Source: Nitrospirota bacterium (GTDB taxonomy: Bacteria; Nitrospirota; Thermodesulfovibrionia; Thermodesulfovibrionales; Dissulfurispiraceae). Taken from it: a stretch of DNA of 60,125 nt. The position numbers were made by a program, and so were the translations under genes. Position 1 is the stretch's first letter. Every line of letters starts with the position of its first letter. The stretch is from NCBI GenBank assembly GCA_040754455.1, contig JBFMCP010000020.1, positions 1 through 60,125 of the forward strand, read 5' to 3'. The notes under the pieces are model-generated. The model was not told the DNA's origin. It saw only the letters and a program-made list of their open reading frames with translations, and made no database searches. This document shows, one piece after another, positions 1 through 60,125 of the stretch.

Positions 1-41
1 GCTATCACCAAAATTATTATGACCTTTTTCCATCGAAGCAT
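1..41 (-). CDS. 5' end of a gene running off the window; probable exported or membrane protein (MLRWKKVIIILVIA...)
   Basis: ATG at 41-39 with AGGAGG SD (51-56) 9 nt upstream; basic then hydrophobic N-terminus typical of a signal peptide. Confidence 0.6.
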   Translation of the reverse strand, partial: MLRWKKVIIILVI

Positions 42-85
42 CGTGCCGGTCCTCCTTATATAGTTATCATTTCTTGCTTTCTATA

Positions 86-103
86 TTGCATATGACATGC
101 CTA
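86..103 (-). promoter_or_regulatory. sigma54 (-24/-12) promoter for the gene starting at 41
   Basis: Minus strand reads TAGGCATGTCATATGCAA, i.e. GG-N10-GC; imperfect palindrome ATGGGTAATTTTCACCAT at 203-220 may be the activator site. Confidence 0.6.
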
Positions 104-407
104 AGGTAAAAGCTCAATAAATCAAAGTAGAAGCTACAGCAAAAAGGTTTTGAGACTTCCTTTTTTCAGTAAAGAATTCCCTTTTAGGAATAACTGATAA
201 ACATGGGTAATTTTCACCATGCCGATTGTATGTAACTATATGGGAGTTGAAGAGCAAAGTCTACACTATGGACAGCGCGACAAATGATCCACCTTGTGTA
301 ATGTGTAGACCCGACCCTCTCATTCGCTCTTTCACAATTCCCTTAAACAACCATTTACTTTTGCCTTGCAACCGTGTATATTCATTCAGCGCATTAAGGG
401 AGACAAA

Positions 408-641
408 ATGCTTAGATCAGATTCTCGGATTTGCGATATCTGCGGTTCTGAAATACCAAAAGGCGAAACCTACCGAAAAGCTGCTATTTCGCCGGAAGCG
501 GCAAGAGTATTGCTTGATACGGCAGATATAGACATGGTGCCGACCCTGACACAGGAAATGAATGGCATGGTCAATCTTGATATATGCCTCGAATGCCATA
601 TGTCAATGGGCACTATACCGAGTACAACAGAAGCACATTAA
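408..641 (+). CDS. small putative zinc-binding protein (CxxC...CxxCH), 77 aa
   Basis: ATG 408 preceded by AAGGGAG; CDIC near the N-terminus and CLECH near the C-terminus. Confidence 0.6.
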   Translation: MLRSDSRICDICGSEIPKGETYRKAAISPEAARVLLDTADIDMVPTLTQEMNGMVNLDICLECHMSMGTIPSTTEAH

Positions 642-722
642 ATCTGTCATCTAACACAACAATAGAAGTTGACGCAAAAGCAAAGTGGGAGGGTATTTCG
701 GTAAAGGATTAGAACGAAATCC

Positions 723-1252
723 TGGATTGTATTTGCGTTACCTGCGATACCCGTGCTCATTCCTCTTTTCGCTCTCTTCTGGCTCCTGTGCGTCAGGAGC
801 CAGGGGAACGCGGGATGGCTTTTGAAATTTTTAATTTCTGGCAGTGTAGCCTTTTTTATCTTTTTAACCGGTCCATGAGCTACTATCTCAGATATATTAC
901 GGTAATCCTCTTTGTACTCGCTGCATTTATTTCTTTTAGGAAATGGAAGCGAATCCCGGCCGGAAGAAATAAAAAAAGCGGCCTTATCCCAAAATACTTT
1001 GCACTGCTTGTTTTACTTATCTTGAATGTATCGGTTGTTACGGGGTTCTTCTATTGATGAAAGGGAGCGTTATGGTGAAAGTCGGGGATTCGATTTCGGA
1101 TGGACAATTAATCGGCAAGGTAGGCAATTCCGGTTAATACCTTCGAACCGCATCTCCATATCCATGTCCTGAGAGATGATAGAAGAGGGAAAAGGACGGT
1201 GCCCATTCTTTTTGGCGGAAGATTTCTTACATTAAACAGCCTCTACGAGTGA
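723..1252 (+). pseudogene. degraded membrane-anchored M23-family metallopeptidase
   Basis: Hydrophobic TM fragments (723-1057) broken by stop/frameshift; then MVKVGDSISDGQLIGKVGNSG* and, after a +1 shift at 1135, NTFEPHLHIHV (M23 HxH motif); central part missing. Confidence 0.7.
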
Positions 1253-1299
1253 GAGAAGGGGCGCTGCCGCCCTCTCTACAATATTACAAACACTTCAAA

Positions 1300-2058
1300 C
1301 TACCCGATCCTCTGCGGGTGGGTATAGATGTTGAACCGGTCTGCCCTGATGAACCCGACGACCGTGACGCCGCTTCGCTCTGCGATATCCACGGCAAGGC
1401 TGGTGGGAGAGGTCCTGCTCGCTACCATTGGAATTCCCCATTTCGCGCACTTTGAGACGATTTCCGATGACAGTCTTCCGCTGGCGAGCATGATCTTCCC
1501 TTCAAAGGGAATGGTTTCGAGAATGGCGTAGCCGATAATTTTATCGACGGCATTATGCCGCCCGATATCCTCGGCAAGGCAATAGATCTCGTTGCCGTCG
1601 CTGAGGGCCGCACTATGGACGCAGCCGGTCATTTTATAGAGCTCCGACGCGTTCTGGAATTTCCTGAACACCTCTTTCAACGCCGCGGGCGTAATGCGAA
1701 AAGGGTCATCTATCTTTTGAAGGGCGAGCCGCTTGGGGAAGGTGATGCCGCCGATGCAGCCCGAGGTGATGACCGCACCATCCGTCGTCACCTCGCCTTC
1801 TGCAGGAATATCGACCATAACGTCTTCTCCATACTCGATCGTCATCCGCTCGGCGCACCAGCCGCCCTTGATGATGTCTTCGGTCATGAACATCCCCACA
1901 ACAAGCTCTCTGACCATGAGCGGCGTGCAGTAGAGGCTCAATACCTCTTTGCCGTTCACCGATACCTTCAACCGCCGCTCTATCGCGATAGAGTCTTCTT
2001 TTTCTTCACAGGAGGTTCCGTTGTTCTTGTAAATTTTTCTTTTTAAGTATCCTTCCAT
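1300..2058 (-). CDS. fdhD: formate dehydrogenase accessory sulfurtransferase FdhD
   Basis: ITSGC, TGCVHSAAL, EDIGRHNAVDKIIG and SGRLSSEIV motifs. Confidence 0.95.
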   Translation of the reverse strand: MEGYLKRKIYKNNGTSCEEKEDSIAIERRLKVSVNGKEVLSLYCTPLMVRELVVGMFMTEDIIKGGWCAERMTIEYGEDVMVDIPAEGEVTTDGAVITSGCIGGITFPKRLALQKIDDPFRITPAALKEVFRKFQNASELYKMTGCVHSAALSDGNEIYCLAEDIGRHNAVDKIIGYAILETIPFEGKIMLASGRLSSEIVSKCAKWGIPMVASRTSPTSLAVDIAERSGVTVVGFIRADRFNIYTHPQRIG

Positions 2059-2084
2059 ATTTTCACTCTCTTGTTTACCACTTC

Positions 2085-3650
2085 CTACTTCCCACTTGTT
2101 TTTAATTGTTCATACATTTTTGCATTCTCGATCGCAGTCCCGCATACTTCCGCAAGTGAAGCAGAGAACGCGATATCCTCTTCCGAAAACTGGCGCGGCA
2201 TGTCGGTAAGCAACCGGAGCACGCCGATGACCCTGCCCCGTGCAATAATAGGAAGCGTCAGCATGCTTTTGATCCCCTCCTGCAAGGCCTCTTTCTGGTA
2301 GTGAATACGAGAGTCTGTCGCCACATCGTGAATGGCAACAGGCCTCGTCTGCAGCGCCTCCCGTACGTTCTCTTCCCTGTCCACCGGCCCCCGTGCAAGA
2401 TATTTCTCGCTCAATCCGTAAGCAGCGGCCAGTTCCAGTTTCTGCCCCGAGGCGTCGAGCAGCCTGATGGTAGCTGCCTTGAGGTGCATGGCCTCGGGCA
2501 GCTTTCTGACGATGAGATTGAGGACCTCATCCAGACGCAGGGTGGAACTGACTACCTTCGTTACCTCCTCGAATACGCGCAGGTATTCCCTTGCGCGAGT
2601 AACGGTGCTCTCAAAGGTCCGTGCATTGACAATAGCAATGGCAGCCTGTTCGGCAATGGCGGTCATAAACTTCAGATCCTCACTGCTGTATTTGACCGGC
2701 TCGGCGGTATACATCCTCAACACGCCGATCACCTCTTTCTTGAATCGTACCGGAATGGATAATATGCTCCGGATTCCCTCTGCTTCCGCTTCCTGCCGAT
2801 AACGGGCATTGGTATCCGAAACAATATCATAGATAGAGACCGCCTTGCCGTCGAGGGCATCGAAAATGCTTGGATCGTACGCAACAGGGCCTTTGTTGAC
2901 GTAGCGCTCGCTCAATCCATGGTGTGCCGCCACTTCGAGCTTCTGCGTCTCCTTGTTCATAAGCCGCAGCATGCTCGCTTTGACATTCATGACCTTCACG
3001 GCATTCGTCACTACCAAATTCAGCACCTCACTGAGCGAGAGGCTGGAGCTGATCGCCTTACAGATGTTCTGATAGCTTTCGAGATATATCTTCTTTTCGA
3101 AAATTGTTTCCGCGCAGTCCGGGCACATGCCGTGCGTGAACATACCGAACCCCTCGTCGGTCAGATACTTTTCTATCTGCTCCCATGTGTTGTCGTCCAT
3201 CCTGATCTTTTTGCACCATGCGCAAATCGGAACGAGCCGGTCTCTCATACGGCTTTTAATAACCGATTCGACGGCAGGGAAGAGGCGGGTGGTGTCCCTG
3301 AGGATCGAAATGACGCCGACGATTTTCTTGCCTTTGATCACCGGTGAGGCCTGCTCCTCGATAAACCGCTTCTCAGCATCCTTCCCCGAGAGGATCAGGC
3401 TCCTTGCAATCGCGTGGGACGACTGCAGGCAGGCAAGCGCAGGGTACTCGTAAGGGGGCAGGACCATCCCTGTTTCGTCCTCATAATGGAGGACCTCTTC
3501 GCAGCTCTTTTTCCTGGCCTGACCGGCAGTATAGCCGGTCAGGACCTCCGCACCCCTGTTCCAATACTCTATCTGCCGTTGGGTATTGATGTAATAGACG
3601 CCATCGTCAATGCTGTCGAGTATATCAAAATGACTGCCGACGAACATCAT
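2085..3650 (-). CDS. PAS + Cys4 motif + tandem GAF sensor protein with no output domain
   Basis: N-terminal PAS (IEYWNRGAEVLTGY); PICAWCKKIR...THGMCPDC; two similar GAF repeats (GLSERYVNKGPV and GLSEKYLARGPV, each ending AI.NA). Confidence 0.85.
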   Translation of the reverse strand: MMFVGSHFDILDSIDDGVYYINTQRQIEYWNRGAEVLTGYTAGQARKKSCEEVLHYEDETGMVLPPYEYPALACLQSSHAIARSLILSGKDAEKRFIEEQASPVIKGKKIVGVISILRDTTRLFPAVESVIKSRMRDRLVPICAWCKKIRMDDNTWEQIEKYLTDEGFGMFTHGMCPDCAETIFEKKIYLESYQNICKAISSSLSLSEVLNLVVTNAVKVMNVKASMLRLMNKETQKLEVAAHHGLSERYVNKGPVAYDPSIFDALDGKAVSIYDIVSDTNARYRQEAEAEGIRSILSIPVRFKKEVIGVLRMYTAEPVKYSSEDLKFMTAIAEQAAIAIVNARTFESTVTRAREYLRVFEEVTKVVSSTLRLDEVLNLIVRKLPEAMHLKAATIRLLDASGQKLELAAAYGLSEKYLARGPVDREENVREALQTRPVAIHDVATDSRIHYQKEALQEGIKSMLTLPIIARGRVIGVLRLLTDMPRQFSEEDIAFSASLAEVCGTAIENAKMYEQLKTSGK

Positions 3651-3777
3651 TTATTATATCATCATCCTTTTTCTTTTTACTGTCTCTCTTGGGAGAATGT
3701 GATTGTATATTGATACACATTGGACTTCCCTGACTCACGACCCAACACTTCTGGTTTTTACAACTGAGGTACCAAAC

Positions 3778-3810
3778 AAAAAAGACCCGATGGAACAACT
3801 GTCCATCGGG
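3778..3810 (-). terminator. intrinsic terminator after the oxidoreductase operon
   Basis: Stem CCCGATGGA/TCCATCGGG followed on the minus strand by a U-tract. Confidence 0.75.
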
Positions 3811-3832
3811 CCTTTCGCTCTTGCAATTATAC

Positions 3833-6304
3833 TTACTTCGCTGCTCCCATCTTTGCCACCTCCACCTTCACCGGAACCAGAGGAGTGCCCCCGTTCACCG
3901 CAGGATAGGTCAGCGTATTCACCTTTGCATGGGCAAAATGCGTGGGCGCGAACACCGTTCCCTCGGGCACCTCGTCGGAGATCATCGCTTTCAAGTATAC
4001 CTCTCCGCGCTTCGAGGCGACCTTCACGAAACTCTCATCATTGATGTGGAGCCTCTCCGCATCCTTGGTATTGATCTGCAGATAGGCATCGGCCACCACC
4101 GAATCGAGATTCTTGGAGAGCACCGAGAGCGCACCCGAGTGCTGGAGGATTCCCGCAGTGACCAGGAACATGGGATATTCGCCGCTCACCGGCTCTATGA
4201 CTTCGTACGAAACAGGAGTGAACGAAGGGCGGAACTCTTCTCTCTGCTCTTCGACGACCAGGTCCGCAATCGATGCCCTGATGGCCGTGAGGTCCTTCAG
4301 CCCCAGGTCCTTGTTCATGAGCCGTGCCAGGTTCCTGAAGATCTTCCAATCGGGAATGGACTGCCCGGTCTCGGCAATGAGCTTCGGAATCCTCTGGATA
4401 TTCCCCGAAGCGCTCATGAAGGTCCCTTCCTTCTCGGACCAGCTGGACGAGGGGAGGACAACATCAGCGAGCTTGGCGGTCTCATTAAGGAAGGCACTCT
4501 GCACGATAAGCAGCTCGAGGCCTTTCAATGTTTTTTCGACGGTCGAAGAGTCCTGGAATGATACAAGGGGATTGCCTCCCATTATATACATGGCCTTTAA
4601 AGCACCCGGCTTGTAGAGCATCTCATAGGCGTCTTTTCCTCCGGCGGTGGGCCGCACGCCGACCATCCACATGCCGAGGGTGTTGGAGAATTCGGCAGGG
4701 ATCTGGAGCGTCGAAGGCTCATCGCCCATCAGGAGCACCAGATTCGCTGCAGCGAGCAGCGTGTTCATGCTCTTTGCATTTTCCGAAGCGCCCGAAGTTA
4801 TCGCGAGCAGCCGCTTCCCTGCAGCAGCATAGGATTTTGCGAGCCTGGTGATCTCAGCTTCTGACAACCCGGTAGTCTTCGCGCTGTCCGCAAGGGTCAT
4901 CCCTTTGAGGCTACTGATGAGGGCATCGAAATGCGGCACCTTCGCTGCCTTCTCTTTGCTGTAGAGCCCCTCCTCGACGATCACCTTCATAATGCCGTTC
5001 AGGAGCGCAACCCCCGAGCCGGGCCTTGTCTGCAGCCACTGAGTGCTGTTCCGGGCAAGCTTGGTCTCCTTTGCATTGGCAACGACCAGCTGCGCACCTT
5101 CATGCTTCGCCTGTATGAACTTCAGGCCCCATACCGGGACACTCGAGGTGATATCGGAGTCGATGACCAGCAGGAAATCGGCTTTCAGCGGAGCATCCCA
5201 CTCGATCGGCAGTTTCTCGAGACCGAAGGCCGTTGCAATGGCCTTCTGCGCCTTTGCATAGCCGAACCGCGCTGCGGAATCAATGTTGTCGGTGCCGACA
5301 ACCTCCCGCATGAATTTCTGGAGCATGTAGTTGTCTTCCATGGTGCAGCGCTGCGATCCGATAGCGCCGATTGCGGACGGGCCATGCTTTGTCTTTATCT
5401 CATCGAGCTTCTTTGCCACATACCCGAGCGCCTCTTCCCAGGAGACCGAAACCAATTCGCCGTTCTTCTTTATGAGGGGAGCGGTGAGCCTGTTTTCGGC
5501 ATAGATGTAGTCGAAACCGAACCTGCCTTTGCTGCAGAGGTCACCGGCGTTGATGCCGACGCCGTCCTTGCCGCGCGCCCTCAGGATCCTCCCTTCCCTG
5601 ATGCTCACATTGGTGGTACAGCCGCAGCCGCAGTAGGGGCATATGGTCTCATGCTCGTCCATGAACCATACCCTCGAGCGGAAGCGGTAGGGTTTGCTGC
5701 CGAGAGCGCCCACGGGACAGGCATCGATGCACTGGCCACAGAACTCGCAGTCCAGCGTCTCTTCGAACGCCGGGCTTATCTTCGATTTGAATCCTCTGCC
5801 GATGATATTGATGGCGCCGACACCCTGATGCTCGTGGCATACCCGGACGCACTTGCCGCAGAGGATGCAGCGATTGGGGTTTCTCTCGACGATCGGCGCA
5901 TCGATCCTCTCGACGTCGCTCTTCCTCGACCCGGTGAACCTGCTCTGCGCCGGTCCGTACTTGAAGGCGAGGTCCTGCAGCGCGCACTCGCCTGCTTTGT
6001 CGCAGACCGGACAATCAAGCGGGTGGTGCACCAACAGTAGTTCCAGCACCGTCCTCCGCGCCTTCGCCAGTTTCGGCGTCTCCGTCTGGACCACCATACC
6101 GTTTTCCGCCGGTGAAGAGCAGGCGGCAAAGAGTCGCTTCTGGCCCTCTACCTCAACGACACAGAGCCTGCATCCGCCGTAGGGCCTCAATCTCTTGTCA
6201 TAGCAGAGATTCGGAATATAGATGCCATTCTTCTGCGCGGCCTGGAGGATCGTCGTCCCCGGCTCGACCTTTACATTTTTTCCGTTTATGGTAAGTTCTA
6301 TCAT
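3833..6304 (-). CDS. NuoG/SfrA/FdhF-like iron-sulfur subunit (BfuA-type) with a degenerate molybdopterin domain
   Basis: 2Fe-2S Cys motif, HxxxCxxCxxxxxC, two 4Fe-4S motifs, CPYCGCGC...C and a Mo-bisPGD-type fold; NIDSAARFGY stands where FdhF has D(C/H)CAR.(C/U)H. Confidence 0.9.
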   Translation of the reverse strand: MIELTINGKNVKVEPGTTILQAAQKNGIYIPNLCYDKRLRPYGGCRLCVVEVEGQKRLFAACSSPAENGMVVQTETPKLAKARRTVLELLLVHHPLDCPVCDKAGECALQDLAFKYGPAQSRFTGSRKSDVERIDAPIVERNPNRCILCGKCVRVCHEHQGVGAINIIGRGFKSKISPAFEETLDCEFCGQCIDACPVGALGSKPYRFRSRVWFMDEHETICPYCGCGCTTNVSIREGRILRARGKDGVGINAGDLCSKGRFGFDYIYAENRLTAPLIKKNGELVSVSWEEALGYVAKKLDEIKTKHGPSAIGAIGSQRCTMEDNYMLQKFMREVVGTDNIDSAARFGYAKAQKAIATAFGLEKLPIEWDAPLKADFLLVIDSDITSSVPVWGLKFIQAKHEGAQLVVANAKETKLARNSTQWLQTRPGSGVALLNGIMKVIVEEGLYSKEKAAKVPHFDALISSLKGMTLADSAKTTGLSEAEITRLAKSYAAAGKRLLAITSGASENAKSMNTLLAAANLVLLMGDEPSTLQIPAEFSNTLGMWMVGVRPTAGGKDAYEMLYKPGALKAMYIMGGNPLVSFQDSSTVEKTLKGLELLIVQSAFLNETAKLADVVLPSSSWSEKEGTFMSASGNIQRIPKLIAETGQSIPDWKIFRNLARLMNKDLGLKDLTAIRASIADLVVEEQREEFRPSFTPVSYEVIEPVSGEYPMFLVTAGILQHSGALSVLSKNLDSVVADAYLQINTKDAERLHINDESFVKVASKRGEVYLKAMISDEVPEGTVFAPTHFAHAKVNTLTYPAVNGGTPLVPVKVEVAKMGAAK

Positions 6305-6310
6305 TGTCTC

Positions 6311-8194
6311 TTATTCCTCCTTTCCCGCAGCCGCTGCAATGACCTTGCTGCCGAGCACATCCTGAGCCGGCAGATTCTTCAATGTTTCACGCATGCTCCG
6401 CGGCCCGATCTTCACCGAATCGAATTTGCACGCCTCATAGCAGGAGCGGCACTGGATGCACTTGGCCTGGTCGATGCGATGGGCGGCCTTCTTTTCTCCG
6501 GCTACTGCATTCTGCGGGCATACCCTCTTGCAGGCGCCGCAGCCTTTGCACTTCTCTTCATCGATATAGAAGGTGCAGAGGTCTTTGCAGACGCCGGTCT
6601 TGCACCACTGCTCGTTGATGTGGGATTCATACTCCTCCCTGAAGTATTTTATGGTCGTCAGGACAGGGTTCGGCGCGGTCTGCCCCAGTCCGCAGAGGGA
6701 GGTGGCGATGATGTCCTGCGACATATCCTGGAGCAGCTCGATATCGCCCTGCTTCCCTTTGCCTTCGGTGATGTTCGTCAGGAGGTCGAGCATGACGGTG
6801 GTGCCGATTCTGCAGGGGGGGCATTTGCCGCACGATTCCTCTGCAGTAAACTCGAGGAAGAACTTTGCCACGCTCACCATGCAGTTCAGGTCGTTCATGA
6901 CAACCATACCGCCCGAGCCGACGATTGCGCCGGTCTGCATAATGTCCTCATAGGTGACCGGGGTATCGAGAAGGTGTTCGGGGATACAGCCGCCGGAAGG
7001 TCCGCCGAGCTGCACTGCCTTGAACTTTCTTCCTTTTGGAATACCGCCGCCGATTTCGAAGATGACCTTTCTGAGCGGAATACCCATTGGCACTTCGATC
7101 AGACCGATGTTATTGATGGCGCCGCTCAGGGCAAAAACCTTTGTCCCCGTCGATTTCTCGGTCCCGAGGCTCCGGTACCAGTCGCCGCCGTTCAATATGA
7201 TTTGCGGAATGTTCGCATAGGTTTCGACATTATTGAGAACCGTAGGGCAATCCCATAAGCCCTTCACTGCGGGGAACGGCGGCCGCGGCCGCGGCATGCC
7301 GCGCTTTCCTTCGAGCGATCTCATGAGCGCTGTTTCCTCACCGCAGACGAACGCTCCGGCGCCCTGATATATCTCGATATCGAGATTGAACCCGGTGCCC
7401 AGGATGTTGTCGCCGAGGAGGCCGTGCTCCTTTGCCTGGTTGATGGCGAGCTGCAGCCGGGAGACCGCCAGGGGGTACTCGGCCCTGACGTAGATATATC
7501 CCTTGTTGGCGCCGATCGCCTTTGCACCGATGATCATTCCTTCGAGGACGACGTGGGGGTCGGCTTCCATGATGCTTCTGTCCATGAACGCGCCGGGGTC
7601 GCCCTCGTCACCGTTACAGAGGATGAATTTCCGATCGCCTTTGACCTTTGCACAGAACTCCCACTTCATGCCAGTAGGAAAGCCTGCGCCGCCCCTTCCG
7701 CGGAGCCCCGAGCGCTTCATCTCTTCTATGATCTGCCACTGGGTCATCTCGGTGAGAGCCTTTGCTGCGGCCTGATAGCCGTCGCGTGCGATATACTCTT
7801 CGATCTTTTCAGGGTCGATCAGGCCTTTGTTCCGCAGTGCCCTGAGGACCTGCAGGTTGAAGAAGGGAATGTCCTTGGTAGCCGGGATGGTCTGCTTCTT
7901 GATAGGCTCCTTGTAGAGAAGCTTTTGTACGGGCCGCCCTTTAATGAAATGCTCCTCCACAATGAGCGGAAGATCATTGACGGTTACTTTCTCATAGAAA
8001 ATACCATCGGGGAGCACAGTCATGACCGGCCCCTCTGCACAGAATCCGTTGCAACCGGTGAGCACCACGCTTATTTCATTCTGAAGGCCTCTCTTTTTTA
8101 ATTCTTCATCGAGGGCATTTTTTATCTTCAAGCTTCCGCCTGCAATGCAGCCGGTTCCCCCGCAGAGCATGACATTGGTACGGTAGTTACTCAT
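6311..8194 (-). CDS. NuoF/HydB-type FMN/NADH-binding subunit (BfuB) with N-terminal Trx-like 2Fe-2S and C-terminal 2x4Fe-4S domains
   Basis: GLRGRGGAGFPTG, EGDPGAFMDR, GAGAFVCGEETAL, GGPSGGC, ESCGKCPPCRIG and two CxxCxxCxxxC motifs. Confidence 0.95.
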   Translation of the reverse strand: MSNYRTNVMLCGGTGCIAGGSLKIKNALDEELKKRGLQNEISVVLTGCNGFCAEGPVMTVLPDGIFYEKVTVNDLPLIVEEHFIKGRPVQKLLYKEPIKKQTIPATKDIPFFNLQVLRALRNKGLIDPEKIEEYIARDGYQAAAKALTEMTQWQIIEEMKRSGLRGRGGAGFPTGMKWEFCAKVKGDRKFILCNGDEGDPGAFMDRSIMEADPHVVLEGMIIGAKAIGANKGYIYVRAEYPLAVSRLQLAINQAKEHGLLGDNILGTGFNLDIEIYQGAGAFVCGEETALMRSLEGKRGMPRPRPPFPAVKGLWDCPTVLNNVETYANIPQIILNGGDWYRSLGTEKSTGTKVFALSGAINNIGLIEVPMGIPLRKVIFEIGGGIPKGRKFKAVQLGGPSGGCIPEHLLDTPVTYEDIMQTGAIVGSGGMVVMNDLNCMVSVAKFFLEFTAEESCGKCPPCRIGTTVMLDLLTNITEGKGKQGDIELLQDMSQDIIATSLCGLGQTAPNPVLTTIKYFREEYESHINEQWCKTGVCKDLCTFYIDEEKCKGCGACKRVCPQNAVAGEKKAAHRIDQAKCIQCRSCYEACKFDSVKIGPRSMRETLKNLPAQDVLGSKVIAAAAGKEE

Positions 8195-8206
8195 TGTTCC
8201 TCCTCA

Positions 8207-8590
8207 TTAATATGAAGTTTCGCAGCCCATGACAAGTGCATACTCCTCGACCGGCTGCCCCTTCATAATATGCTCGCTGAATATCTTCCTCATCTTCTCG
8301 TCATTGAGATACACATATTTCACCGGCGGCTGATTGAGGAGCTCGACGGTCACCATCGGCTCCTTGCTGCAGAATCCCGCACAGCCTGAGGTGACGATTG
8401 CTATATCCTTCTTGTTATTCTTGTTCATCTCATCGAGAAGGGCGTCCATCACTTTCCGTGCACCGGCGGCGATTCCGCAGGTCCCCATATGCACGGTGAC
8501 CTTTACGGTGCTGCCGCCCTCTCTCAGGGTAAGCATTGCCTTGTACTCTTCCTTTATCTTCTTTAAATCATCAACGGTAAGTCTGGGCAT
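8207..8590 (-). CDS. thioredoxin-like [2Fe-2S] ferredoxin (HndB/HydD-like)
   Basis: VHMGTCGIAAGA...TSGCAGFCSKEP; ATG 8590 has a GGAGG SD. Confidence 0.9.
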   Translation of the reverse strand: MPRLTVDDLKKIKEEYKAMLTLREGGSTVKVTVHMGTCGIAAGARKVMDALLDEMNKNNKKDIAIVTSGCAGFCSKEPMVTVELLNQPPVKYVYLNDEKMRKIFSEHIMKGQPVEEYALVMGCETSY

Positions 8591-8620
8591 ATCCTGACCT
8601 CCTTTGGTCAAATTATTTTG

Positions 8621-8708
8621 GAATTCAGGAGCCAGGAGTCTGGAGCCAGAATTACGCATGAATGCTTCCCGCTTTTATTCTGACTTCTGGGTTCTGACTT
8701 CTGAATTC
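8621..8708. repeat. inverted heptamer-period repeat hairpin
   Basis: GAATTCAGGAGCCAGGAGTCTGGAGCCAGAAT ... ATTCTGACTTCTGGGTTCTGACTTCTGAATTC. Confidence 0.8.
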
Positions 8709-8717
8709 TCATGTTCA

Positions 8718-9575
8718 TTAGTATTCCTTGAGCAAATCCAGCACCTTGACCGGATTGATCGATCCGTGCGTATCCTTATCGATCACCACGACCGGCGCCA
8801 ACCCGCAGGCACCGAGACAGCGGACCGTTTCGAGAGAGAACTTCTTGTCGGTCGTAATGCCGCCGACATCAATCTTCAATCCGTCGCTGAGTTTCTTCAC
8901 GATCTCTTCTGCGCCTTTGACGTAGCAGGCGGTCCCGAGGCAGACCCTGATATTGTGTTTGCCTTTAGGTTTCATGGTGAAGAACGAGTAGAAGGAGACG
9001 ACACCGTGGACCTCGCTTACCGGCACCTTCAGGCCCTTCGCAATGTGACGCTGTACGACGGGGGGGAGATAACCGATCAGCTCCTGCGCCTCCTGGAGCA
9101 CGGGAATCAGCGCGCCCGGCTTTCCCCTGTAGCGCTTTATGATCTCATCCAGCTTTGCCGCCGCCTCTTTCGTGTAGTCCTCATCCTGGGGCTCAGTCGT
9201 GACACCCTTTTTCTTAAACTCCACGGCTTTGGTCGTCACCTCGACGAGCAGCGCGGGGGAAAACGGCTTCGGCAGGTAATCGACAATTCTCATGCTCAAT
9301 GACTCTTTTATGCTTTCCTGAGAGGGATATCCGGTGATGACCACGATATTGACCTCGGGGTCCTTCGTCCGCACCTGTTTCATAAATTCGAGGCCGTCCA
9401 TCTCAGGCATCTTGAGATCGGTAATAATAAGGTCGTAATTGTTCTTATCAAGGAGGCTCAAGGCCTCTTTTGCAGATGATGCGGTGTTGACCCCGTATCC
9501 CTCAGGACCGAGGATCCTTTCACAGCTGGTTCGCACAATCTGTTCATCATCGACTACAAGGACATTGCCCTTCAT
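8718..9575 (-). CDS. response-regulator receiver fused to a NuoE/HydC [2Fe-2S] subunit
   Basis: REC (VDD, IITDLKMP, ITGY, KPF) followed by NuoE (LIPVLQEAQ, SFYSFF, VCLGTACYVKG, RCLGACGLAP). Confidence 0.92.
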   Translation of the reverse strand: MKGNVLVVDDEQIVRTSCERILGPEGYGVNTASSAKEALSLLDKNNYDLIITDLKMPEMDGLEFMKQVRTKDPEVNIVVITGYPSQESIKESLSMRIVDYLPKPFSPALLVEVTTKAVEFKKKGVTTEPQDEDYTKEAAAKLDEIIKRYRGKPGALIPVLQEAQELIGYLPPVVQRHIAKGLKVPVSEVHGVVSFYSFFTMKPKGKHNIRVCLGTACYVKGAEEIVKKLSDGLKIDVGGITTDKKFSLETVRCLGACGLAPVVVIDKDTHGSINPVKVLDLLKEY

Positions 9576-9587
9576 TCCTTATCCTCC

Positions 9588-10352
9588 TTATCCCTTTATT
9601 GGATTCACTCGTGCAAGCCACAGGTACCATCCATCGCAGAGATGGTCTTTCATGAGTGAGCATATGGCGTCATTGGCGTGCCCGTTCACTTCCTTGATCA
9701 CCCCGGTCATCGGCGCCTTGATCTCGTAGATCTTGCCGTCGCCCGAGAGCAGTTTTGCAAAGGTCTCGCCGTTGGCAATCGCCTTAACGTTCCTCATCAT
9801 ATCGACATACAGCATCTGACCGCTGACGAGGAAATGCCGCACATCAACGCCTATCTCCCATGAGCCGTCTTTTGCCGGACGCGCCCAGGTGCCGTCCTTG
9901 TAGAACATCGTCTGGCTGTCCATATCGGATGCCGGGACAATGTACTCCTTGAACTGGTCGATATACGCCTTTTTAAGGATCCACCCCCTCTTGTCAAAGA
10001 CCCGCTTTGCCACATTCATCATGAAGTCGGGCGTAAAGGGTTTCTCGAGGTACTCGAAGGCGCCGAGCCGGATGGATTCCTTTGCATCCTCCAGCGTCGG
10101 ATACCCGGTTATGACGACGACATCCGCCTTGGGCTGTATGGTCTTTGCCTCCTGGATCACGGTAAGACCGTACACATCAGGGAGTCTGATGTCGGTGATA
10201 ACCAGGTCGAACTCGTCTTTAGAAAGCCTCTCGACAGCACTATGGCCGTCTTCCACGGTGAATACGGTATACCCTTCGCCGCCCAGTATGCGCTTGCAAC
10301 TGAGGCCGACAACGGGATCGTCATCCACCACCAATATTCGCTGCTTATCCAT
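9588..10352 (-). CDS. response-regulator receiver fused to a glycine-cleavage-H (GcvH)-like domain
   Basis: REC (VDDD, VITDIRLP, ITGY, KPF); C-terminus GTWAR...EIGVD...GETFA...APMTGVIKEVN...GWY follows the GcvH pattern; ATG 10352 has an SD. Confidence 0.8.
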   Translation of the reverse strand: MDKQRILVVDDDPVVGLSCKRILGGEGYTVFTVEDGHSAVERLSKDEFDLVITDIRLPDVYGLTVIQEAKTIQPKADVVVITGYPTLEDAKESIRLGAFEYLEKPFTPDFMMNVAKRVFDKRGWILKKAYIDQFKEYIVPASDMDSQTMFYKDGTWARPAKDGSWEIGVDVRHFLVSGQMLYVDMMRNVKAIANGETFAKLLSGDGKIYEIKAPMTGVIKEVNGHANDAICSLMKDHLCDGWYLWLARVNPIKG

Positions 10353-10398
10353 GGTTCCCCCTTTCAATAGGTGTTAACTGCATCAATACCCATTAAAA

Positions 10399-10414
10399 AG
10401 CAATATCGATGCCA
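10399..10414 (-). promoter_or_regulatory. sigma54 (-24/-12) promoter of the REC/oxidoreductase operon
   Basis: Minus strand reads TGGCATCGATATTGCT, matching TGGCA-N6-TTGC. Confidence 0.8.
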
Positions 10415-10465
10415 GGGTAGAAAAACATGAAATTTTAACAGCTTACACCTTCTGAGCGGTTGAAG

Positions 10466-10576
10466 TGTATAACTTTTTTATACGGTAGCTCGTCCCTGTT
10501 GCTGCAGACCTCAAGCTGAAACTCCTTGAAAAACTGCTCTTGTCGCACGCTGCAGAACTGTATATTTTTTCCAGAC
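10466..10576. promoter_or_regulatory. candidate enhancer-binding-protein sites
   Basis: Palindrome GTATAA-N5-TTATAC at 10467-10483 and related TGTATATTTTTTCCAGAC at 10559-10576, upstream of the sigma54 site. Confidence 0.5.
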
Positions 10577-10779
10577 ACCAGCATATGCATCGATGACGGC
10601 AGATTTCAGATTTAAAATCTTAATGCCGATCATAAAATCTGCAGCCATAAATGGTAGAAGCAGGGCAAGCGCATGGAAACAGGGGGGTACGCGCAGGTGG
10701 TTAAGGGAGGGGTGCTCTGGGGAGCCTTCTCAATGTGCGCACTCTTTCGTTTGTCTATCGTTGGTCGAACTACGTAACC

Positions 10780-11523
10780 CTATATATATTCGGACAATCT
10801 CTCACTACGCCGACTTTTGAGCACGATCAGTGTGATGGTGCCTGCCATAAAGATAATTCCTCCTGCCAAGGCCCAGAGCGCACCGGGCTCGCGGCTGACT
10901 TCGAGGAGGATCGCTTTGAAAGGATACGCCTGCAGGTCTTTTACATGGATATTAAAGCCTTTGTAGAGAGATGGCTTGTTCGGAAGCAGCCGGTCCTGCT
11001 GCATTACCGCACCATCGGCGAGATATTCTACATCAACGGACCAGCCGGTAAGATAGCCGCGGGGGTCGATCTGCAGGTCGATGCTCTTTATCCTCATCAC
11101 CGTGCTCCCGGCAATCTCGAGGGCGGTCCCTTCCTGCGCAACGGCGTTGCCTTTAAACCCCTCGAGCGAGCTGAGCAGGTGGGCGAGGAGAATGAAGATG
11201 AATCCGATATGAACGATCTGCGGGGATATCAACAGGAGCCATTGCGTGGCCTTTCGTTTTTTTATGATCGACTCGATGCTGCAAAAGAGCGTATTGGCGG
11301 AAAGCAGAACAAGGATGATGACGGATGCCCACAGCCACCACGTGATCCCCGATGCTTGTACGTTCATCCATTCAAAGAGCGGCATGGCATGGATGGACTG
11401 AAACTCCTGATGTGAGGGCATGATCACGGCTCCCGCAAAGAGCATGATGATGAGCAAACAGAGGAGCCAGATGGCTGTCCGCAGAGAGAGAAGAAAGCTC
11501 AGCAGCTGTTTCCCGATCATCAT
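10780..11523 (-). CDS. short ResB/CcsB-like cytochrome c biogenesis protein
   Basis: LSLRTAIWLL TM segment, ANTLFCS, SPQIVHIGF (conserved His), REPG before the C-terminal TM; adjacent to ccsA. Confidence 0.8.
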   Translation of the reverse strand: MMIGKQLLSFLLSLRTAIWLLCLLIIMLFAGAVIMPSHQEFQSIHAMPLFEWMNVQASGITWWLWASVIILVLLSANTLFCSIESIIKKRKATQWLLLISPQIVHIGFIFILLAHLLSSLEGFKGNAVAQEGTALEIAGSTVMRIKSIDLQIDPRGYLTGWSVDVEYLADGAVMQQDRLLPNKPSLYKGFNIHVKDLQAYPFKAILLEVSREPGALWALAGGIIFMAGTITLIVLKSRRSERLSEYI

Positions 11524-11577
11524 TCAGTCTCCTTGTTTCCGACTCCCTACCTTTATTCTGACTCCTGAATACCGCTT

Positions 11578-12288
11578 TTAAAAACTATGCGAACTCTTCA
11601 TTAAGAGACTCACGCCGAGATACGTAAACAACACGACGGCGAATCCTGCAATGCCGATGATTGCCGAAGGCCTTCCCATCCACTCCTGCCGCAATCGCGC
11701 ATGGAGATAAAGACTGTAAAAAAGCCACAGAATACTGGTCCAGAGCTCCTTGGGCGTCCATAACCAGTACGTGCCCCATGCAAGATACGCCCAAATACCT
11801 CCGAAGATCATCGAGAGAGAGAAGAAGCAGTATCCGATGAGTATCGAGCGGTACTGCATGCTCTCAAGTAAGCTGTCATGTCTTTTCAGATAGAGTGCGC
11901 CGAGGACTGCTGCGATGCCGAAGAGGGCATAGGACAGAAAGGCAAGCACCACATGCAGCTCGAACCACAACGTCTTCAATACCGGCGGCAGCGGAGTATT
12001 ATGCTGTTTGGCAACAAGAGCGAAGACCGTGAAGAGAGCGGCGAGCAGGGCAATCCAGCTGTAGTATTGGAGATGCTCCCTTAAACGCCGGTGAAAGGGC
12101 AGCGAAAAGGCGATCATGGAAGCGGAAAGAAAGGTAAGAGTATCATGAGGCCCCACAAGGGGGAGTCTCCCCAGGGTCAATCCCCTTGAGATGATATAAG
12201 CTATCTGGAGTGCGAGGCCGACATAGAGGAGCGGCCGCTTCCAAAGGCTGAAAAGGTAAAAGGGAAAAGCAGCGAATGCTAGCAGCAT
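11578..12288 (-). CDS. ccsA: cytochrome c biogenesis protein CcsA (system II)
   Basis: GRLPL, WFELHV, GGIWAYLAWGTYWLWTPKE, LYLH and C-terminal SSHSF. Confidence 0.9.
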   Translation of the reverse strand: MLLAFAAFPFYLFSLWKRPLLYVGLALQIAYIISRGLTLGRLPLVGPHDTLTFLSASMIAFSLPFHRRLREHLQYYSWIALLAALFTVFALVAKQHNTPLPPVLKTLWFELHVVLAFLSYALFGIAAVLGALYLKRHDSLLESMQYRSILIGYCFFSLSMIFGGIWAYLAWGTYWLWTPKELWTSILWLFYSLYLHARLRQEWMGRPSAIIGIAGFAVVLFTYLGVSLLMKSSHSF

Positions 12289-12319
12289 CTAAACTGCCTC
12301 ACGGGCAGGCCTCGGGTCT

Positions 12320-12505
12320 TCAGGCAATGACCTTGCCCTGATCGAGAATGCATTTATCGGTGACAATGCCTGAATCCGTATGGATTTCAAAAGAGTACGT
12401 GGTTATTGCACCCTCTTTGATCAGCTTATCGCAGAAATCCCTCAGTGTCCGCTGGCCTTCCGCAAGGTCGGACGTCGTAAGATTGACCTTGATCTCAGCT
12501 TTCAT
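12320..12505 (-). CDS. small hypothetical protein (61 aa)
   Basis: ATG overlaps the purB 3' end; co-oriented; plausible composition. Confidence 0.6.
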   Translation of the reverse strand: MKAEIKVNLTTSDLAEGQRTLRDFCDKLIKEGAITTYSFEIHTDSGIVTDKCILDQGKVIA

Positions 12506-13793
12506 TGAAAACCCTGCCGAAGATATAGTCAATATTTCTGAGATAATATTTCAGATCGAAGAGGTCTTCGATCTCCTGCGGTGAAAGATACCTGGCGATG
12601 TCACTGTCTTTCTGCAGGAGCTTCATAAAACTCGCTCCCTTGCTCCAGCTCTCCATGGCATTCCGCTGTACCATGGCATAGGCCTCCTCACGGGTGACGC
12701 CCTTTTCCACAAGGGCGAGCATTGCTCGCTGCGAGTTGTACAGTCCGAAACTCCGGTCCATATTCGCACGCATCCTTTCAGGGTAGACATGCAGGTCTCT
12801 CAGAATGCCCTTCAACCGATTGAGCATGTAATCGACCAGGATCGTGCTGTCGGGAACAATGATACGCTCGACTGACGAGTGGGATATGTCCCGTTCATGC
12901 CAGAGGGCGATGTCTTCAAGCGCAGCAAGGGTGTTGGAGCGGACGACACGGGCAAGTCCCGAAAGGTTTTCCGAGCCGACAGGGTTTCTCTTGTGCGGCA
13001 TTGCGGAAGACCCCTTCTGGCCGGCGGTAAAGGGCTCTTCAGCCTCGAGCACTTCCGTTCTCTGAAGATGGCGTATCTCTACGGAAATCTTCTCCACCGA
13101 TGCAGCGATCAGGGCAAGTGCGGTCATGTACTCGGCATGCCGGTCTCGCTGCACCACCTGTGTGGCAATAGGCTCCGGCGTAAGCCCCAGCTTTTTACAG
13201 ACCTTCTCTTCCAGGGCTGTCGGAATATTGGAGAAGGTGCCTACTGCACCGGAGAATTTTCCGATGCTCACCACCTCCTTCGCGCGCTCGATCCTCTCGA
13301 GGTTCCTCTTCGCATCTTCATACCAGAGGGCGAATTTCAATCCAAACATCATGGGCTCGGCATGGACGCCATGACTTCTGCCCATACAGGGGGTCTCCTT
13401 ATAGGTGAACGCCTGGGCTTTCAGGACCTCCATTAAGGCTTTGATATCCTCGATGATGATGTCCGCTGCCTCTCGCATGAGCAGCGAGAGCGCGGTGTCG
13501 ACCACATCGGACGAGGTGAGGCCCTTGTGGATGAACCGGGATTCGGGACCGACAAATTCCGCTACAGAGGTAAGGAAGGCAATGACGTCATGCTTTACGG
13601 TCCTTTCGATCTCGTCGATCCTCCCGACGTCAAACCGTGCCTTCTCTTTGATGACCCTGAGCGCATCCTGCGGGATTTCTCCCATCTCGGCCCATGCCTC
13701 GCAGGCCGCAATCTCAACATCAAGCCACTTCTGGAATCTGTTTTCAGGCTCCCACAGACGCCCCATTTCAGGACGCGTATATCGTGCTATCAT
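12495..13793 (-). CDS. purB: adenylosuccinate lyase
   Basis: MIARY start, KHDVIAF, GRSHGVHAEP, GSSAMPHKRNP. Confidence 0.98.
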   Translation of the reverse strand: MIARYTRPEMGRLWEPENRFQKWLDVEIAACEAWAEMGEIPQDALRVIKEKARFDVGRIDEIERTVKHDVIAFLTSVAEFVGPESRFIHKGLTSSDVVDTALSLLMREAADIIIEDIKALMEVLKAQAFTYKETPCMGRSHGVHAEPMMFGLKFALWYEDAKRNLERIERAKEVVSIGKFSGAVGTFSNIPTALEEKVCKKLGLTPEPIATQVVQRDRHAEYMTALALIAASVEKISVEIRHLQRTEVLEAEEPFTAGQKGSSAMPHKRNPVGSENLSGLARVVRSNTLAALEDIALWHERDISHSSVERIIVPDSTILVDYMLNRLKGILRDLHVYPERMRANMDRSFGLYNSQRAMLALVEKGVTREEAYAMVQRNAMESWSKGASFMKLLQKDSDIARYLSPQEIEDLFDLKYYLRNIDYIFGRVFNES

Positions 13794-13810
13794 AGTTCCT
13801 CCGTTCAAAT

Positions 13811-13930
13811 AAGTAATCAGCTCTCAGCGATCAGCTTTCAGTCCGTATTTTGACATGGACTTTATAGAAATGCCGTTTCCCTTTGTCCCCTGCTGATAGC
13901 TGATGGCTGATGGCTGAAAGCTGATTGCTT
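13811..13930. repeat. inverted heptamer-period repeat hairpin
   Basis: AAGTAATCAG CTCTCAG CGATCAG CTTTCAG ... CTGATAG CTGATGG CTGATGG CTGAAAG CTGATTGCTT. Confidence 0.8.
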
Positions 13931-13932
13931 TC

Positions 13933-14811
13933 TTACCGCTTAAGCAATCTTTCTATCTTAATCAAATTGTTACGGATCTTTCCAATGCCGAAGAGCTTGC
14001 CGTCAGGATCCTTGAGCCGTATGAACGGCGCTTTCTCCGTCTCCCTGATCCCCCATCTCCCGGGTTCGATGATGACCGGATTCCCGTTCTTCGCCTTTCT
14101 GAGGGTATCTCCCTCCAGCCTGATCTCCGGCAAATGGTGTAATGCATCGTCAACAGAGCAGAGGGCGCTGCTCTTCTGCGGCAGTTCGTCGATAGCCGCC
14201 GCATTATCGATAGTGAACGCCCCGATTCTCGTGCGTATCAATTCAACGAGATGCGCTCCTACCCCGAGATCATCTCCTATATCATTGCAAAGAGAGCGGA
14301 TGTAGGTCCCCTTTGAGCAGGTCACTTTGAGCGTGAGAAAGGGGCTCTCGAATCGCACTATTTCAATTGCTGAAATCGTTACAGAGCGGGGCTTTCGTTC
14401 GATGACAACGCCTTTCCGGGCAAGCTCATAGAGGGGAGTGCCGTTGACTTTGATCGCCGAATACATGGGCGGTGTCTGCTCTATGTCGCCGATGAATTTC
14501 CGGGCCGCTCGCTCGACATCTTCACGGGTCACCTCGAAATCCGTTACCGTTTTTGTGATGCTTCCTTCCGTGTCGTAGGTATCGGTGGCCTCGCCGAGCT
14601 TTGCAGTCATGAGGTATTCCTTGTCGAGGTCAGAGAGGAATCCGGTGATCTTCGTCGCCTCGTTAAGGCAGACCAGGAGGACCCCTGTTGCAATGGGATC
14701 GAGTGTTCCTGCATGGCCAGCCTTCCGTACCTTGAACCGCTTTTTTACGTCAGTAACCGCCTCCTGGGAGGTGATGCCGTGGGGCTTGTTGAGGTTAATA
14801 ACCAAATTCAT
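13933..14811 (-). CDS. truB: tRNA pseudouridine(55) synthase
   Basis: GHAGTLDP, PPMYSAIKVNG, CSKGTYIRSL. Confidence 0.98.
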   Translation of the reverse strand: MNLVINLNKPHGITSQEAVTDVKKRFKVRKAGHAGTLDPIATGVLLVCLNEATKITGFLSDLDKEYLMTAKLGEATDTYDTEGSITKTVTDFEVTREDVERAARKFIGDIEQTPPMYSAIKVNGTPLYELARKGVVIERKPRSVTISAIEIVRFESPFLTLKVTCSKGTYIRSLCNDIGDDLGVGAHLVELIRTRIGAFTIDNAAAIDELPQKSSALCSVDDALHHLPEIRLEGDTLRKAKNGNPVIIEPGRWGIRETEKAPFIRLKDPDGKLFGIGKIRNNLIKIERLLKR

Positions 14812-16885
14812 AGAGCGTCAGTCCTCTGCCGCCCCCGAATTCGAGACCTTTGAGCTGAACGAGCAGGGTGAATTTATATTCCGTAGCACGCTGGTCGTCT
14901 CCGGGCTTCCGTGTAAAGACGGCATCGATCGCCCAGCACTGCTGGAGGTAGCGGAGCAAAAAGCTCGAGTCCCTAAGACCTTTTCCCTTCAGGTCGTACC
15001 ATGCATTGGTAGCGAACATCAGCCTTTTGCTCAGGATGGAGGCGATCTCGGCATTGAGCTGTGTGGTCCCCGACCTGGAATAGTATTCCGAAAGTCTGAT
15101 CGAGGTATTCTTTATAATCTGGGTGCTGATGCTCGTATTCATGGTCTCGGTATGGCCGGTATTGAAATTATAGGACATATCATAGGTTAAGGTGACCGGT
15201 CCGCTCAGAGAGACCGCCAATGCAGTGGGTGCAAGGGGTCTGTCGCCTGCATGAAAGTTCAGCGATTGGGTCAAGGTTGACGCCAGTGAGAACTTTCTAA
15301 AAGCGAGGCTGTTATAGAGCGAGAAACTTGCCTGAGCGGTTTTATTGAAGAGCTCTGCAGAATCGAAGACCGGCAGAGGATGTGTTTGGGGAATAAACGC
15401 AAATGACAATGAGGGCTCTATAATATGGGTGGCCGCTGCATAGTTCCGGGTGAATCGTGTAAGGGCATTCGCCCGGTATTCAAAGGTTTCCCGGTGGGGC
15501 GAAGAATCAAAGGGGTCGCTGTTGCTGAGATTGTACGCCGTCTCCCTGAGTGAGAGCGACTGGAATACCCTGACTGCATCGCCGAAGGAATAGGCGAGCG
15601 TGGGACTGATATCAATTCTTTGGCCTTTCGGCCCCTTGTCCCTGATGAAGTTGGTAGCTGTCGATGTCATGGAAAAGAGCAGGGGGCCGATACTTGTTGC
15701 ATTTACAACATATCCGAGCTCGGGCAGACGCTGGGGCTCTTCCGAACTCGTGTTCTGGAGATCGATCCAGTGCTGGCCGAGGAGATAGGCCCTGGAGTTT
15801 CTGAACGGCACCGAAATTTCGGCGCTCGATTGCAGGAAGCGCTGGATCCTCAGATTTCTGTCCCGGCCGTATTCTTTTAAGAAGTCCTCTTCGTTGACAT
15901 AGTTGATATCTGCAAATGCCCGTATGTCGCCGAGCTGCTGGTCATGTGACCCCTTAATTTCATAGAACGTCTTGCTCAACTCCGAATCCCTGAGGTGGTA
16001 AAGATACCATGTCCCCTTGCTGGTAAAGTCGAGATAACGGTACTCGATCCCTTTGCCGAGACCCCGTTTGCTATAGTAGTCGAGGTAGAAGGTGGCGTCT
16101 TTGTTCTCATCGATCGCCCAGAAGAAGGAAGGGCTGAACTGAAAGCCTTTGGTTGAGCTGTTGCCAAAGACCGGGAACAAAAAGCCTGTTTCCCGATCAC
16201 TGGCAAGAGGGGCCCAGAGAAAGGGGGAGTAGAGGACCGGCAATCCTTTGACCCTGTAGGTGACATTTTTCGTGGTGAGCTTCTTGCCTACGACGATGTC
16301 CACCTTCTCGCCCCTGAAACACCAATCAGGGTCCGAGGGGTCGTCAGTGCAGGTCGTAAAAGTCGCTTCCGGGGCATAGTAGTGGCTATCGCTCAGCTTT
16401 TCGATCTTATCGCTCCTGATCCGGTATTCGATCTTCCCCTCTCGTGCAAAGGCACCTTTGGCGACAATATCCTGGCTGCCTTGTCCTTTGCTCTGACCGG
16501 TTCCCCCCTTCCGGTCTTTGATGAGAATGATCGTGTTGTAGAGTCTGCCGGTCTTTGTATCGAGATTCATTTCCGCCCGTTCGGCATTGATCAGCGTCGT
16601 TGCATCCTCGAACGTGACATGGCCGAACGCCTCGGCATCGGAGGTCGTGTCATAGAGGATCGCTCTGTCGGCAAGGAGCACGGAGCCGCCTTTCTCCATC
16701 CTCACATTGCCGGTAGCGACATACTTGTTTTCAGACCTGAAATATTCGAGATGGTCGGCGGTGATGGTAGTAGCAAACGCATCAGAAGTCAGAAGCCAGA
16801 AGCCGGAAGCCAGAAGCCAGAATAAAAGCCTAAAGACAAAAACTTCCGAATTCTGAATTCTGGATTCTGACTTCTGGGCTCTCAT
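14795..16885 (-). CDS. lptD: LPS assembly outer-membrane protein LptD
   Basis: OstA-like N-domain (ITADHLEY, ATGNV, ATFTTC), PVLYSP, RETGFLFP, beta-barrel, QCW near the C-terminus. Confidence 0.88.
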   Translation of the reverse strand: MRAQKSESRIQNSEVFVFRLLFWLLASGFWLLTSDAFATTITADHLEYFRSENKYVATGNVRMEKGGSVLLADRAILYDTTSDAEAFGHVTFEDATTLINAERAEMNLDTKTGRLYNTIILIKDRKGGTGQSKGQGSQDIVAKGAFAREGKIEYRIRSDKIEKLSDSHYYAPEATFTTCTDDPSDPDWCFRGEKVDIVVGKKLTTKNVTYRVKGLPVLYSPFLWAPLASDRETGFLFPVFGNSSTKGFQFSPSFFWAIDENKDATFYLDYYSKRGLGKGIEYRYLDFTSKGTWYLYHLRDSELSKTFYEIKGSHDQQLGDIRAFADINYVNEEDFLKEYGRDRNLRIQRFLQSSAEISVPFRNSRAYLLGQHWIDLQNTSSEEPQRLPELGYVVNATSIGPLLFSMTSTATNFIRDKGPKGQRIDISPTLAYSFGDAVRVFQSLSLRETAYNLSNSDPFDSSPHRETFEYRANALTRFTRNYAAATHIIEPSLSFAFIPQTHPLPVFDSAELFNKTAQASFSLYNSLAFRKFSLASTLTQSLNFHAGDRPLAPTALAVSLSGPVTLTYDMSYNFNTGHTETMNTSISTQIIKNTSIRLSEYYSRSGTTQLNAEIASILSKRLMFATNAWYDLKGKGLRDSSFLLRYLQQCWAIDAVFTRKPGDDQRATEYKFTLLVQLKGLEFGGGRGLTLYEFGY
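16781..16876. repeat. heptamer-period hairpin inside the lptD signal-peptide coding region
   Basis: Minus strand: CAGAAGT CAGAATC CAGAATT CAGAATT ... TTCTGGC TTCTGGC TTCCGGC TTCTGGC TTCTGAC. Confidence 0.8.
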
Positions 16886-18276
16886 AGTGTTTCCCTCAGG
16901 GTGCCGAGCACCGCCTCTTCGCCGAGGGCTTCTTTTGCCTCGCCGATGGTGTAAAAGGAACCGGTGATGAGAATCAGTGATGCGTTTAAGGATTCTTCTT
17001 TGTTCTCTGACTCATTGCTGTATTTAATAGCTTTCTCAATGGCTTCTCTTACCGTCCGCGCCACATGGACATTATTGAAGCCGAGAGATGCGGCGCAATC
17101 TGCAAGGTGTTGCGGAGCAGCGGCCCTTCCGTAGTTCGGCGCGGTGAATATGATTTCCGAAGCGAGGGGAAGAAGGTGCGTGAGAATGCCGCCGATATCC
17201 TTGTCAGCCATGATGCCTGCAACAAGGATGATCTTCTTGTCAGCAAAAGCGCTCATTATAAATCGGGAAAGCGCTGCCGCAGCATCAGGGTTGTGGGCGC
17301 CGTCGACCATGATCGGCGGGGTATCGCTCACCCACTCGAGTCTCCCCTGCCAGCGTGTGGCAGCAAGCCCCTCTCTGATTCGTGATGGATAATCCGTCAT
17401 GAGTAATGAGCCTTTATACTCGCCACGCGTCGAGCATGACCTATTACGGCCTTGCAGGGCGGTGGTCACCGCTTTAACCGCGAGACAGGCATTCATGAGC
17501 TGGTGGTCGCCGATCAGGGAGGTCTGCAGGTCTCCGATCTTCTGTGGTCCGTCGGAAAAATCGAAACGCACGCCGGCAAGATCGGACGTCTTCAGGATGC
17601 CGTGGAAGTCCTTCCCGTAGACAAAAAGCGGAGCGGACCTCTCTTGTGCCGTCTTTCTGAGTATCTCTTCAGCCTCGTCTTCCTGGACGGCACTGATTAC
17701 CGGGGTTCCCTTCTTAATGATCCCCGCTTTTTCCCGGGCGATAGCGGCGAGCGTGCTGCCCAGAAACTCTTTATGGTCATAACTTATCTTCGAAATAACC
17801 GAGACCTCGGGGAAGATGACATTGGTGGCATCCAGCCTGCCGCCCATGCCGACCTCGAGGACCGCCCAGTCCACCTTATTCCTGGCGAAATAGAGGAATG
17901 CCATGGCGGTCACGAACTCAAAGAAGGTGGGTTCGGGCATATGTGTTGTAAGGGGGGCAATCCTCTCCCTGATCTCTTCGGTGAGCTGTACGACCTCGGA
18001 TTCGGCGATTCTCTTATTGTTGATCATTATCCTCTCGGTGAAGCTCACCAGATGGGGAGAGGTGAAGAGCCCTACCGTAAAGCCGTGCGCCCTGAGCATC
18101 GAGGCGATCATGGCGGCGGTCGAGCCTTTGCCGTTGGTGCCGGCTATATGTATCGAATGGAACTGACGGTGCGGAGTCCCCAGGTGATCGAGGATGGTTT
18201 CAGTCTTTTCAAGACCGAGCTTGATGCCGTATTTCTGGAGACCGTAGAGGTAGGAAACGGCACTGGAATAGCTCAT
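16882..18276 (-). CDS. folC: folylpolyglutamate synthase/dihydrofolate synthase
   Basis: HIAGTNGKGS, FTSPHL, EVGMGGRLDATN, DGAHNP, TGSFY. Confidence 0.97.
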   Translation of the reverse strand: MSYSSAVSYLYGLQKYGIKLGLEKTETILDHLGTPHRQFHSIHIAGTNGKGSTAAMIASMLRAHGFTVGLFTSPHLVSFTERIMINNKRIAESEVVQLTEEIRERIAPLTTHMPEPTFFEFVTAMAFLYFARNKVDWAVLEVGMGGRLDATNVIFPEVSVISKISYDHKEFLGSTLAAIAREKAGIIKKGTPVISAVQEDEAEEILRKTAQERSAPLFVYGKDFHGILKTSDLAGVRFDFSDGPQKIGDLQTSLIGDHQLMNACLAVKAVTTALQGRNRSCSTRGEYKGSLLMTDYPSRIREGLAATRWQGRLEWVSDTPPIMVDGAHNPDAAAALSRFIMSAFADKKIILVAGIMADKDIGGILTHLLPLASEIIFTAPNYGRAAAPQHLADCAASLGFNNVHVARTVREAIEKAIKYSNESENKEESLNASLILITGSFYTIGEAKEALGEEAVLGTLRETL

Positions 18277-19124
18277 GCTTCAGGGACGAGGGGCATAAAG
18301 TGCTCGATCAGTTTGTACATTGTGCTCTTCAATTCCTTCCGCTCTACAACGAGATCGATCATTCCGTGGTCGAGAAGGAACTCGGCCCTCTGGAAGTTTT
18401 CCGGCAATTGCTGTTTGATGGTCTGCTCAATGACCCGCGGCCCTGCAAAGCCGATGAGGCTCTTCGGCTCGGCGATAATAATATCCCCCAGCATGGCAAA
18501 ACTCGCGGTAACGCCGCCGAACGTCGGGTCGGCGAGCAGCGAGATATAGAGGATCTCTGTCTCCTTGAGTTTCGCGATGGCGGCAGAGACCTTGGCCATC
18601 TGCATGAGCGAAAACATCCCCTCCTGCATCCGTGCGCCGCCTGATGACGAAACAGTGATGAAGGGGACTCTTTTCTCCAGCGCCCTTTCAGCAGCACCGG
18701 CGATCTTTTCCCCGACAACGGATCCCATGCTGCCGCCCATAAAGGAGAAGTCCATTATGGCAATGACGACTGGTCTGCCGTTGATGGTGGCATCGCCGTA
18801 GATGGCCGCTTCACGGAGCGCGCTCTTCCTCCTGTTCTCTTCCAGTCGCTCCTTATACGGCATGGTATCTTTGAAATTCAGGTGGTCCACTGTCATAACG
18901 TCGTCATTGATCTCGATAAAGCTCCCCTCGTCGGCAATGAAATGGATGCGTTCCCGTGCGCTGATCCTGAAATGGTAGGTGCACTTCGGACAGACCTGAA
19001 GGTTCTTCTCGATCTCTTTTTTATAGATGATCTCCTTGCAGCCGTCGCATTTGATCCAGAGCCCCTCGGGTATCTTTACTTTTTTTTCGGTCTTGATCTC
19101 TTTTTTCTTCTTAAACCACGCCAT
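18273..19124 (-). CDS. accD: acetyl-CoA carboxylase carboxyltransferase beta subunit
   Basis: WIKCDGC...CPKC zinc finger, GGSMGSVVGEK, SGGARMQEG, GFAGPRVIEQT. Confidence 0.98.
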   Translation of the reverse strand: MAWFKKKKEIKTEKKVKIPEGLWIKCDGCKEIIYKKEIEKNLQVCPKCTYHFRISARERIHFIADEGSFIEINDDVMTVDHLNFKDTMPYKERLEENRRKSALREAAIYGDATINGRPVVIAIMDFSFMGGSMGSVVGEKIAGAAERALEKRVPFITVSSSGGARMQEGMFSLMQMAKVSAAIAKLKETEILYISLLADPTFGGVTASFAMLGDIIIAEPKSLIGFAGPRVIEQTIKQQLPENFQRAEFLLDHGMIDLVVERKELKSTMYKLIEHFMPLVPEA

Positions 19125-19129
19125 AATAA

Positions 19130-19206
19130 AAATTAAAAATTCAAAAAGTAAAGTGTAAAAATAAGGAACTCCTCATTTTTCAATTTTTAATTTTACTCTT
19201 TGAATT
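19130..19206. repeat. A/T-rich heptamer-period hairpin
   Basis: TCAAAAA GTAAAGT GTAAAAA ... TTTTCAA TTTTTAA TTTTACT CTTTGAA between trpA and accD. Confidence 0.55.
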
Positions 19207-19208
19207 TC

Positions 19209-19994
19209 TTATATTGCCTCCCTTAGTTCCCGGATGAACTGCTCAGCCTTTTCCGGGTCTTCGTAGAATTTTTTTACAATTGCACTGCCCACAATCACGC
19301 CGTCGGCAACCTCTCCGACCACCCGTGCATCATCGGGCGTCGAGACACCGAAGCCGACGGCAACGGGCTTGTCCGTTAATCGCCGCAATGCGGCAATATG
19401 ACTCCTGAACGCCCCGTCGAGCGCGAGCTTCGAGCCGGTGATACCGGTAATGGATACATAGTATACAAAACCGCTGCTTGCCGAGACTATACGTTTCATC
19501 CGGTCTTCTGTTGAGGTCGGCGCAGCCAGGAATATGGTATCCAGACTACCCTTCACTGAGCGTGAGCGTTTTATAAGACCTCCTGCCTCCTCAGGAGGGA
19601 GGTCGGGGATAATCACACCGTCAACGCCGGCTTCAACCGCATCGCGGACAAAGGACTCCTCTCCGTATTTGAAGACAGGATTATAGTACGTCATGAGCAC
19701 GAGCGGGATCTGCGTCTGGCGCCTCAATGTCGTTACGATGGAAAGGACATTGGAAAGGCTTACGCCTGCTGCCAGAGCCCTCGCGGCAGCTTTCTGTATG
19801 GTCGGGCCGTCGGCGAGGGGGTCGGAAAAGGGCACCCCGAGCTCGATGATGTCGGCGCCGCACCGCTCGAGAAGCAGGACGCGTTCGAGTGTCTTTTCCC
19901 TATCAGGGTCGCCCGCCATGATATAGGGGATAAAGGCTTTTCTCTGCTGAGCTTTTAATTGCTCAAAGGTCTTGCTTATCCGTGTCTTTCCCAT
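19209..19994 (-). CDS. trpA: tryptophan synthase alpha chain
   Basis: ELGVPFSDPLADGPTIQ, MTYYNP, VGFG, GSAIV. Confidence 0.98.
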   Translation of the reverse strand: MGKTRISKTFEQLKAQQRKAFIPYIMAGDPDREKTLERVLLLERCGADIIELGVPFSDPLADGPTIQKAAARALAAGVSLSNVLSIVTTLRRQTQIPLVLMTYYNPVFKYGEESFVRDAVEAGVDGVIIPDLPPEEAGGLIKRSRSVKGSLDTIFLAAPTSTEDRMKRIVSASSGFVYYVSITGITGSKLALDGAFRSHIAALRRLTDKPVAVGFGVSTPDDARVVGEVADGVIVGSAIVKKFYEDPEKAEQFIRELREAI

Positions 19995-20000
19995 ATGCTG

Positions 20001-21197
20001 TTATGCGCTAAGATTGATTCCCTTGATTTTTGCCACCTGCTGCACATCCTTGTCGCCCCGGCCGGAGAGGTTGGTGATGATGACCTTGTCACGGGAGAGG
20101 GTGGGGGCAAGTTTCACGGTTTCTGCTATGGCATGCGAGGACTCGAGTGCAGGGATGATGCCCTCCGTCCTTGAAAGCAGCTCGAATGCGGCAAGCGCCT
20201 CGTCATCGGTGGCATAAGTATACCGTACTCTTCCTGACTCTTTGAGAAAGGCATGCTCGGGACCGACCGATGCATAATCCAGACCGGCCGAAACAGAGTG
20301 CGTATCGAGGACATTTCCCGCCTCGTCCTGGAGCAGGTAGGTCTTGCAGCCCTGCAGCACTCCCAGCGAGCCGCCGGCGAACCGTGCCGCATGTTCTCCT
20401 GTCTCGATACCTTTGCCGCCTGCCTCGACACCGATCATCGAGCATTCCGTATCGAGGAATTCATAAAACAGTCCCATCGCGTTGCTGCCGCCGCCCACAC
20501 AGGCGATCAGGTAATCAGGCAGCCTGCCCTCTGTTTTAAGGAGCTGTTTCTTCGCTTCTCTGCCTATGACCGACTGGAAATCCCTCACCAGCACGGGAAA
20601 GGGGTGAGGACCGAAGACCGTACCCAGCACATAGTGGGTGGTCCTTACATTAGTCGTCCAGTCGCGCAGCGCCTCATTGATCGCATCCTTAAGCGTTTTC
20701 GAGCCAACACTCACCTCGTTCACCTGCGCCCCTAACAGTTTCATTCTGAACACATTGAGGGCCTGCCGCTGCACATCGATGGAGCCCATGTATATCTCAC
20801 ATTCCAGCCCTGCCAGCGCAGCACCGGTTGCGGTCGCCACGCCATGCTGTCCTGCGCCGGTCTCTGCGATGAGGCGTTTTTTACCCATCCGCTTGGCGAG
20901 GAGCGCCTGACCGAGGGCATTGTTGATCTTGTGCGCTCCGGTATGGGCCAGATCTTCCCTTTTGAGATAAATTTTCGCTCCGCCGAGCTTTTTGGTGAGC
21001 CGCTTTGCAAAGTACAGGGGGGTCGGCCTGCCGATATACGTCGCCTGCAAATGAGCCAATTCGTTCTGGAAAGCTTTGTCCTTTTTGATATCCCGATAGG
21101 CTGCTTCGAGCTCTTGCAGGGCAGGCATGAGCGTTTCGGGCGCAAACCGTCCTCCGAACCGGCCAAAATATCCTCTTTTATCGGGAAACTTCTTAAT
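20001..21197 (-). CDS. trpB: tryptophan synthase beta chain (TrpB1), probable ATT start
   Basis: [38 protein letters not shown]; the conserved [19 protein letters not shown] lies in frame upstream of ATG 21128, starting from ATT 21197. Confidence 0.95.
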
Positions 21198-21305
21198 GGC
21201 ACTCCTCCCCGGGAACTTCCTGCTGTTTTTCAGAGCTTTGTTTAAGATTTGGTATTATATCATAATGGTTCTGTAATATACTGACACATAAGACCAGGAG
21301 GCGCA

Positions 21306-22658
21306 ATGGAAGAGACCAAGATTCTCCTTTCCGAACAGGATATCCCGAAGCAGTGGTACAACATCATGGCGGATATGCCTCACCTCCCCCCACCTCCCCT
21401 GCACCCCGCGACAAAGCGGCCTGTCGGCCCCGAAGATTTAAGTGCTATCTTTCCCCTCTCGCTCATTGAGCAGGAAGTTGCCACAGAGCGGTGGATTACC
21501 ATCCCGGATGAAGTGCGTGAGATTTATACGCTCTGGAGGCCGACGCCGCTGCACAGGGCCAAGAGGCTGGAGGCCTATCTGAAAACCCCCGCACGAATTT
21601 ATTACAAGTATGAGGGGGTGAGCCCTGCGGGAAGCCATAAGCCCAACACCGCAATCCCCCAGGCCTTTTACAACAAGAAGGCAGGGCTCAAGCGAATCGC
21701 CACTGAAACGGGTGCAGGCCAGTGGGGCTCATCTATGGCCCTCGCTGGGAGTATGTTCGGCCTTGAGGTTACAGTCTATATGGTGAAAGTGAGTTACAAC
21801 CAGAAGCCTTACAGGAGAATCGCCATGGAGACCTGGGGCGCAACTGTGCACCCGAGCCCGTCAACCGTCACTGCCACCGGCAGGAAGGCGCTCGAGGCGG
21901 ACCCCGATAACCCGGGAAGCCTGGGGCTCGCCATCTCGGAGGCGGTCGAAGATGCGGCAACCCATAACGACACGAATTATGCGCTCGGCTCTGTGCTGAA
22001 CCATGTCGTGCTCCATCAGACGGTCATCGGACAAGAGGCGAAGAAGCAGCTCGAAATAGCCGGGGAATATCCGGATGTTGTCATCGGCTGCTGCGGGGGC
22101 GGCAGCAACTTCGGAGGCATCAGCTTTCCCTTCGTCTATGACAAGATTCACGGAAAAGAGGTGAGAGCACTCGCGGTCGAGCCGGCATCGTGTCCTACAC
22201 TCACCAAGGGAATGTTCCGCTATGACTTCGGCGATACGGCGGGGCTCACGCCGTTTCTGATGATGTACACCCTCGGGCATGACTTCATGCCGCCGGGCAT
22301 TCACGCCGGAGGGCTGAGGTACCACGGCGATTCTCCGCTCGTCTCCCAGCTCTACAACGATGGCATTATCGAAGCGAAGGCATACAGGCAGCTTTCCTGC
22401 TTCGAGGCGGCAATGATCTTCTCGCGCACCGAAGGCATTATCCCTGCGCCGGAAAGCTCACATGCCATACGGGCCGCAATCGACGAGGCGCTGCGGTGCA
22501 AAGAGGAAGGGAAGGGGCAGTGCATTCTCTTCTGCCTGAGCGGCCACGGCTATCTTGATCTGGCGGCCTATGATGATTATCTTTCGGGGAAGCTGGTGGA
22601 TTATGAGTACCCTGAGGAAATGATCAAGGAATCGCTGGCGAAATTGCCCGTGATATAA
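21306..22658 (+). CDS. trpB2: TrpB2-type (stand-alone) tryptophan synthase beta
   Basis: [45 protein letters not shown]. Confidence 0.95.
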
Positions 22659-22665
22659 TTAAAGG

Positions 22666-23286
22666 ATGAGAGTTAAAATCTGCGGCATAACGAACACCGA
22701 GGATGCGCTGGCGGCGGTTGAATACGGTGCAGATGCGCTCGGGTTTATCTTTTACGAGAAGAGCCCCCGCTCTATACATCCAGACAAGGCGAAAGAGATT
22801 ATCGCCTACCTGCCTCCCTTTGTCACCACTGTCGGCGTCTTTGTGAACGAAAATCCTGCAAAGATGAAAGAGATAATGAGCTTCGCAGGAGTCGATATTC
22901 TTCAGTTGCACGGTGATGAACCTCCCGAGATGTGCACGGTATGGCCGCGGGTCGTCAAGGCGATGCGGGTGAAGGACTTTACCGATCTCAAGCCTCTGGA
23001 GAAATGCAGGGTCTCGGCATTCCTGCTGGACACCTACTCGCCGAGAGAATTCGGCGGCACCGGGCAGACCTTCAACTGGGACATTGCGGTTGAGGCAAAG
23101 CGGTACGGGAAGATCATTCTCTCCGGCGGGCTCAACCCCGACAATATCGAAAAAGCCATTCAGTGGGTCAAGCCGTATGCCGTTGATGTCAGCAGCGGGG
23201 TAGAAGAGACCAAAGGCAAGAAAGATTTGAAGAAAATGAAGGCCTTTATCGAAAGGGCTAAGACTGCTTCGAGGCTACCCGGATAA
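22666..23286 (+). CDS. trpF: phosphoribosylanthranilate isomerase
   Basis: VKICGIT, QLHGDE, GGTG, SGGL, DVSSGVE. Confidence 0.97.
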
Positions 23287-23626
23287 CGGTCTTTACATTA
23301 CCACGCGGATTGAAATCACCGATCACTTCCAGAAAGCGGGGCTTCAGCAGCGCCTCGAGCTCCGTGTATATCCGGTTCGTCACTTCCTCATGGGAAATGC
23401 AGATATCCCTGAATGCATTCAGGTAAAGCTTCAGCGACTTCAGTTCAACGATCTTCTTGTCGGGCACATAATTTATTCTGAAGGTGGCAAAATCAGGGTA
23501 GCCCGACCGCGGACAGAGACAGGTGAATTCGGGGAACGATATGTTGATCTCATAGTCCCGCTCGGGATTCGGGTTTTTCCATACCTCAAGCTTTGCCTCT
23601 TTTATTGCTTTCTTGCCATAGCGCAT
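23258..23626 (-). CDS. queF: preQ0 reductase (type I QueF)
   Basis: [31 protein letters not shown]. Confidence 0.96.
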
Positions 23627-23679
23627 AGTATCTCCTTGATAAACAGCTCAAAATCGAGTGCTCCTTCCCTATCGAGCAT
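23602..23679 (-). pseudogene. collapsed HEPN/DUF86 (HepT-like) toxin remnant
   Basis: 25 codons, [28 protein letters not shown] overlaps the MNT gene end; resembles fused N- and C-termini of DUF86 proteins with no RxxxxH. Confidence 0.5.
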
Positions 23680-24073
23680 GCTCCACCGCGCTCAGATACT
23701 CTCTGTGTATGTGTTTGAAGTCTTCAAGTTCTTTTATGGTGCGGAATGCAAGGTCATACAGCGCATCCTCGTCCCTACAGAATAACACCTTTCCTTCCCT
23801 TAATACCCGCTGCTTTATGTACAGCGGAAGCTGTTGAAATACATTAATATCCGCATCAGTGATGACAGCGTAGCTCATTTTTTTACAAAAGAGCGCGGCA
23901 GGCTCATAGGTGCGCGGCATGAGCACGATGCATACATCAATATCAGATGATAAGGTACTCTCCCCTCGCGCTGCGCTGCCGAACAGAACCACGGCTAGAA
24001 TAGCCGGATCAGCCCCAGCCTTCCGGAGCACACTGCCCACGTTTGGATAACTTTTGTCGAAATCTTTCTGCAT
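23669..24073 (-). CDS. minimal nucleotidyltransferase (MntA-type antitoxin)
   Basis: LFGSAARG...SDIDV (GS-x10-DxD); LPLYIKQRVLREG. Confidence 0.9.
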   Translation of the reverse strand: MQKDFDKSYPNVGSVLRKAGADPAILAVVLFGSAARGESTLSSDIDVCIVLMPRTYEPAALFCKKMSYAVITDADINVFQQLPLYIKQRVLREGKVLFCRDEDALYDLAFRTIKELEDFKHIHREYLSAVEHAR

Positions 24074-24559
24074 GTTTTTATCGTACCACGACGATAAAGG
24101 GGGTGTAAATTACTCTGTGTTCAGAAGCGGAGAATGCCTATACAGTCTCGGCATCCATAAACTGCATTCGTGTAAGGCTCCTTGTAAAGGACGCTCTTCG
24201 CAAGCAACTATTCATGCGAACCCTGTTGGATGACGCTTCCTCAGAGGATGAGGGCCGAGGGGTTCCTCAGAATTGCCTCTTATGGTATCATAATAAGCAC
24301 TCTGATATCAGAGTGTTTGGAAAAAGCAGTGAGCACGATTCTTTGCTGTTTGCAGCAGTTTTCATAAATGTGCTATCGTTAAAGCTATTTGAATTACACT
24401 GTTCGTAACAGGGCATAAATTGTAATAGTCACACAAAAATTTACTACAAATATAGGGAACTGTTAGTGGTTAGAAATGCCATTAAGATGTGGGGAAGTGT
24501 GGGGCCCTATGATAATGCTTAAACAGTAACTTATTTGGTGAGTAAGGGGATTGAGAGCA

Positions 24560-25195
24560 ATGGAGAAGTTGGAAGAGTCGTTTAGCTGGAGCAGGTTTTA
24601 TTCCTATCGTAAAAAATTCCGGAGGGAGCATCCTTCTGTTTTTGGTCTAAAGATAAGAAAAAAACTACTTGATGTAGTGGTTGAAGAGGTAAAAGGTGAG
24701 GAAAGGATTCTCGATGTAGGAGCTTCCGATAGAGTGTTTGGAGAGAAGGTCCTTGCTAAGTTCCCCCGCATCGTTTACAAAACAATGGATATAGATCGGG
24801 AACAGGCTCACGATTATTACAGTCTGGATGACATTTCAGAGCAATTCGATGTGATTATTTTGTCCGAGGTTATAGAACATCTTAGCTTTAGCGATGGCAT
24901 GTCAATGCTCCAGAGGCTTCGTGAACTGCTGAACAGTAATGGTAAAATTATCATTTCTACCCCTAACCTTCATCATCCTCATCGGTATTGGGACTCTGAC
25001 CACAGGACACCGTACCGTTATGATGAAATCAGTGGGGCGCTTCTTTCAAAAGGATTTAGGGTAGAGAAAGTTTATAGAATCTATAATGATCAGTTCCTGC
25101 GGCGATTCTTCCGTATATATGTGATGTCACACCTCCATAAGTACCTCGATATTGACTTCGCCAAATCAATTGTAGTTGTTGCAGCGAAAGAGTGA
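24560..25195 (+). CDS. class I SAM-dependent methyltransferase
   Basis: ILDVGAS, FDVIILSEVIEHL, GKIIISTPN. Confidence 0.85.
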   Translation: MEKLEESFSWSRFYSYRKKFRREHPSVFGLKIRKKLLDVVVEEVKGEERILDVGASDRVFGEKVLAKFPRIVYKTMDIDREQAHDYYSLDDISEQFDVIILSEVIEHLSFSDGMSMLQRLRELLNSNGKIIISTPNLHHPHRYWDSDHRTPYRYDEISGALLSKGFRVEKVYRIYNDQFLRRFFRIYVMSHLHKYLDIDFAKSIVVVAAKE

Positions 25196-26184
25196 CCATA
25201 GCTTTTTTAGTAACAAGACTTGATGATCCCAGCGTCCGCTACCGGGCATTGCAATTTTTCCCCTTCTTGGAGCGGTCAGGACACACTCCAAAGGTCTTCG
25301 TGATTCCCCGGAGTATATGGGGCCGGCTGCGTCTTTTCAGTAAAATGAAGAACTATGATCTTGTCGTGCTGCATAGAAAGCTCCTCGATTCTGTCGGGTG
25401 GCATGTGCTCAGAAGAAGTTGCAAACGACTTGCTTATGATTTTGACGATGCGCTGATGTTTAAAGATTCAAAAAGTGCACAGCACTACTCCCGTCGACGG
25501 ACTTCCAGATTTAATAGAATCGTGAGAGGTGCTGATTTTGTGATAGCAGGAAATGAATACCTTAAAACATTTGCGGCAAAGGAAAATAAAAGGACGTCTA
25601 TTATACCGACATCGATTGATATGTGTAGGTATGAGGAGCGACCGGCCAAAGCGGCATCAAATCAGATTACTCTTGGCTGGATAGGCTCTCGATCAACACT
25701 CTTTTACCTCGAGAGAATGAAGCATGTCTGGGATGCGCTTTATGACCGGTATCCACAATTGAGATTGATGATTGTCTCCAATGCATTTTTCGATTGTGAC
25801 AGGATGCCGGTTACAAAGAAAGCGTGGAGCTATGAGGAAGAGATTGGAGATCTGCACACGTTCGACATAGGCGTAATGCCGCTCACCGATGACGTTTGGG
25901 CTAGGGGGAAGTGTGGATTCAAACTCCTGCAATATATGGCGGTAGGTGTTCCCGCTGTATGTTCACCGGTAGGGATGAATAAAGAGATCGTAGCGGACGG
26001 AACAAATGGCTTTTGGGCTGAAAGCGAAGAGGAGTGGGTAGACAAGGTCGGTAGGCTTATCGAAGACCCTCAGCTGAGGGCCGATATGGGCAGAAGGGCA
26101 AGAGAGACTGTCATTGAGCGCTATTCTGCCGAGGTGAGTAGTAAAAAAATGGTAGAATTATTTACTGTTATGTCAGCTATTTAG
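25192..26184 (+). CDS. GT4-family glycosyltransferase
   Basis: YDFDDA, GWIGS, GKCGFKLLQYMAVGVPAVCSPVG. Confidence 0.9.
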   Translation: MTIAFLVTRLDDPSVRYRALQFFPFLERSGHTPKVFVIPRSIWGRLRLFSKMKNYDLVVLHRKLLDSVGWHVLRRSCKRLAYDFDDALMFKDSKSAQHYSRRRTSRFNRIVRGADFVIAGNEYLKTFAAKENKRTSIIPTSIDMCRYEERPAKAASNQITLGWIGSRSTLFYLERMKHVWDALYDRYPQLRLMIVSNAFFDCDRMPVTKKAWSYEEEIGDLHTFDIGVMPLTDDVWARGKCGFKLLQYMAVGVPAVCSPVGMNKEIVADGTNGFWAESEEEWVDKVGRLIEDPQLRADMGRRARETVIERYSAEVSSKKMVELFTVMSAI

Positions 26185-26192
26185 CAGAAAAG

Positions 26193-27209
26193 GTGCGTGT
26201 ATATCTTATGAGACAGCTTTCGAAGATACCATATTATTGGGGACGCTATAGGAACAGAAAGTTAAACAGACAGGAGTTTAAACAGCTAAAGAGTGTTCTA
26301 CATTCCTTCCCGTACATCGCATATATCGATCCCACTAATATATGTCCCCTCTCCTGCCCTCTCTGCCCGACTGGAAACCGATCAAGCACACATCCCCGCG
26401 GCCTGATGTCCTTCGATACCTTTCAGAAAATTTACGACCAGATAGGCCCATATCTCTATGAACTCCACCTTTACAACTGGGGAGAGCCGTTTGTGAATCG
26501 TGCCCTTGTAGAGATGATCGAATATGCCAAGAGAAAATACGACCCCAAAATCATTATTAGCTCCAATCTGGCGGGGCTTTCTGAAAAAAGGGCGAGAGCA
26601 TTGGTCCATCCGGATATCGATCTGCTGAATGTCTCAGTTGACGGTGCTACTCAGGAAACTTATGGGAAATACAGAGTGGGGGGAGACCTCAAACAGGTAC
26701 TAGAGACCCTCGCCATTATGGCTGAAACCAAAAAGGCTTCAGGTTTGAGAACTCCTGTGCTTAGATGGCAATTTATCCCCATGAAGCACAATGAGCATGA
26801 GATAGAGACAGCAAGGAGATTGGCAAAGAGCTTGGGGGTAGAGTTTCGCATCCATCGCGTAAGGCTGAATATATCCGATTTTGATAAAAAGGAAATCGAA
26901 CAGGTAGTAAAAGAGAGCGAAGAGTGGATGCCCCAAAACCCGAAATATGTTCGTTTAAGTAATAAGGGGGAGCTTGAGAACGTATGCAAATTTCTATGGG
27001 ATAGAGTTGTTTTTAACTGGGATGGCTCGGTCGTGCCGTGCTGCCAGATATATACCTATGAGGATGTTTTTGCAAAGAGCTTTGAGGTGGACTTTGCAAG
27101 TATCTGGAATGGATCGGCCTATACGAAGGCACGGGAGATTTTCATCGGCAAACGAGCCGAGGACAATTTCATATGTCAGAAATGCGTCGATAACAAGAGT
27201 GCATTCTAG
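26193..27209 (+). CDS. radical SAM/SPASM-twitch protein
   Basis: CPLSCPLC, WGEP, and C-terminal C...PCC...CxxC. Confidence 0.9.
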   Translation: MRVYLMRQLSKIPYYWGRYRNRKLNRQEFKQLKSVLHSFPYIAYIDPTNICPLSCPLCPTGNRSSTHPRGLMSFDTFQKIYDQIGPYLYELHLYNWGEPFVNRALVEMIEYAKRKYDPKIIISSNLAGLSEKRARALVHPDIDLLNVSVDGATQETYGKYRVGGDLKQVLETLAIMAETKKASGLRTPVLRWQFIPMKHNEHEIETARRLAKSLGVEFRIHRVRLNISDFDKKEIEQVVKESEEWMPQNPKYVRLSNKGELENVCKFLWDRVVFNWDGSVVPCCQIYTYEDVFAKSFEVDFASIWNGSAYTKAREIFIGKRAEDNFICQKCVDNKSAF

Positions 27210-27227
27210 CAATACCCCGTCTCTATA

Positions 27228-28082
27228 ATGAATCTATTGCGTGAATATACATCGTTAGATGTAGGCAGTGAATGGAGAATCTTTTTTGCAGAATCGCATC
27301 TCGGTGCATCCATAACTGAGCAAATAGAGTCTTTTCTTATATCAGGTGCAGCCCCAGAGAACTGGGTCAGGCTTAAAAGCTCAGAAAATACAAATGTATG
27401 GAAATTCCCTGCGAATAATAGATGGTTTGTTTTCAAAGAATATCTTAAAAGAGGCCCCTTCGACGGAATCAAAGCCCTTATAAGGGGCTCAAGGGCGAGA
27501 AGAGCATGGATGAACGGAAGGACGCTCAATCAAGAAGGTCTCCCTACCCCTGAGATAGTGGGTTTTGGAGAAAGACTATCTTTCCCTTTTGTGAAGCGGG
27601 ATTTTCTTGTAACAGAGTTTATTCCTGACGCTCTCGGCATCTATACTTTTCTGAATGAAATTTTGACCTTCCCCCTTACGAAAGAGCAGGTAACGTTGAA
27701 ACGAGCCGTTATCCGCTCGTTTGGCGCTTTTATCGGGAGACTCCACGCAAAAGGTTTTGCGCATGGGGACCTCCGGCTCGACAATATTCTTATTACCGGG
27801 TGGAGAGGGAAGCAATATAAATTCTTCCTTATTGATAATGAAAGGAATAGGTATTTCTCGAAAGGGATTCCTGACCTGTATCGCATGATAAACCTTGTGC
27901 AGCTTAATATGCTTGTTTTGCCCCAGGTAACCTTTGCTGACCGCATTCGTTTTTTCAGGGCGTACCTGACTGAAAACCATGAACTTATCCCTGTTGAAAA
28001 AGAGTGGATGCGTAACGTATTCTTAAAGACACGAAAGCGATTGCAGAAGAAAATGCCAGGGATATGGGAGTCCTCGCGATGA
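27228..28082 (+). CDS. lipopolysaccharide kinase (Kdo/WaaP/InaA family)
   Basis: GSRARRAW, LVTE, HGDLRLDNIL, LIDNE. Confidence 0.85.
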   Translation: MNLLREYTSLDVGSEWRIFFAESHLGASITEQIESFLISGAAPENWVRLKSSENTNVWKFPANNRWFVFKEYLKRGPFDGIKALIRGSRARRAWMNGRTLNQEGLPTPEIVGFGERLSFPFVKRDFLVTEFIPDALGIYTFLNEILTFPLTKEQVTLKRAVIRSFGAFIGRLHAKGFAHGDLRLDNILITGWRGKQYKFFLIDNERNRYFSKGIPDLYRMINLVQLNMLVLPQVTFADRIRFFRAYLTENHELIPVEKEWMRNVFLKTRKRLQKKMPGIWESSR

Positions 28083-29200
28083 AAAGAGTATTGCATCTGA
28101 TCAAAGAATACACAGGGAACTATCCCTTGCTAAATGAGCTCGTGAAAGGGCTACCAAGAGACAGGTATGGATCTATCGTTTGCTATCTAAGTGGTAGATC
28201 GGATGGGAAGAATGAACTGGAGTCGATTGCTTTGGAGGTAAGCTACCTAGGGTTCAGTAGAAAGTACACTAAGCACATTAGACCCGGACTAATAGTTGCT
28301 CTTGCGAAGCTAGTGCGAAGCAGAAATATCGATATTATTCATTGTCACAGACACAAGGCTACCATCATTGGAACTGTTGCGGCAATGCTTGCGGGGACTC
28401 CTCATGTAGTTTCGCACGTTCACGGACTTGCTCGCACCAGATCATTAGGAAGGCGCTTTACCAATTGGATGATTTTCAAACGGATGAAGAGAATTGTTGC
28501 TGTTTCAGATACGGTCAAGCAGGACATTGTCAGTAGTAATTGGGGAGTAGATTCATCAAAGGTAGTCACGGTCAGAAATGGTATAAATCTGCGACTGGTT
28601 GACCAGCGCGCAATAAGCAAAAGAGAAGCCCGCTTGAGGCTTGGAATTACTGATAACGACTTCGTTTTCGGTACTGTGGGGAGATTGACTAATACAAAAG
28701 GGCATGCTTATCTGCTCACGGCATTTTCTGAAATAAGAGAGCGAATACGCTCAGCACGGCTTTTGCTTATTGGCGATGGTCCTCTGAGAAGTTCCTTAGA
28801 GCAGAGGGCTGATGAGTTGGGCATATCGGCATACGTCTCTTTCCTTGGATATAGAAACGATGTATTGGAACTACTCAGAGGGATCGATGTCTTTGTTTTT
28901 CCATCCCTTGCTGAGGGATTACCATTGGCTCTCCTTGAGGCTATGGGATCACGACTTCCTGTTATTGCATCTCGGGTAGGGGGAATTCCGGAGATCCTGG
29001 GCGAAAGTAACTGCGGCATCCTCATACCGCCAAAAGATGTCAATGCATTAAGTGCCGGCATGAGCACCATAGGCCTCCTCAATGAGGAGGCTAGGAGAGA
29101 GATGGGTAATGCGGCAAGGAAAAGAGTTGAGGATATGTTTACCGTTGAGCAAATGAGTAAGGCCCTGGAAGCTGTTTATGAATCTATCGATTCAAAATAG
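28079..29200 (+). CDS. GT4-family glycosyltransferase
   Basis: VGRL..KGH, EGLPLALLEAM, SRVGGIPE; ATGA overlap with the upstream gene. Confidence 0.92.
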   Translation: MKRVLHLIKEYTGNYPLLNELVKGLPRDRYGSIVCYLSGRSDGKNELESIALEVSYLGFSRKYTKHIRPGLIVALAKLVRSRNIDIIHCHRHKATIIGTVAAMLAGTPHVVSHVHGLARTRSLGRRFTNWMIFKRMKRIVAVSDTVKQDIVSSNWGVDSSKVVTVRNGINLRLVDQRAISKREARLRLGITDNDFVFGTVGRLTNTKGHAYLLTAFSEIRERIRSARLLLIGDGPLRSSLEQRADELGISAYVSFLGYRNDVLELLRGIDVFVFPSLAEGLPLALLEAMGSRLPVIASRVGGIPEILGESNCGILIPPKDVNALSAGMSTIGLLNEEARREMGNAARKRVEDMFTVEQMSKALEAVYESIDSK

Positions 29201-30116
29201 CGGAAATTTGCTGAATGAAAGCGCTCCCTTGGTATCAGTCATTGTTCCTGCATATAATCACGAAGCCTATATTGCGGAATGTGTGCGGAGTATTCTAGAA
29301 CAAGATTATCCCCATATAGATTTAATCATTATTAATGATGGCTCAACTGATAGTACTGATCAGAAGGTCTGCGCACTAGCGGAGGAATATTTTTCGAGAT
29401 TTCGATATATATCGAAAAAAAACGAAGGACTTATAAAGACACTGAATTTAGGCCTAAGATTGGCCCACGGAGAATACTTATGTGAGCTGGCATCAGATGA
29501 TATACTGTTGCGCGGAAGCATCAGAAAAAGGATTGAGTATCTTGTCAGTCGCCCTGCTGTAGATGTGGTTTTTGCTGATGCCTTTATTCTCAACGAGCAG
29601 GGGAGGACCACCGAGCGGTTAATGGTGAATAGAAAAAGCTTTAGAAGCTCAGAACATACAGTACAGGACCTGATTGAAGGGAGAGCTAAAATATTTTTCC
29701 CTTCTGGTATGTTTAGAAAATCCTTTCTTGAGCGGCTCGGTGGATTTGATGAGGATTTTCGGGATTACGAGGATGTGGCGATGAAATTTCAGCTTGCTAT
29801 TCACGCAAACATCGACTACCTTGACGAGCCAGTACTGTACTATCGGCGGCACGGCAGTAATACCTCTTCCACTAATAAATTCTCCCTGAGAAAAGAGAAA
29901 GTGCTGGCGCTCGAAAAGCTGCTGTCCTCATACCAGGGTGATGAGAGGCTCATAAAGAGTTCTTTAGGCAAGGAATATTTGAAACTCGTCAAGATCTCGC
30001 TCACGCATCCCGCTACACGGGATGCGACAAAGAGAACCCTCACAAAGGCATTCAAGATTCGTCCTTTAAATGTAAAACTATGGTATTATTTTGCTCGCTA
30101 TCTCTTAAGGATTTAA
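29178..30116 (+). CDS. GT2-family glycosyltransferase
   Basis: VSVIVPAYN, NDGSTD, SDD, GGFDE...ED. Confidence 0.92.
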   Translation: MNLSIQNSGNLLNESAPLVSVIVPAYNHEAYIAECVRSILEQDYPHIDLIIINDGSTDSTDQKVCALAEEYFSRFRYISKKNEGLIKTLNLGLRLAHGEYLCELASDDILLRGSIRKRIEYLVSRPAVDVVFADAFILNEQGRTTERLMVNRKSFRSSEHTVQDLIEGRAKIFFPSGMFRKSFLERLGGFDEDFRDYEDVAMKFQLAIHANIDYLDEPVLYYRRHGSNTSSTNKFSLRKEKVLALEKLLSSYQGDERLIKSSLGKEYLKLVKISLTHPATRDATKRTLTKAFKIRPLNVKLWYYFARYLLRI

Positions 30117-30121
30117 GGGTA

Positions 30122-31327
30122 ATGAAGGAATACAGCCGTTTTACGGATTATCTTATCGAGCTTAACATTATTCTATTGATCTTTGCCTTTCCTCTCAATC
30201 TTGTATGGTTCAACAGGCTCTGGGATGCGCTCCTTGTTATCTGGGTTATAAAAAAAGTGGCCGCTAGAGAACGCTTCGCTCTTCCCCCATCGGCCGGCCT
30301 TCTTGCAGCGTTTGCCAGTGCGGTGACTGTATCAGCGCTCCTTTCTGCGCAGCCCCCGTATATCGGCAAGCTCAGATATTTTTTAAAAGGGGTTGGGCTT
30401 AGTATGGTAGCCTATGACTTCTTCCGCTATGATCAGCGGCGGATTGTTAGAGTGCTCAACTATTTTATCGCGTGCACGTTGATGGTGAGCCTCTATGCTA
30501 CGTATGAGGCAATATATTTGAGAGGACTTAATTCCAGAGCGCAATCTTTTTTTGAAAACACCTTTTACTTGGCACTATGGTCGGGAGTCGGTCTGTTTAT
30601 TGTGATAGCCAGACTGCAGAAGAGCTCGTCAAAGATATCTTCTGCTGTGTATTACATAATTATGCTTATATTGGGAACAGCATTTTTGCTCTCAAAGACA
30701 CGAGGTCCTTTTATAGGTATGGGAGCGACGCTGCTAGTTTTGTTCTTTGTTTCACCTCATAGAAGCAGCTTACTGAAAATTAGTACAGCTCTTATTGCTT
30801 TAATGCTTACAGTATTCTATGTAGATGATACTTTGAACATAAGGCTACTATCAATCATGAACAACAACTCGCATCTGCGCTGGACGATATGGCAACAATC
30901 TCTTGCGCTGATAAGAGAGACCTTCTCCACACTGAACTGGCTCTTTGGTAAGGGGCCGGGGATGTTCAAATATGAATATCCCCATTTCGACAAGATCAAC
31001 CAAAATTTTACCTTTCCACATTTCGTGCCATTCGAACTACTGTATGTCACTGGTATTGTTGGGCTCATTATCTCTATGATCTGGTTTGCTTTTTTTTACT
31101 ATAAGCTTTTTCTCCTGTCGAAGAGTGTGCCAGCTCATCATCTAAAACATATAGGGATGCTACCCCTACTGATTCTGCTCATTTGCTTGGTCAATGAGAG
31201 CTTTTTCTCGCGATACTTTTCTTTTCCTTTTTGGTTCTTCGTAGGGGTTTCATTTGCATTGCTGGATAATTCAAGGCATAGGGATTGTAAGGATGTGCAG
31301 AGATGCAAACTGATGGAAATGAGATGA
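30122..31327 (+). CDS. O-antigen ligase family membrane protein (WaaL-like)
   Basis: Many TM helices, SKTRG, R..IW, FGKGPG.F, PH. Confidence 0.8.
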   Translation: MKEYSRFTDYLIELNIILLIFAFPLNLVWFNRLWDALLVIWVIKKVAARERFALPPSAGLLAAFASAVTVSALLSAQPPYIGKLRYFLKGVGLSMVAYDFFRYDQRRIVRVLNYFIACTLMVSLYATYEAIYLRGLNSRAQSFFENTFYLALWSGVGLFIVIARLQKSSSKISSAVYYIIMLILGTAFLLSKTRGPFIGMGATLLVLFFVSPHRSSLLKISTALIALMLTVFYVDDTLNIRLLSIMNNNSHLRWTIWQQSLALIRETFSTLNWLFGKGPGMFKYEYPHFDKINQNFTFPHFVPFELLYVTGIVGLIISMIWFAFFYYKLFLLSKSVPAHHLKHIGMLPLLILLICLVNESFFSRYFSFPFWFFVGVSFALLDNSRHRDCKDVQRCKLMEMR

Positions 31328-31887
31328 GCCTAAAGAAATTTCGCTGGTTCATTATACATACTGTCCATTACCTTCGCTGGCGGTGGCGATTCCATAGGTT
31401 TGGATGGGGATCACGCCTCTATAAATATGACGCACTGCATAAGCCCGGGGCAATTAGCATAGGCAGAAATGTCACTATTATGAAGGGAGCACGCCTCGAA
31501 GCTGTAGGGAAATGGGATAAGATGTCACCAAAGATAACCATTGGTGATGGCACCTCAATTCAGTTTTATTTTCACTGCGGATCGGCGAGGTCGGTTAGAA
31601 TAGGAAAAGATGTGTTGATTGCGGGGAGGGTCTTTATTACAGATCATGATCATGTACTTGATCATCCCGTTTTTCCACCCAGCAAGTGTCGAGACTCGCA
31701 TGCGGAACCGGTCGTTATTGAGGATGGCGTTTGGCTTGGTGAGGGCTGCATTATTCTCAAAGGTGTAACCATAGGTGAACGTGCCGTGGTTGGAGCAAAT
31801 GCAGTGGTGACAAAGAATGTACCGCCATTTACCATAGTGGCAGGGGTCCCAGCCAAAGAAATCCGCAAGATACAGATGCATAAATGA
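31324..31887 (+). CDS. hexapeptide-repeat (LbH) acyltransferase
   Basis: ITDHDH, VVIEDGVWLG, GANAVVTK, AGVPAK. Confidence 0.9.
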   Translation: MSLKKFRWFIIHTVHYLRWRWRFHRFGWGSRLYKYDALHKPGAISIGRNVTIMKGARLEAVGKWDKMSPKITIGDGTSIQFYFHCGSARSVRIGKDVLIAGRVFITDHDHVLDHPVFPPSKCRDSHAEPVVIEDGVWLGEGCIILKGVTIGERAVVGANAVVTKNVPPFTIVAGVPAKEIRKIQMHK

Positions 31888-31984
31888 GGAGGCTGGCGAG
31901 AATGATATTATTGAACAAGCAGGTAACTGCGCATAAATAATCTATGCTCGAGGATAGAAAAAGCAGTTAAAGTCTGAGGGAAAT

Positions 31985-32965
31985 ATGTTAGTACATTCTC
32001 AATATAATGAGTGCAAGGTATGCGGTGGTAGAAGCCATAAGCTGCTCTTTACGGCTAAAGATTTGAATTATAGAACTACAAATAAAGAGTTTAACATCGT
32101 TAAATGTAGAAAATGCAAGCTGGTACATATCAACCCTCTTCCTGAAAGCTTGGAGCAATATTATCCTGAATTGTACGGCCCGCATCAGCAAAAAAATAAA
32201 ATTTCAATTAACCCCTCACTGCAAAGAGTGTTGAATCTATTTTATGATTACCCTGTGCAAAATGGCGATGGGCGAAGCGCTATAGATAAATTGCGCTACC
32301 TACATCGATTTCTGGAAGTAGCATTCAAAAATGATTTCTTTTTTTATAGGATTCCTTATAGCAGCAACAAAAGGCTTCTCGATATTGGTTGTGGAAATGG
32401 CAGCTATCTGTTGTATCTAAAAAAACTTGGATGGGACGCAGAAAAGCAGCTTTTCGGAGTAGAATTTCCCAACGCATCGATTGCTCAGATAAAGCAGTCC
32501 GAACAATTAAATATCATCGAAGGTGATTTTCTTGATATCGAATTGCCGATGAATTTTTTTACTATTGCGACCCTGAGACATGTTTTAGAGCATTTTATCG
32601 ATCCGGTTTTAGCCATGAAAAAAGTGAGAGAAATTCTAGAGCCCGGAGGAAAAGTATTTATAAGCGTTCCCAATTTCCGAAGTCTGGAGGGGGTTTTCCT
32701 CAAAGAGAAATGGTATCCTTTAGATCCGCCAAGACATTTATACCACTTCACTCCGGGGACGTTGAGAAAGCTTTTGCATAAAACCGGTTTTGAAGTGGAA
32801 AAGATGCATCTGAAGAGAAGCATGAGCTCGTTGACAAAAAGTTTAGAAAATTACGGCATTAATATCTCGAAGCCGACAAGGAAGTACCTCATATCGAACT
32901 TTCTTAAACTATCAAAAGTCCTTGGCTTTAGTGCGGAAATCCTATGTATTGCAGTAAAAAAATAA
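31985..32965 (+). CDS. class I SAM-dependent methyltransferase with an N-terminal zinc ribbon
   Basis: CKVC...CRKC, LLDIGCGNG, HVLEH, VPN, PRHLYHF. Confidence 0.88.
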   Translation: MLVHSQYNECKVCGGRSHKLLFTAKDLNYRTTNKEFNIVKCRKCKLVHINPLPESLEQYYPELYGPHQQKNKISINPSLQRVLNLFYDYPVQNGDGRSAIDKLRYLHRFLEVAFKNDFFFYRIPYSSNKRLLDIGCGNGSYLLYLKKLGWDAEKQLFGVEFPNASIAQIKQSEQLNIIEGDFLDIELPMNFFTIATLRHVLEHFIDPVLAMKKVREILEPGGKVFISVPNFRSLEGVFLKEKWYPLDPPRHLYHFTPGTLRKLLHKTGFEVEKMHLKRSMSSLTKSLENYGINISKPTRKYLISNFLKLSKVLGFSAEILCIAVKK

Positions 32966-33699
32966 CTAAGCTGAACGCTTGTGATCTCAATGCCCTCACC
33001 AATTATAAGGAGTTTTTTTCTCTTAAGAAAAATGATACGTCGGCTACGGTGGGTAGGATAAGGGGTGGCCTCTTTGACCTTTCTTTTGATGTCTGGCTGA
33101 AACGATTCAATAGTAAGGGCACCTTAGATTTTCTTCTGAAGAAAGCCTTCGGAAGCAGGGCAAAGCGTCTCTGGAAAGTAAATCTGAAGCTTTTTGAGAA
33201 GGGCTTGCCTGTACCTGTCCCTTTCGCTTACTATGAGCCCTCATTCAAGATGAAGCATTCTTTTTACCTCTCTTCCGTAATTGAAAACTCGGAGAATCTA
33301 GGGGTCCTTTACAAGGAAGGCCGGTTTCATAGTCCCGAAGATATTGCGCAGATGTTGGGGCAGGCTATTGCTCAGTGGCACCTGGCCGGAGCAGTGCATG
33401 GAGATATGAAATGGTCGAATATTCTGCTCCAGGCAAATGGAGAGAAAGGAAAAGTCTTCTTCATTGATTTAGACCAGGCGAAGCTTTATAGAAGACCCAA
33501 TATCAGGGGAATGTGCAAAGACCTGAAAAGATTCTATAGATTCGGCCTTGAAATCGGGGCGGAGGAATGGGTTTGCTCTTGTTTCTTTCCTGCATACCTG
33601 GCATCTATTCCCGACCAGATGAGGGCAAGAATAGATGTAGAGCATGTTAAAAAGACAGCGGCAAGGGAGTGGAACAAGAGGGGGCAGCGGCGATTCTAG
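32944..33699 (+). CDS. lipopolysaccharide kinase (InaA/Kdo family); start uncertain
   Basis: GSRAKRLW, HGDMKWSNIL, FIDLD. Confidence 0.82.
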   Translation: MYCSKKITKLNACDLNALTNYKEFFSLKKNDTSATVGRIRGGLFDLSFDVWLKRFNSKGTLDFLLKKAFGSRAKRLWKVNLKLFEKGLPVPVPFAYYEPSFKMKHSFYLSSVIENSENLGVLYKEGRFHSPEDIAQMLGQAIAQWHLAGAVHGDMKWSNILLQANGEKGKVFFIDLDQAKLYRRPNIRGMCKDLKRFYRFGLEIGAEEWVCSCFFPAYLASIPDQMRARIDVEHVKKTAAREWNKRGQRRF

Positions 33700-33835
33700 G
33701 ACGCACCGCAGGGGCAGCTCAGGAAAGCACCGCAGGATGGTGTCAGTATAAGTAGCTGTAATTGTAATTTTTCTCCACCACATATTATCATGTCATCATA
33801 AAAAATTATAAAGGAATATCCTTATTGTTTATTGC

Positions 33836-34969
33836 ATGAAGCTGTTGTTCTGTCTGTTTAAATATTTCCCTTTCGGCGGCCTGCAGCGTGATTTCAGACG
33901 TATTGCACAGATATGCCTCGAGAGAGGCCACGCGATCGATGTCGCCACTACGGAGTGGAGCGGAGATATCCCTCCGGGGATGAGTCTCTCGGTGCTTCCC
34001 GTTAAAGGGTTTGCCAATCACCAGCGCTGCCTGAGCTTTGCAAACATGGTAGCCGGTTTCATGAAGTATAATAAATATGATGCTGTAGTTGGATTCAATA
34101 AGATTCCCGGCCTTGATGTCTACTTTGCTGCTGATCCCTGCTATAAGGCAAAGGTGCTGGAGGGAAAGGGTTTCCTTTACCGCTTGACTCCCCGTTACCG
34201 CACCTATGCCGCATTGGAGAAATCGGTATTTGATCCGGCAGCCAGGACCCGAATACTTCTCATTTCTGAAAGGGAAAGAGAAAAGTTTATCCGTTGCTAT
34301 AACACCCCCGTCGAGCGTTTTCATTCTTTACCCCCCGGCATTTCCAGAGATCGCGTAGCTCCGCCGGATGCAGAGACAATCAGGCGTGCGCTACGAAGCG
34401 AACTGGGGATACCCGATGATGTGCTCCTATTGCTCATGGTCGGCTCGAGCTTCACAACCAAAGGGCTCGACCGCTCGATTCTGGCGATAGCCGGTCTTCC
34501 TGAAGCGCTCAGAAAAAAAGTGCGGCTTCTTGTTATCGGTGAAGGGGATCAACAGCCTTTTATCAGGCTGGCGAAAAGAAAGCATATCTCCGACCAGTTG
34601 TTATTCATGGGAGGACGGAACGACGTGCCGCGCTTTCTGCTTGGCGCTGACCTGCTCCTGCATCCGGCATACACTGAAAATACCGGCACCGTACTTGTCG
34701 AAGCAATGGCATCGGGGCTACCGGTCCTGGCAACCGAAATCTGCGGCTATTCTTCTTATGTGAAGGAGGCGGAAGCGGGGCTGCTTATTCCTTCTCCATT
34801 CAGGCAACAGACGTTCAATGATCTGCTACAATACATGCTGTCATCTCAGGATCGCATGCAGTGGGGGAAAAACGGTATTGCGTATACAACCCGGACGGAT
34901 GTCTTCAGTATGCCTGAGAAGGCCGCTGATATTATAGAAGCTGTTGCCGTGCAAGGTAGGCTGGCATGA
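33836..34969 (+). CDS. waaG: LPS core glucosyltransferase WaaG
   Basis: FKYFPFGGLQRDF, GFNKIPGLDVYFAADPC, HPAYTENTGTVL. Confidence 0.93.
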   Translation: MKLLFCLFKYFPFGGLQRDFRRIAQICLERGHAIDVATTEWSGDIPPGMSLSVLPVKGFANHQRCLSFANMVAGFMKYNKYDAVVGFNKIPGLDVYFAADPCYKAKVLEGKGFLYRLTPRYRTYAALEKSVFDPAARTRILLISEREREKFIRCYNTPVERFHSLPPGISRDRVAPPDAETIRRALRSELGIPDDVLLLLMVGSSFTTKGLDRSILAIAGLPEALRKKVRLLVIGEGDQQPFIRLAKRKHISDQLLFMGGRNDVPRFLLGADLLLHPAYTENTGTVLVEAMASGLPVLATEICGYSSYVKEAEAGLLIPSPFRQQTFNDLLQYMLSSQDRMQWGKNGIAYTTRTDVFSMPEKAADIIEAVAVQGRLA

Positions 34970-35787
34970 TGGTGCTCCGCGAAGACTTTCAGGAGTGGTT
35001 TAAAGATACGGATGCGTTTGACGGCATTTTCAATCTTGAGGGGAGAATATTCCGGGAGCATAAGAACCGAAAGACCTTCCGCATCGTAAAGGACGGAAAA
35101 GGCTATTTTGTAAAAACGCACCGGAGCGTAGGGTGGAACGAGATCCTTAAAAATATTATTCGACTGAAGATGCCGGTCTTGGGGGCCTGGAACGAGGTGC
35201 ATGCCATAAAGCGGCTTGAGGAGCTCGGGGTGGCAACCATGAGGATGGTTGGCTATGGAGTGCGCGGGACCCCTCCGGCATGGCTTGATTCTTTTGTGAT
35301 TACTGAAGAGTTGGAGAATACGATAAGTCTTGAGGACTTTACCCGGAACTGGTGCGTTACTCCTCCCGATACCTTGCTGAAGCGGATGCTTATCTTGAAG
35401 GTTGCCGATATTGCCCGTCGCCTCCATCGGAACGGCGTTAATCATCGGGATTTTTACATCTGCCACTTTTTCCTCGATCTCACAAGCCTTAATGAAAAAA
35501 GCGGCTATGAGGGGCTGACTGTTTATCTTATCGATCTGCATCGTGTTCAGCTGCGGGAAAAAACGCCGCAACGATGGATCATCAAAGATCTGGCGGGTCT
35601 CTTCTTTTCGAGCATGGATATCGGATTAACGCAACGGGATGTATTTCGATTTCTGAGAGAGTACACCGGCAAGCCGCTGCGAAGTATCCTTAAAGAGGAT
35701 CGGAACTTCTGGAGGCATGTCAACAGGCGGGCAGTTAAACTTTACAGAAAGCATTTCGGACGCGATCCGGGTATTGCAATGGAATAA
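34966..35787 (+). CDS. waaP: LPS core heptose(I) kinase WaaP
   Basis: GWNEILKN, PVLGA.NE, NHRDFYICHF, IDLHR, KDLAGL.FS. Confidence 0.93.
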   Translation: MMVLREDFQEWFKDTDAFDGIFNLEGRIFREHKNRKTFRIVKDGKGYFVKTHRSVGWNEILKNIIRLKMPVLGAWNEVHAIKRLEELGVATMRMVGYGVRGTPPAWLDSFVITEELENTISLEDFTRNWCVTPPDTLLKRMLILKVADIARRLHRNGVNHRDFYICHFFLDLTSLNEKSGYEGLTVYLIDLHRVQLREKTPQRWIIKDLAGLFFSSMDIGLTQRDVFRFLREYTGKPLRSILKEDRNFWRHVNRRAVKLYRKHFGRDPGIAME

Positions 35788-35796
35788 GAGAAGTTT

Positions 35797-37314
35797 ATGA
35801 AAACAGAGTTGACAATGGATGATATCACATATAGACCCTCCTGCGAACTTAAAAAAAACGACTTTCTTCCGATAGGAGTCATTTTACTGTATTGCCTTGC
35901 ATATGCTTCGATAAGGCTTTTGATCTCGCCATCAATGGAGCTGGATGAGGCTGAACAGTTTTTGAAAGGCTTTGCTCTTTCCCTGGGCTACAGCAACCAG
36001 CCCCCCTTATACAGCTGGATTGTGAAAATAGTATCCATGGGCTTCGGCTTAAATATCATAACCCTTGTGGCAGTGAAGTATTGCCTGATCTTTTTCTTTT
36101 ATATCGCCTTCTACCACACTGTCCGCTCTGTCTGGAATGTGAAAGAGTCGCTTCTTATAACAGGTTCTCTGCTGGTTTTCCCTTCGTTTGCGTATGAATT
36201 TAACAGGGACCTGAGTCATACCGTCCTCGCAACGCTTATGGCATCTTTGACTTGCCTTATTTATTTCCGTCTGTTAAAAAAGCGAAAGACCCTTTTCTAT
36301 CTTTTAATCGGGGGGACCGTCGGTCTTGGCGTTTTGTCCAAGTATAACTTTGTATTTTTCGCGGCAGCCCTTGTGCTCGCAAGCGTCTCCTTCAGAGAGG
36401 GGCGGCGCGTGCTGTTTGATCGGAGATCGATACTCGCTATAGCGATCTGCTGCCTGGTGCTTCTCCCCCATTTGTTGTGGCTTAAGGAAAACAACTTTCT
36501 TCCCTTTTCCTATGCAATGAGCGAGTCAGGGGCCGGAGCGGTACGCTCATGTATATCCATCGAAACACTATCTCTTCTTGCCTCCTCGTATTCAGGAGTG
36601 CTGATATTTATCCTGGTTTTCGGCATCTTTTTCCGCCGTCATGTCTTCCTTGAGGTCAAGGAAGCCGACCCGGAAATGAGAGCATTCAGATGGATTGCTC
36701 TTTACGGAATGGCAATCCCGCTCATTGTTATCTTAAATCTCAGGACAGCGCATTTTTCCGAGCGCTGGCTCGCACCTGTTCTTTTTACACTGCCTCCAGC
36801 GCTGTTTTCGATAACCGGATTGGCGGTGAACAATAAGAGGTCCAAAGTTTTCGGTCTTTTCTGTATTTTTATCGCGTTCGGGGTGATCGCGGCAAGGGTG
36901 CTTATAGGCTTTATGCCCGATACAGTCGGCAAGGTGGAGCGTATACATATTCCTTTCAGAGAGATATCGCTGCAGCTGGCTGCTGCATTGCGACAAGAGG
37001 GAATACATGATTTCCGGCAGGTCGCTGTTATCTCCGATAGTGAGCATATTGCTGCCAACCTCATGGTATGGATGCCGGGAACAAAATTCGTTCCTTTTCA
37101 GAGTGTGCATCCTCCTCAGGGTAGTGATCTCCGGAAAAACATGGTCATTGTCTGGAATGCCTCGAAGCGGGGAAGAGATATCCCGAAAGAGTTTGCCGAT
37201 AGGTTCCCCGCTGCCGTCCCTCTCCGTCCGATAGAGGCGCCTTTCATTCGTGCTAAAAAATTCCCTCCCTACATCCTCGGCGCTGCAATAATTCCGCACA
37301 GACAAGCACTCTAG
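35797..37314 (+). CDS. ArnT/PMT-like (GT-C) membrane glycosyltransferase
   Basis: LDEAEQ, QPPLYSW, LSKYN, PHLLW, many TM helices. Confidence 0.85.
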   Translation: MKTELTMDDITYRPSCELKKNDFLPIGVILLYCLAYASIRLLISPSMELDEAEQFLKGFALSLGYSNQPPLYSWIVKIVSMGFGLNIITLVAVKYCLIFFFYIAFYHTVRSVWNVKESLLITGSLLVFPSFAYEFNRDLSHTVLATLMASLTCLIYFRLLKKRKTLFYLLIGGTVGLGVLSKYNFVFFAAALVLASVSFREGRRVLFDRRSILAIAICCLVLLPHLLWLKENNFLPFSYAMSESGAGAVRSCISIETLSLLASSYSGVLIFILVFGIFFRRHVFLEVKEADPEMRAFRWIALYGMAIPLIVILNLRTAHFSERWLAPVLFTLPPALFSITGLAVNNKRSKVFGLFCIFIAFGVIAARVLIGFMPDTVGKVERIHIPFREISLQLAAALRQEGIHDFRQVAVISDSEHIAANLMVWMPGTKFVPFQSVHPPQGSDLRKNMVIVWNASKRGRDIPKEFADRFPAAVPLRPIEAPFIRAKKFPPYILGAAIIPHRQAL

Positions 37315-37358
37315 GAGCCCTCCGGAATATCGTGCATTGTTTTTACGAATTATCCGGG

Positions 37359-39074
37359 CTAGGGAGTAGTGAGAGCGCTGCAAAGCTTCGAGTAGGTATC
37401 ACTTTTGGCGAGCAGATCGGCATGCGATCCGATATCTCTGATCTCTCCGTCTTCGAGAACAACAATTCTGTCGGCATTTTTGATTGTTGAAAGGCGGTGG
37501 GCTATGACAATCGTCGTCCTCCCTTTCATCAATCCCTCAAGCGCCTTTTGCACCAGTGCCTCTGAGACGGTATCAAGGGAGGAGGTGGCCTCATCGAGGA
37601 TCAGTATCGGGGGGTTCTTGAGGATCGCCCTCGCAATGGCAAGCCGCTGTCTCTGCCCGCCTGACAGCGTCAGGCCGCGCTCGCCGATAATCGTTTCGTA
37701 CCCCTCCGGGAGCTTCTCGATGAACTCATGGGCATAGGCCATCTCGGCTGCCTTCCTGACCTCTTCGAATGATGCATTGAGATTGCCGAAGGCGATGTTT
37801 TCTTTCACCGTGTCATTGAAGAGAATGATATCCTGGCTGACGATGCCGATCAGGTTCCTGAGCGATACCAGATCGATATCCCTGAGATCGATGCCGTCGA
37901 GCGTAAGAGAGCCTTCGGTGGGATCATAAAATCTGGGGATAAGATCGGAGAGCGTCGTCTTGCCCGATCCGCTCGGCCCGACGATGGCGATGACCTCTCC
38001 CGCCTTAATGGCAAGAGTTATATTCTTTAACACCGGTGTATTTTCGGATGCATAGGAGAAGGATACGTTGTTGTATTTCAGCTCGTTCCTGAAGTTCTTG
38101 ATCGGCAGCGCACCGCCTCTCTCTCCCTGCGTGTGGAATACCTGTTCGATGCGCTCGATCGCGGCCCTGATCTCCTGCAGGAAGGAATAGGCTTCGCCGA
38201 TTTTCTTCATGGGAGTGAATACCATGTAAATGGCGGCAATAATAGAGGCGAAATCTCCGGAGGTAATGACCCCGCTCTTCACCTGGTTGCCGCCGTACCA
38301 CAGGATAGTGCCGATGCCGATGCCGGTGACGATATCGATCAGGACCTTGGTGAATTCTTTTAATTTAACGACCCTTATGCTCTCCCGGTAAACGCCTTTA
38401 TTTTCTTCAACAAATTTTTCGTCCCTGTACTGTTCTCTATTGAAAACCTTGATCACCTTTGCGCCGGTGACCGTTTCACTGAGCCGATGGGTCACCCGGG
38501 AAAGCTTGATTTGTCCTTTTAAGCTCCTCTGCTTGACCCTCTTGCCGAACCGCTTTGCACCGTAGACAATCAGGGGGACAAGAACAAGACTCAGCAGGGT
38601 GAGGTCCCATTTCCGGTAAAAGGCGACGCCCAGGAGGACAAGGATAGTAGGGACTTCGACAATGACAGTTCTGATTACTTCCGAAAAGATGGCGCCGAGC
38701 ATCCGGACATCATTGATCACTCTCGATATGACGATGCCCGATGCCTCTTTATGAAAGTAGCTCACGGGTATGCGGAGCAGGTGTGCGTGGATTTTGTTCT
38801 GGGTATCGCGCACCAGCTTGAATCCCGCCGACTTCATGAGATACACCTGACCGAACTGCAGCAGGCCTTTGGACATAAAGAGTATGAAAACACCGAAGGG
38901 AAGGAGCGTCAGATATTCATACCGCTTTTCGACGAAAATGATATCGAGCGCTGGCTTCACCAGCCATGCAATAGCGCCGGTGATTCCTGAGACCATAAGG
39001 CTGAGGATGATGCCGAGAACGACTCTGGGCCAATAAGGTTTTGTAATCTCTATAATCTTCTTGAGGACCTGCAT
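37359..39074 (-). CDS. msbA: lipid A exporter MsbA-like ABC transporter
   Basis: TM domain plus GPSGSGKT, LSGGQRQR, LDEATS; adjacent to LPS core genes. Confidence 0.85.
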   Translation of the reverse strand: MQVLKKIIEITKPYWPRVVLGIILSLMVSGITGAIAWLVKPALDIIFVEKRYEYLTLLPFGVFILFMSKGLLQFGQVYLMKSAGFKLVRDTQNKIHAHLLRIPVSYFHKEASGIVISRVINDVRMLGAIFSEVIRTVIVEVPTILVLLGVAFYRKWDLTLLSLVLVPLIVYGAKRFGKRVKQRSLKGQIKLSRVTHRLSETVTGAKVIKVFNREQYRDEKFVEENKGVYRESIRVVKLKEFTKVLIDIVTGIGIGTILWYGGNQVKSGVITSGDFASIIAAIYMVFTPMKKIGEAYSFLQEIRAAIERIEQVFHTQGERGGALPIKNFRNELKYNNVSFSYASENTPVLKNITLAIKAGEVIAIVGPSGSGKTTLSDLIPRFYDPTEGSLTLDGIDLRDIDLVSLRNLIGIVSQDIILFNDTVKENIAFGNLNASFEEVRKAAEMAYAHEFIEKLPEGYETIIGERGLTLSGGQRQRLAIARAILKNPPILILDEATSSLDTVSEALVQKALEGLMKGRTTIVIAHRLSTIKNADRIVVLEDGEIRDIGSHADLLAKSDTYSKLCSALTTP

Positions 39075-39291
39075 GCGTGCCTATACAATAAACAATTCGG
39101 CGCGGTATTGTAAAATCGATCGGCCGTTATCTGAATGCTGCCATTGCGGCAATGCAGTGCCGCGTGTGTTGTCGTTGCGCCGTCAGGAATGTAGTTTTAC
39201 TTTCCGCTTTTTTTATTATATCATTATCTGATGTGACGCTTTCCCCTCTGCAGCCGCGCCAGGTTCGGATATACGCACAAATGGAGGATCG

Positions 39292-40602
39292 ATGATAGAG
39301 GATTTTGTGTCGGGCAAAAAGAAAATAGCTGTTGTCGGCATGGGCTATGTGGGACTCCCCCTCTGTGTCGGCTTCGGCAAGGTGTTCAAGAACGTTATAG
39401 GTTTTGACATCAACGCATCGAGAATCAAAGAGCTCTCATCAGGGCACGACAGGACGCTGGAGGTATCATCCGAAGCGATAACAAGCGCGTCGGTTGAATT
39501 CACTGCAGATCCCCAGAGGCTGAAGGAAGCGGCAGTCATCGTCGTAGCGGTCCCCACGCCCATTAACGACCACAAAATGCCGGATCTGAAGCCGTTGGAG
39601 TCCGCCTCGGAGACGGTCGGAACGCATATGGGCAAAGGAGCGGTCGTGGTCTACGAATCAACGGTATATCCCGGCGTCACGGAGGAAATTTGCGGACCGA
39701 TCCTCGAAAGGTTTTCTGGCATGAAGGCAGGCGAGGATTTCAGACTCGGCTATTCGCCTGAACGGATCAATCCCGGCGATAAAGTCCATCGCGTCGAAAA
39801 TATCGTAAAGGTCGTTGCAGGACAGGACAGCGAGACCGCAGAGCTGCTCGCCGCATTGTATGGAAAAGTTATTAAGGCAGGCATCTATAAAGCCCCTGAC
39901 ATCAAGACTGCAGAGGCTGCAAAGGTGATCGAGAATATCCAGCGGGACCTGAACATCGCGCTCATCAATGAACTCTCCATCATCTTCCACAAGCTCGGCA
40001 TCGATACCACGCAGGTGCTTGAGGCAGCCGGGACGAAGTGGAACTTCCTGCCTTTCCAGCCGGGTCTCGTCGGCGGACACTGTATCGGCGTCGATCCCTA
40101 TTATCTCACTTTTAAGGCGCAGGAAGTAGGATATCATCCCGAGGTGATCCTCGCCGGCAGGAGGATCAATGACTATATGGGGAAATACATTGCCGAGCAG
40201 ACCATCAAGGAGCTGATCAAAGCAGGGACACCGGTAAAGGGAAGCAGAATCCTCATCCTGGGATTTACGTTTAAAGAGAACGTAAAGGATGTGCGTAACA
40301 CGCGCGTCATCGATATCTATCATGAGCTCAAGGAATACGGGGTCGATCCCTTTATCTACGATCCCGAAGCAGACGCCGCTGAAGTCGGGGAGGAATATGG
40401 CATTACCCTCCTCAAGGATATGAAAGAATTCTGTCCCTATGAGGGCATCATCGCCACCGTCAAGCACAATGCATTCCAGGGACTTTCCTCAGAGTATCTG
40501 AAATCGATCTGCAACCACGCACCGGTGTTTATCGATGTGAAAGGGATGTTTAATGGACATGCCCTGGAGACGTCGGGCTTCAGCAGGTACTGGAGACTCT
40601 AG
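39292..40602 (+). CDS. UDP-N-acetylhexosamine 6-dehydrogenase (WbpO/TviB-like)
   Basis: GMGYVGLP, YESTVYPG, YSPERINPGD, GGHCIGVDPYY. Confidence 0.92.
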   Translation: MIEDFVSGKKKIAVVGMGYVGLPLCVGFGKVFKNVIGFDINASRIKELSSGHDRTLEVSSEAITSASVEFTADPQRLKEAAVIVVAVPTPINDHKMPDLKPLESASETVGTHMGKGAVVVYESTVYPGVTEEICGPILERFSGMKAGEDFRLGYSPERINPGDKVHRVENIVKVVAGQDSETAELLAALYGKVIKAGIYKAPDIKTAEAAKVIENIQRDLNIALINELSIIFHKLGIDTTQVLEAAGTKWNFLPFQPGLVGGHCIGVDPYYLTFKAQEVGYHPEVILAGRRINDYMGKYIAEQTIKELIKAGTPVKGSRILILGFTFKENVKDVRNTRVIDIYHELKEYGVDPFIYDPEADAAEVGEEYGITLLKDMKEFCPYEGIIATVKHNAFQGLSSEYLKSICNHAPVFIDVKGMFNGHALETSGFSRYWRL

Positions 40603-41585
40603 CCGCCGATCTTCGACATCGGTCTCAGCATGGTGAGCGGCTTCTCGTGGCCCAGGGAGTGCCCCTGCGGCTTTACCTCGATAGAGAGGCGCAGAAGCCT
40701 TTCGAGCTCTTCGTCCGGAGCGCCGGAGCGCAGCGCTGATTTCAGATCGATTTCCGTCTCTGAAAAGAGGCAGGGTCTGAGCTTCCCGTCGGCAGTCAGC
40801 CTGAGGCGGTTGCAGGAGCTGCAGAAGTGGTGGGTGAGGGGGCTAATGAATCCGATGACCCCCGCAGCGTTCTCGAACCTGAAATACCGCGCAGGTCCCG
40901 ACTTCCTCATCCTCACCGGCACGAGCGGAGCAATTGCCGATACCTTCTCTTTGATCTCATCGGTAGGTATGTATTTCTCCTGGCTCCACATCTCCCGGGC
41001 CCCTATAGGCATGAATTCTATAAAACGTATGTGGTAGGGAGTCTTTATCGTCAAGTGTGCAAATGCTTCGATCTCATCGTCGTTGAATCCCCTGATGGGG
41101 ACCATATTAATCTTGATAGGGAGAATACCAGCCTGCTCCGCCTCCTCGATTCCTTCCAGGACCTTGCTGATCGTGCCTCCCCGCGTGATCTCTTTGTAGC
41201 GGTCGGGTCGAAAGGTATCGAGGCTGATGTTCACCCTTTTCAGCCCCGCAGCGGCAAGCGGGCGCGCGAGCTTTTTCAGGAGGAGGCCGTTGGTGGTCAG
41301 GCTTATATCGTCGATTCCCTCTATGGCGTTTATGGAAGAGACGAGATAGGTGAGATTTTTCCTGATGAGCGGCTCTCCGCCGGTAAGCCGTATTTTCCTG
41401 ACGCCGAGACGTGCGGCGATCCGGACGATCCTGATGATCTCTTCATAACTGAGAATGCTCTTGTGGGCAATGGGCTTCACGCCCTCAGAAGGCATGCAGT
41501 AGATACATCTCAGGTTGCATCGATCAATGATGGATATCCTCATGTAATCGATGGTCCTCTCGTACTTATCCTGTATCGGTTGCAT
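40599..41585 (-). CDS. moaA: GTP 3',8-cyclase
   Basis: CNLRCIYC, TGGEP, FCSSCNRLR...PCL, C-terminal MSKIGG. Confidence 0.97.
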   Translation of the reverse strand: MQPIQDKYERTIDYMRISIIDRCNLRCIYCMPSEGVKPIAHKSILSYEEIIRIVRIAARLGVRKIRLTGGEPLIRKNLTYLVSSINAIEGIDDISLTTNGLLLKKLARPLAAAGLKRVNISLDTFRPDRYKEITRGGTISKVLEGIEEAEQAGILPIKINMVPIRGFNDDEIEAFAHLTIKTPYHIRFIEFMPIGAREMWSQEKYIPTDEIKEKVSAIAPLVPVRMRKSGPARYFRFENAAGVIGFISPLTHHFCSSCNRLRLTADGKLRPCLFSETEIDLKSALRSGAPDEELERLLRLSIEVKPQGHSLGHEKPLTMLRPMSKIGG

Positions 41586-41603
41586 TGCTGATGCCTGGTG
41601 TGA

Positions 41604-42614
41604 CTATTTCTTCTTTTTGGTGCTCTTGGGCGTGGGTTTAGCGGCGGTCTTGCTCGGGGCACCGTTCCGCGAAAGCACTTCTGCTATCTTCTTCTCCGCG
41701 AGCTCCGCCTCAGTAGACCGGGGATATTTCTCGATAATCCGCTCGAGGATCACCTTTCCCGTCTTCCTGTCTCCCAACTCTATAAAGGCATAGGCCTGCT
41801 TGAGCATCGCCCCACGCGCTTTGTCGTGGTCAGCATATTGTTTGAGGAAGCTCTCGTAGGAAAGAATGGCATCCTCGTATTTCTTCTCGGCATAATAGGT
41901 CTCCCCGATCCAGAAAACGGCATTGGGCGCCAGGGTGTGCTTGGGGAAGCCCTGCGCGAATTTCTCGAATTTTTCGCGGGCCTCGGCATACCGTTTCTCC
42001 TTGAGGTCGATCTGCGCATCATCATAGAACCGCTGGGGGTTACGTTTATCGGGCAACTCTTTGTCAGGAGCAGCGGTGTCGGCGGGAGCAGGCGCAGCGG
42101 TCTTCTGCTCAGCAGAAGCCGCCTCGGGCTGTTTTGCGCTCTCCGCGGCGGCCGGGGACTTTTTGATGTCGGCAACTTCCGAGGAGAGGCTGCCGAGCCG
42201 TGCCTTGAGCTCCTTGATTTCGTTCTCAAGACTCGTCATTCTAGCCTGCTGCACATCTTTCTCTGCGAGCAGTTCCTTCATCGACTTGTCCATAAAATAT
42301 TTGCTCTCATCGAAGCGGCCTTTAAGTATCTGTATCTCCTTGGATAGATCTGAAGTCTGCGTCAAAAGTGATGACTGGCTCTCCCGGATTGCGCCGAATC
42401 CCTGGTCTTTGAGCGCCGAAAGATCCCGTGAAATGTCGGACAGGCTCGACTTGATCTGGGCAATTTCCCTCTTTTGGTTGAGCGTCTCAACCTGTACGTT
42501 GGTGGTGTCATTGCGCAGGGCATCAAAGTCGGAGGTCGTGGCACAGCCTGCAACAACCAATGAGGTCAGAATGAAAAAAGGAAGGCAGCGAGTACGAAAA
42601 CGTGTAGACATCAT
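41604..42614 (-). CDS. cpoB: Tol-Pal-associated TPR lipoprotein CpoB/YbgF
   Basis: Lipobox VAGC, coiled coil, TPR (NAVFWIGETYY); downstream of pal. Confidence 0.88.
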   Translation of the reverse strand: MMSTRFRTRCLPFFILTSLVVAGCATTSDFDALRNDTTNVQVETLNQKREIAQIKSSLSDISRDLSALKDQGFGAIRESQSSLLTQTSDLSKEIQILKGRFDESKYFMDKSMKELLAEKDVQQARMTSLENEIKELKARLGSLSSEVADIKKSPAAAESAKQPEAASAEQKTAAPAPADTAAPDKELPDKRNPQRFYDDAQIDLKEKRYAEAREKFEKFAQGFPKHTLAPNAVFWIGETYYAEKKYEDAILSYESFLKQYADHDKARGAMLKQAYAFIELGDRKTGKVILERIIEKYPRSTEAELAEKKIAEVLSRNGAPSKTAAKPTPKSTKKKK

Positions 42615-42617
42615 TAA

Positions 42618-43193
42618 CTACTTCCCCTCCACCAGTACGAAATGGGCCCTCCGGTTCTTCGACCAGCACTCTTCGGTGCCCTCGGTGCAGAGGGGCTTTT
42701 CCTCGCCGTAGCTTACTGTCTCAATTCTGTTTGAGGGGATGCCGAGAGAAACAAGGTATTCCTTTGCAGCGGTTGCCCTCCTCTCCCCGAGGGCGAGGTT
42801 GTATTCATCCGTTCCCCTGTCGTCGCAATGCCCCTCGATAATCACCCGCGCAGCACGGTTGTTTGAGAGGAATGCGGCGAGCTCTTTCAAGACCGGTTTT
42901 GCATCGTCTCTGACGTCATATCTATCGAAGTCGAAATGAATATCCTGTATCTTTGTCGGAAGCTCTTTCTCGGCCGGAGGCTGCGGTGCTGCCGGCTGTG
43001 CCTTTGCCAGCTGCTGCTCGGTGACGGTCTCCTTTGAAGGCTCGCCGGGGGCAGCACCTGCCTTTTGCCGTTCCTCTGCGGTCATCCCGGCCGGTGCTTG
43101 CTGTTCAGGCGCTTGAGCTACTTTTCTCTGAGCGCATCCCGTAACCGCTATGATTCCCAGAACGATCAAAAGAGCAGCCAATAAACGTTTCAT
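42618..43193 (-). CDS. pal: peptidoglycan-associated lipoprotein
   Basis: Lipobox VTGC, HFDFD, EGHCDDRGTDEYNLALGERRA, SYGEE, NRR. Confidence 0.95.
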   Translation of the reverse strand: MKRLLAALLIVLGIIAVTGCAQRKVAQAPEQQAPAGMTAEERQKAGAAPGEPSKETVTEQQLAKAQPAAPQPPAEKELPTKIQDIHFDFDRYDVRDDAKPVLKELAAFLSNNRAARVIIEGHCDDRGTDEYNLALGERRATAAKEYLVSLGIPSNRIETVSYGEEKPLCTEGTEECWSKNRRAHFVLVEGK

Positions 43194-43288
43194 TTCTTCC
43201 TCCTGGTCAGGTTTGTTGATAGAACTAATTTAACAGATATCTTTTATCTATGCAACTTATACCATCATGGCAAAACTGATGCACTTTC

Positions 43289-43846
43289 CTATTTCCATCT
43301 TTCGTAAAAAACAATTTCCTCGAGCGGCTTCCGGACAGAGGCACCTGTCTTTTCTTCAGTCGGATAGCCGATAGGGAAGATGCCCACAATACGGATATTC
43401 TGAGGGATATTGAGGAGACTTCTCAATTTTTCCTCCTCAAATACTCCCACGAACACCGTGCCGAGCCCTAACCCGCGAGCTGCGAGCATGATATTCTGCG
43501 CTGCAATACCCACATCGGTCAGGTAATACTGCTGGTTCCATATGTTCCCCGACTGGGCTGGGTCGGCGCAGGCAACAATAACCACCGGCGCCTCGGCAAG
43601 TCCTTTCTTGGCGGGGTTCGTCTTGTACCCCAAAGGAGAGAAGAAGGACTCAACGTAGGACAGTTCGCTGATCTTCGCCCGCACTGCAGGGTCTTTCACC
43701 ACTACAAAGCGCCAGCACTGCATATTCGCCCACGTCGGTGCATGGCGTGCCGCCTCGAGTATGGCCTCCAGTTTTTCCTCCTCCACCGGCTTGTCCATAA
43801 ACCTGCGGATGCTTCTCCTCGTCCTGATCGCTTCAAAGAGCTCCAT
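43289..43846 (-). CDS. nitroreductase family protein
   Basis: [28 protein letters not shown] 43846 has a GGAGG SD. Confidence 0.92.
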
Positions 43847-43941
43847 ATGCGCCTCCTCCGAACAATATCGCACCGAATTACACAATAATACGATATCAGA
43901 AGGAACTTGTAAATTATGGCTCTTCGGCAGTTCAGAAGTAC

Positions 43942-44040
43942 AATTCAAAAATAAAAGAGAAAAGAGCAAAATTGCGGGAATTTACTTATTTTGAATTTTG
44001 CTTTGTAATTTTGCATTCCTCTTTTTGAATTTTGATCTTT
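43942..44040. repeat. A/T-rich heptamer-period hairpin
   Basis: AATTCAAAAATAAAAGAGAAAAGAGCAAAATTGC ... TTTTGAA TTTTGCT TTGTAAT TTTGCAT ... TTTTGAA TTTTGAT. Confidence 0.55.
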
Positions 44041-44087
44041 TCCGGTCTGCACTCCGAAGTCTGTTATAATGAAAAAGGGGAGATGTT

Positions 44088-44744
44088 ATGGCCGCCAGAA
44101 AAAAACAAAGACCTGAAACCTTTGCTTACCAGCCTTTCAAAGACCTGAAGAACGTCCTTGAGCGTACCAGACAGGGCATTCCGTCTCCGCCTGCTGCTCC
44201 GAAAAACAGCGAACCGCTCAGCGATGAAGAGATTTTCCGCAATGCCATGAAAGAGGTGCGGGAGATCAAAGAGTTCAGGGAATTGCCGGTACACCGTACA
44301 ACAACGATTCCCCGCTGCAAATGTACCTCATCCGATGTCGAGGCACTGAAGAGTCTCGAGGAGATTGCAAACGGACACAGGCCGCTCAATCTGCCTGACA
44401 CCCAGGAGTATGTAGAATGGATAAATGAGGAGTACCATAGCGAGGTCGTCCGAAAGCTCCACAAAGGAGAATTCGCGATTCAGGACTTCCTGGATCTGCA
44501 CGGGCTTATTGTCGAAGAAGCCGAAGAGGAGGTTGATCGTTTCCTGAGAGATGCTCTAAAGCGGGGACTGCGCTGCGTCAAGATCATCCACGGGAGAGGG
44601 CTTCGTTCTCCTCAGGGGCGGCCGGTGCTGAAAGAATCGTTGCTGCGATGGCTTCCGGGGCGCTACAAAAAGAATATTATCGCCTTTGTGACAGCCCGGC
44701 AGTGCGACGGCGGACTCGGTGCGCTCTATATCCTTCTTCGGTAG
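44088..44744 (+). CDS. Smr/MutS2 C-terminal domain protein
   Basis: LDLHG, IIHGRG.RS, PVLK, DGGLGALYILL. Confidence 0.92.
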   Translation: MAARKKQRPETFAYQPFKDLKNVLERTRQGIPSPPAAPKNSEPLSDEEIFRNAMKEVREIKEFRELPVHRTTTIPRCKCTSSDVEALKSLEEIANGHRPLNLPDTQEYVEWINEEYHSEVVRKLHKGEFAIQDFLDLHGLIVEEAEEEVDRFLRDALKRGLRCVKIIHGRGLRSPQGRPVLKESLLRWLPGRYKKNIIAFVTARQCDGGLGALYILLR

Positions 44745-44779
44745 GGAATGCTGCCTGCTTCTTTTCCCTCATGATGGGC

Positions 44780-45007
44780 CTAAATAAGGGAGAGCTCTTT
44801 CAAGGCCTTCACCATCTCGTCAAACTCATTGCGATGCTTATACCCGAGCTCTACAATCGCCTCGTAGGGCTCCATTGTTGCCGCAGGATCGACAATCGGT
44901 AAATACTTGTTGAATACTGCATTGAAGAGGTTCCTCTTTGCTGCAACAAAGTAATCATCCTCAAAGGCAGCAGAGATCTTAAACGCTATGTCTTCCACTT
45001 CGGGCAT
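44780..45007 (-). CDS. small hypothetical protein (75 aa)
   Basis: GAGGAG SD upstream; clean ORF with typical composition. Confidence 0.7.
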   Translation of the reverse strand: MPEVEDIAFKISAAFEDDYFVAAKRNLFNAVFNKYLPIVDPAATMEPYEAIVELGYKHRNEFDEMVKALKELSLI

Positions 45008-45139
45008 GGTCTTCTCCTCGACATTAGGGAATAGTAATTACATCAAATTATAACAGAAGTGGATACTGGCGAATCCAACGAGAATGAAGCGGAAGCACTG
45101 TGTCCTGCCCCCTCCCGCTCCATTCATGAACTATCACGG

Positions 45140-46348
45140 CTAGGCAGGAACGCTCTGCTTGAGCCTTACTGCGATGTTCCTGCCCAGTTGCTCGCATGCT
45201 GTGAGGGTCTCTGCTTTTGGTGCACCTCTGGTTTCAACAACAGGCTCGATGAGCTGCCACTTCATACGCTCGCCGAAATCTTTGAGCTCTTTGAGTGCGC
45301 CGCCGGCCCAGCCGTAGGAGCCGAATATCCCCAGGAGCCGGTCTTTCAGCCCTTTATTCTCCATAACCCTGATGAAGTGCTCCATAAGGGGGAAAGGCAT
45401 CATGTTGTATGTCGGTGTCCCCAGAATGAGCGCTCTATGCCGCCACGCATCCGCGATGATATACGAGATATGGGTGCGTGAGAGGTTATGTGTCGCAATG
45501 CTCCCGACATGCTCTTCGGCCAGGGCGCGGGCAACGGCTTCCATCATCTTCTCCGTATTCCCGTACATGGAGGCATAGACGATCGTCACGCCTTCATCAG
45601 TCTCATTGCGGCTCCATCGGTCATAGAGCCGCACAATGCGGCGCGGGTCCTTGCGCCAGACCGGACCGTGCGCAGGGGCAACAATGCCGATGTCCAGACT
45701 GCTTATCTTTGAGAGGGCCTTCTGGACCATGGTGCTGTATTTGCCGATCACATTGGTGAAATACCTGAGGGTCTCATCCTCATAAAAATGAATATCGCTG
45801 ATTTCATCATCGAACAGGCCGTCATCGACTGCGGCAAATCCTCCGAACACATCGCCTGAAAAGAGGATATGGTGCGTGGACTCGTAGGTCATCATGGTTT
45901 CGGGCCAGTGCACCATGGGAGTCAGGAAAAACGTGAGCTTGCAGCGCCCCAGGTCCAGCTCGTCGCCGTCCCCGACGGCTCTCACGTTTTCGGTAATGCT
46001 ATAGAAATCGGCAAGCAGTCCTGCGGTCTTTTGATTCCCGATGATCTGCAATCCGGGGAATGCCTCCAAAAGCACCTTGATTGCGCCTGAATGGTCAGGC
46101 TCCACGTGATTGACAATGAGATAATCGATTTTTCTTTTATCACCTAAAAGCGCCTTGAGCGTATCCAGATAGTCCACAGCATAAAAGCTTTTCACCGCCT
46201 CGACAATGGCTACCCGGTCGTCTTTGATAAGATACGAGTTATAGGAGATCCCATTCGGCATCGGCCATAGCTCCTCAAAGAGCCCGGTATCATGGTCATT
46301 CACCCCTATCCAGAACATCCGTTCGTTTATAGGAATCGATGTGCTCAT
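45140..46348 (-). CDS. fprA: flavodiiron protein (FprA/Roo; O2/NO reductase)
   Basis: HVEPDHS, HWPE, SGD, PAHG; flavodoxin domain SMYGNT...GSYGW. Confidence 0.93.
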   Translation of the reverse strand: MSTSIPINERMFWIGVNDHDTGLFEELWPMPNGISYNSYLIKDDRVAIVEAVKSFYAVDYLDTLKALLGDKRKIDYLIVNHVEPDHSGAIKVLLEAFPGLQIIGNQKTAGLLADFYSITENVRAVGDGDELDLGRCKLTFFLTPMVHWPETMMTYESTHHILFSGDVFGGFAAVDDGLFDDEISDIHFYEDETLRYFTNVIGKYSTMVQKALSKISSLDIGIVAPAHGPVWRKDPRRIVRLYDRWSRNETDEGVTIVYASMYGNTEKMMEAVARALAEEHVGSIATHNLSRTHISYIIADAWRHRALILGTPTYNMMPFPLMEHFIRVMENKGLKDRLLGIFGSYGWAGGALKELKDFGERMKWQLIEPVVETRGAPKAETLTACEQLGRNIAVRLKQSVPA

Positions 46349-46458
46349 AACCCCTCCTCTTATTACATATTAAGCTGTGCCGGTGAAACGGTCAATGCGC
46401 GGCATGATGAGAATGTTGAACACTATTGTTAAGAAAGGAAGCTTCCTGAGAATTTTGT

Positions 46459-46500
46459 TTGACAAAAGGCCCTGCACAGGATTAAATTAACAGTGTTAAT
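46459..46500 (+). promoter_or_regulatory. sigma70 promoter with a palindromic TetR operator
   Basis: TTGACA (46459)-N17-TTAAAT; perfect palindrome ATTAACA-G-TGTTAAT at 46486-46500. Confidence 0.7.
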
Positions 46501-46528
46501 CTAAAATAGCACAGTTAAGGAGAATGTA

Positions 46529-47140
46529 GTGGGGGCCAGGGAAAAAAGGGCCAAGTACAAGGAAGAGTTCCGCAGGGAGATCCTCGATGCAGCCCGGGAC
46601 CTTTTTATCAATGAGGGATACGAAAGGTTCTCCATGCGCAAGCTCGCCGAAAAGATAGAGTATTCACCGACTACCATCTATCTCTACTTCAAAGACAAAG
46701 ATGCGCTGCTTTTTGCCATATGTGAAGAAGTTGCCGAGCAATTTCTTGCCAACCTGAACCATATTAAAACGCATTATAGTGATCCTCTCGATGCCCTGCG
46801 CCAGGCCATGATCTCCTTCATGGAATTCGGGTTCAATAATCCGAATCAATATAAAGTGTTTTTCTTCACAAGCCCCGAAGTTTACGGCTCTCAGGAAGAA
46901 TTCATGGAAAAAGAGTCGATGGCGCGGAGCTCCTATTTCTTATTCAGGGAAATAGTGCGGAATTGCATTGCAACAGGAAGGCTCCGGGAGATGGATACCG
47001 ATGTCCTGACACAGGTCCTTAGCGTAGCAGCTCACGGTCTGATCGTGATGACTACCTATAGGAAAAATTTCCCCTGGGCCGACCGCAGCGTGCTCGCGCA
47101 TACGCTGGTTGACGGATTACTGAGAGGATATCAAAAATAA
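46529..47140 (+). CDS. TetR/AcrR-family regulator
   Basis: ILDAARDLF...FSMRKLA...TTIYLYFKDK. Confidence 0.95.
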   Translation: MGAREKRAKYKEEFRREILDAARDLFINEGYERFSMRKLAEKIEYSPTTIYLYFKDKDALLFAICEEVAEQFLANLNHIKTHYSDPLDALRQAMISFMEFGFNNPNQYKVFFFTSPEVYGSQEEFMEKESMARSSYFLFREIVRNCIATGRLREMDTDVLTQVLSVAAHGLIVMTTYRKNFPWADRSVLAHTLVDGLLRGYQK

Positions 47141-47187
47141 AGGTTCACCTATTATTTACGCTTCATAGAAACCGGAGGAATAGAAAC

Positions 47188-48411
47188 ATGTCATTTGCAG
47201 AGCTGTGCCGACAGATCAAAAGCAGCGCCAGGACAATAACTATCGCTGGCATGCTTGCCGGATATCTTGTTGCAGCTGGTTGCGGACAACGGAATGCTGC
47301 AGCCGGAAAGACGCCGAACATGTCCCCTCCTGAAGTAGGAGTCGTCGTCGTGCAGCCGCAGCGTGTGGCGCTTACGACGGAGCTTGCCGGACGCACGTCT
47401 GCCTACCTCGTTGCCGAGGTGCGGCCACAGGTCGGCGGCATCATCCAGAAGCGCCTGTTTACCGAAGGCGCGGATGTCAAAGCGGGTGAGGTACTCTACC
47501 AGATCGATCCTGCGAGCTACCAGGCAGCTTACAACAGCGCAAAAGCTGCGCTTGCAAAAGCTGAGGCCAATCTCATTCCTGCCAAGCTTAAGGAAGAGCG
47601 TTATAAAGAGCTTGTCAAAATCAATGCAGTGAGTCAGCAGGACTATGATGATGTAAGCGCTGCGCTTAAGCACGCTGAGGCTGATGTCGAGGCTGCCAAG
47701 GCAGCACTCGAGGCCGCCCGTATCAACCTGGCCTATACCAGGGTAACAGCCCCCATCTCCGGGCGGATCGGGCGCTCATCGGTGACCAACGGCGCTCTGG
47801 TAACCGCCAATCAGTCTGCTGCGCTGGCCACCATCCAGCAGCTCAGCACCATGTATGTGGATGTCACCCAGTCAAGCGCCGAACTGCTGCGCCTGAAGCA
47901 GAACCTAGCGAGCGGCCTGCTGAAAGGCAACGGGTCAGCACAGGCGCGGGTCAAGCTGCTGCTGGAGGACGGCAGCATGTATCCATTGCCGGGCACTTTG
48001 AAGTTTTCCGAAGTCACCGTAGACCAGAGTACCGGCTCTATTACCATGCGAGCAGTGTTCCCGAACCCGAAACAGACGCTCCTGCCTGGTATGTTTGTCC
48101 GCGCTATTCTTGAAGAAGGCGTCAGCGAGCAGGCGATTCTGGTTCCGCAACGCGGAGTCACCCGCAACCCTGCCGGCAATGCCATGGTGATGGTGGTAGG
48201 AAAGGATGAGAAGGTGGAGCCGCGGGTCATTAAAGTCGTCCGGACGGTCGGTGACAGCTGGCTGGTCAGCGAAGGACTTAACGCAGGTGACCGTGTCATC
48301 CTGGAAGGACTCCAAAAGGCGCGTCCGGGAACGCCGGTCAAAGCCGTGCCGTTCGGCAGCAAGGCAGAGGGAACTCCCGCCGGTGCTCCGAAAGCGGCGG
48401 CATCTAAATAA
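47188..48411 (+). CDS. RND efflux membrane fusion protein (AcrA/MexA-like)
   Basis: [33 protein letters not shown]. Confidence 0.95.
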
Positions 48412-48422
48412 AGGAGCGCGTC

Positions 48423-51400
48423 ATGTCCAGATTCTTCATAGACCGTCCTATTTTCGCCTGGGTCATCGCCATCATGGTCATGCTGGCCGGCCTGCTGGCG
48501 ATCAAGACCCTGCCGGTCTCCCAGTATCCGCCGATTGCGCCGCCCCAGATCACCATTAACGCCATGTATCCTGGCGCCTCGGCCCAGACCGTGCAGGACA
48601 CGGTCACCCAGGTAATCGAACAGAAGCTGAACGGCATCGACAACCTGATCTATATGTCCTCCACGAGCGATTCGGCCGGAGCAGTTGCCATCAACCTGAC
48701 CTTCAAGGCCGGCACTGATCCCAACATCGCCCAGGTGCAGGTGCAGAACAAGCTGCAGCTGGCCATCCCGCTGCTGCCCCAGGCCGTGCAGCGCCAGGGT
48801 ATTTCGGTAGTCAAATCGACGAGGAACTTCCTGATGATCGTCGGACTCGTCTCTGAAGACGGATCAATGGACCGCAATGCCCTGACCGATTATCTGGTCT
48901 CAAACGTGCAGGACATCATCAGCCGGGTAGAAGGCGTGGGTGAACTCCAGATGTTCGGATTTCAGAACGCTATGCGGATATGGCTGAACCCTGCCAAGCT
49001 GAACAATTACCGGCTGACTACCAACGATGTGATTACGGCACTGCAGGCCCAGAACGCCCAGGTCTCTGCAGGCCAGTTCGGCGGTCTCCCCGCTGCTCAG
49101 GGACAGCAACTAAACGCCACCATTACGGCCCGCAGCCTGCTCCAGACACCGGAGCAGTTCGACGCCATCATTCTGAGGACCAATAGCGATGGCTCCACAG
49201 TGAGACTCAAGGATGTCGCCGAAAGCAAGATCGGCACTGAAAACTACGAAATGCAGTCATTCTACAAAGGGAAGCCGGTAGGCGGTATGGCGATCCGGCT
49301 CGCTGCCGGTGCCAATGCCCTCGAAACAGGTAATAGGGTCAAGGCCAAGATGGAGGAGCTATCGAAATACTTCCCTCCCGGCATGAAGGTGGTTTATCCC
49401 TATGACACCACCCCGTTCGTCAAGATTTCCCTCGAAGAGGTAGTGCATACCCTGATCGAGGCGGTCCTGTTGGTCTTCATCATCATGTTCCTCTTCCTTC
49501 AGAACATCCGGGCCACTCTCATTCCTACCATCGCTGTGCCTGTGGTGCTCCTCGGTACCATGGGAGTGCTGGCAGTTGCCGGTTTTTCTATTAACACGCT
49601 GACGATGTTCGCCCTGGTGATCGTGATCGGTCTGCTGGTGGACGATGCCATCGTCGTTGTCGAGAACGTGGAGAGGATCATGACCGAAGAAGGGCTGTCG
49701 CCCCGGGAGGCGACCGTCAAATCGATGGGACAGATCACCAGCGCCCTCTGGGGCATCGCCACCGTGCTGGCAGCGGTCTTTCTGCCGATGGCCTTCTTCG
49801 GCGGTTCCACCGGCGTGATCTACCGTCAGTTCTCGATCACCATCATCTCCGCCATGATCCTGTCGGTGCTGGTGGCGATGGTCCTGACTCCGGCCCTCTG
49901 CGCCACGATCCTCAAGCCGGTGGAGAAAGGGCATGTAGCAGGGGAGAGCGGATGGTTCAAAGGGTTCTTCCGCTGGTTCAATAAATTATTCGACCGCAGC
50001 AGGGCGCGGTATGAACGGATCGTCGGCCGCTCCTTTGGCAAGCCGGTGCGCTACCTGGTAGTGTACGGCGCCATTGTTGCGGCAATGGCATTCTTTTTCC
50101 TGCGGCTCCCTACCGCCTTCCTGCCGGATGAGGACCAGGGGTTTATCGTCTGCCAGATCCAGCTGCCTGCCGGCGCCACCCAGGAGAGGACTATTCAAGT
50201 AATACGACAGATAGAAAAACATTTTATGGAGAAGGAGACCAAGGCTGTTGATTCCATTATCACGGTGGCCGGGTTCAGCTTTGCCGGACGTGGTCAGAAT
50301 ATGGGGTTGGCTTTTGTGAAGCTCAGGGACTGGAAACTGCGCACGTCCGCTGATCTGAAAGCACCGGCGGTTGCCGGCAGGGCCATGATGGCGTTCTCGC
50401 ATATTCGGGACGGTCTGGCCTTTGCCTTCTCACCCCCGGCGGTGGTGGAGCTGGGACAGGCCAATGGTTTTGATTTTCAGTTGCAGGATCGCGGAGGTCT
50501 CGGACATGAAAAGCTGATGGAGGCGCGCAACCAGCTGCTGGGCATGGCTATGAAAAATCCGAAGCTGATCGCAGTACGCCCCAACGGCCAGGATGATTCG
50601 CCCCAGTTCAAGCTGGATATCGATGATGTGCGGGCTGGTGCGCTCGGAGTCTCTCTTGCCGACGTCAATAGCGTTCTGGCTACTGCCTGGGGCAGCACGT
50701 ATGTAAACGATTTCATTCAGAACGGCCGCGTCAAGAAGGTCTATCTCCAGGCTGATGCCAGGTACCGGATGCTGCCGGAAGACATCAGCAGCTGGTACGT
50801 CCGCAATAACAAGGGCGAGATGGTGCCGTTTTCAGCCTTTTCCACCGCCCGCTGGCAGTACGGCTCGCCCCGCCTTGAGCGCTATAACGGCATTCCCTCT
50901 GTGGAGATCATGGGGCAGGCAGCCCCTGGCGTGAGCACCGGCGAGGCGATGGCCGAGATGGAGAAAATGGCTGCCCAACTGCCGCCCGGGATCGGCTACG
51001 AATGGACCGGTCTTTCCTACGAAGAAAAACAGGCGGGCAGACAGGCGCCAGCCCTGTATGCTATTTCGCTCCTGGTGGTGTTTCTCGCTGTAGCGGCGCT
51101 ATACGAGAGCTGGACCATACCCTTTGTCAATTTGCTGATGCTGCCGCTCGGCCTCGTGGGAGCGGTGACAGCGGTTACGTTACGGGGATTGCCGAACGAT
51201 GTCTATCTCCAGATCGGCCTGCTTACCACGGTGGGACTTTCGACCAAGAACGCGATCCTGATCATCCAGTTCATCAAGGCACGGATGCAGGATGGCCATG
51301 ATCTGGTAGAGGCCACCTTGTCAGCGGTAAAGATCAGGCTGCGTCCGGTCATCATGACCTCGCTCGCCTTCTTCTTCGGCACCCTGCCGCTGGCCCTCAC

Positions 51401-51590
51401 CAAAGGGGCCGGGGCTGCAGCCCAGAACGCCATCGGCACCGCCGTCACCGGCGGTCTGCTCTCGGCGACGTTCATCGACCTGATCTTTATTCCTTTCTTC
51501 TTCGTGCTGGTGTCACGGCTATTTGGACATGAAAAATACAAATCACGCGCAGCAGCACCTGCTGTTGCCACTGCTGCGGAGGGACAGTGA
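48423..51590 (+). CDS. HAE1 RND efflux permease (AcrB/MexB-like)
   Basis: [41 protein letters not shown]. Confidence 0.97.
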
Positions 51591-51591
51591 T

Positions 51592-53121
51592 ATGAAAAGA
51601 CGATTAGAGGGCAGGATAACGGAATACTTTATCAACTGTCATTCCCGCAAGCGCAGTGCGTCGGGAATCCTTCCGGAAAGGAAAGATTCCCGACAAGCCG
51701 GAATGACAAACTATCTCCGTGGTGCAGCCATTGCTGTTGTCCTGCTTGCTCTCTCCGGCTGCGCAAGCATGGCACCGGAGTATACACGCCCGGAAGCGCC
51801 TGTTCCTTCCGATTGGCCGACCGGCCCTGCGTACAAGGACAGCACAGCCGAAGCCCGGGATCGAAGCGCTGCCGACATCGCATGGCAGGAGTTCTTCATC
51901 GACGAGCACCTGCGAAAGCTGATCGCCCTTGCGCTTAACAACAATCGTGATCTGCGCATCGCCGCACTCAACATCGAAAGGTCGCGGGCGCTGTATCGCA
52001 TCGAGCGCGCCGACCTCTTTCCGAGTGTGATTGCAGCCGGCAGCGGAATTGAACAGCGGGTGCCGGGGAGTCTCTCAGTAACGGGACAGTCTCGAACCGT
52101 GCATCAATACAGTGTTGACCTGGGGTTCAGCGCCTTTGAGCTCGACCTTTTCGGACGCATCCGGAGCCTCAACAGCCGGGCGCTGGAGGAGTTTTTCGCA
52201 ACTGAGGAGGCGCGCCGCAGTATACAGATCAGTTTGGTGGCCGAGGTTGCAGGCACCTACCTGACCCTTGCCGCCGATAAAGAGCGCCTGAAAATCGCCC
52301 GTGACACCTTCGAGAGCCAGCAGGCATCATACAATCTCATCAAGCGCCGCTTCGAAGCAGGCGCTTCCTCGGAGTTGGATCTCCGCCAGGCCCAGACCAG
52401 TGTCGATGCGGCCCGCGTGGATATTGCACGCTTCATCAGCCAGGTGGCCCAGGACGAAAACGCACTGGCGCTCCTTATCGGCATGTCGGTGCCGGCCGAG
52501 CTCCTGCCGTCGGGGCTCGGTACGATCACCGCAGTGAAGGAGCTCAGCGCGGGTCTGCCGTCCGAGGTGCTGCAGCGCCGTCCCGATATCATGCAGGCAG
52601 AGCACCTTCTCAAAGCGGCAAACGCCAACATCGGCGCTGCACGTGCGGCATTCTTTCCGCGCATCACGCTCACGTCGATCATCGGCACTGCCAGCGATCA
52701 GCTGTCCGGGCTTTTCGGGGACGGTTCTGCCGCATGGAGCTTTGCACCGCAAATTACCCTGCCGATCTTCAACGCAGGAAGAAATCGGGCTGCTCTGAAA
52801 GTGGCGGAAGTCGAACGTGAGATATTCCTCGCTCAGTACGAGAAAACTATCCAGAACGCTTTCAGGGAAGTAGCCGATGCCCTTGCGCAGCGGGGGACCC
52901 TTGGCGAGCAATTAGAGGCGCAACAATCTCTGACTGACGCCACTGCCGAAAGCTACCGTTTATCGCAGGCACGCTATCGTAACGGCATAGCAAGCTACCT
53001 TAATGTTCTGGATGCACAACGCTCTCTTTATAGTGCAGAGCAGGGGCTGATTACCGTTCGCCTCTCCCGGCTGATCAACCTGGTGACGCTCTATAAGGTT
53101 CTCGGTGGGGGAGGAGTGTAA
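51592..53121 (+). CDS. efflux outer-membrane factor lipoprotein (OprM/NodT-like)
   Basis: Lipobox [30 protein letters not shown]; an alternative start exists at ATG 51703. Confidence 0.93.
51637..51708. repeat. 72-bp nested palindromic element (REP/RPE-like)
   Basis: TGTCATTCC...GGAATGACA outer arms; TCGGGAATC...GATTCCCGA inner arms. Confidence 0.75.
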
Positions 53122-53144
53122 TACTTATCGTACAGAGACTGGGA

Positions 53145-55376
53145 TTACGTCGTCAATTTGCGATAAATGTCGGTGATTTTGTTCGGGAGCTTGCGGACAT
53201 CGTCGATAAACGTATAGTTCGCCTCTCCGTACATATAGGGCAGATAGGAATGGGCCTCTTTATCGATGGTGATGCAGAAGGAGTGGATGCCCTTCTCCTT
53301 CGCCTCGATCAAAGCCCGTCTCGTGTCCTCAATGCCGTACTCTCCTTTATAAGCATCCCAGTCTTCGGGCTTTCCATCGCTGAGTGTGATCATGATTTTT
53401 GTACGCGCCTCGACGGATTTGAGTTTGGTGATCGAATGCCGGAGGGGAGGCCCCATGCGTGTATAATCCTTCGGCGCTATACCGGCAATACGTTTCTTCA
53501 CCGCCTCTGAGTAGCCTTCATCAAAGCTTTTGATTTTGTAAAAGTCACAGCGGGTCCTCGTCATGCCCGAAAAGCCGTAGATGGCGTAGCGGTCTCCGAG
53601 TGTCTCGAGCGCCTCGCACATCATCACGAGGGACTCCTTTTCAGCCTCGTTGACCCATCCCTTTGTCGAACCGCTCATATCGAGGAGAAAGAGCACCGCC
53701 ATGTTCCGCTCCTGGCGGTCGAGACGGGTGAAGAGGTTCTCTCCCGGCGAAAAGCCTGCATGCATGTCGGCATACGCTTCGACCGCTGCATCAATGTCGA
53801 CGTCCTCTCCATCTTTCTGCAACCGCAGCACGCGCGGCTCGCGCTTGAGGAGCTCGAATTTTTTTCGAAGGATCTTTATATATCCGCTGTAACGCTTCAG
53901 CGTCATTTCCACAAAGGGCTCGCTGCCGGGGTGGATATCATGCTCGTAGAGGGTGCACCAGCTCCGCTTGTATCCTCCCCGACGGTAATCCCATTCGTCA
54001 TACTTTATTCCTTTGCCCGGGGCGGTGACCTCACCGCCCTCCTCCTCCTCGAAGAGCTCCTCCTTGAGAGAGATGCAGTGCCGGGCTACGCCGATGTCGC
54101 TGCCCTTGACGAGAATGCCCCCGTGGATATCGCCCAGCTCCTCTATGAGCTCTCTCAGTTCACTGTCGAGCTCGATCATCCTGCCCTTTATGAGGAGGTA
54201 ATCCCGTTCAGGCTGAGGCGCACGTTCGCAGTGCGCCTCTTCCGAAGGGGTCCTCCTGGGCGGCTCCAGCTCCGGCATCGTCAGCAGGCGCCTGATGATT
54301 CCCTCAAGCCTCTTTTTCCGCGCCTCGCGCTCTGCTCTCAAGCGAAAAGATACCCGCTCGGGTTTGATGGTGCCAAGGATCGGCATATCCAGAGATTTAT
54401 AGTCACCATCGAGCCTCTCTGCGATACGATAGAAATCGGCGAGAAGCCTTAAGCTTTCAGAGGGAGTGTGCGCTTGTTCAAGACGTTGTAATGCATCCTC
54501 ACCCCCTTTTAACTGTTCCGGCACAGTTTTCTTCAGATAATAGCGATAGAGACCCTCGACAAACGCTGTTTTCTGCGGGAGATTGCTCAGCGGCTCCCGC
54601 CCTTCAAACACCGCTGCCTTTATCGGTTCCGCAGCCCGCATGAGACCGGGGAGCTCATTGCCGAGGAACCGTTCAAGCCGCAACGCTTCAAGAATAGTGT
54701 AGAGGTCAATGGCAAGATTTTTCTCGGGAAACCGTCTGAAGAAGCTTTCGATGTCAGGGCGGCCGTTTTCAGGCATATGGGTGCGCAGCAGTTCCTCATC
54801 TGGAGTCAAGGTGCCGCATACGATCTGGGCCCACTTGTGCACCGCCGTAAGTTTGTAGAGGAGGAAATTATGTCCGGGCTCCTCGAACCTGTCGATCATT
54901 GAGGGAAGATAGATCGTTGAGGTATCGGTAAAGGAGTTCTTATCGGGTGCGATCTTCAGCTCGCGTCCCGAAACACCCCGCAGAAAGGGCTCGAGCACGC
55001 CGGCGATCTTCTGGAACCGCAACCCGCCGGGACTCTGGAATGCACGCAATGCGTCCTCGTCAGTCCGGGAGACAAACGCCAGGAATGGGTCGACTCCCTG
55101 GGCATCCAGCAGATCGAAGGCATGGGCCATCCACCGCTCCATTTCGTCGAGCGGGAGAAAGGATGCTGCCTTCCTGATATGCTTGAGCACATTGGGGACC
55201 AGCGAAGAGCTCGCATGGGAGAGGGCAAGGCAGAGGGCAAGGGCCTTTTGCCTGAGCCGGTCATCGAGCACATCGATCCCGTGCACCACCGCCTGTATTT
55301 CTTCGTCTTCAAAAAAATCGAGGGTCAGGTTTCGTACCAGACCCTCTCGCAGATGTACAATGTGCCGTTCCGTCAA
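53145..55376 (-). CDS. NorD/CbbO-type VWA adaptor protein (copy 2)
   Basis: TIYLP, YDEWDY...WC, MIDAS LLDMSGST, YTRMG, SDGKP. Confidence 0.9.
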   Translation of the reverse strand: MTERHIVHLREGLVRNLTLDFFEDEEIQAVVHGIDVLDDRLRQKALALCLALSHASSSLVPNVLKHIRKAASFLPLDEMERWMAHAFDLLDAQGVDPFLAFVSRTDEDALRAFQSPGGLRFQKIAGVLEPFLRGVSGRELKIAPDKNSFTDTSTIYLPSMIDRFEEPGHNFLLYKLTAVHKWAQIVCGTLTPDEELLRTHMPENGRPDIESFFRRFPEKNLAIDLYTILEALRLERFLGNELPGLMRAAEPIKAAVFEGREPLSNLPQKTAFVEGLYRYYLKKTVPEQLKGGEDALQRLEQAHTPSESLRLLADFYRIAERLDGDYKSLDMPILGTIKPERVSFRLRAEREARKKRLEGIIRRLLTMPELEPPRRTPSEEAHCERAPQPERDYLLIKGRMIELDSELRELIEELGDIHGGILVKGSDIGVARHCISLKEELFEEEEGGEVTAPGKGIKYDEWDYRRGGYKRSWCTLYEHDIHPGSEPFVEMTLKRYSGYIKILRKKFELLKREPRVLRLQKDGEDVDIDAAVEAYADMHAGFSPGENLFTRLDRQERNMAVLFLLDMSGSTKGWVNEAEKESLVMMCEALETLGDRYAIYGFSGMTRTRCDFYKIKSFDEGYSEAVKKRIAGIAPKDYTRMGPPLRHSITKLKSVEARTKIMITLSDGKPEDWDAYKGEYGIEDTRRALIEAKEKGIHSFCITIDKEAHSYLPYMYGEANYTFIDDVRKLPNKITDIYRKLTT

Positions 55377-57634
55377 AGCGTCAACCCCCGGTAGATCTCT
55401 ACTATTCTACCCGGAAGCTTGCGCACCTCGTCAATAACAATGAAGTTCGATTCTCCGAACATGTGCGGCAGATACAGGCTCGCCTCTCTATCTATGGTGA
55501 TGCAGAAGGGGCGAATCCCCTGCTCCCTGATTTCCAGCAGCGCTTTCCGGGTATCCTCTATGCCGTAATCCCCTTTATATGATCCCCAATCCTCGGGTCT
55601 CCCGTCGCTCAGCGCAATGAGAAGCTTTGTCCTCGCCTCGACGGTCTTGAGGACCGTGGCGGAATGCCTGATAGGGGCACCCATCCGCGTATAATCCCTC
55701 GGCGTGATGCCCGCGATACGCCGCTTTACCTCTTCCGCGTAGCCCTCACGGAAACTCTTGATATGGAAATAGTCGCAGCGCGTCCTCGTCATGCCCGAAA
55801 AGCCGTAGATGGCGTAGCGGTCGCCAAGTAATTCGAGAGCCTCGCACATCAGCACCAGCGCCTCCTTCTCCGCCACATTGACCCACCCCTTTGTCGAACC
55901 GCTCATATCGAGAAGAAAGAGCACCGCAATGTCCCGTGTATTCCGGTTGAAGCTCGTATAGATCATACCCTCGGGTGAGAGCCCGGCATGCAGGTCGGAG
56001 AGCGCTTCGACAGCGGCATCGAGATCGATGGCATCGCCGTCTTTCTGTTTTCTTACTTTTTGGCGGATCGTCTTCAGCGTCTCGAATTTCTTCCGCAACT
56101 GCGCAACAGAGCCCCGGTATCGCTTGAGGGTCTGCTCCACAAAAGGCTCATCCCCGGGCTGCAGGTCCTGCTCGTAGACAATGCACCAGTCCTTCTTGTA
56201 ATCCCCTCTATGGTAATCCCACTCATCATAGGCGATGCCGTCCTGCTGCGTACGCCCGACCTCTTCCGCCCGGATTATATCTTCGAGATTGACATAGACG
56301 CTGCCGCTGGCGAGATTGCTTCCCTTCACCAGCCGCCCCTCAGAAACAACAGCGCCGCCCTTGAGCTTATCTTTCACTGTATCATCCATGGCGATATTCT
56401 GCCCTTTGATCACAAGATATTCTTGTTCGGGCTTCACCGGGTGCTCATGAACAATCGAATGAGACCTGCGGTGCTGACGGCGCTCAGGAAGCGGCATCTT
56501 GAGGAGCTTTTCGATCATGCCTTCGAGTTTTCTCTTCATCTCGTTCCTCTTTGCCCTGAGCCGTTTCGCAACTCTGTCCGGCTTTATGGTGCCGAGGAAA
56601 AAGACCGGACGCTGCGGTTCGTACTCTCCCGTGAGCTTGACTGCTGCCTGATAACAGGCGACGAGTGCGCTCATGATCTCCTGCGGGTCCGCCGCGTGCC
56701 GTAATGCCGTTATCCGATCGTGCAGATGCAGGAGCGCTTCCGGAGCAGTCCCCTTTGCCGCTCCCCTCAGATAGTAGTGGTAAATTCCCTCCACGAAAGC
56801 GGTTTTTTCCGAGAGCTCATCAAGCGATGGGCGCTCATTATAAACCTCATCCTTCAGCGGGGCCGCCCGCTCCATCAGACCGGGAAGCTCGCGCCAGAGA
56901 AACGTGTCGAGCATGAATGCCTCGAGCAGCGTAAAGAGGTCGATGGCAAGCTCCCGCTGGGGAAAGGCATTGAAGAAGGTTTCGAGATCCTGTATGCCCT
57001 CCTCCTGGCTTTCTGCATAAGCCAGGCCGGCGAGTGCTCCGCTCATATCAGGAGTAAGCGTACCGCAGGCGACCTGAGCCCATTTGTGCGCTGCCATGAG
57101 CAGATAGACAAGCAGGTTATCCTCCGGCCGCTTGAAACGGCTCAGCACCGCAGGGAGATAGATGGTATCCATATCGGTTGATGGCTCGATATCCGTGCTG
57201 ACCGAGAAGTCATGCCCTGAAATCCCCTTGATATACAGTTGCAGGGTATCGGTTATATCCTTCAGCCGCAGCCGCTCGAGGCTTACGAATGCCTTGAGGT
57301 GCTCGGTATCGACGTTCGAGATGAACTGGAAGAAGGCATCGGTCCCCTGCCCGCTAAGGACCTCGGCGGCGGTGTCGATCCATTTGGCGAGGTCGTCCGG
57401 ATCGAGTGTGAGCGCAACCCTTTTCACGCGCTTGAGCATCCCGGGAATGATCGAGGGAGTGGCTTCGGAAAGGATAAAGCAGAGCACCAGGAGCTTGCGC
57501 CGCGGCGCATGATCGAACATATCGATGGTATCGATAATGGCGATGATGTCCTGGTTTTCGAAAAAATTGAGCCTCAGGTTCTTGATGAGCTCGCCCATCA
57601 AGCGCTCGGCATAGCTGTCGATTGTTGCTTGCAT
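55373..57634 (-). CDS. NorD/CbbO-type VWA adaptor protein (copy 1)
   Basis: Same motifs: TIYLP, YDEWDY, LLDMSGST, YTRMG, SDGRP. Confidence 0.9.
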   Translation of the reverse strand: MQATIDSYAERLMGELIKNLRLNFFENQDIIAIIDTIDMFDHAPRRKLLVLCFILSEATPSIIPGMLKRVKRVALTLDPDDLAKWIDTAAEVLSGQGTDAFFQFISNVDTEHLKAFVSLERLRLKDITDTLQLYIKGISGHDFSVSTDIEPSTDMDTIYLPAVLSRFKRPEDNLLVYLLMAAHKWAQVACGTLTPDMSGALAGLAYAESQEEGIQDLETFFNAFPQRELAIDLFTLLEAFMLDTFLWRELPGLMERAAPLKDEVYNERPSLDELSEKTAFVEGIYHYYLRGAAKGTAPEALLHLHDRITALRHAADPQEIMSALVACYQAAVKLTGEYEPQRPVFFLGTIKPDRVAKRLRAKRNEMKRKLEGMIEKLLKMPLPERRQHRRSHSIVHEHPVKPEQEYLVIKGQNIAMDDTVKDKLKGGAVVSEGRLVKGSNLASGSVYVNLEDIIRAEEVGRTQQDGIAYDEWDYHRGDYKKDWCIVYEQDLQPGDEPFVEQTLKRYRGSVAQLRKKFETLKTIRQKVRKQKDGDAIDLDAAVEALSDLHAGLSPEGMIYTSFNRNTRDIAVLFLLDMSGSTKGWVNVAEKEALVLMCEALELLGDRYAIYGFSGMTRTRCDYFHIKSFREGYAEEVKRRIAGITPRDYTRMGAPIRHSATVLKTVEARTKLLIALSDGRPEDWGSYKGDYGIEDTRKALLEIREQGIRPFCITIDREASLYLPHMFGESNFIVIDEVRKLPGRIVEIYRGLTL

Positions 57635-58455
57635 TAGAACAATGATTGGATGATTTCGGAGAGTGCCCTCAGCATTTCATGGTCGTCGGTGAGCGCCTCG
57701 GCGATTGCCACCTCGCTGGCCCTCTTCGGATCGATGCCCGAGCGGATGAGCCGTGCGGCATGAATGAGAAGCCTCGTGCTTGCCCCCTCGGTAAGCCCTG
57801 CCTCGATGAGATTCCGCGTCTTCTCCGCAAAGCTGACGAGCAGCTCGGCAGACCGCATATCGATGCCGGTTTCGTGTACGATAATCTCCACCTCGAACTC
57901 CCTCTTGGGATAGGTGAATTCAAGAGCGAGGAAGCGCTGCCGGGTGCTCTGCTTCAGGTCCTTGAGCACGCTCTGGTAGCCCGGATTGTAGGATATGGCG
58001 AGTAGAAAATCGGAGGAGGCGCTCAGGATCTCTCCCCGCTTCTCTATCGGTAGGATTCTCCTGTGGTCGGCAAGAGGGTGGATGACCACCGTCGTATCTT
58101 TCCGGGCCTCGACGATCTCGTCGAGGTAACAGAAGCCGCCGGATTTGACTGCCCTGGTGAGCGGGCCGTCGACCCAGACCGTCTCTTCACCCTGGATCAG
58201 ATATCTGCCGACCAGGTCGGAGACGGTGAGGTCATCATGGCACGAGACGGTTATCAGCGGCCGCTTGAACTTCCATGCCATGTACTCCATGAATCTCGTC
58301 TTGCCGCACCCGGTGGGTCCCTTGAGCAGCACCGGAATGCGGTTCCGGTACGCAGCCTCGAAGAGCGCCTTCTCTCCGTTTGTTTCGAGGTAGTAGGGCT
58401 CTTCCTCGATAAAATACTCTTCAGTTTTTATGGATCTCACGGTATTTGTCTTCAT
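57634..58455 (-). CDS. CbbQ/NirQ/NorQ-family MoxR AAA+ ATPase
   Basis: GPTGCGKT, YLDEIVEARKD, SYNPGYQ, KQSTRQRF, STRLL. Confidence 0.95.
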   Translation of the reverse strand: MKTNTVRSIKTEEYFIEEEPYYLETNGEKALFEAAYRNRIPVLLKGPTGCGKTRFMEYMAWKFKRPLITVSCHDDLTVSDLVGRYLIQGEETVWVDGPLTRAVKSGGFCYLDEIVEARKDTTVVIHPLADHRRILPIEKRGEILSASSDFLLAISYNPGYQSVLKDLKQSTRQRFLALEFTYPKREFEVEIIVHETGIDMRSAELLVSFAEKTRNLIEAGLTEGASTRLLIHAARLIRSGIDPKRASEVAIAEALTDDHEMLRALSEIIQSLF

Positions 58456-58632
58456 ACTCTAATTGTATATTGAATGTATAGTATCAGTAAATGGTAATGC
58501 TGCACTGTTGAGCGGCCTTGCAAGAACAACAGGGAGAGCTCAATGCAAAATCTATAACTCAATAATATCAGAAAACGGGCATCCGGTCATCTTTACTTTT
58601 CAATATATTTCCGTTATTCTTAAGAATTCGCG

Positions 58633-59286
58633 ATGATCGATCTCCACACCCATAGTATATTCAGTGACGGCGAACTCATACCGGCAGAGCTCATCCGGAG
58701 AGCGGTTGCCATGGGATACGAGGCGCTCGCCATTACCGACCATTTAGACCAATCCAATATCGACCTGGTCATCCCAAGAGTGGTAAAAACAATCGATGCA
58801 CTGCGCCCGCACGTTCCCCTCGCCCTGCTCCCCGGCGCTGAAATTACCCATGTGCCGCCGCAGCTTATCCCTGACCTGATCCGCGAGGCCCGCAGGCTCG
58901 GCGCCAAGATGATCGTCGTCCACGGAGAGACCATCGTTGAGCCGGTCAGAGAGGGGACGAACAGAGCGGCCATCGAGGCAGGTGCGGACATCCTCGCCCA
59001 TCCAGGGCTGATTTCAGAGGAAGATCTCTTATTCGCGAAAGAGAGAGGGATCACCCTCGAGATATCCGCCCGAAAGGGCCATAGCCTCTCCAACGGCCAT
59101 GTTGCCAAAGGAGCGTTGCGCCTCGGCGTGCCGTTGACGATCAATACCGATGCCCACGCGCCGTCGGACCTCATAAACAGGGACTTTGCACGGCGTGTGT
59201 TGCTCTCCGCAGGAATCGATGATTCCCGGGTACCCCATATATTCGAACATTCGAGAGCGCTTGTCGAGCAGGCGCTAAGGAGGTAG
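58633..59286 (+). CDS. PHP-family phosphoesterase
   Basis: DLHTHS..SDG, ITDH, HGET, AHPG, NTDAH. Confidence 0.9.
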   Translation: MIDLHTHSIFSDGELIPAELIRRAVAMGYEALAITDHLDQSNIDLVIPRVVKTIDALRPHVPLALLPGAEITHVPPQLIPDLIREARRLGAKMIVVHGETIVEPVREGTNRAAIEAGADILAHPGLISEEDLLFAKERGITLEISARKGHSLSNGHVAKGALRLGVPLTINTDAHAPSDLINRDFARRVLLSAGIDDSRVPHIFEHSRALVEQALRR

Positions 59287-59292
59287 TTACAG

Positions 59293-59979
59293 ATGCCGAA
59301 GGTAATCAAGAAACGCATTGAAAAGAAACCCGAACACGAGGGTGATATCAGGGAGACGGTCGAGGATATACGGGAGCGGCTCAAAGAGCGGCAGAAGACC
59401 CTCGTCTATGCCCTGCTTATCTTCGGCGTGCTCGTTATCACCATCGGCGGCTTTTTCATCTATAGCAAGGTTAACACCAGCAAAGCTCTGGAGCTGCAGT
59501 ATGAAGGATATCGTTTGTTCTACGGCGACACTCAGGCTGCGCAGTTTATGACGCCTGCAGACCGCTACAAGAATGCCCTCGAGAAGTTCAAGCAGTCCTA
59601 TGCAGCAAAAAAGAACCCTGTCGTACTTCTCTACATTGCGAACAGCCACTACGAGCTTGGCAATTATGATGAAGCCATAAAATCACTGAAAGATCTCACC
59701 AGCCGTTACTCTGATCCGAAAATTGTTCCTCTTGCCTATTACAAGCTGGCGATGGCGTATATAAAAAAGGGAGATATGAACAGCGCCCTTAACACCCTGA
59801 ACAATCTCGCCAGCATCAAAGATAGCCCGCTCCAAGACATGGCGCTCTTCGAAAGCGGGAAGCTCCTCGAGGCAATGGGGAAGCCTGATGAAGCAAAGGC
59901 CAAGTATAAGGAGCTCGTCAGCAAGTTCCCCAAATCGGCCCTCGCAGATCAGGCGAAAGCCAAGCTCGAACAGTCATAG
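59293..59979 (+). CDS. membrane-anchored TPR protein (YfgM-like)
   Basis: Single N-terminal TM followed by TPR repeats. Confidence 0.8.
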   Translation: MPKVIKKRIEKKPEHEGDIRETVEDIRERLKERQKTLVYALLIFGVLVITIGGFFIYSKVNTSKALELQYEGYRLFYGDTQAAQFMTPADRYKNALEKFKQSYAAKKNPVVLLYIANSHYELGNYDEAIKSLKDLTSRYSDPKIVPLAYYKLAMAYIKKGDMNSALNTLNNLASIKDSPLQDMALFESGKLLEAMGKPDEAKAKYKELVSKFPKSALADQAKAKLEQS

Positions 59980-59996
59980 CGTAGGGTTTTCTTCGG

Positions 59997-60125
59997 TTAC
60001 TCGAAACAAATCGTTCCGAAACAGTGCGGAAGATGAAAGTTGAGCGCCTCCACCGGCGCCCATGATGCCCAGTGGGGATGTGATGTTGCATCCCCGCATT
60101 TGTAGAAATTAGCCCGCCATTCCCG
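59997..60125 (-). CDS. 3' end of a carbohydrate-binding family 9-like (DOMON-type) protein
   Basis: ...WRANFYKCGDATSHPHWASWAPVEALNFHLPHCFGTICFE*. Confidence 0.7.
   Translation of the reverse strand, partial: REWRANFYKCGDATSHPHWASWAPVEALNFHLPHCFGTICFE

Follow-up and report, generated by a model that had tools for sequence, protein, structure and literature searches.

A candidate signal-controlled Bfu-type NADH/ferredoxin module with fused receiver domain in a sigma-54 operon of an uncultured Nitrospirota bacterium

An uncultured sulfate-reducer-like Nitrospirota bacterium encodes a five-gene operon in which a Bfu-family (HydABC-like) flavin/iron-sulfur core is combined with two receiver domains, one of them fused to a core subunit. 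We read this operon, with moderate confidence, as coding for a signal-controlled Bfu-type NADH/ferredoxin module that might serve as an alternative input head of complex I and whose receivers are probably phosphorylated. The window analysed here is the whole 60,125-nt stretch of contig JBFMCP010000020.1 (GCA_040754455.1). From 5' to 3', the operon encodes a REC-GcvH-like protein, a REC-NuoE fusion (BfuC), an HndB/HydD-like thioredoxin-fold protein, HydB (BfuB) and an FDH/NuoG-like BfuA (Table 1). ORF coordinates and Pfam domains bear out the co-oriented five-gene operon of a preliminary description, and the near-consensus sigma-54 promoter and the intrinsic terminator that it placed at the two ends were likewise recovered, the former as a single pattern match in the window and the latter as a strong, 15-pair stem with a T run.

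Table 1. Features of the operon and its neighbourhood, in window coordinates
Feature	Position	Strand	Basis or remark
Candidate activator-binding dyad CCGTATA-N7-TATACAC	10465..10485	-	~50-85 nt upstream of -24 element
Sigma-54 -24/-12 element TGGCATCGATATTGCT	10399..10414	-	Pattern match
REC-GcvH-like protein, 254 aa: receiver and H-protein-fold domain without lipoyl lysine	9588..10352	-	Pfam, alignment, model
REC-NuoE fusion, 285 aa: BfuC/HydC-type [2Fe-2S] subunit with N-terminal receiver	8718..9575	-	Pfam, alignment
HndB/HydD-like thioredoxin-fold protein	8207..8659	-	Pfam (sub-threshold), orthologs
HydB/BfuB, 627 aa: FMN/NAD(H) subunit	6311..8194	-	Pfam, PDB relatives, motifs
BfuA, 823 aa	3833..6304	-	Pfam, alignments to FDH and NuoG structures
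Intrinsic terminator	3780..3816	-	15-pair stem, 7 G-C pairs, then T run
PAS-GAF-GAF protein, 521 aa, no output domain	2085..3650	-	Pfam
FdhD (context neighbour)	1300..2058	-	Pfam

By its predicted proteins, the core is a member of the Bfu family as published. The family definition, given as InterPro entries in the portion of Schut 2022 (PMC9304861) used here, was matched to the Pfam counterparts, and the domain set proved complete: a NuoE-type [2Fe-2S] domain (PF01257) in BfuC, [2Fe-2S] and [4Fe-4S] ferredoxin-type domains in BfuA, and, in BfuB, the NuoF FMN domain, SLBB, the NuoF [4Fe-4S] region and a ferredoxin-type 2x[4Fe-4S] domain. The Pfam domains of BfuB are N-terminal Trx-like, Complex1_51K, SLBB, NADH_4Fe-4S and C-terminal 2x[4Fe-4S] (Fer4 families at 542-592), and the subunit has an N-terminal [2Fe-2S], the NuoF [4Fe-4S] cluster, an extra His/Cys [2Fe-2S] site and the two C-terminal clusters. 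Its nearest solved bifurcating-type beta subunits are 7t2r_B, 7q4v_B and 8a6t_B (E 2e-248 to 3e-226), the best being 7t2r_B, 'NiFe hydrogenase subunit B', which is colinear over residues 1-594 (E 2e-248). In the solved NiFe enzyme, the B2 [2Fe-2S] site with its conserved His is described as ligated by C438, C/T476, H525, C531 and C536 (Schut 2022, PMC9304861, in part), and gap-free alignment to 7t2r_B places C438, T476, H525, C531 and C536 at this site here, invariant in 19 of 19 sequences. As marks of bifurcating beta subunits, the part of Losey 2020 (PMC7311640) consulted names A/E-x-M near the NADH site, F instead of Y near FMN, and GGPSG in the SLBB region. All three occur here (A202-F-M204, F282, GGPSG at 397-401) and are invariant in 19/19 family sequences. 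As an internal control, the canonical NuoF of the genome reads T-F-K and Y, has no GGPSG and lacks the B2 ligands as well. The HydB motifs listed in the preliminary description as typical of bifurcating beta subunits are all in place: EGDPGAFMD at 197, GAGAFVCGEE at 278, GGPSG at 397, DLNC at 435, SHI at 524, WC at 530 and GVC at 534, besides CxxCxxCxxxC at 549 and 579. We infer that the enzyme bifurcates. The third gene is another matter, where the earlier label of a Trx-like 'ferredoxin' is weakly founded: 2Fe-2S_thioredx scores 20.9 bits, under the cut-off of 24.8, and just three cysteines (C61, C93, C97) are conserved. Since the orthologs align only from residues 22-24, translation probably starts at Met24 (8590), giving a protein of ~127 aa.

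BfuA (P0005) contains Fer2_4, NADH-G_4Fe-4S_3, Fer4_Nqo3, Molybdop_Fe4S4, Molybdopterin and Molydop_binding, that is, a [2Fe-2S], a His-ligated [4Fe-4S], two [4Fe-4S] and the Molybdop_Fe4S4 cluster followed by a full-length FDH/NuoG-like domain. It is colinear with the mycobacterial NuoG 8e9g_G (1-792 vs 15-773, E 6e-81), and its score is higher against FDH alpha subunits (9wxb_B, 394 bits) than against any NuoG (8e9g_G, 276 bits). The residues of a Mo/W-bisPGD formate dehydrogenase (the Cys/Sec ligand with its His and the catalytic Arg) are absent from BfuA. In the alignment to FdsA (6tg9_A), 'arvCHsp' becomes 'arfGYak', and compared with the genome's own Sec-FDH, U-H aligns to G-Y and PLRGQNNVQG to PAEFSNTLG. 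G-Y is invariant at the Sec/Cys-His position in 17/17 family sequences, whose Arg motif reads PAxxSNTxG, and ~30 residues past this motif are deleted. Mean identity is 56% in the C-terminal part compared with 76% in the FeS part. The earlier assignment of the large subunit as 'NuoG/SfrA-like' was right insofar as the FDH catalytic residues are gone and, because of this loss, BfuA probably acts as a scaffold with its third redox partner in trans. Electron flow would then run between NAD(H) bound at the FMN of BfuB, ferredoxin at its C-terminal clusters, the mobile [2Fe-2S] cluster of BfuC and the iron-sulfur chain of BfuA, which would end in the dead FDH/NuoG-like domain and pass electrons only to a partner in trans.

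Both receivers are canonical in their phospho-acceptor residues. In REC-NuoE (P0002; Response_reg 1.5e-30, 2Fe-2S_thioredx 1.9e-50), 22 of 23 sequences retain D9, D10, D53, T81, Y100 and K103, and the cysteines of the cluster (C212, C217, C253, C257) are invariant. In the REC-GcvH-like protein (Response_reg 5e-26), D10, D11, D12, D54, T82 and K104 are invariant in 15/15 sequences. Such strict conservation points to selection for phospho-acceptance. The single degenerate REC-NuoE receiver (L023) has lost D10, D53, T81 and K103, so a receiver fusion can persist without this function. Movement of the C-terminal BfuC domain is described, in the part of Schut 2022 (PMC9304861) drawn on, as the heart of the proposed bifurcation cycle. 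Given this central role and a tether that consists of a non-conserved linker (residues ~115-140), the receiver on BfuC seems well placed to bias the domain movement. The first gene begins with the ATG at 10352 instead of the TTG further upstream that opens the longest ORF. The C-terminal domain of its product is, according to the structural model, an H-protein fold (pLDDT 85; the 21 best PDB matches are all H-proteins, with TM ~0.6), with no lipoyl-lysine in its hairpin. It thus shares the fold of the glycine cleavage H-protein (GcvH), with GCV_H barely over the cut-off (24.6 vs 22.2 bits), but differs from it by the fusion to a receiver and by an invariant Gly at the lipoyl-Lys position in 16/16 sequences, with a variable residue following (K/N/H/Q/A). 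A word-based search returned only REC-fused relatives of ~254 aa from the same clade. REC-GcvH was not found in L003, L004, L006, L007 and L023, each with at least 9.9 kb of upstream flank, and is therefore not an obligatory part of the system.

Expression seems to be under the control of sigma-54 and an NtrC-type activator. TGGCATCGATATTGCT is the only match to TGGCAYN5TTGCW in the 60 kb, with 0.11 expected by chance and at least one match in 10 of 100 shuffles, and it ends 47 nt before the ATG of the first gene. Alongside this GG-N10-GC element, the genome encodes an NtrC-type enhancer-binding protein. Of 22 related loci, 10 have a similar element (up to two mismatches, GG and GC kept) 40-86 nt ahead of the first gene, compared with 19 of 1045 background 300-nt windows. 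The dyad further upstream is a candidate activator-binding site; its block GTGTATA-N7-TATACAC is conserved between the window, L001 and L002 and is not found in the more distant L017 and L019. The terminator begins 17 nt past the BfuA stop codon.

There is no histidine kinase or activator gene in the window, so that the pairing of a cognate kinase with the receivers relies on orthology with relatives. Upstream of REC-NuoE, L004, L006 and L007 encode a HAMP-HisKA-HATPase kinase, HATPase_c_2, DRTGG, PHP, a short HATPase_c and a stand-alone REC, and L156 a kinase, a REC, an NtrC-type activator directly upstream of the operon, and REC-GcvH. The same kinase cassette and activator are found on another contig of this genome (C3:17993-25325), which holds the orthologs of the kinases flanking the operon in L004, L007 and L156 and of the activator in L156 (C3:23919-25325). 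The proposal that the complex is wired into two-component signalling has therefore gained support at the sequence level, from the retained receiver residues and from the kinase and NtrC-type activator adjoining the operon in relatives. At the level of transcription, sigma-54 and the NtrC-type activator would be needed; at the protein level, both the BfuC-fused receiver and that of the accessory H-protein-like protein are probably phosphorylated by this two-component system, which would alter how active the module is or how it assembles. A sensor kinase may thus switch an energy-coupling enzyme directly, and we infer that phosphorylation would gate its activity.

The search for REC-NuoE next to HydB that had been suggested earlier showed that the architecture recurs. 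Of 301 genomes sampled from the phylum Nitrospirota, 53 encode the REC-NuoE fusion. It is also present in Zixibacteria (L105) and KSB1 (L106), where HdrA-like, MvhD and HdrB/C-like genes come after REC-NuoE, HydB and a short BfuA. In L024, the REC-NuoE end is present with none of the following operon genes within 7.5 kb. The 60-kb window holds no nuo genes. Among 26 related loci, six have nuo genes beside the operon and 20 have none in the fetched flanks, and this adjacency recurs in two separate subclades. In L021, L156 and L159 the neighbours are nuoABCDEF, and in L004, L006 and L007 nuoABCD is directly followed by nuoH with no room for nuoEFG. For the genomes of L006 and L007, no canonical NuoF (~420 aa) was seen and only the one full nuo operon. 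An operon inside or beside a nuo operon lacking NuoEFG is thus found in 3/26 loci and not in this genome, whose one full complex I (contig C27) comes with a NuoE, NuoF and NuoG of its own; the other NuoH/NuoD-like cluster (C23) is small and Ech-like. Since its sole full complex I is equipped in this way, the module here would be at most an alternative head. From the synteny in relatives, and not in the window, the membrane/quinone arm of complex I is the leading candidate for the trans partner, an assignment that we make tentatively and consider doubtful. With this arm as partner, the module would stand in for the NuoEFG head as a signal-controlled, confurcating unit that takes NADH plus ferredoxin. 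The most far-reaching version, which we regard as speculative and improbable, would have the two-component system pick the complex I head at the protein level, between the NADH-only NuoEFG and the receiver-fused confurcating BfuABC, with phosphorylation of the BfuC receiver and the H-protein-like adaptor controlling docking or the movement of the BfuC cluster domain.

Complex I might play no part if the operon encodes an independent, soluble enzyme. This could be a plain NADH:ferredoxin oxidoreductase or a Bfu core with another trans partner (hydrogenase, Hdr-type heterodisulfide reductase, or an NADPH module as in Stn/Nfn-Bfu). The solved relatives with a dead FDH-like A subunit indeed serve soluble reactions (7t2r_A 'NiFe hydrogenase subunit A', 8oh5_C/9bov_A, where 8oh5 is presumably the Stn transhydrogenase, and 9n5u_A 'NfnA'), the Hdr-like neighbours in L105 and L106 suggest that the receiver-fused core serves other partners elsewhere, and both the many loci without nearby nuo genes and the NuoEFG already present in this genome fit such an enzyme. 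However, 12 Pfam-scanned loci show no hydrogenase, Hdr or GltD-like gene in the operon or conserved beside it, the NfnAB-like pair and the NiFe hydrogenases of this genome are located elsewhere in their own contexts, and the nuo adjacency in two subclades argues for complex I, so that we consider a soluble enzyme rather unlikely. A different question is whether the receivers gate catalysis at all. They could be phosphate sinks or branch points of an NtrC-type system that acts on transcription only, or structural or assembly domains independent of phosphorylation: the systems of the relatives combine several stand-alone and fused receivers with one or two kinases, as is typical of branched phosphotransfer, and besides the degenerate receiver kept in L023, in distant fusions such as P0262 and P0324 the acidic pair, the Thr or the two together are missing as well. 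We find this unlikely, given that the six receiver positions are kept in nearly all REC-NuoE and in all REC-GcvH sequences; a sink role alone would also be hard to square with covalent fusion to the very subunit proposed to move in catalysis.

BfuA itself might still bind a pterin or guanine-nucleotide cofactor, which would make the complex an unrecognised Mo/W or nucleotide-dependent enzyme with a small molecule as third substrate. FdhD lies beside the operon in the window, L002, L003 and L016, and directly so in the distant L023; L008 has a ThiF/MoeB-like gene after BfuA, and in L017 DsrE-like genes border the cluster. Moreover, a number of FDH-like motifs in the cofactor-binding domains are still conserved (e.g. 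VvLPa.sW.EK.G.F and HSG.lS), and mycobacterial NuoG is reported to hold a purine nucleoside triphosphate at its vestigial cofactor site (PMC10068793, in part). On the other hand, Sec/Cys, His and Arg are all replaced invariantly and the segment after the Arg motif is gone, FdhD is not adjacent in most loci, and this FdhD, the sole copy in the genome (the only tblastn match), has two genuine clients, namely the FDH genes with a TGA codon on C42 and C17. A cofactor-binding BfuA thus appears very improbable, and a scaffold for a signal-controlled NADH/ferredoxin module is the reading we prefer.

Compared with known members of the Bfu family (HydABC [FeFe]-hydrogenases and NiFe-HydABCSL, 7t2r), the domain sets of BfuB, BfuC and BfuA and all cluster ligands including the His/Cys B2 site are the same, as is the dead FDH-like domain of 7t2r_A. 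The operon differs in having no hydrogenase, FDH or other catalytic subunit, and in its receiver on BfuC, the extra REC-H-protein-like gene and the sigma-54 promoter. The Bfu-type transhydrogenases NfnABC (9n5u; PMC11829005, PMC12018979, each in part) and 8oh5/9bov have BfuB homologs (E 4e-217 to 2e-214) and A subunits that align to BfuA across the FeS and FDH-like parts; however, these subunits are 960-1180 aa long with an NADPH-binding module that the 823-aa BfuA lacks. A further related system is Nuo-Bfu, a predicted and uncharacterised 14-subunit complex I in which BfuABC replaces the NuoEFG head and whose hosts include Nitrospirae, as put forward in the sections of Schut 2022 (PMC9304861) considered here. 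It shares a Bfu-type head with a full-length NuoG-like A subunit, as well as the position beside a nuoEFG-less nuo operon seen in L004, L006 and L007, whereas the Bfu genes of this genome form a separate, separately regulated operon away from any nuo gene, in a genome whose nuo operon has NuoEFG, and no receiver domains are described for Nuo-Bfu in those sections. The full text of that paper contains neither 'response regulator' nor 'receiver'. A receiver associated and encoded together with an NADH-oxidising respiratory-type enzyme is reported for MSMEG_2064/Rv3143 in the excerpts of Liang 2023 (PMC10068793) and Plocinska 2022 (PMC9274095) used here. This orphan response regulator, with no known kinase, is physically part of mycobacterial complex I as a structural subunit, but it is a free single-domain protein located on NuoB of a non-bifurcating complex I in Actinobacteria, while here the receiver is fused to NuoE.

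The suspicion that no enzyme with this architecture had been characterised agrees with the literature searched, in which we found no published description of a receiver-fused Bfu architecture and in which Bfu enzymes are treated as unregulated at the protein level. Bfu enzymes set the NADH/ferredoxin balance in anaerobes, and the arrangement described here is conserved across the whole class of sulfate-reducer-like Nitrospirota and occurs with a different partner in at least two other phyla. If phosphorylation alters the activity or docking of the module, this would be a new way to steer energy conservation, and the conformational step of the Bfu mechanism would become experimentally addressable. 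The recurrent complex I neighbourhood, in some cases without NuoEFG, offers a concrete system for the predicted, never isolated Nuo-Bfu complex I. Should the switching of complex I heads be true, phosphotransfer would for the first time be seen to rewire a bifurcating enzyme and a respiratory complex directly.

The PAS-GAF-GAF neighbour is transcribed separately and belongs to the genomic context only; its gene is kept downstream of BfuA in L002, L003 and L016.

The operon can be divided into a known part, the core of a bifurcating-type Bfu-family enzyme, and an apparently new part, built-in two-component receivers of putative function. Its five minus-strand ORFs form a head-to-tail array, with a 15-pair hairpin and T run 3' of the last stop codon. 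The sigma-54 element in front of it is the sole match of a motif scan in 60 kb (0.11 expected by chance). ORFs, Pfam domains, promoter element and terminator bear out the five-gene operon of the preliminary description, with two start codons adjusted slightly. A sigma-54-like element was found 40-86 nt 5' of the first gene in ten of 22 related loci, compared to 19 of 1045 background windows of 300 nt, and this first gene is REC-GcvH in all ten. Moreover, a dyad (GTGTATA-N7-TATACAC) upstream of the promoter is conserved among the three closest sequences. The small third protein has just three conserved cysteines.

Operon genes, promoter element and recurring accessory gene set (window coordinates unless a related locus or contig of the same genome is named)
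Feature	Location	Strand	Description
REC-GcvH	9588-10352	-	254 aa; receiver domain and marginal GCV_H match (Pfam)
REC-NuoE	8718-9575	-	285 aa; receiver and NuoE-type thioredoxin-like [2Fe-2S] domain (Pfam)
Small thioredoxin-fold protein	8207-8659	-	150 aa as longest ORF; sub-threshold thioredoxin-like match (Pfam)
HydB/BfuB	6311-8194	-	627 aa; NuoF set, N-terminal thioredoxin-like domain, C-terminal double [4Fe-4S] domain (Pfam)
BfuA	3833-6304	-	823 aa; NuoG-type N-terminal cluster domains, then three molybdopterin-oxidoreductase domains (Pfam)
Sigma-54 -24/-12 element TGGCATCGATATTGCT	10399-10414	-	47 nt from element end to ATG
Accessory set	L004:7161-9882; L007:7127-9682; L156:15211-16793; own genome C3:21343-23557		

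The sequence of HydB assigns the operon core to the bifurcating (Bfu) type. Among solved structures, HydB is best matched by beta subunits from bifurcating-type hydrogenases, namely 7t2r_B (E 2e-248, with colinearity over 1-594), 7q4v_B and 8a6t_B, followed by NfnB (9n5u_B) and then 8oh5_B/9bov_B, with canonical NuoF ranking far lower (E 1e-114 and weaker). The family definition of Schut et al. 2022 (PMC9304861) comes with an extra His/Cys-ligated [2Fe-2S] site, whose ligands in HydB (C438, T476, H525, C531, C536) are invariant in 19/19 family sequences. Equally invariant in these 19 are all three marks of bifurcating beta subunits given by Losey et al. 2020 (PMC7311640), i.e. A/E-x-M near the NADH site, F for Y near the FMN, and GGPSG, so that the bifurcating features earlier claimed for HydB hold. 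The complex I NuoF of the same genome (contig C27), our internal control, reads T-F-K and Y and lacks both GGPSG and the C-terminal ferredoxin domain; three other HydB paralogs of this genome carry the bifurcating pattern.

Two HydB paralogs of this genome (787 and 792 aa; L103, G000:C2:35000-50000, and L102, G000:C11:54000-72000) have a C-terminal CBS-pair domain, and Bfu subunits fused to regulatory domains seem to recur in the genome as a theme. The C2 paralog follows CODH/ACS beta and CODH genes and is accompanied by NuoE, a small FeS protein and a short BfuA, a cluster that looks like Codh-Bfu. The C11 paralog stands alone beside carbonic anhydrase and PEP carboxylase genes; a nearby GCV_H match, considered as a link between the H-protein fold and Bfu, is the biotinyl domain of a pyruvate carboxylase subunit. 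Further, a third locus (L104, G000:C42:1-10000) encodes a stand-alone CBS-pair protein, NuoE, a HydB 54% identical to that of the window and a formate dehydrogenase (FDH) alpha subunit with in-frame TGA; this is likely a selenocysteine FDH of the bifurcating kind, probably served by the FdhD of the window.

The receivers are intact. In REC-NuoE, D9, D10, D53, T81, Y100 and K103 are kept in 22 of 23 sequences, the exception being a pseudo-receiver from Dissulfurispiraceae (L023) with N, Y, S, F and A at five of these six positions, while the linker to the NuoE domain shows no conservation. In this MAG (L023:9971-10852), Tyr replaces the acceptor Asp, Ala the Lys and Ser the Thr; the locus lacks REC-GcvH, has PHP and short HATPase_c genes upstream, and FdhD immediately follows BfuA. 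REC-GcvH likewise keeps D10-12, D54, T82 and K104 in 15/15 sequences. Its full-length model is mediocre (pLDDT 76, pTM 0.49) and its C-terminal domain folds confidently alone (pLDDT 85), the 21 best PDB neighbours all being H-proteins (TM about 0.6). Against the Protein Atlas, this part gave low scores only (0.78), to GcvH clusters, no gain over the Pfam result, and its relatives in a word-based search are all REC-fused, about 254 aa long and from the same clade. Where the true H-protein of this genome has its lipoyl lysine, the aligned position is a glycine invariant in 16/16 sequences; REC-GcvH is therefore no lipoyl carrier, and the absent lysine rules out a lipoyl-H-protein as third substrate.

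The third redox partner suspected in the preliminary description does not seem to be BfuA. The best PDB matches of this subunit are alpha subunits of NAD-dependent FDHs, and formate dehydrogenase as the third activity is ruled out by the catalytic residues: the metal-ligand Cys and the next His ('arvCHsp') are replaced by Gly-Tyr in the PDB alignment, and G-Y is invariant at the FDH U-H position in an alignment of the window protein with 16 orthologs and the selenocysteine FDH of the same genome. The catalytic Arg motif of FDH has become PAxxSNTxG in the BfuA sequences, and about 30 residues are missing after it. Mean identity to the window BfuA is 56% in the FDH-like and 76% in the cluster-binding part, and the protein is colinear with mycobacterial NuoG (8e9g_G) over its full length and with the A subunit of a NiFe bifurcating hydrogenase (7t2r_A) over 2-648. 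BfuA thus reads as a scaffold, not a catalyst, and with the FDH catalytic residues gone the third redox site would lie outside the operon, in line with the earlier suspicion. The neighbourhood also suggested a cryptic pterin site in BfuA, with FdhD adjoining the operon in the window and four related loci (L002, L003, L016, L023), a ThiF-like gene nearby in L008 and DsrE-like ones in L017; counting against such a site, FdhD is the sole copy in this genome, and its clients include two selenocysteine FDHs encoded elsewhere. It is conceivable that the scaffold BfuA binds a nucleotide, because mycobacterial NuoG holds one at its vestigial site (PMC10068793). Between BfuA and FdhD, a PAS-GAF-GAF gene (2085-3650, minus strand; 521 aa, no room for an output domain) is kept in the closest relatives L002, L003 and L016, and its product may be a ligand sensor working via protein contacts.

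The search for REC-NuoE together with HydB proposed in the preliminary description revealed a conserved arrangement. Among 80 matches listed from one-genome-per-species contigs, close REC-NuoE relatives occupy 24 loci (L001-L024), labelled without exception as Nitrospirota, Thermodesulfovibrionales or Dissulfurispiraceae. REC-NuoE is followed by the small thioredoxin-fold gene in 23/24 loci, by HydB in 21/24 (the contig ends earlier in L005 and L012) and by BfuA in 19/24 (the contig ends inside HydB in L001 and L019; about 2.4 kb separates the two genes in L020); the exception, L024, has the end of REC-NuoE and none of the other operon genes over the 7.5 kb that remain. Upstream, REC-GcvH is present in 15/24 loci; it was not found in L003, L004, L006, L007 and L023, each with an upstream flank of at least 9.9 kb, and L016, L020, L021 and L024 are not scorable with the contig end too near. 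Across the phylum, a full-length REC-NuoE match is present in 53 of 301 sampled genomes (this one counted), all within families f1-f17, e.g. f1 (16/23), f6 (7/8), f9 (5/5) and f15 (5/5), with f5 (0/11) and f11 (0/7) devoid of it; 48 further matches, in family f21, cover the NuoE half only, and one more is partial. The best 120 clusters in a collection of 5.8 billion proteins all contain both Pfam domains, under machine names such as 'NAD(P)H-dependent oxidoreductase subunit E'. A long-read MAG (L006:11349-15709) has both HydB and BfuA broken across two or more frames, either by assembly errors or by true frameshifts, and a protein of 578 aa (P0176), matched by REC-NuoE over residues 278-552 and with a second matched stretch, may be a single-chain REC-GcvH/REC-NuoE fusion or a mis-called gene.

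No kinase or sigma-54 activator was found within the 60-kb window, and candidates come from synteny. Three loci without REC-GcvH (L004, L006, L007) have a co-oriented signalling set 5' of REC-NuoE, consisting of a HAMP-HisKA-HATPase kinase (Pfam in L004 and L007, tblastn match in L006), HATPase_c_2 (seen in L004 and L007), DRTGG, PHP, short HATPase_c and a stand-alone receiver. The L156 genes run kinase, receiver, NtrC-type activator (REC-Sigma54_activat-HTH_8), REC-GcvH, REC-NuoE, small protein, HydB, BfuA, HATPase_c_2, DRTGG and PHP, and orthologs of the whole signalling set including the activator are located on contig C3 of the window's genome (17993-25325; 50-69% identity). Two kinases lie there (C3:18382-19953 and C3:19962-21302), and the candidate targets comprise five receivers, two of them stand-alone and the others in the activator, REC-GcvH and REC-BfuC. 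A chain from kinase via activator to the sigma-54 promoter is well supported by this synteny, and the same kinase might also phosphorylate both operon-encoded receivers. HATPase_c_2, DRTGG, PHP and short HATPase_c recur as an accessory set accompanying the operon or its kinase; DRTGG is mentioned in none of the papers listed in a literature search on this set.

Complex I is one candidate for the electron partner. Genes of nuo flank the operon in six of 26 related loci: in L004, L006 and L007, nuoH comes straight after nuoA-D, about 0.7 kb past nuoD, leaving no space for nuoEFG, and in L021, L156 and L159 the adjoining nuo operon includes nuoE and nuoF. The L006 and L007 genomes have a single full nuo operon, the adjoining one, plus an Ech-like cluster, and a canonical NuoF of about 420 aa was not found in them; the L004 genome has a second nuo operon with NuoF, and on the complete chromosome of L017 roughly 20 kb separates the HydB gene from a NuoF-containing nuo operon. 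To our knowledge, a Nuo-Bfu enzyme, i.e. complex I with BfuABC as head instead of NuoEFG, has not been isolated. Its prediction by Schut et al. 2022 (PMC9304861) places BfuABC within the nuo gene cluster and counts Nitrospirae among the hosts. The window lacks nuo genes, the one complete nuo operon of its genome (C27) has NuoE, NuoF and NuoG, the other cluster with NuoH/NuoD-like genes (C23) is small and Ech-like, and an EFG-less 11-subunit complex I was looked for in this genome and not found. A sixth 'NuoF-like' match (C3) is RnfC. The complex I link is therefore real for the family and putative for the window, and in this genome the module could at most be an alternative head of complex I.

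Another candidate partner resembles heterodisulfide reductase. Loci in a Zixibacteria MAG (L105:4504-10562) and a KSB1 MAG (L106:532-10672) encode an HndB-like protein, REC-NuoE, HydB and a short BfuA of about 215 aa, followed by HdrA-like and MvhD genes and, in L106, HdrB/C-like (CCG) and two more HdrA-like genes. Gene content thus pairs a receiver-fused Bfu core with genes resembling those of heterodisulfide reductase, so that this core would serve at least two kinds of partner.

The complete Bfu core, the dead A-subunit domain, the intact receivers, the sigma-54 promoter and the matching kinase/activator set are observed. In the most likely mechanism, BfuBC would jointly oxidize NADH and reduced ferredoxin, or run the reverse reaction, and the electrons would pass along the clusters of BfuA to a docked partner. 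Phosphorylation of the BfuC-tethered receiver might change either module assembly or the way in which the BfuC cluster domain moves, a movement required by the proposed Bfu cycle (Schut et al. 2022, PMC9304861), and REC-GcvH would be a second, dispensable phospho-dependent adaptor. Receivers can be part of such enzymes, as an orphan response regulator is among the subunits of mycobacterial complex I (PMC10068793). We found no description in the literature of a receiver fused to NuoE, HydC, HndA or BfuC, and receiver or response-regulator wording is absent from the available text of Schut et al. 2022 (PMC9304861), whose supplementary figures may already place such sequences in an unassigned clade. 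With its putative function, a receiver-bearing Bfu core bears on research into both bifurcation and anaerobic respiration.

Elsewhere in the window, two large ORFs without Pfam match (743 and 753 aa) lie directly 3' of a CbbQ/NorQ-type AAA+ gene (57634-58455) on the minus strand (53145-58455 in total). A stretch at about 24000-34000 has a GC content of 0.42-0.45 compared to 0.51-0.58 elsewhere and is rich in glycosyltransferase, Kdo/WaaP-kinase, O-antigen ligase, radical SAM/SPASM and methyltransferase genes, probably representing an LPS or O-antigen island.

Follow-up and report, generated by a model that had tools for sequence, protein, structure and literature searches.

The gene at positions 8718..9575 (minus strand) of the 60,125-nucleotide stretch of Nitrospirota DNA analysed here (the window) encodes a 285 amino acid protein, REC-BfuC, in which ORF, Pfam and Foldseek analyses identify a receiver domain fused to a NuoE/HydC-type [2Fe-2S] subunit. 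The explanation that we favour, with slightly more belief than doubt, is that BfuC carries a working two-component receiver within a BfuABC(D) module, and that phosphorylation of this receiver would switch the module. BfuABC(D) is a predicted soluble NADH/ferredoxin module of the electron-bifurcating type, for which coupled turnover is expected. Such a switch, in a subunit of a module that probably feeds respiratory complex I, suggests that a sensor kinase may directly control an energy-coupling enzyme in a large group of anaerobic Nitrospirota.

The reading frame begins with an ATG codon and contains no internal stop. The receiver occupies residues 1-120 (9216..9575, minus strand; Response_reg match at residues 5-113, E = 1.5e-30) and the BfuC domain occupies residues 136-285 (8721..9170, minus strand; 2Fe-2S_thioredx match at residues 143-285, E = 1.9e-50), with a variable linker of residues about 121-135 between them (9171..9215, minus strand). 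A first-pass annotation, made from the sequence alone, had claimed an intact receiver and a complete four-cysteine NuoE in one frame, and the translation bears this out. Pfam and alignments place D9 and D10 (VDD), D53 (IITD), T81 (ITG) and K103 (KPF) in the receiver, and the C1 cluster ligands are C212, C217, C253 and C257, which are invariant in 63 of 63 class members and in 120 of 120 close homologues. In Foldseek, the protein most closely matches C subunits from enzymes that bifurcate electrons (7T2R_C, 8A6T_C and 7P5H_C), the best being 7T2R_C of NiFe-HydABCSL at 48% identity, and the N-terminal half matches receivers (e.g. a Spo0F-like fold with an rmsd of 1.1 Å). An AlphaFold model contains two well-folded domains (mean pLDDT 82.7; pTM 0.50), with a receiver whose secondary structure agrees with the (beta/alpha)5 fold. 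The linker has pLDDT values below 50 at residues 125-132, and the model fixes no orientation of the receiver relative to the BfuC domain. A complex prediction that combined receiver residues 2-120 with BfuB 4-528, BfuA 1-203 and BfuC 136-285 gave a score of 0.00, which counts neither way.

An assembly chimera can be ruled out, because the REC-NuoE joint is bridged by single contigs in four of four runs (X3 8383-10700, X4 7581-10684, X5 6300-10684 and X6 8794-9341), both Pfam domains are present in 120 of the 120 best homologues listed, and the fusion recurs in many genomes of the class. Neither of the two possible source studies produced the bridging contigs of X5 and X6, and the confirmation in reads and homologues that had been called for is thereby provided. 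Among the matches listed, the named homologues belong to Nitrospirota/Thermodesulfovibrionales, save one labelled Alphaproteobacteria. Loci L001-L023 of a GTDB scan are likewise Thermodesulfovibrionales fusions, of which 22 are full-length and one (L016) is cut by a contig end. There are 275 genomes with a match at E 1e-30 among the 301 of the class, and at least 149 of the 301 carry a full-length fusion in a single frame (150 rows from 149 genomes, one row holding an internal TGA). A level of E 1e-64, a cut picked after viewing the table, is reached by 203 of the 301 genomes, which is an upper estimate given that one of them (G144) proved unfused; by family, this level is reached by 0 of 15 genomes in f5 and 4 of 35 in f11.

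In a broader sample, both domains are present in 17 of 31 proteins chosen from 150 representatives at 50% identity, and some of the 50%-identity clusters include members named Deltaproteobacteria or Pseudomonadota. A single clade for the NuoE parts of the fused proteins is rejected (AU p 2.5e-12, from 38 of 87 rows that were selected after seeing a quick tree, with the fused and unfused labels fixed beforehand), and thus the fusion has been gained or lost repeatedly, the test fitting both repeated gain and repeated loss. The quick NuoE tree of 87 rows leaves 40 of its 83 inner branches open. Values of pN/pS for the receiver (0.21), linker (0.33) and BfuC domain (0.15), computed from 78 pairs among 13 genes, are saturated (pS about 0.77) and thus carry little weight. 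In four receiver-NuoE paralogues (P0121, P0125, P0126 and P0167), some of them in tandem, the [2Fe-2S] cysteines of the NuoE part have been lost wholly or in part, and it is possible that these serve as phosphorylation-controlled decoy subunits.

REC-BfuC is part of a minus-strand operon that is headed by a sigma-54-type -24/-12 promoter motif (10399..10414, minus strand), found by motif search. The first gene (9588..10352, minus strand) encodes a REC-GcvH-like protein whose receiver, according to Pfam and alignments, has the same helix-1 motif as that of REC-BfuC. REC-BfuC is followed by a HydD-like small thioredoxin-fold ferredoxin (8207..8590, minus strand; a weak Pfam match with E = 2.5e-4, from a cluster present in 54 mapped loci), the long NuoF/HydB homologue BfuB (6311..8194, minus strand), the NuoG-like BfuA (3833..6304, minus strand), a PAS-GAF-GAF protein (2085..3650, minus strand) and the FdhD sulfurtransferase (1300..2058, minus strand). 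The order REC-BfuC, hydD, bfuB, bfuA recurs in most of the 63 mapped loci. With what we take to be the -24/-12 consensus, 25 of 42 loci have a sigma-54-type motif with at most one mismatch ahead of REC-GcvH, where shuffling predicts 0.1, and the motif lies upstream of inner operon genes in 0 of 63, 0 of 57 and 0 of 54 cases.

The REC-GcvH-like protein has its own conserved alpha4 face, and the consensus of its family has no conserved Lys in the GcvH part. The PAS-GAF-GAF and fdhD genes follow the operon only in close relatives (9 and 10 loci, respectively), and do so although BfuA lacks a Mo ligand; no output domain was found in the PAS-GAF-GAF protein. Directly upstream of the operon promoter are resB/ccsB cytochrome c biogenesis genes (10780-12288, minus strand), which are not recurring neighbours in the mapped loci. 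Elsewhere in the window (53145-58455, minus strand), a gene for a CbbQ/NorQ-type AAA ATPase is followed by two large ORFs of 743 and 753 amino acids, neither of which matches a Pfam family at E 1e-6.

The first-pass annotation had related the fused subunit to HydC of HydABC enzymes. A HydABC hydrogenase is not what the operon encodes, for its subunit A is NuoG-like and has neither an H-cluster nor a Mo ligand. Pfam finds no Fe-hydrogenase domain in BfuA, and the NCBIfam hydrogenase models match only its residues 2-206, far under their cutoffs. BfuA has five Fe-S sites and a molybdopterin fold, in which the formate dehydrogenase motif CARVCH aligns to AARFGY and the Mo-ligand position is Cys in 0 of 58 family rows. 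The candidates HydABC [FeFe]-hydrogenase, whose B and C subunits (7Q4V, 8A6T, 7P5H) and HydD-like gene do have homologues here, and formate dehydrogenase alpha are therefore both rejected, the first because subunit A matches NuoG/FDH folds without an H-cluster domain and the second because BfuA lacks a Cys or Sec ligand to Mo.

The closest PDB match of BfuB is the A. mobile NiFe-HydB (E 2e-248). The B1 and B2 ligands are kept in 61 of 61 long rows (which include three other paralogues from the source genome), those of B2 being C438, H525, C531 and C536. The DPGAFM motif that contains A202 and M204 is kept in 60 of 61 rows, and the B3, B4 and B5 cysteines are invariant in 28 of 28. Phe182, which the available text of Schut et al. 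places near FMN/NAD, has no Phe counterpart at that number in the BfuB alignment, and the nearby Phe180 varies. In the text of Schut et al. (2022; PMC9304861) available to us, the B1-B5 and C1 ligands, His525 and A202/M204 are among the features that define the Bfu core. Because these ligands are kept and the H-cluster and Mo ligand are absent, the operon is, as judged from its predicted proteins, one that encodes a Type 3-like BfuABC(D) NADH/ferredoxin module without a catalytic head of its own. The same source describes Type 3, including Nuo-Bfu and the A. mobile NiFe-HydABCSL (7T2R), as sharing further features with the present operon, namely a NuoG-like BfuA with a His-ligated cluster, hydD and kinase-like genes in the cluster, and a predicted link to complex I. 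The receiver on BfuC is one feature that sets the operon apart, for the available text of PMC9304861 mentions no receiver, and its one use of ‘regulator’ is unrelated.

The receiver of REC-BfuC appears functional, and its alignments are best read as pointing to a switch at the protein level, because the phospho-site is invariant, a kinase-recognition motif is shared with the cluster receivers, the output face is specific to the subfamily, and decay is seen where the kinase is missing. Among diverse class members, D9 is kept in 63 of 63 and each of D53, T81 and K103 in 62 of 63, and all five phospho-site residues are kept in 120 of 120 close homologues. Kinase specificity is set by helix 1 and the beta5-alpha5 loop of a receiver. 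The helix-1 motif seen in the alignments, V14-x-x-S17-C18-x-R20 (within 9216..9575, minus strand), belongs to a set of residues (V14, S17, C18, R20, I80 and P107) that is common to all cluster receivers and rare elsewhere across loci. In the source genome (G000), V14, S17, C18, R20 and P107 of the fusion and cluster receivers are rare among the other 86 receivers, and S/C-C occurs in helix 1 of only 5 of 91, which are REC-BfuC, REC-GcvH and three receivers located beside kinases on contig C3. Another set of residues (S85, Q86, L93, I97 and P102), which we take to lie on the alpha4-beta5 output face, is conserved to at least 95% in the fusion and is absent or rare in sister receivers.

Receivers on BfuC have degenerated in four genomes (G050, G116, G147 and G166), and in these the kinase was not found at E 1e-100. 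The P-S-x loop is still present in these degenerate receivers, although D53 or T/K has been lost, a pattern that also fits a structural role. Another genome (G144) has kept the kinase and its accompanying cassette, but its BfuC has no receiver, and the receiver is therefore dispensable for the enzyme. The earlier proposal of a post-translational switch is thus upheld insofar as the receiver looks operational, whereas the fusion by itself does not imply direct gating.

The window had also been said to encode no histidine kinase. This is correct for the 53 ORFs scanned (of 129 listed), none of which matches a HisKA or HATPase family of Pfam, but the kinase is not missing from the genome. Two HAMP-HisKA-HATPase kinases are encoded on contig C3 (L081:10386-11954, minus strand, and L081:12161-13300, plus strand), together with two receivers that stand alone and a REC-sigma54 activator. 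In relatives this kinase cluster is contiguous with the fusion, the kinase lying within 12 kb of it in 46 of the 112 genomes whose places are listed. A periplasmic CxxCH motif is present in 11 of 20 kinases among the matches listed, the others being short, cut or unrelated forms, plus L101. Because of this motif, we infer that the candidate kinase binds heme c. Contig C3 also holds a cassette of HATPase (anti-sigma-type), DRTGG, PHP and HATPase genes (L081:13344-15555), which is conserved and travels with the Bfu module. Possibly, this cassette provides a kinase/phosphatase pair that acts as a second regulatory layer. In one protein (P0143), a HATPase of the cassette type is fused to NuoE.

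There are 186 genomes among the 301 that contain both kinase and fusion, 84 that contain neither, 17 with the fusion only and 14 with the kinase only, in a set of related genomes whose counts overstate independence. Of the 35 genomes in family f11, four carry the fusion, and these are also the four with the kinase. Ten of the 17 fusion-only genomes were looked at, among them the four with degenerate receivers. G147 has a degenerate receiver and yet a kinase core (50% identity) is found at a distance of about 8 kb, and four fusion-only genomes (G183, G199, G134 and G235) have a second kinase type at 47-67%. The fusions of G080 (98% complete) and G224 (89% complete) are 81-82% identical to that of the window, and the best kinases in these two genomes reach 41-44%, with none close.

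Complex I is the likeliest partner of the Bfu module because of gene order, including one cluster that replaces nuoEFG. That genome (G090, 100% complete) has nuoD on one side of the entire cluster and nuoH on the other, and it encodes one NuoD and no short NuoF. The predicted Nuo-Bfu complex, which the available text of PMC9304861 assigns to BfuB clade 39 of Planctomycetes and Nitrospirae, is recognized by bfuABC residing inside the nuo operon in place of nuoEFG, an arrangement found in G090 and not in G000. Nuo operons without EFG also face the cluster in L004, L006, L007, L133, L135 and L137, of which the last three belong to loci chosen mainly for kinase adjacency, a set whose mapping ended at L144. 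Among 116 genomes with listed places, 73 have the kinase within 7 kb of a canonical nuoF, and in 25 of 104 the fusion lies within 15 kb of one. In contrast to predicted Nuo-Bfu as described in that text, the module is usually located apart from or divergent to nuo and mostly coexists with canonical NuoEFG. Only 11 of the 63 mapped loci have nuo genes within the fetched stretch, and a canonical NuoF is also present in 163 of the 203 genomes at the fusion level. The source genome has a single nuo operon with its own nuoEFG, and its Bfu module, kinase and nuo genes are on three different contigs.

These observations suggest a mechanism of three steps. Very probably, the membrane-bound HAMP histidine kinase of contig C3, which often has a periplasmic heme-c motif, would phosphorylate D53. 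The same kinase would also serve REC-GcvH, the stand-alone receivers and the REC-sigma54 activator that would drive the operon promoter, and therefore one signal would act on both transcription and protein. It is probable, although less so, that the beta4-alpha4-beta5 face of the receiver docks on a partner surface and that phosphorylation changes the activity or the assembly of the module. The last step, to which we give a narrow preference, is that the module serves as an alternative electron-input head of the Nuo-Bfu type for complex I, either beside or in place of NuoEFG, in which case the switch would most likely govern assembly or docking. The receiver had originally been tied to the mobile gating element of the enzyme. 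BfuC does hold the mobile gating part, but in the available text of PMC9304861 this part is the C-terminal domain. The receiver is tethered to the N-terminus through the low-confidence linker, and control of docking or assembly therefore seems at least as likely as direct gating.

A more far-reaching proposal is tentative and, in our estimate, doubtful. Perhaps complex I of Thermodesulfovibrionia has two exchangeable heads, NuoEFG and a bifurcating BfuABC that uses NADH and ferredoxin, and the choice between them would be made within seconds by a kinase that senses redox state through periplasmic heme c, phosphorylates the BfuC receiver and also induces the operon via sigma-54. Other anaerobes would then have acquired receiver-BfuC fusions on several occasions to the same end, and phosphorylation would be a general form of control over electron bifurcation that has gone unrecognised.

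Competing explanations differ in what the receiver does or in which enzyme the module serves. It is unlikely that the receiver is a passenger that came from a neighbouring receiver gene and is phosphorylated without effect on the enzyme, whether as a sink for phosphate or as a spatial tether within the kinase/sigma54 circuit, possibly with feedback of the enzyme's abundance or redox state to the signalling. The flexible linker with its unfixed domain orientation, the stand-alone receiver gene often found just upstream of the fusion, the unfused use of the same receiver subfamily before bfuC-bfuB-nuo in Syntrophobacteraceae and the receiverless BfuC of G144 would all be accommodated by such a role. 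However, a sink needs no output face, yet the S85/Q86/L93/I97/P102 set is conserved only in the fusion, and the scatter of fused NuoE parts over more than one clade points to repeated gain or loss. The least probable of the alternatives is that the receiver chiefly serves structure or assembly, as does the mycobacterial protein MSMEG_2064, whose deletion breaks complex I assembly according to the available text of PMC10068793, and that phosphorylation is secondary or absent. The persistence of degenerate receivers that retain the P-S-x loop agrees with this role, but in genomes with the kinase there is almost no variation at the phospho-site or in the residues for kinase recognition, the receiver decay that was examined falls where the kinase was not found, and G144 does without a receiver altogether.

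Intermediate between these in probability, and thus also unlikely, is a switch that is real in a module that serves another partner encoded elsewhere, such as NfnSL (in a Stn/Nfn-Bfu-like transhydrogenase), a formate dehydrogenase or a NiFe hydrogenase. In its favour, nfnS and nfnL lie inside the operon in ten loci (L020, L106, L109, L119, L122, L132-L134, L141 and L142), fdhD trails the operon in 10 loci, the window included, the source genome has three NiFe large subunits, and the available text of PMC9304861 describes an A. mobile module that serves a NiFe hydrogenase in the same HydD/HisK company. Nevertheless, there is no hydrogenase or formate dehydrogenase catalytic gene among the recurring neighbour clusters of the mapped loci, not one of 58 BfuA family rows has the Mo ligand, the selenocysteine formate dehydrogenase of the source genome has NuoE/NuoF-type genes of its own, and the replacement of nuoEFG in G090 favours complex I. 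We therefore retain the reading of a phosphorylation-switched BfuC with complex I as its likeliest partner.

The nearest precedent for a receiver on a respiratory NADH enzyme is, in the available texts of PMC10068793 and PMC9274095, the orphan response regulator MSMEG_2064/Rv3143, a subunit of mycobacterial complex I that is needed for its assembly. In both systems the receiver is physically part of a respiratory NADH-oxidising machine, which in the present case is predicted from the genes, and phosphorylation has been proposed to control assembly there as it is here. Those texts describe MSMEG_2064 as a separate protein that touches NuoB/A/C/I, with a buried Asp and without a known kinase, whereas the present receiver is fused to BfuC, within a head of the bifurcating type, and has an identifiable candidate kinase. 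Our literature search found no paper on a receiver-NuoE/HydC/BfuC fusion, although response-regulator censuses and fuller Bfu member lists may still include one, and no report of a Bfu/HydABC-type bifurcating enzyme switched by phosphorylation. In the available part of the archaeal census PMC5847659, NuoE/NADH terms are without a match, and in that of PMC11406978 there are 0 matches for ‘receiver’. Automatic JGI protein names already mention both domains. If the favoured reading is true, it would give a function to a class-wide operon that lacks a catalytic head, and the question bears on the predicted Nuo-Bfu complex in anaerobes that are widespread in the subsurface, sediments and hot springs. 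The question can be tested with purified proteins, since it turns on a single Asp (D53), a kinase candidate that has a putative heme sensor has been identified, and decayed or deleted receivers serve as natural controls.

Several related arrangements were also observed. There are two tandem bfuB-bfuA copies behind one REC-BfuC in L106, L109, L119 and L132, with nfnSL inside the operon. The source genome has a second Bfu-type complex together with the selenocysteine formate dehydrogenase (L083, G000 C42:1936-6918), wherein an in-frame TGA occupies the ligand position. BfuB paralogues with C-terminal CBS pairs are encoded at L084:6036-8396 and L085:8665-11040, and one of them adjoins CO dehydrogenase/acetyl-CoA synthase-like genes. 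Judging from their domains, these would be further Bfu modules to which regulatory domains have been fused. In Syntrophobacteraceae and delta proteobacteria (L030, L036, L062 and L067), S-C-x-R receivers precede unfused bfuC-bfuB and then nuoA-D, with no nuoG, and in L030 and L062 a kinase-like gene lies upstream of the receiver; this arrangement is a putative BfuA-less complex I head. Related receivers, some with a kinase-like gene, are also found in Ignavibacteria (L044, L060 and L025) within ferredoxin/NrfD-like/multiheme-like respiratory clusters, as judged from N-terminal sequence only. The receiver/kinase signalling family thus seems to be tied broadly to respiratory operons.
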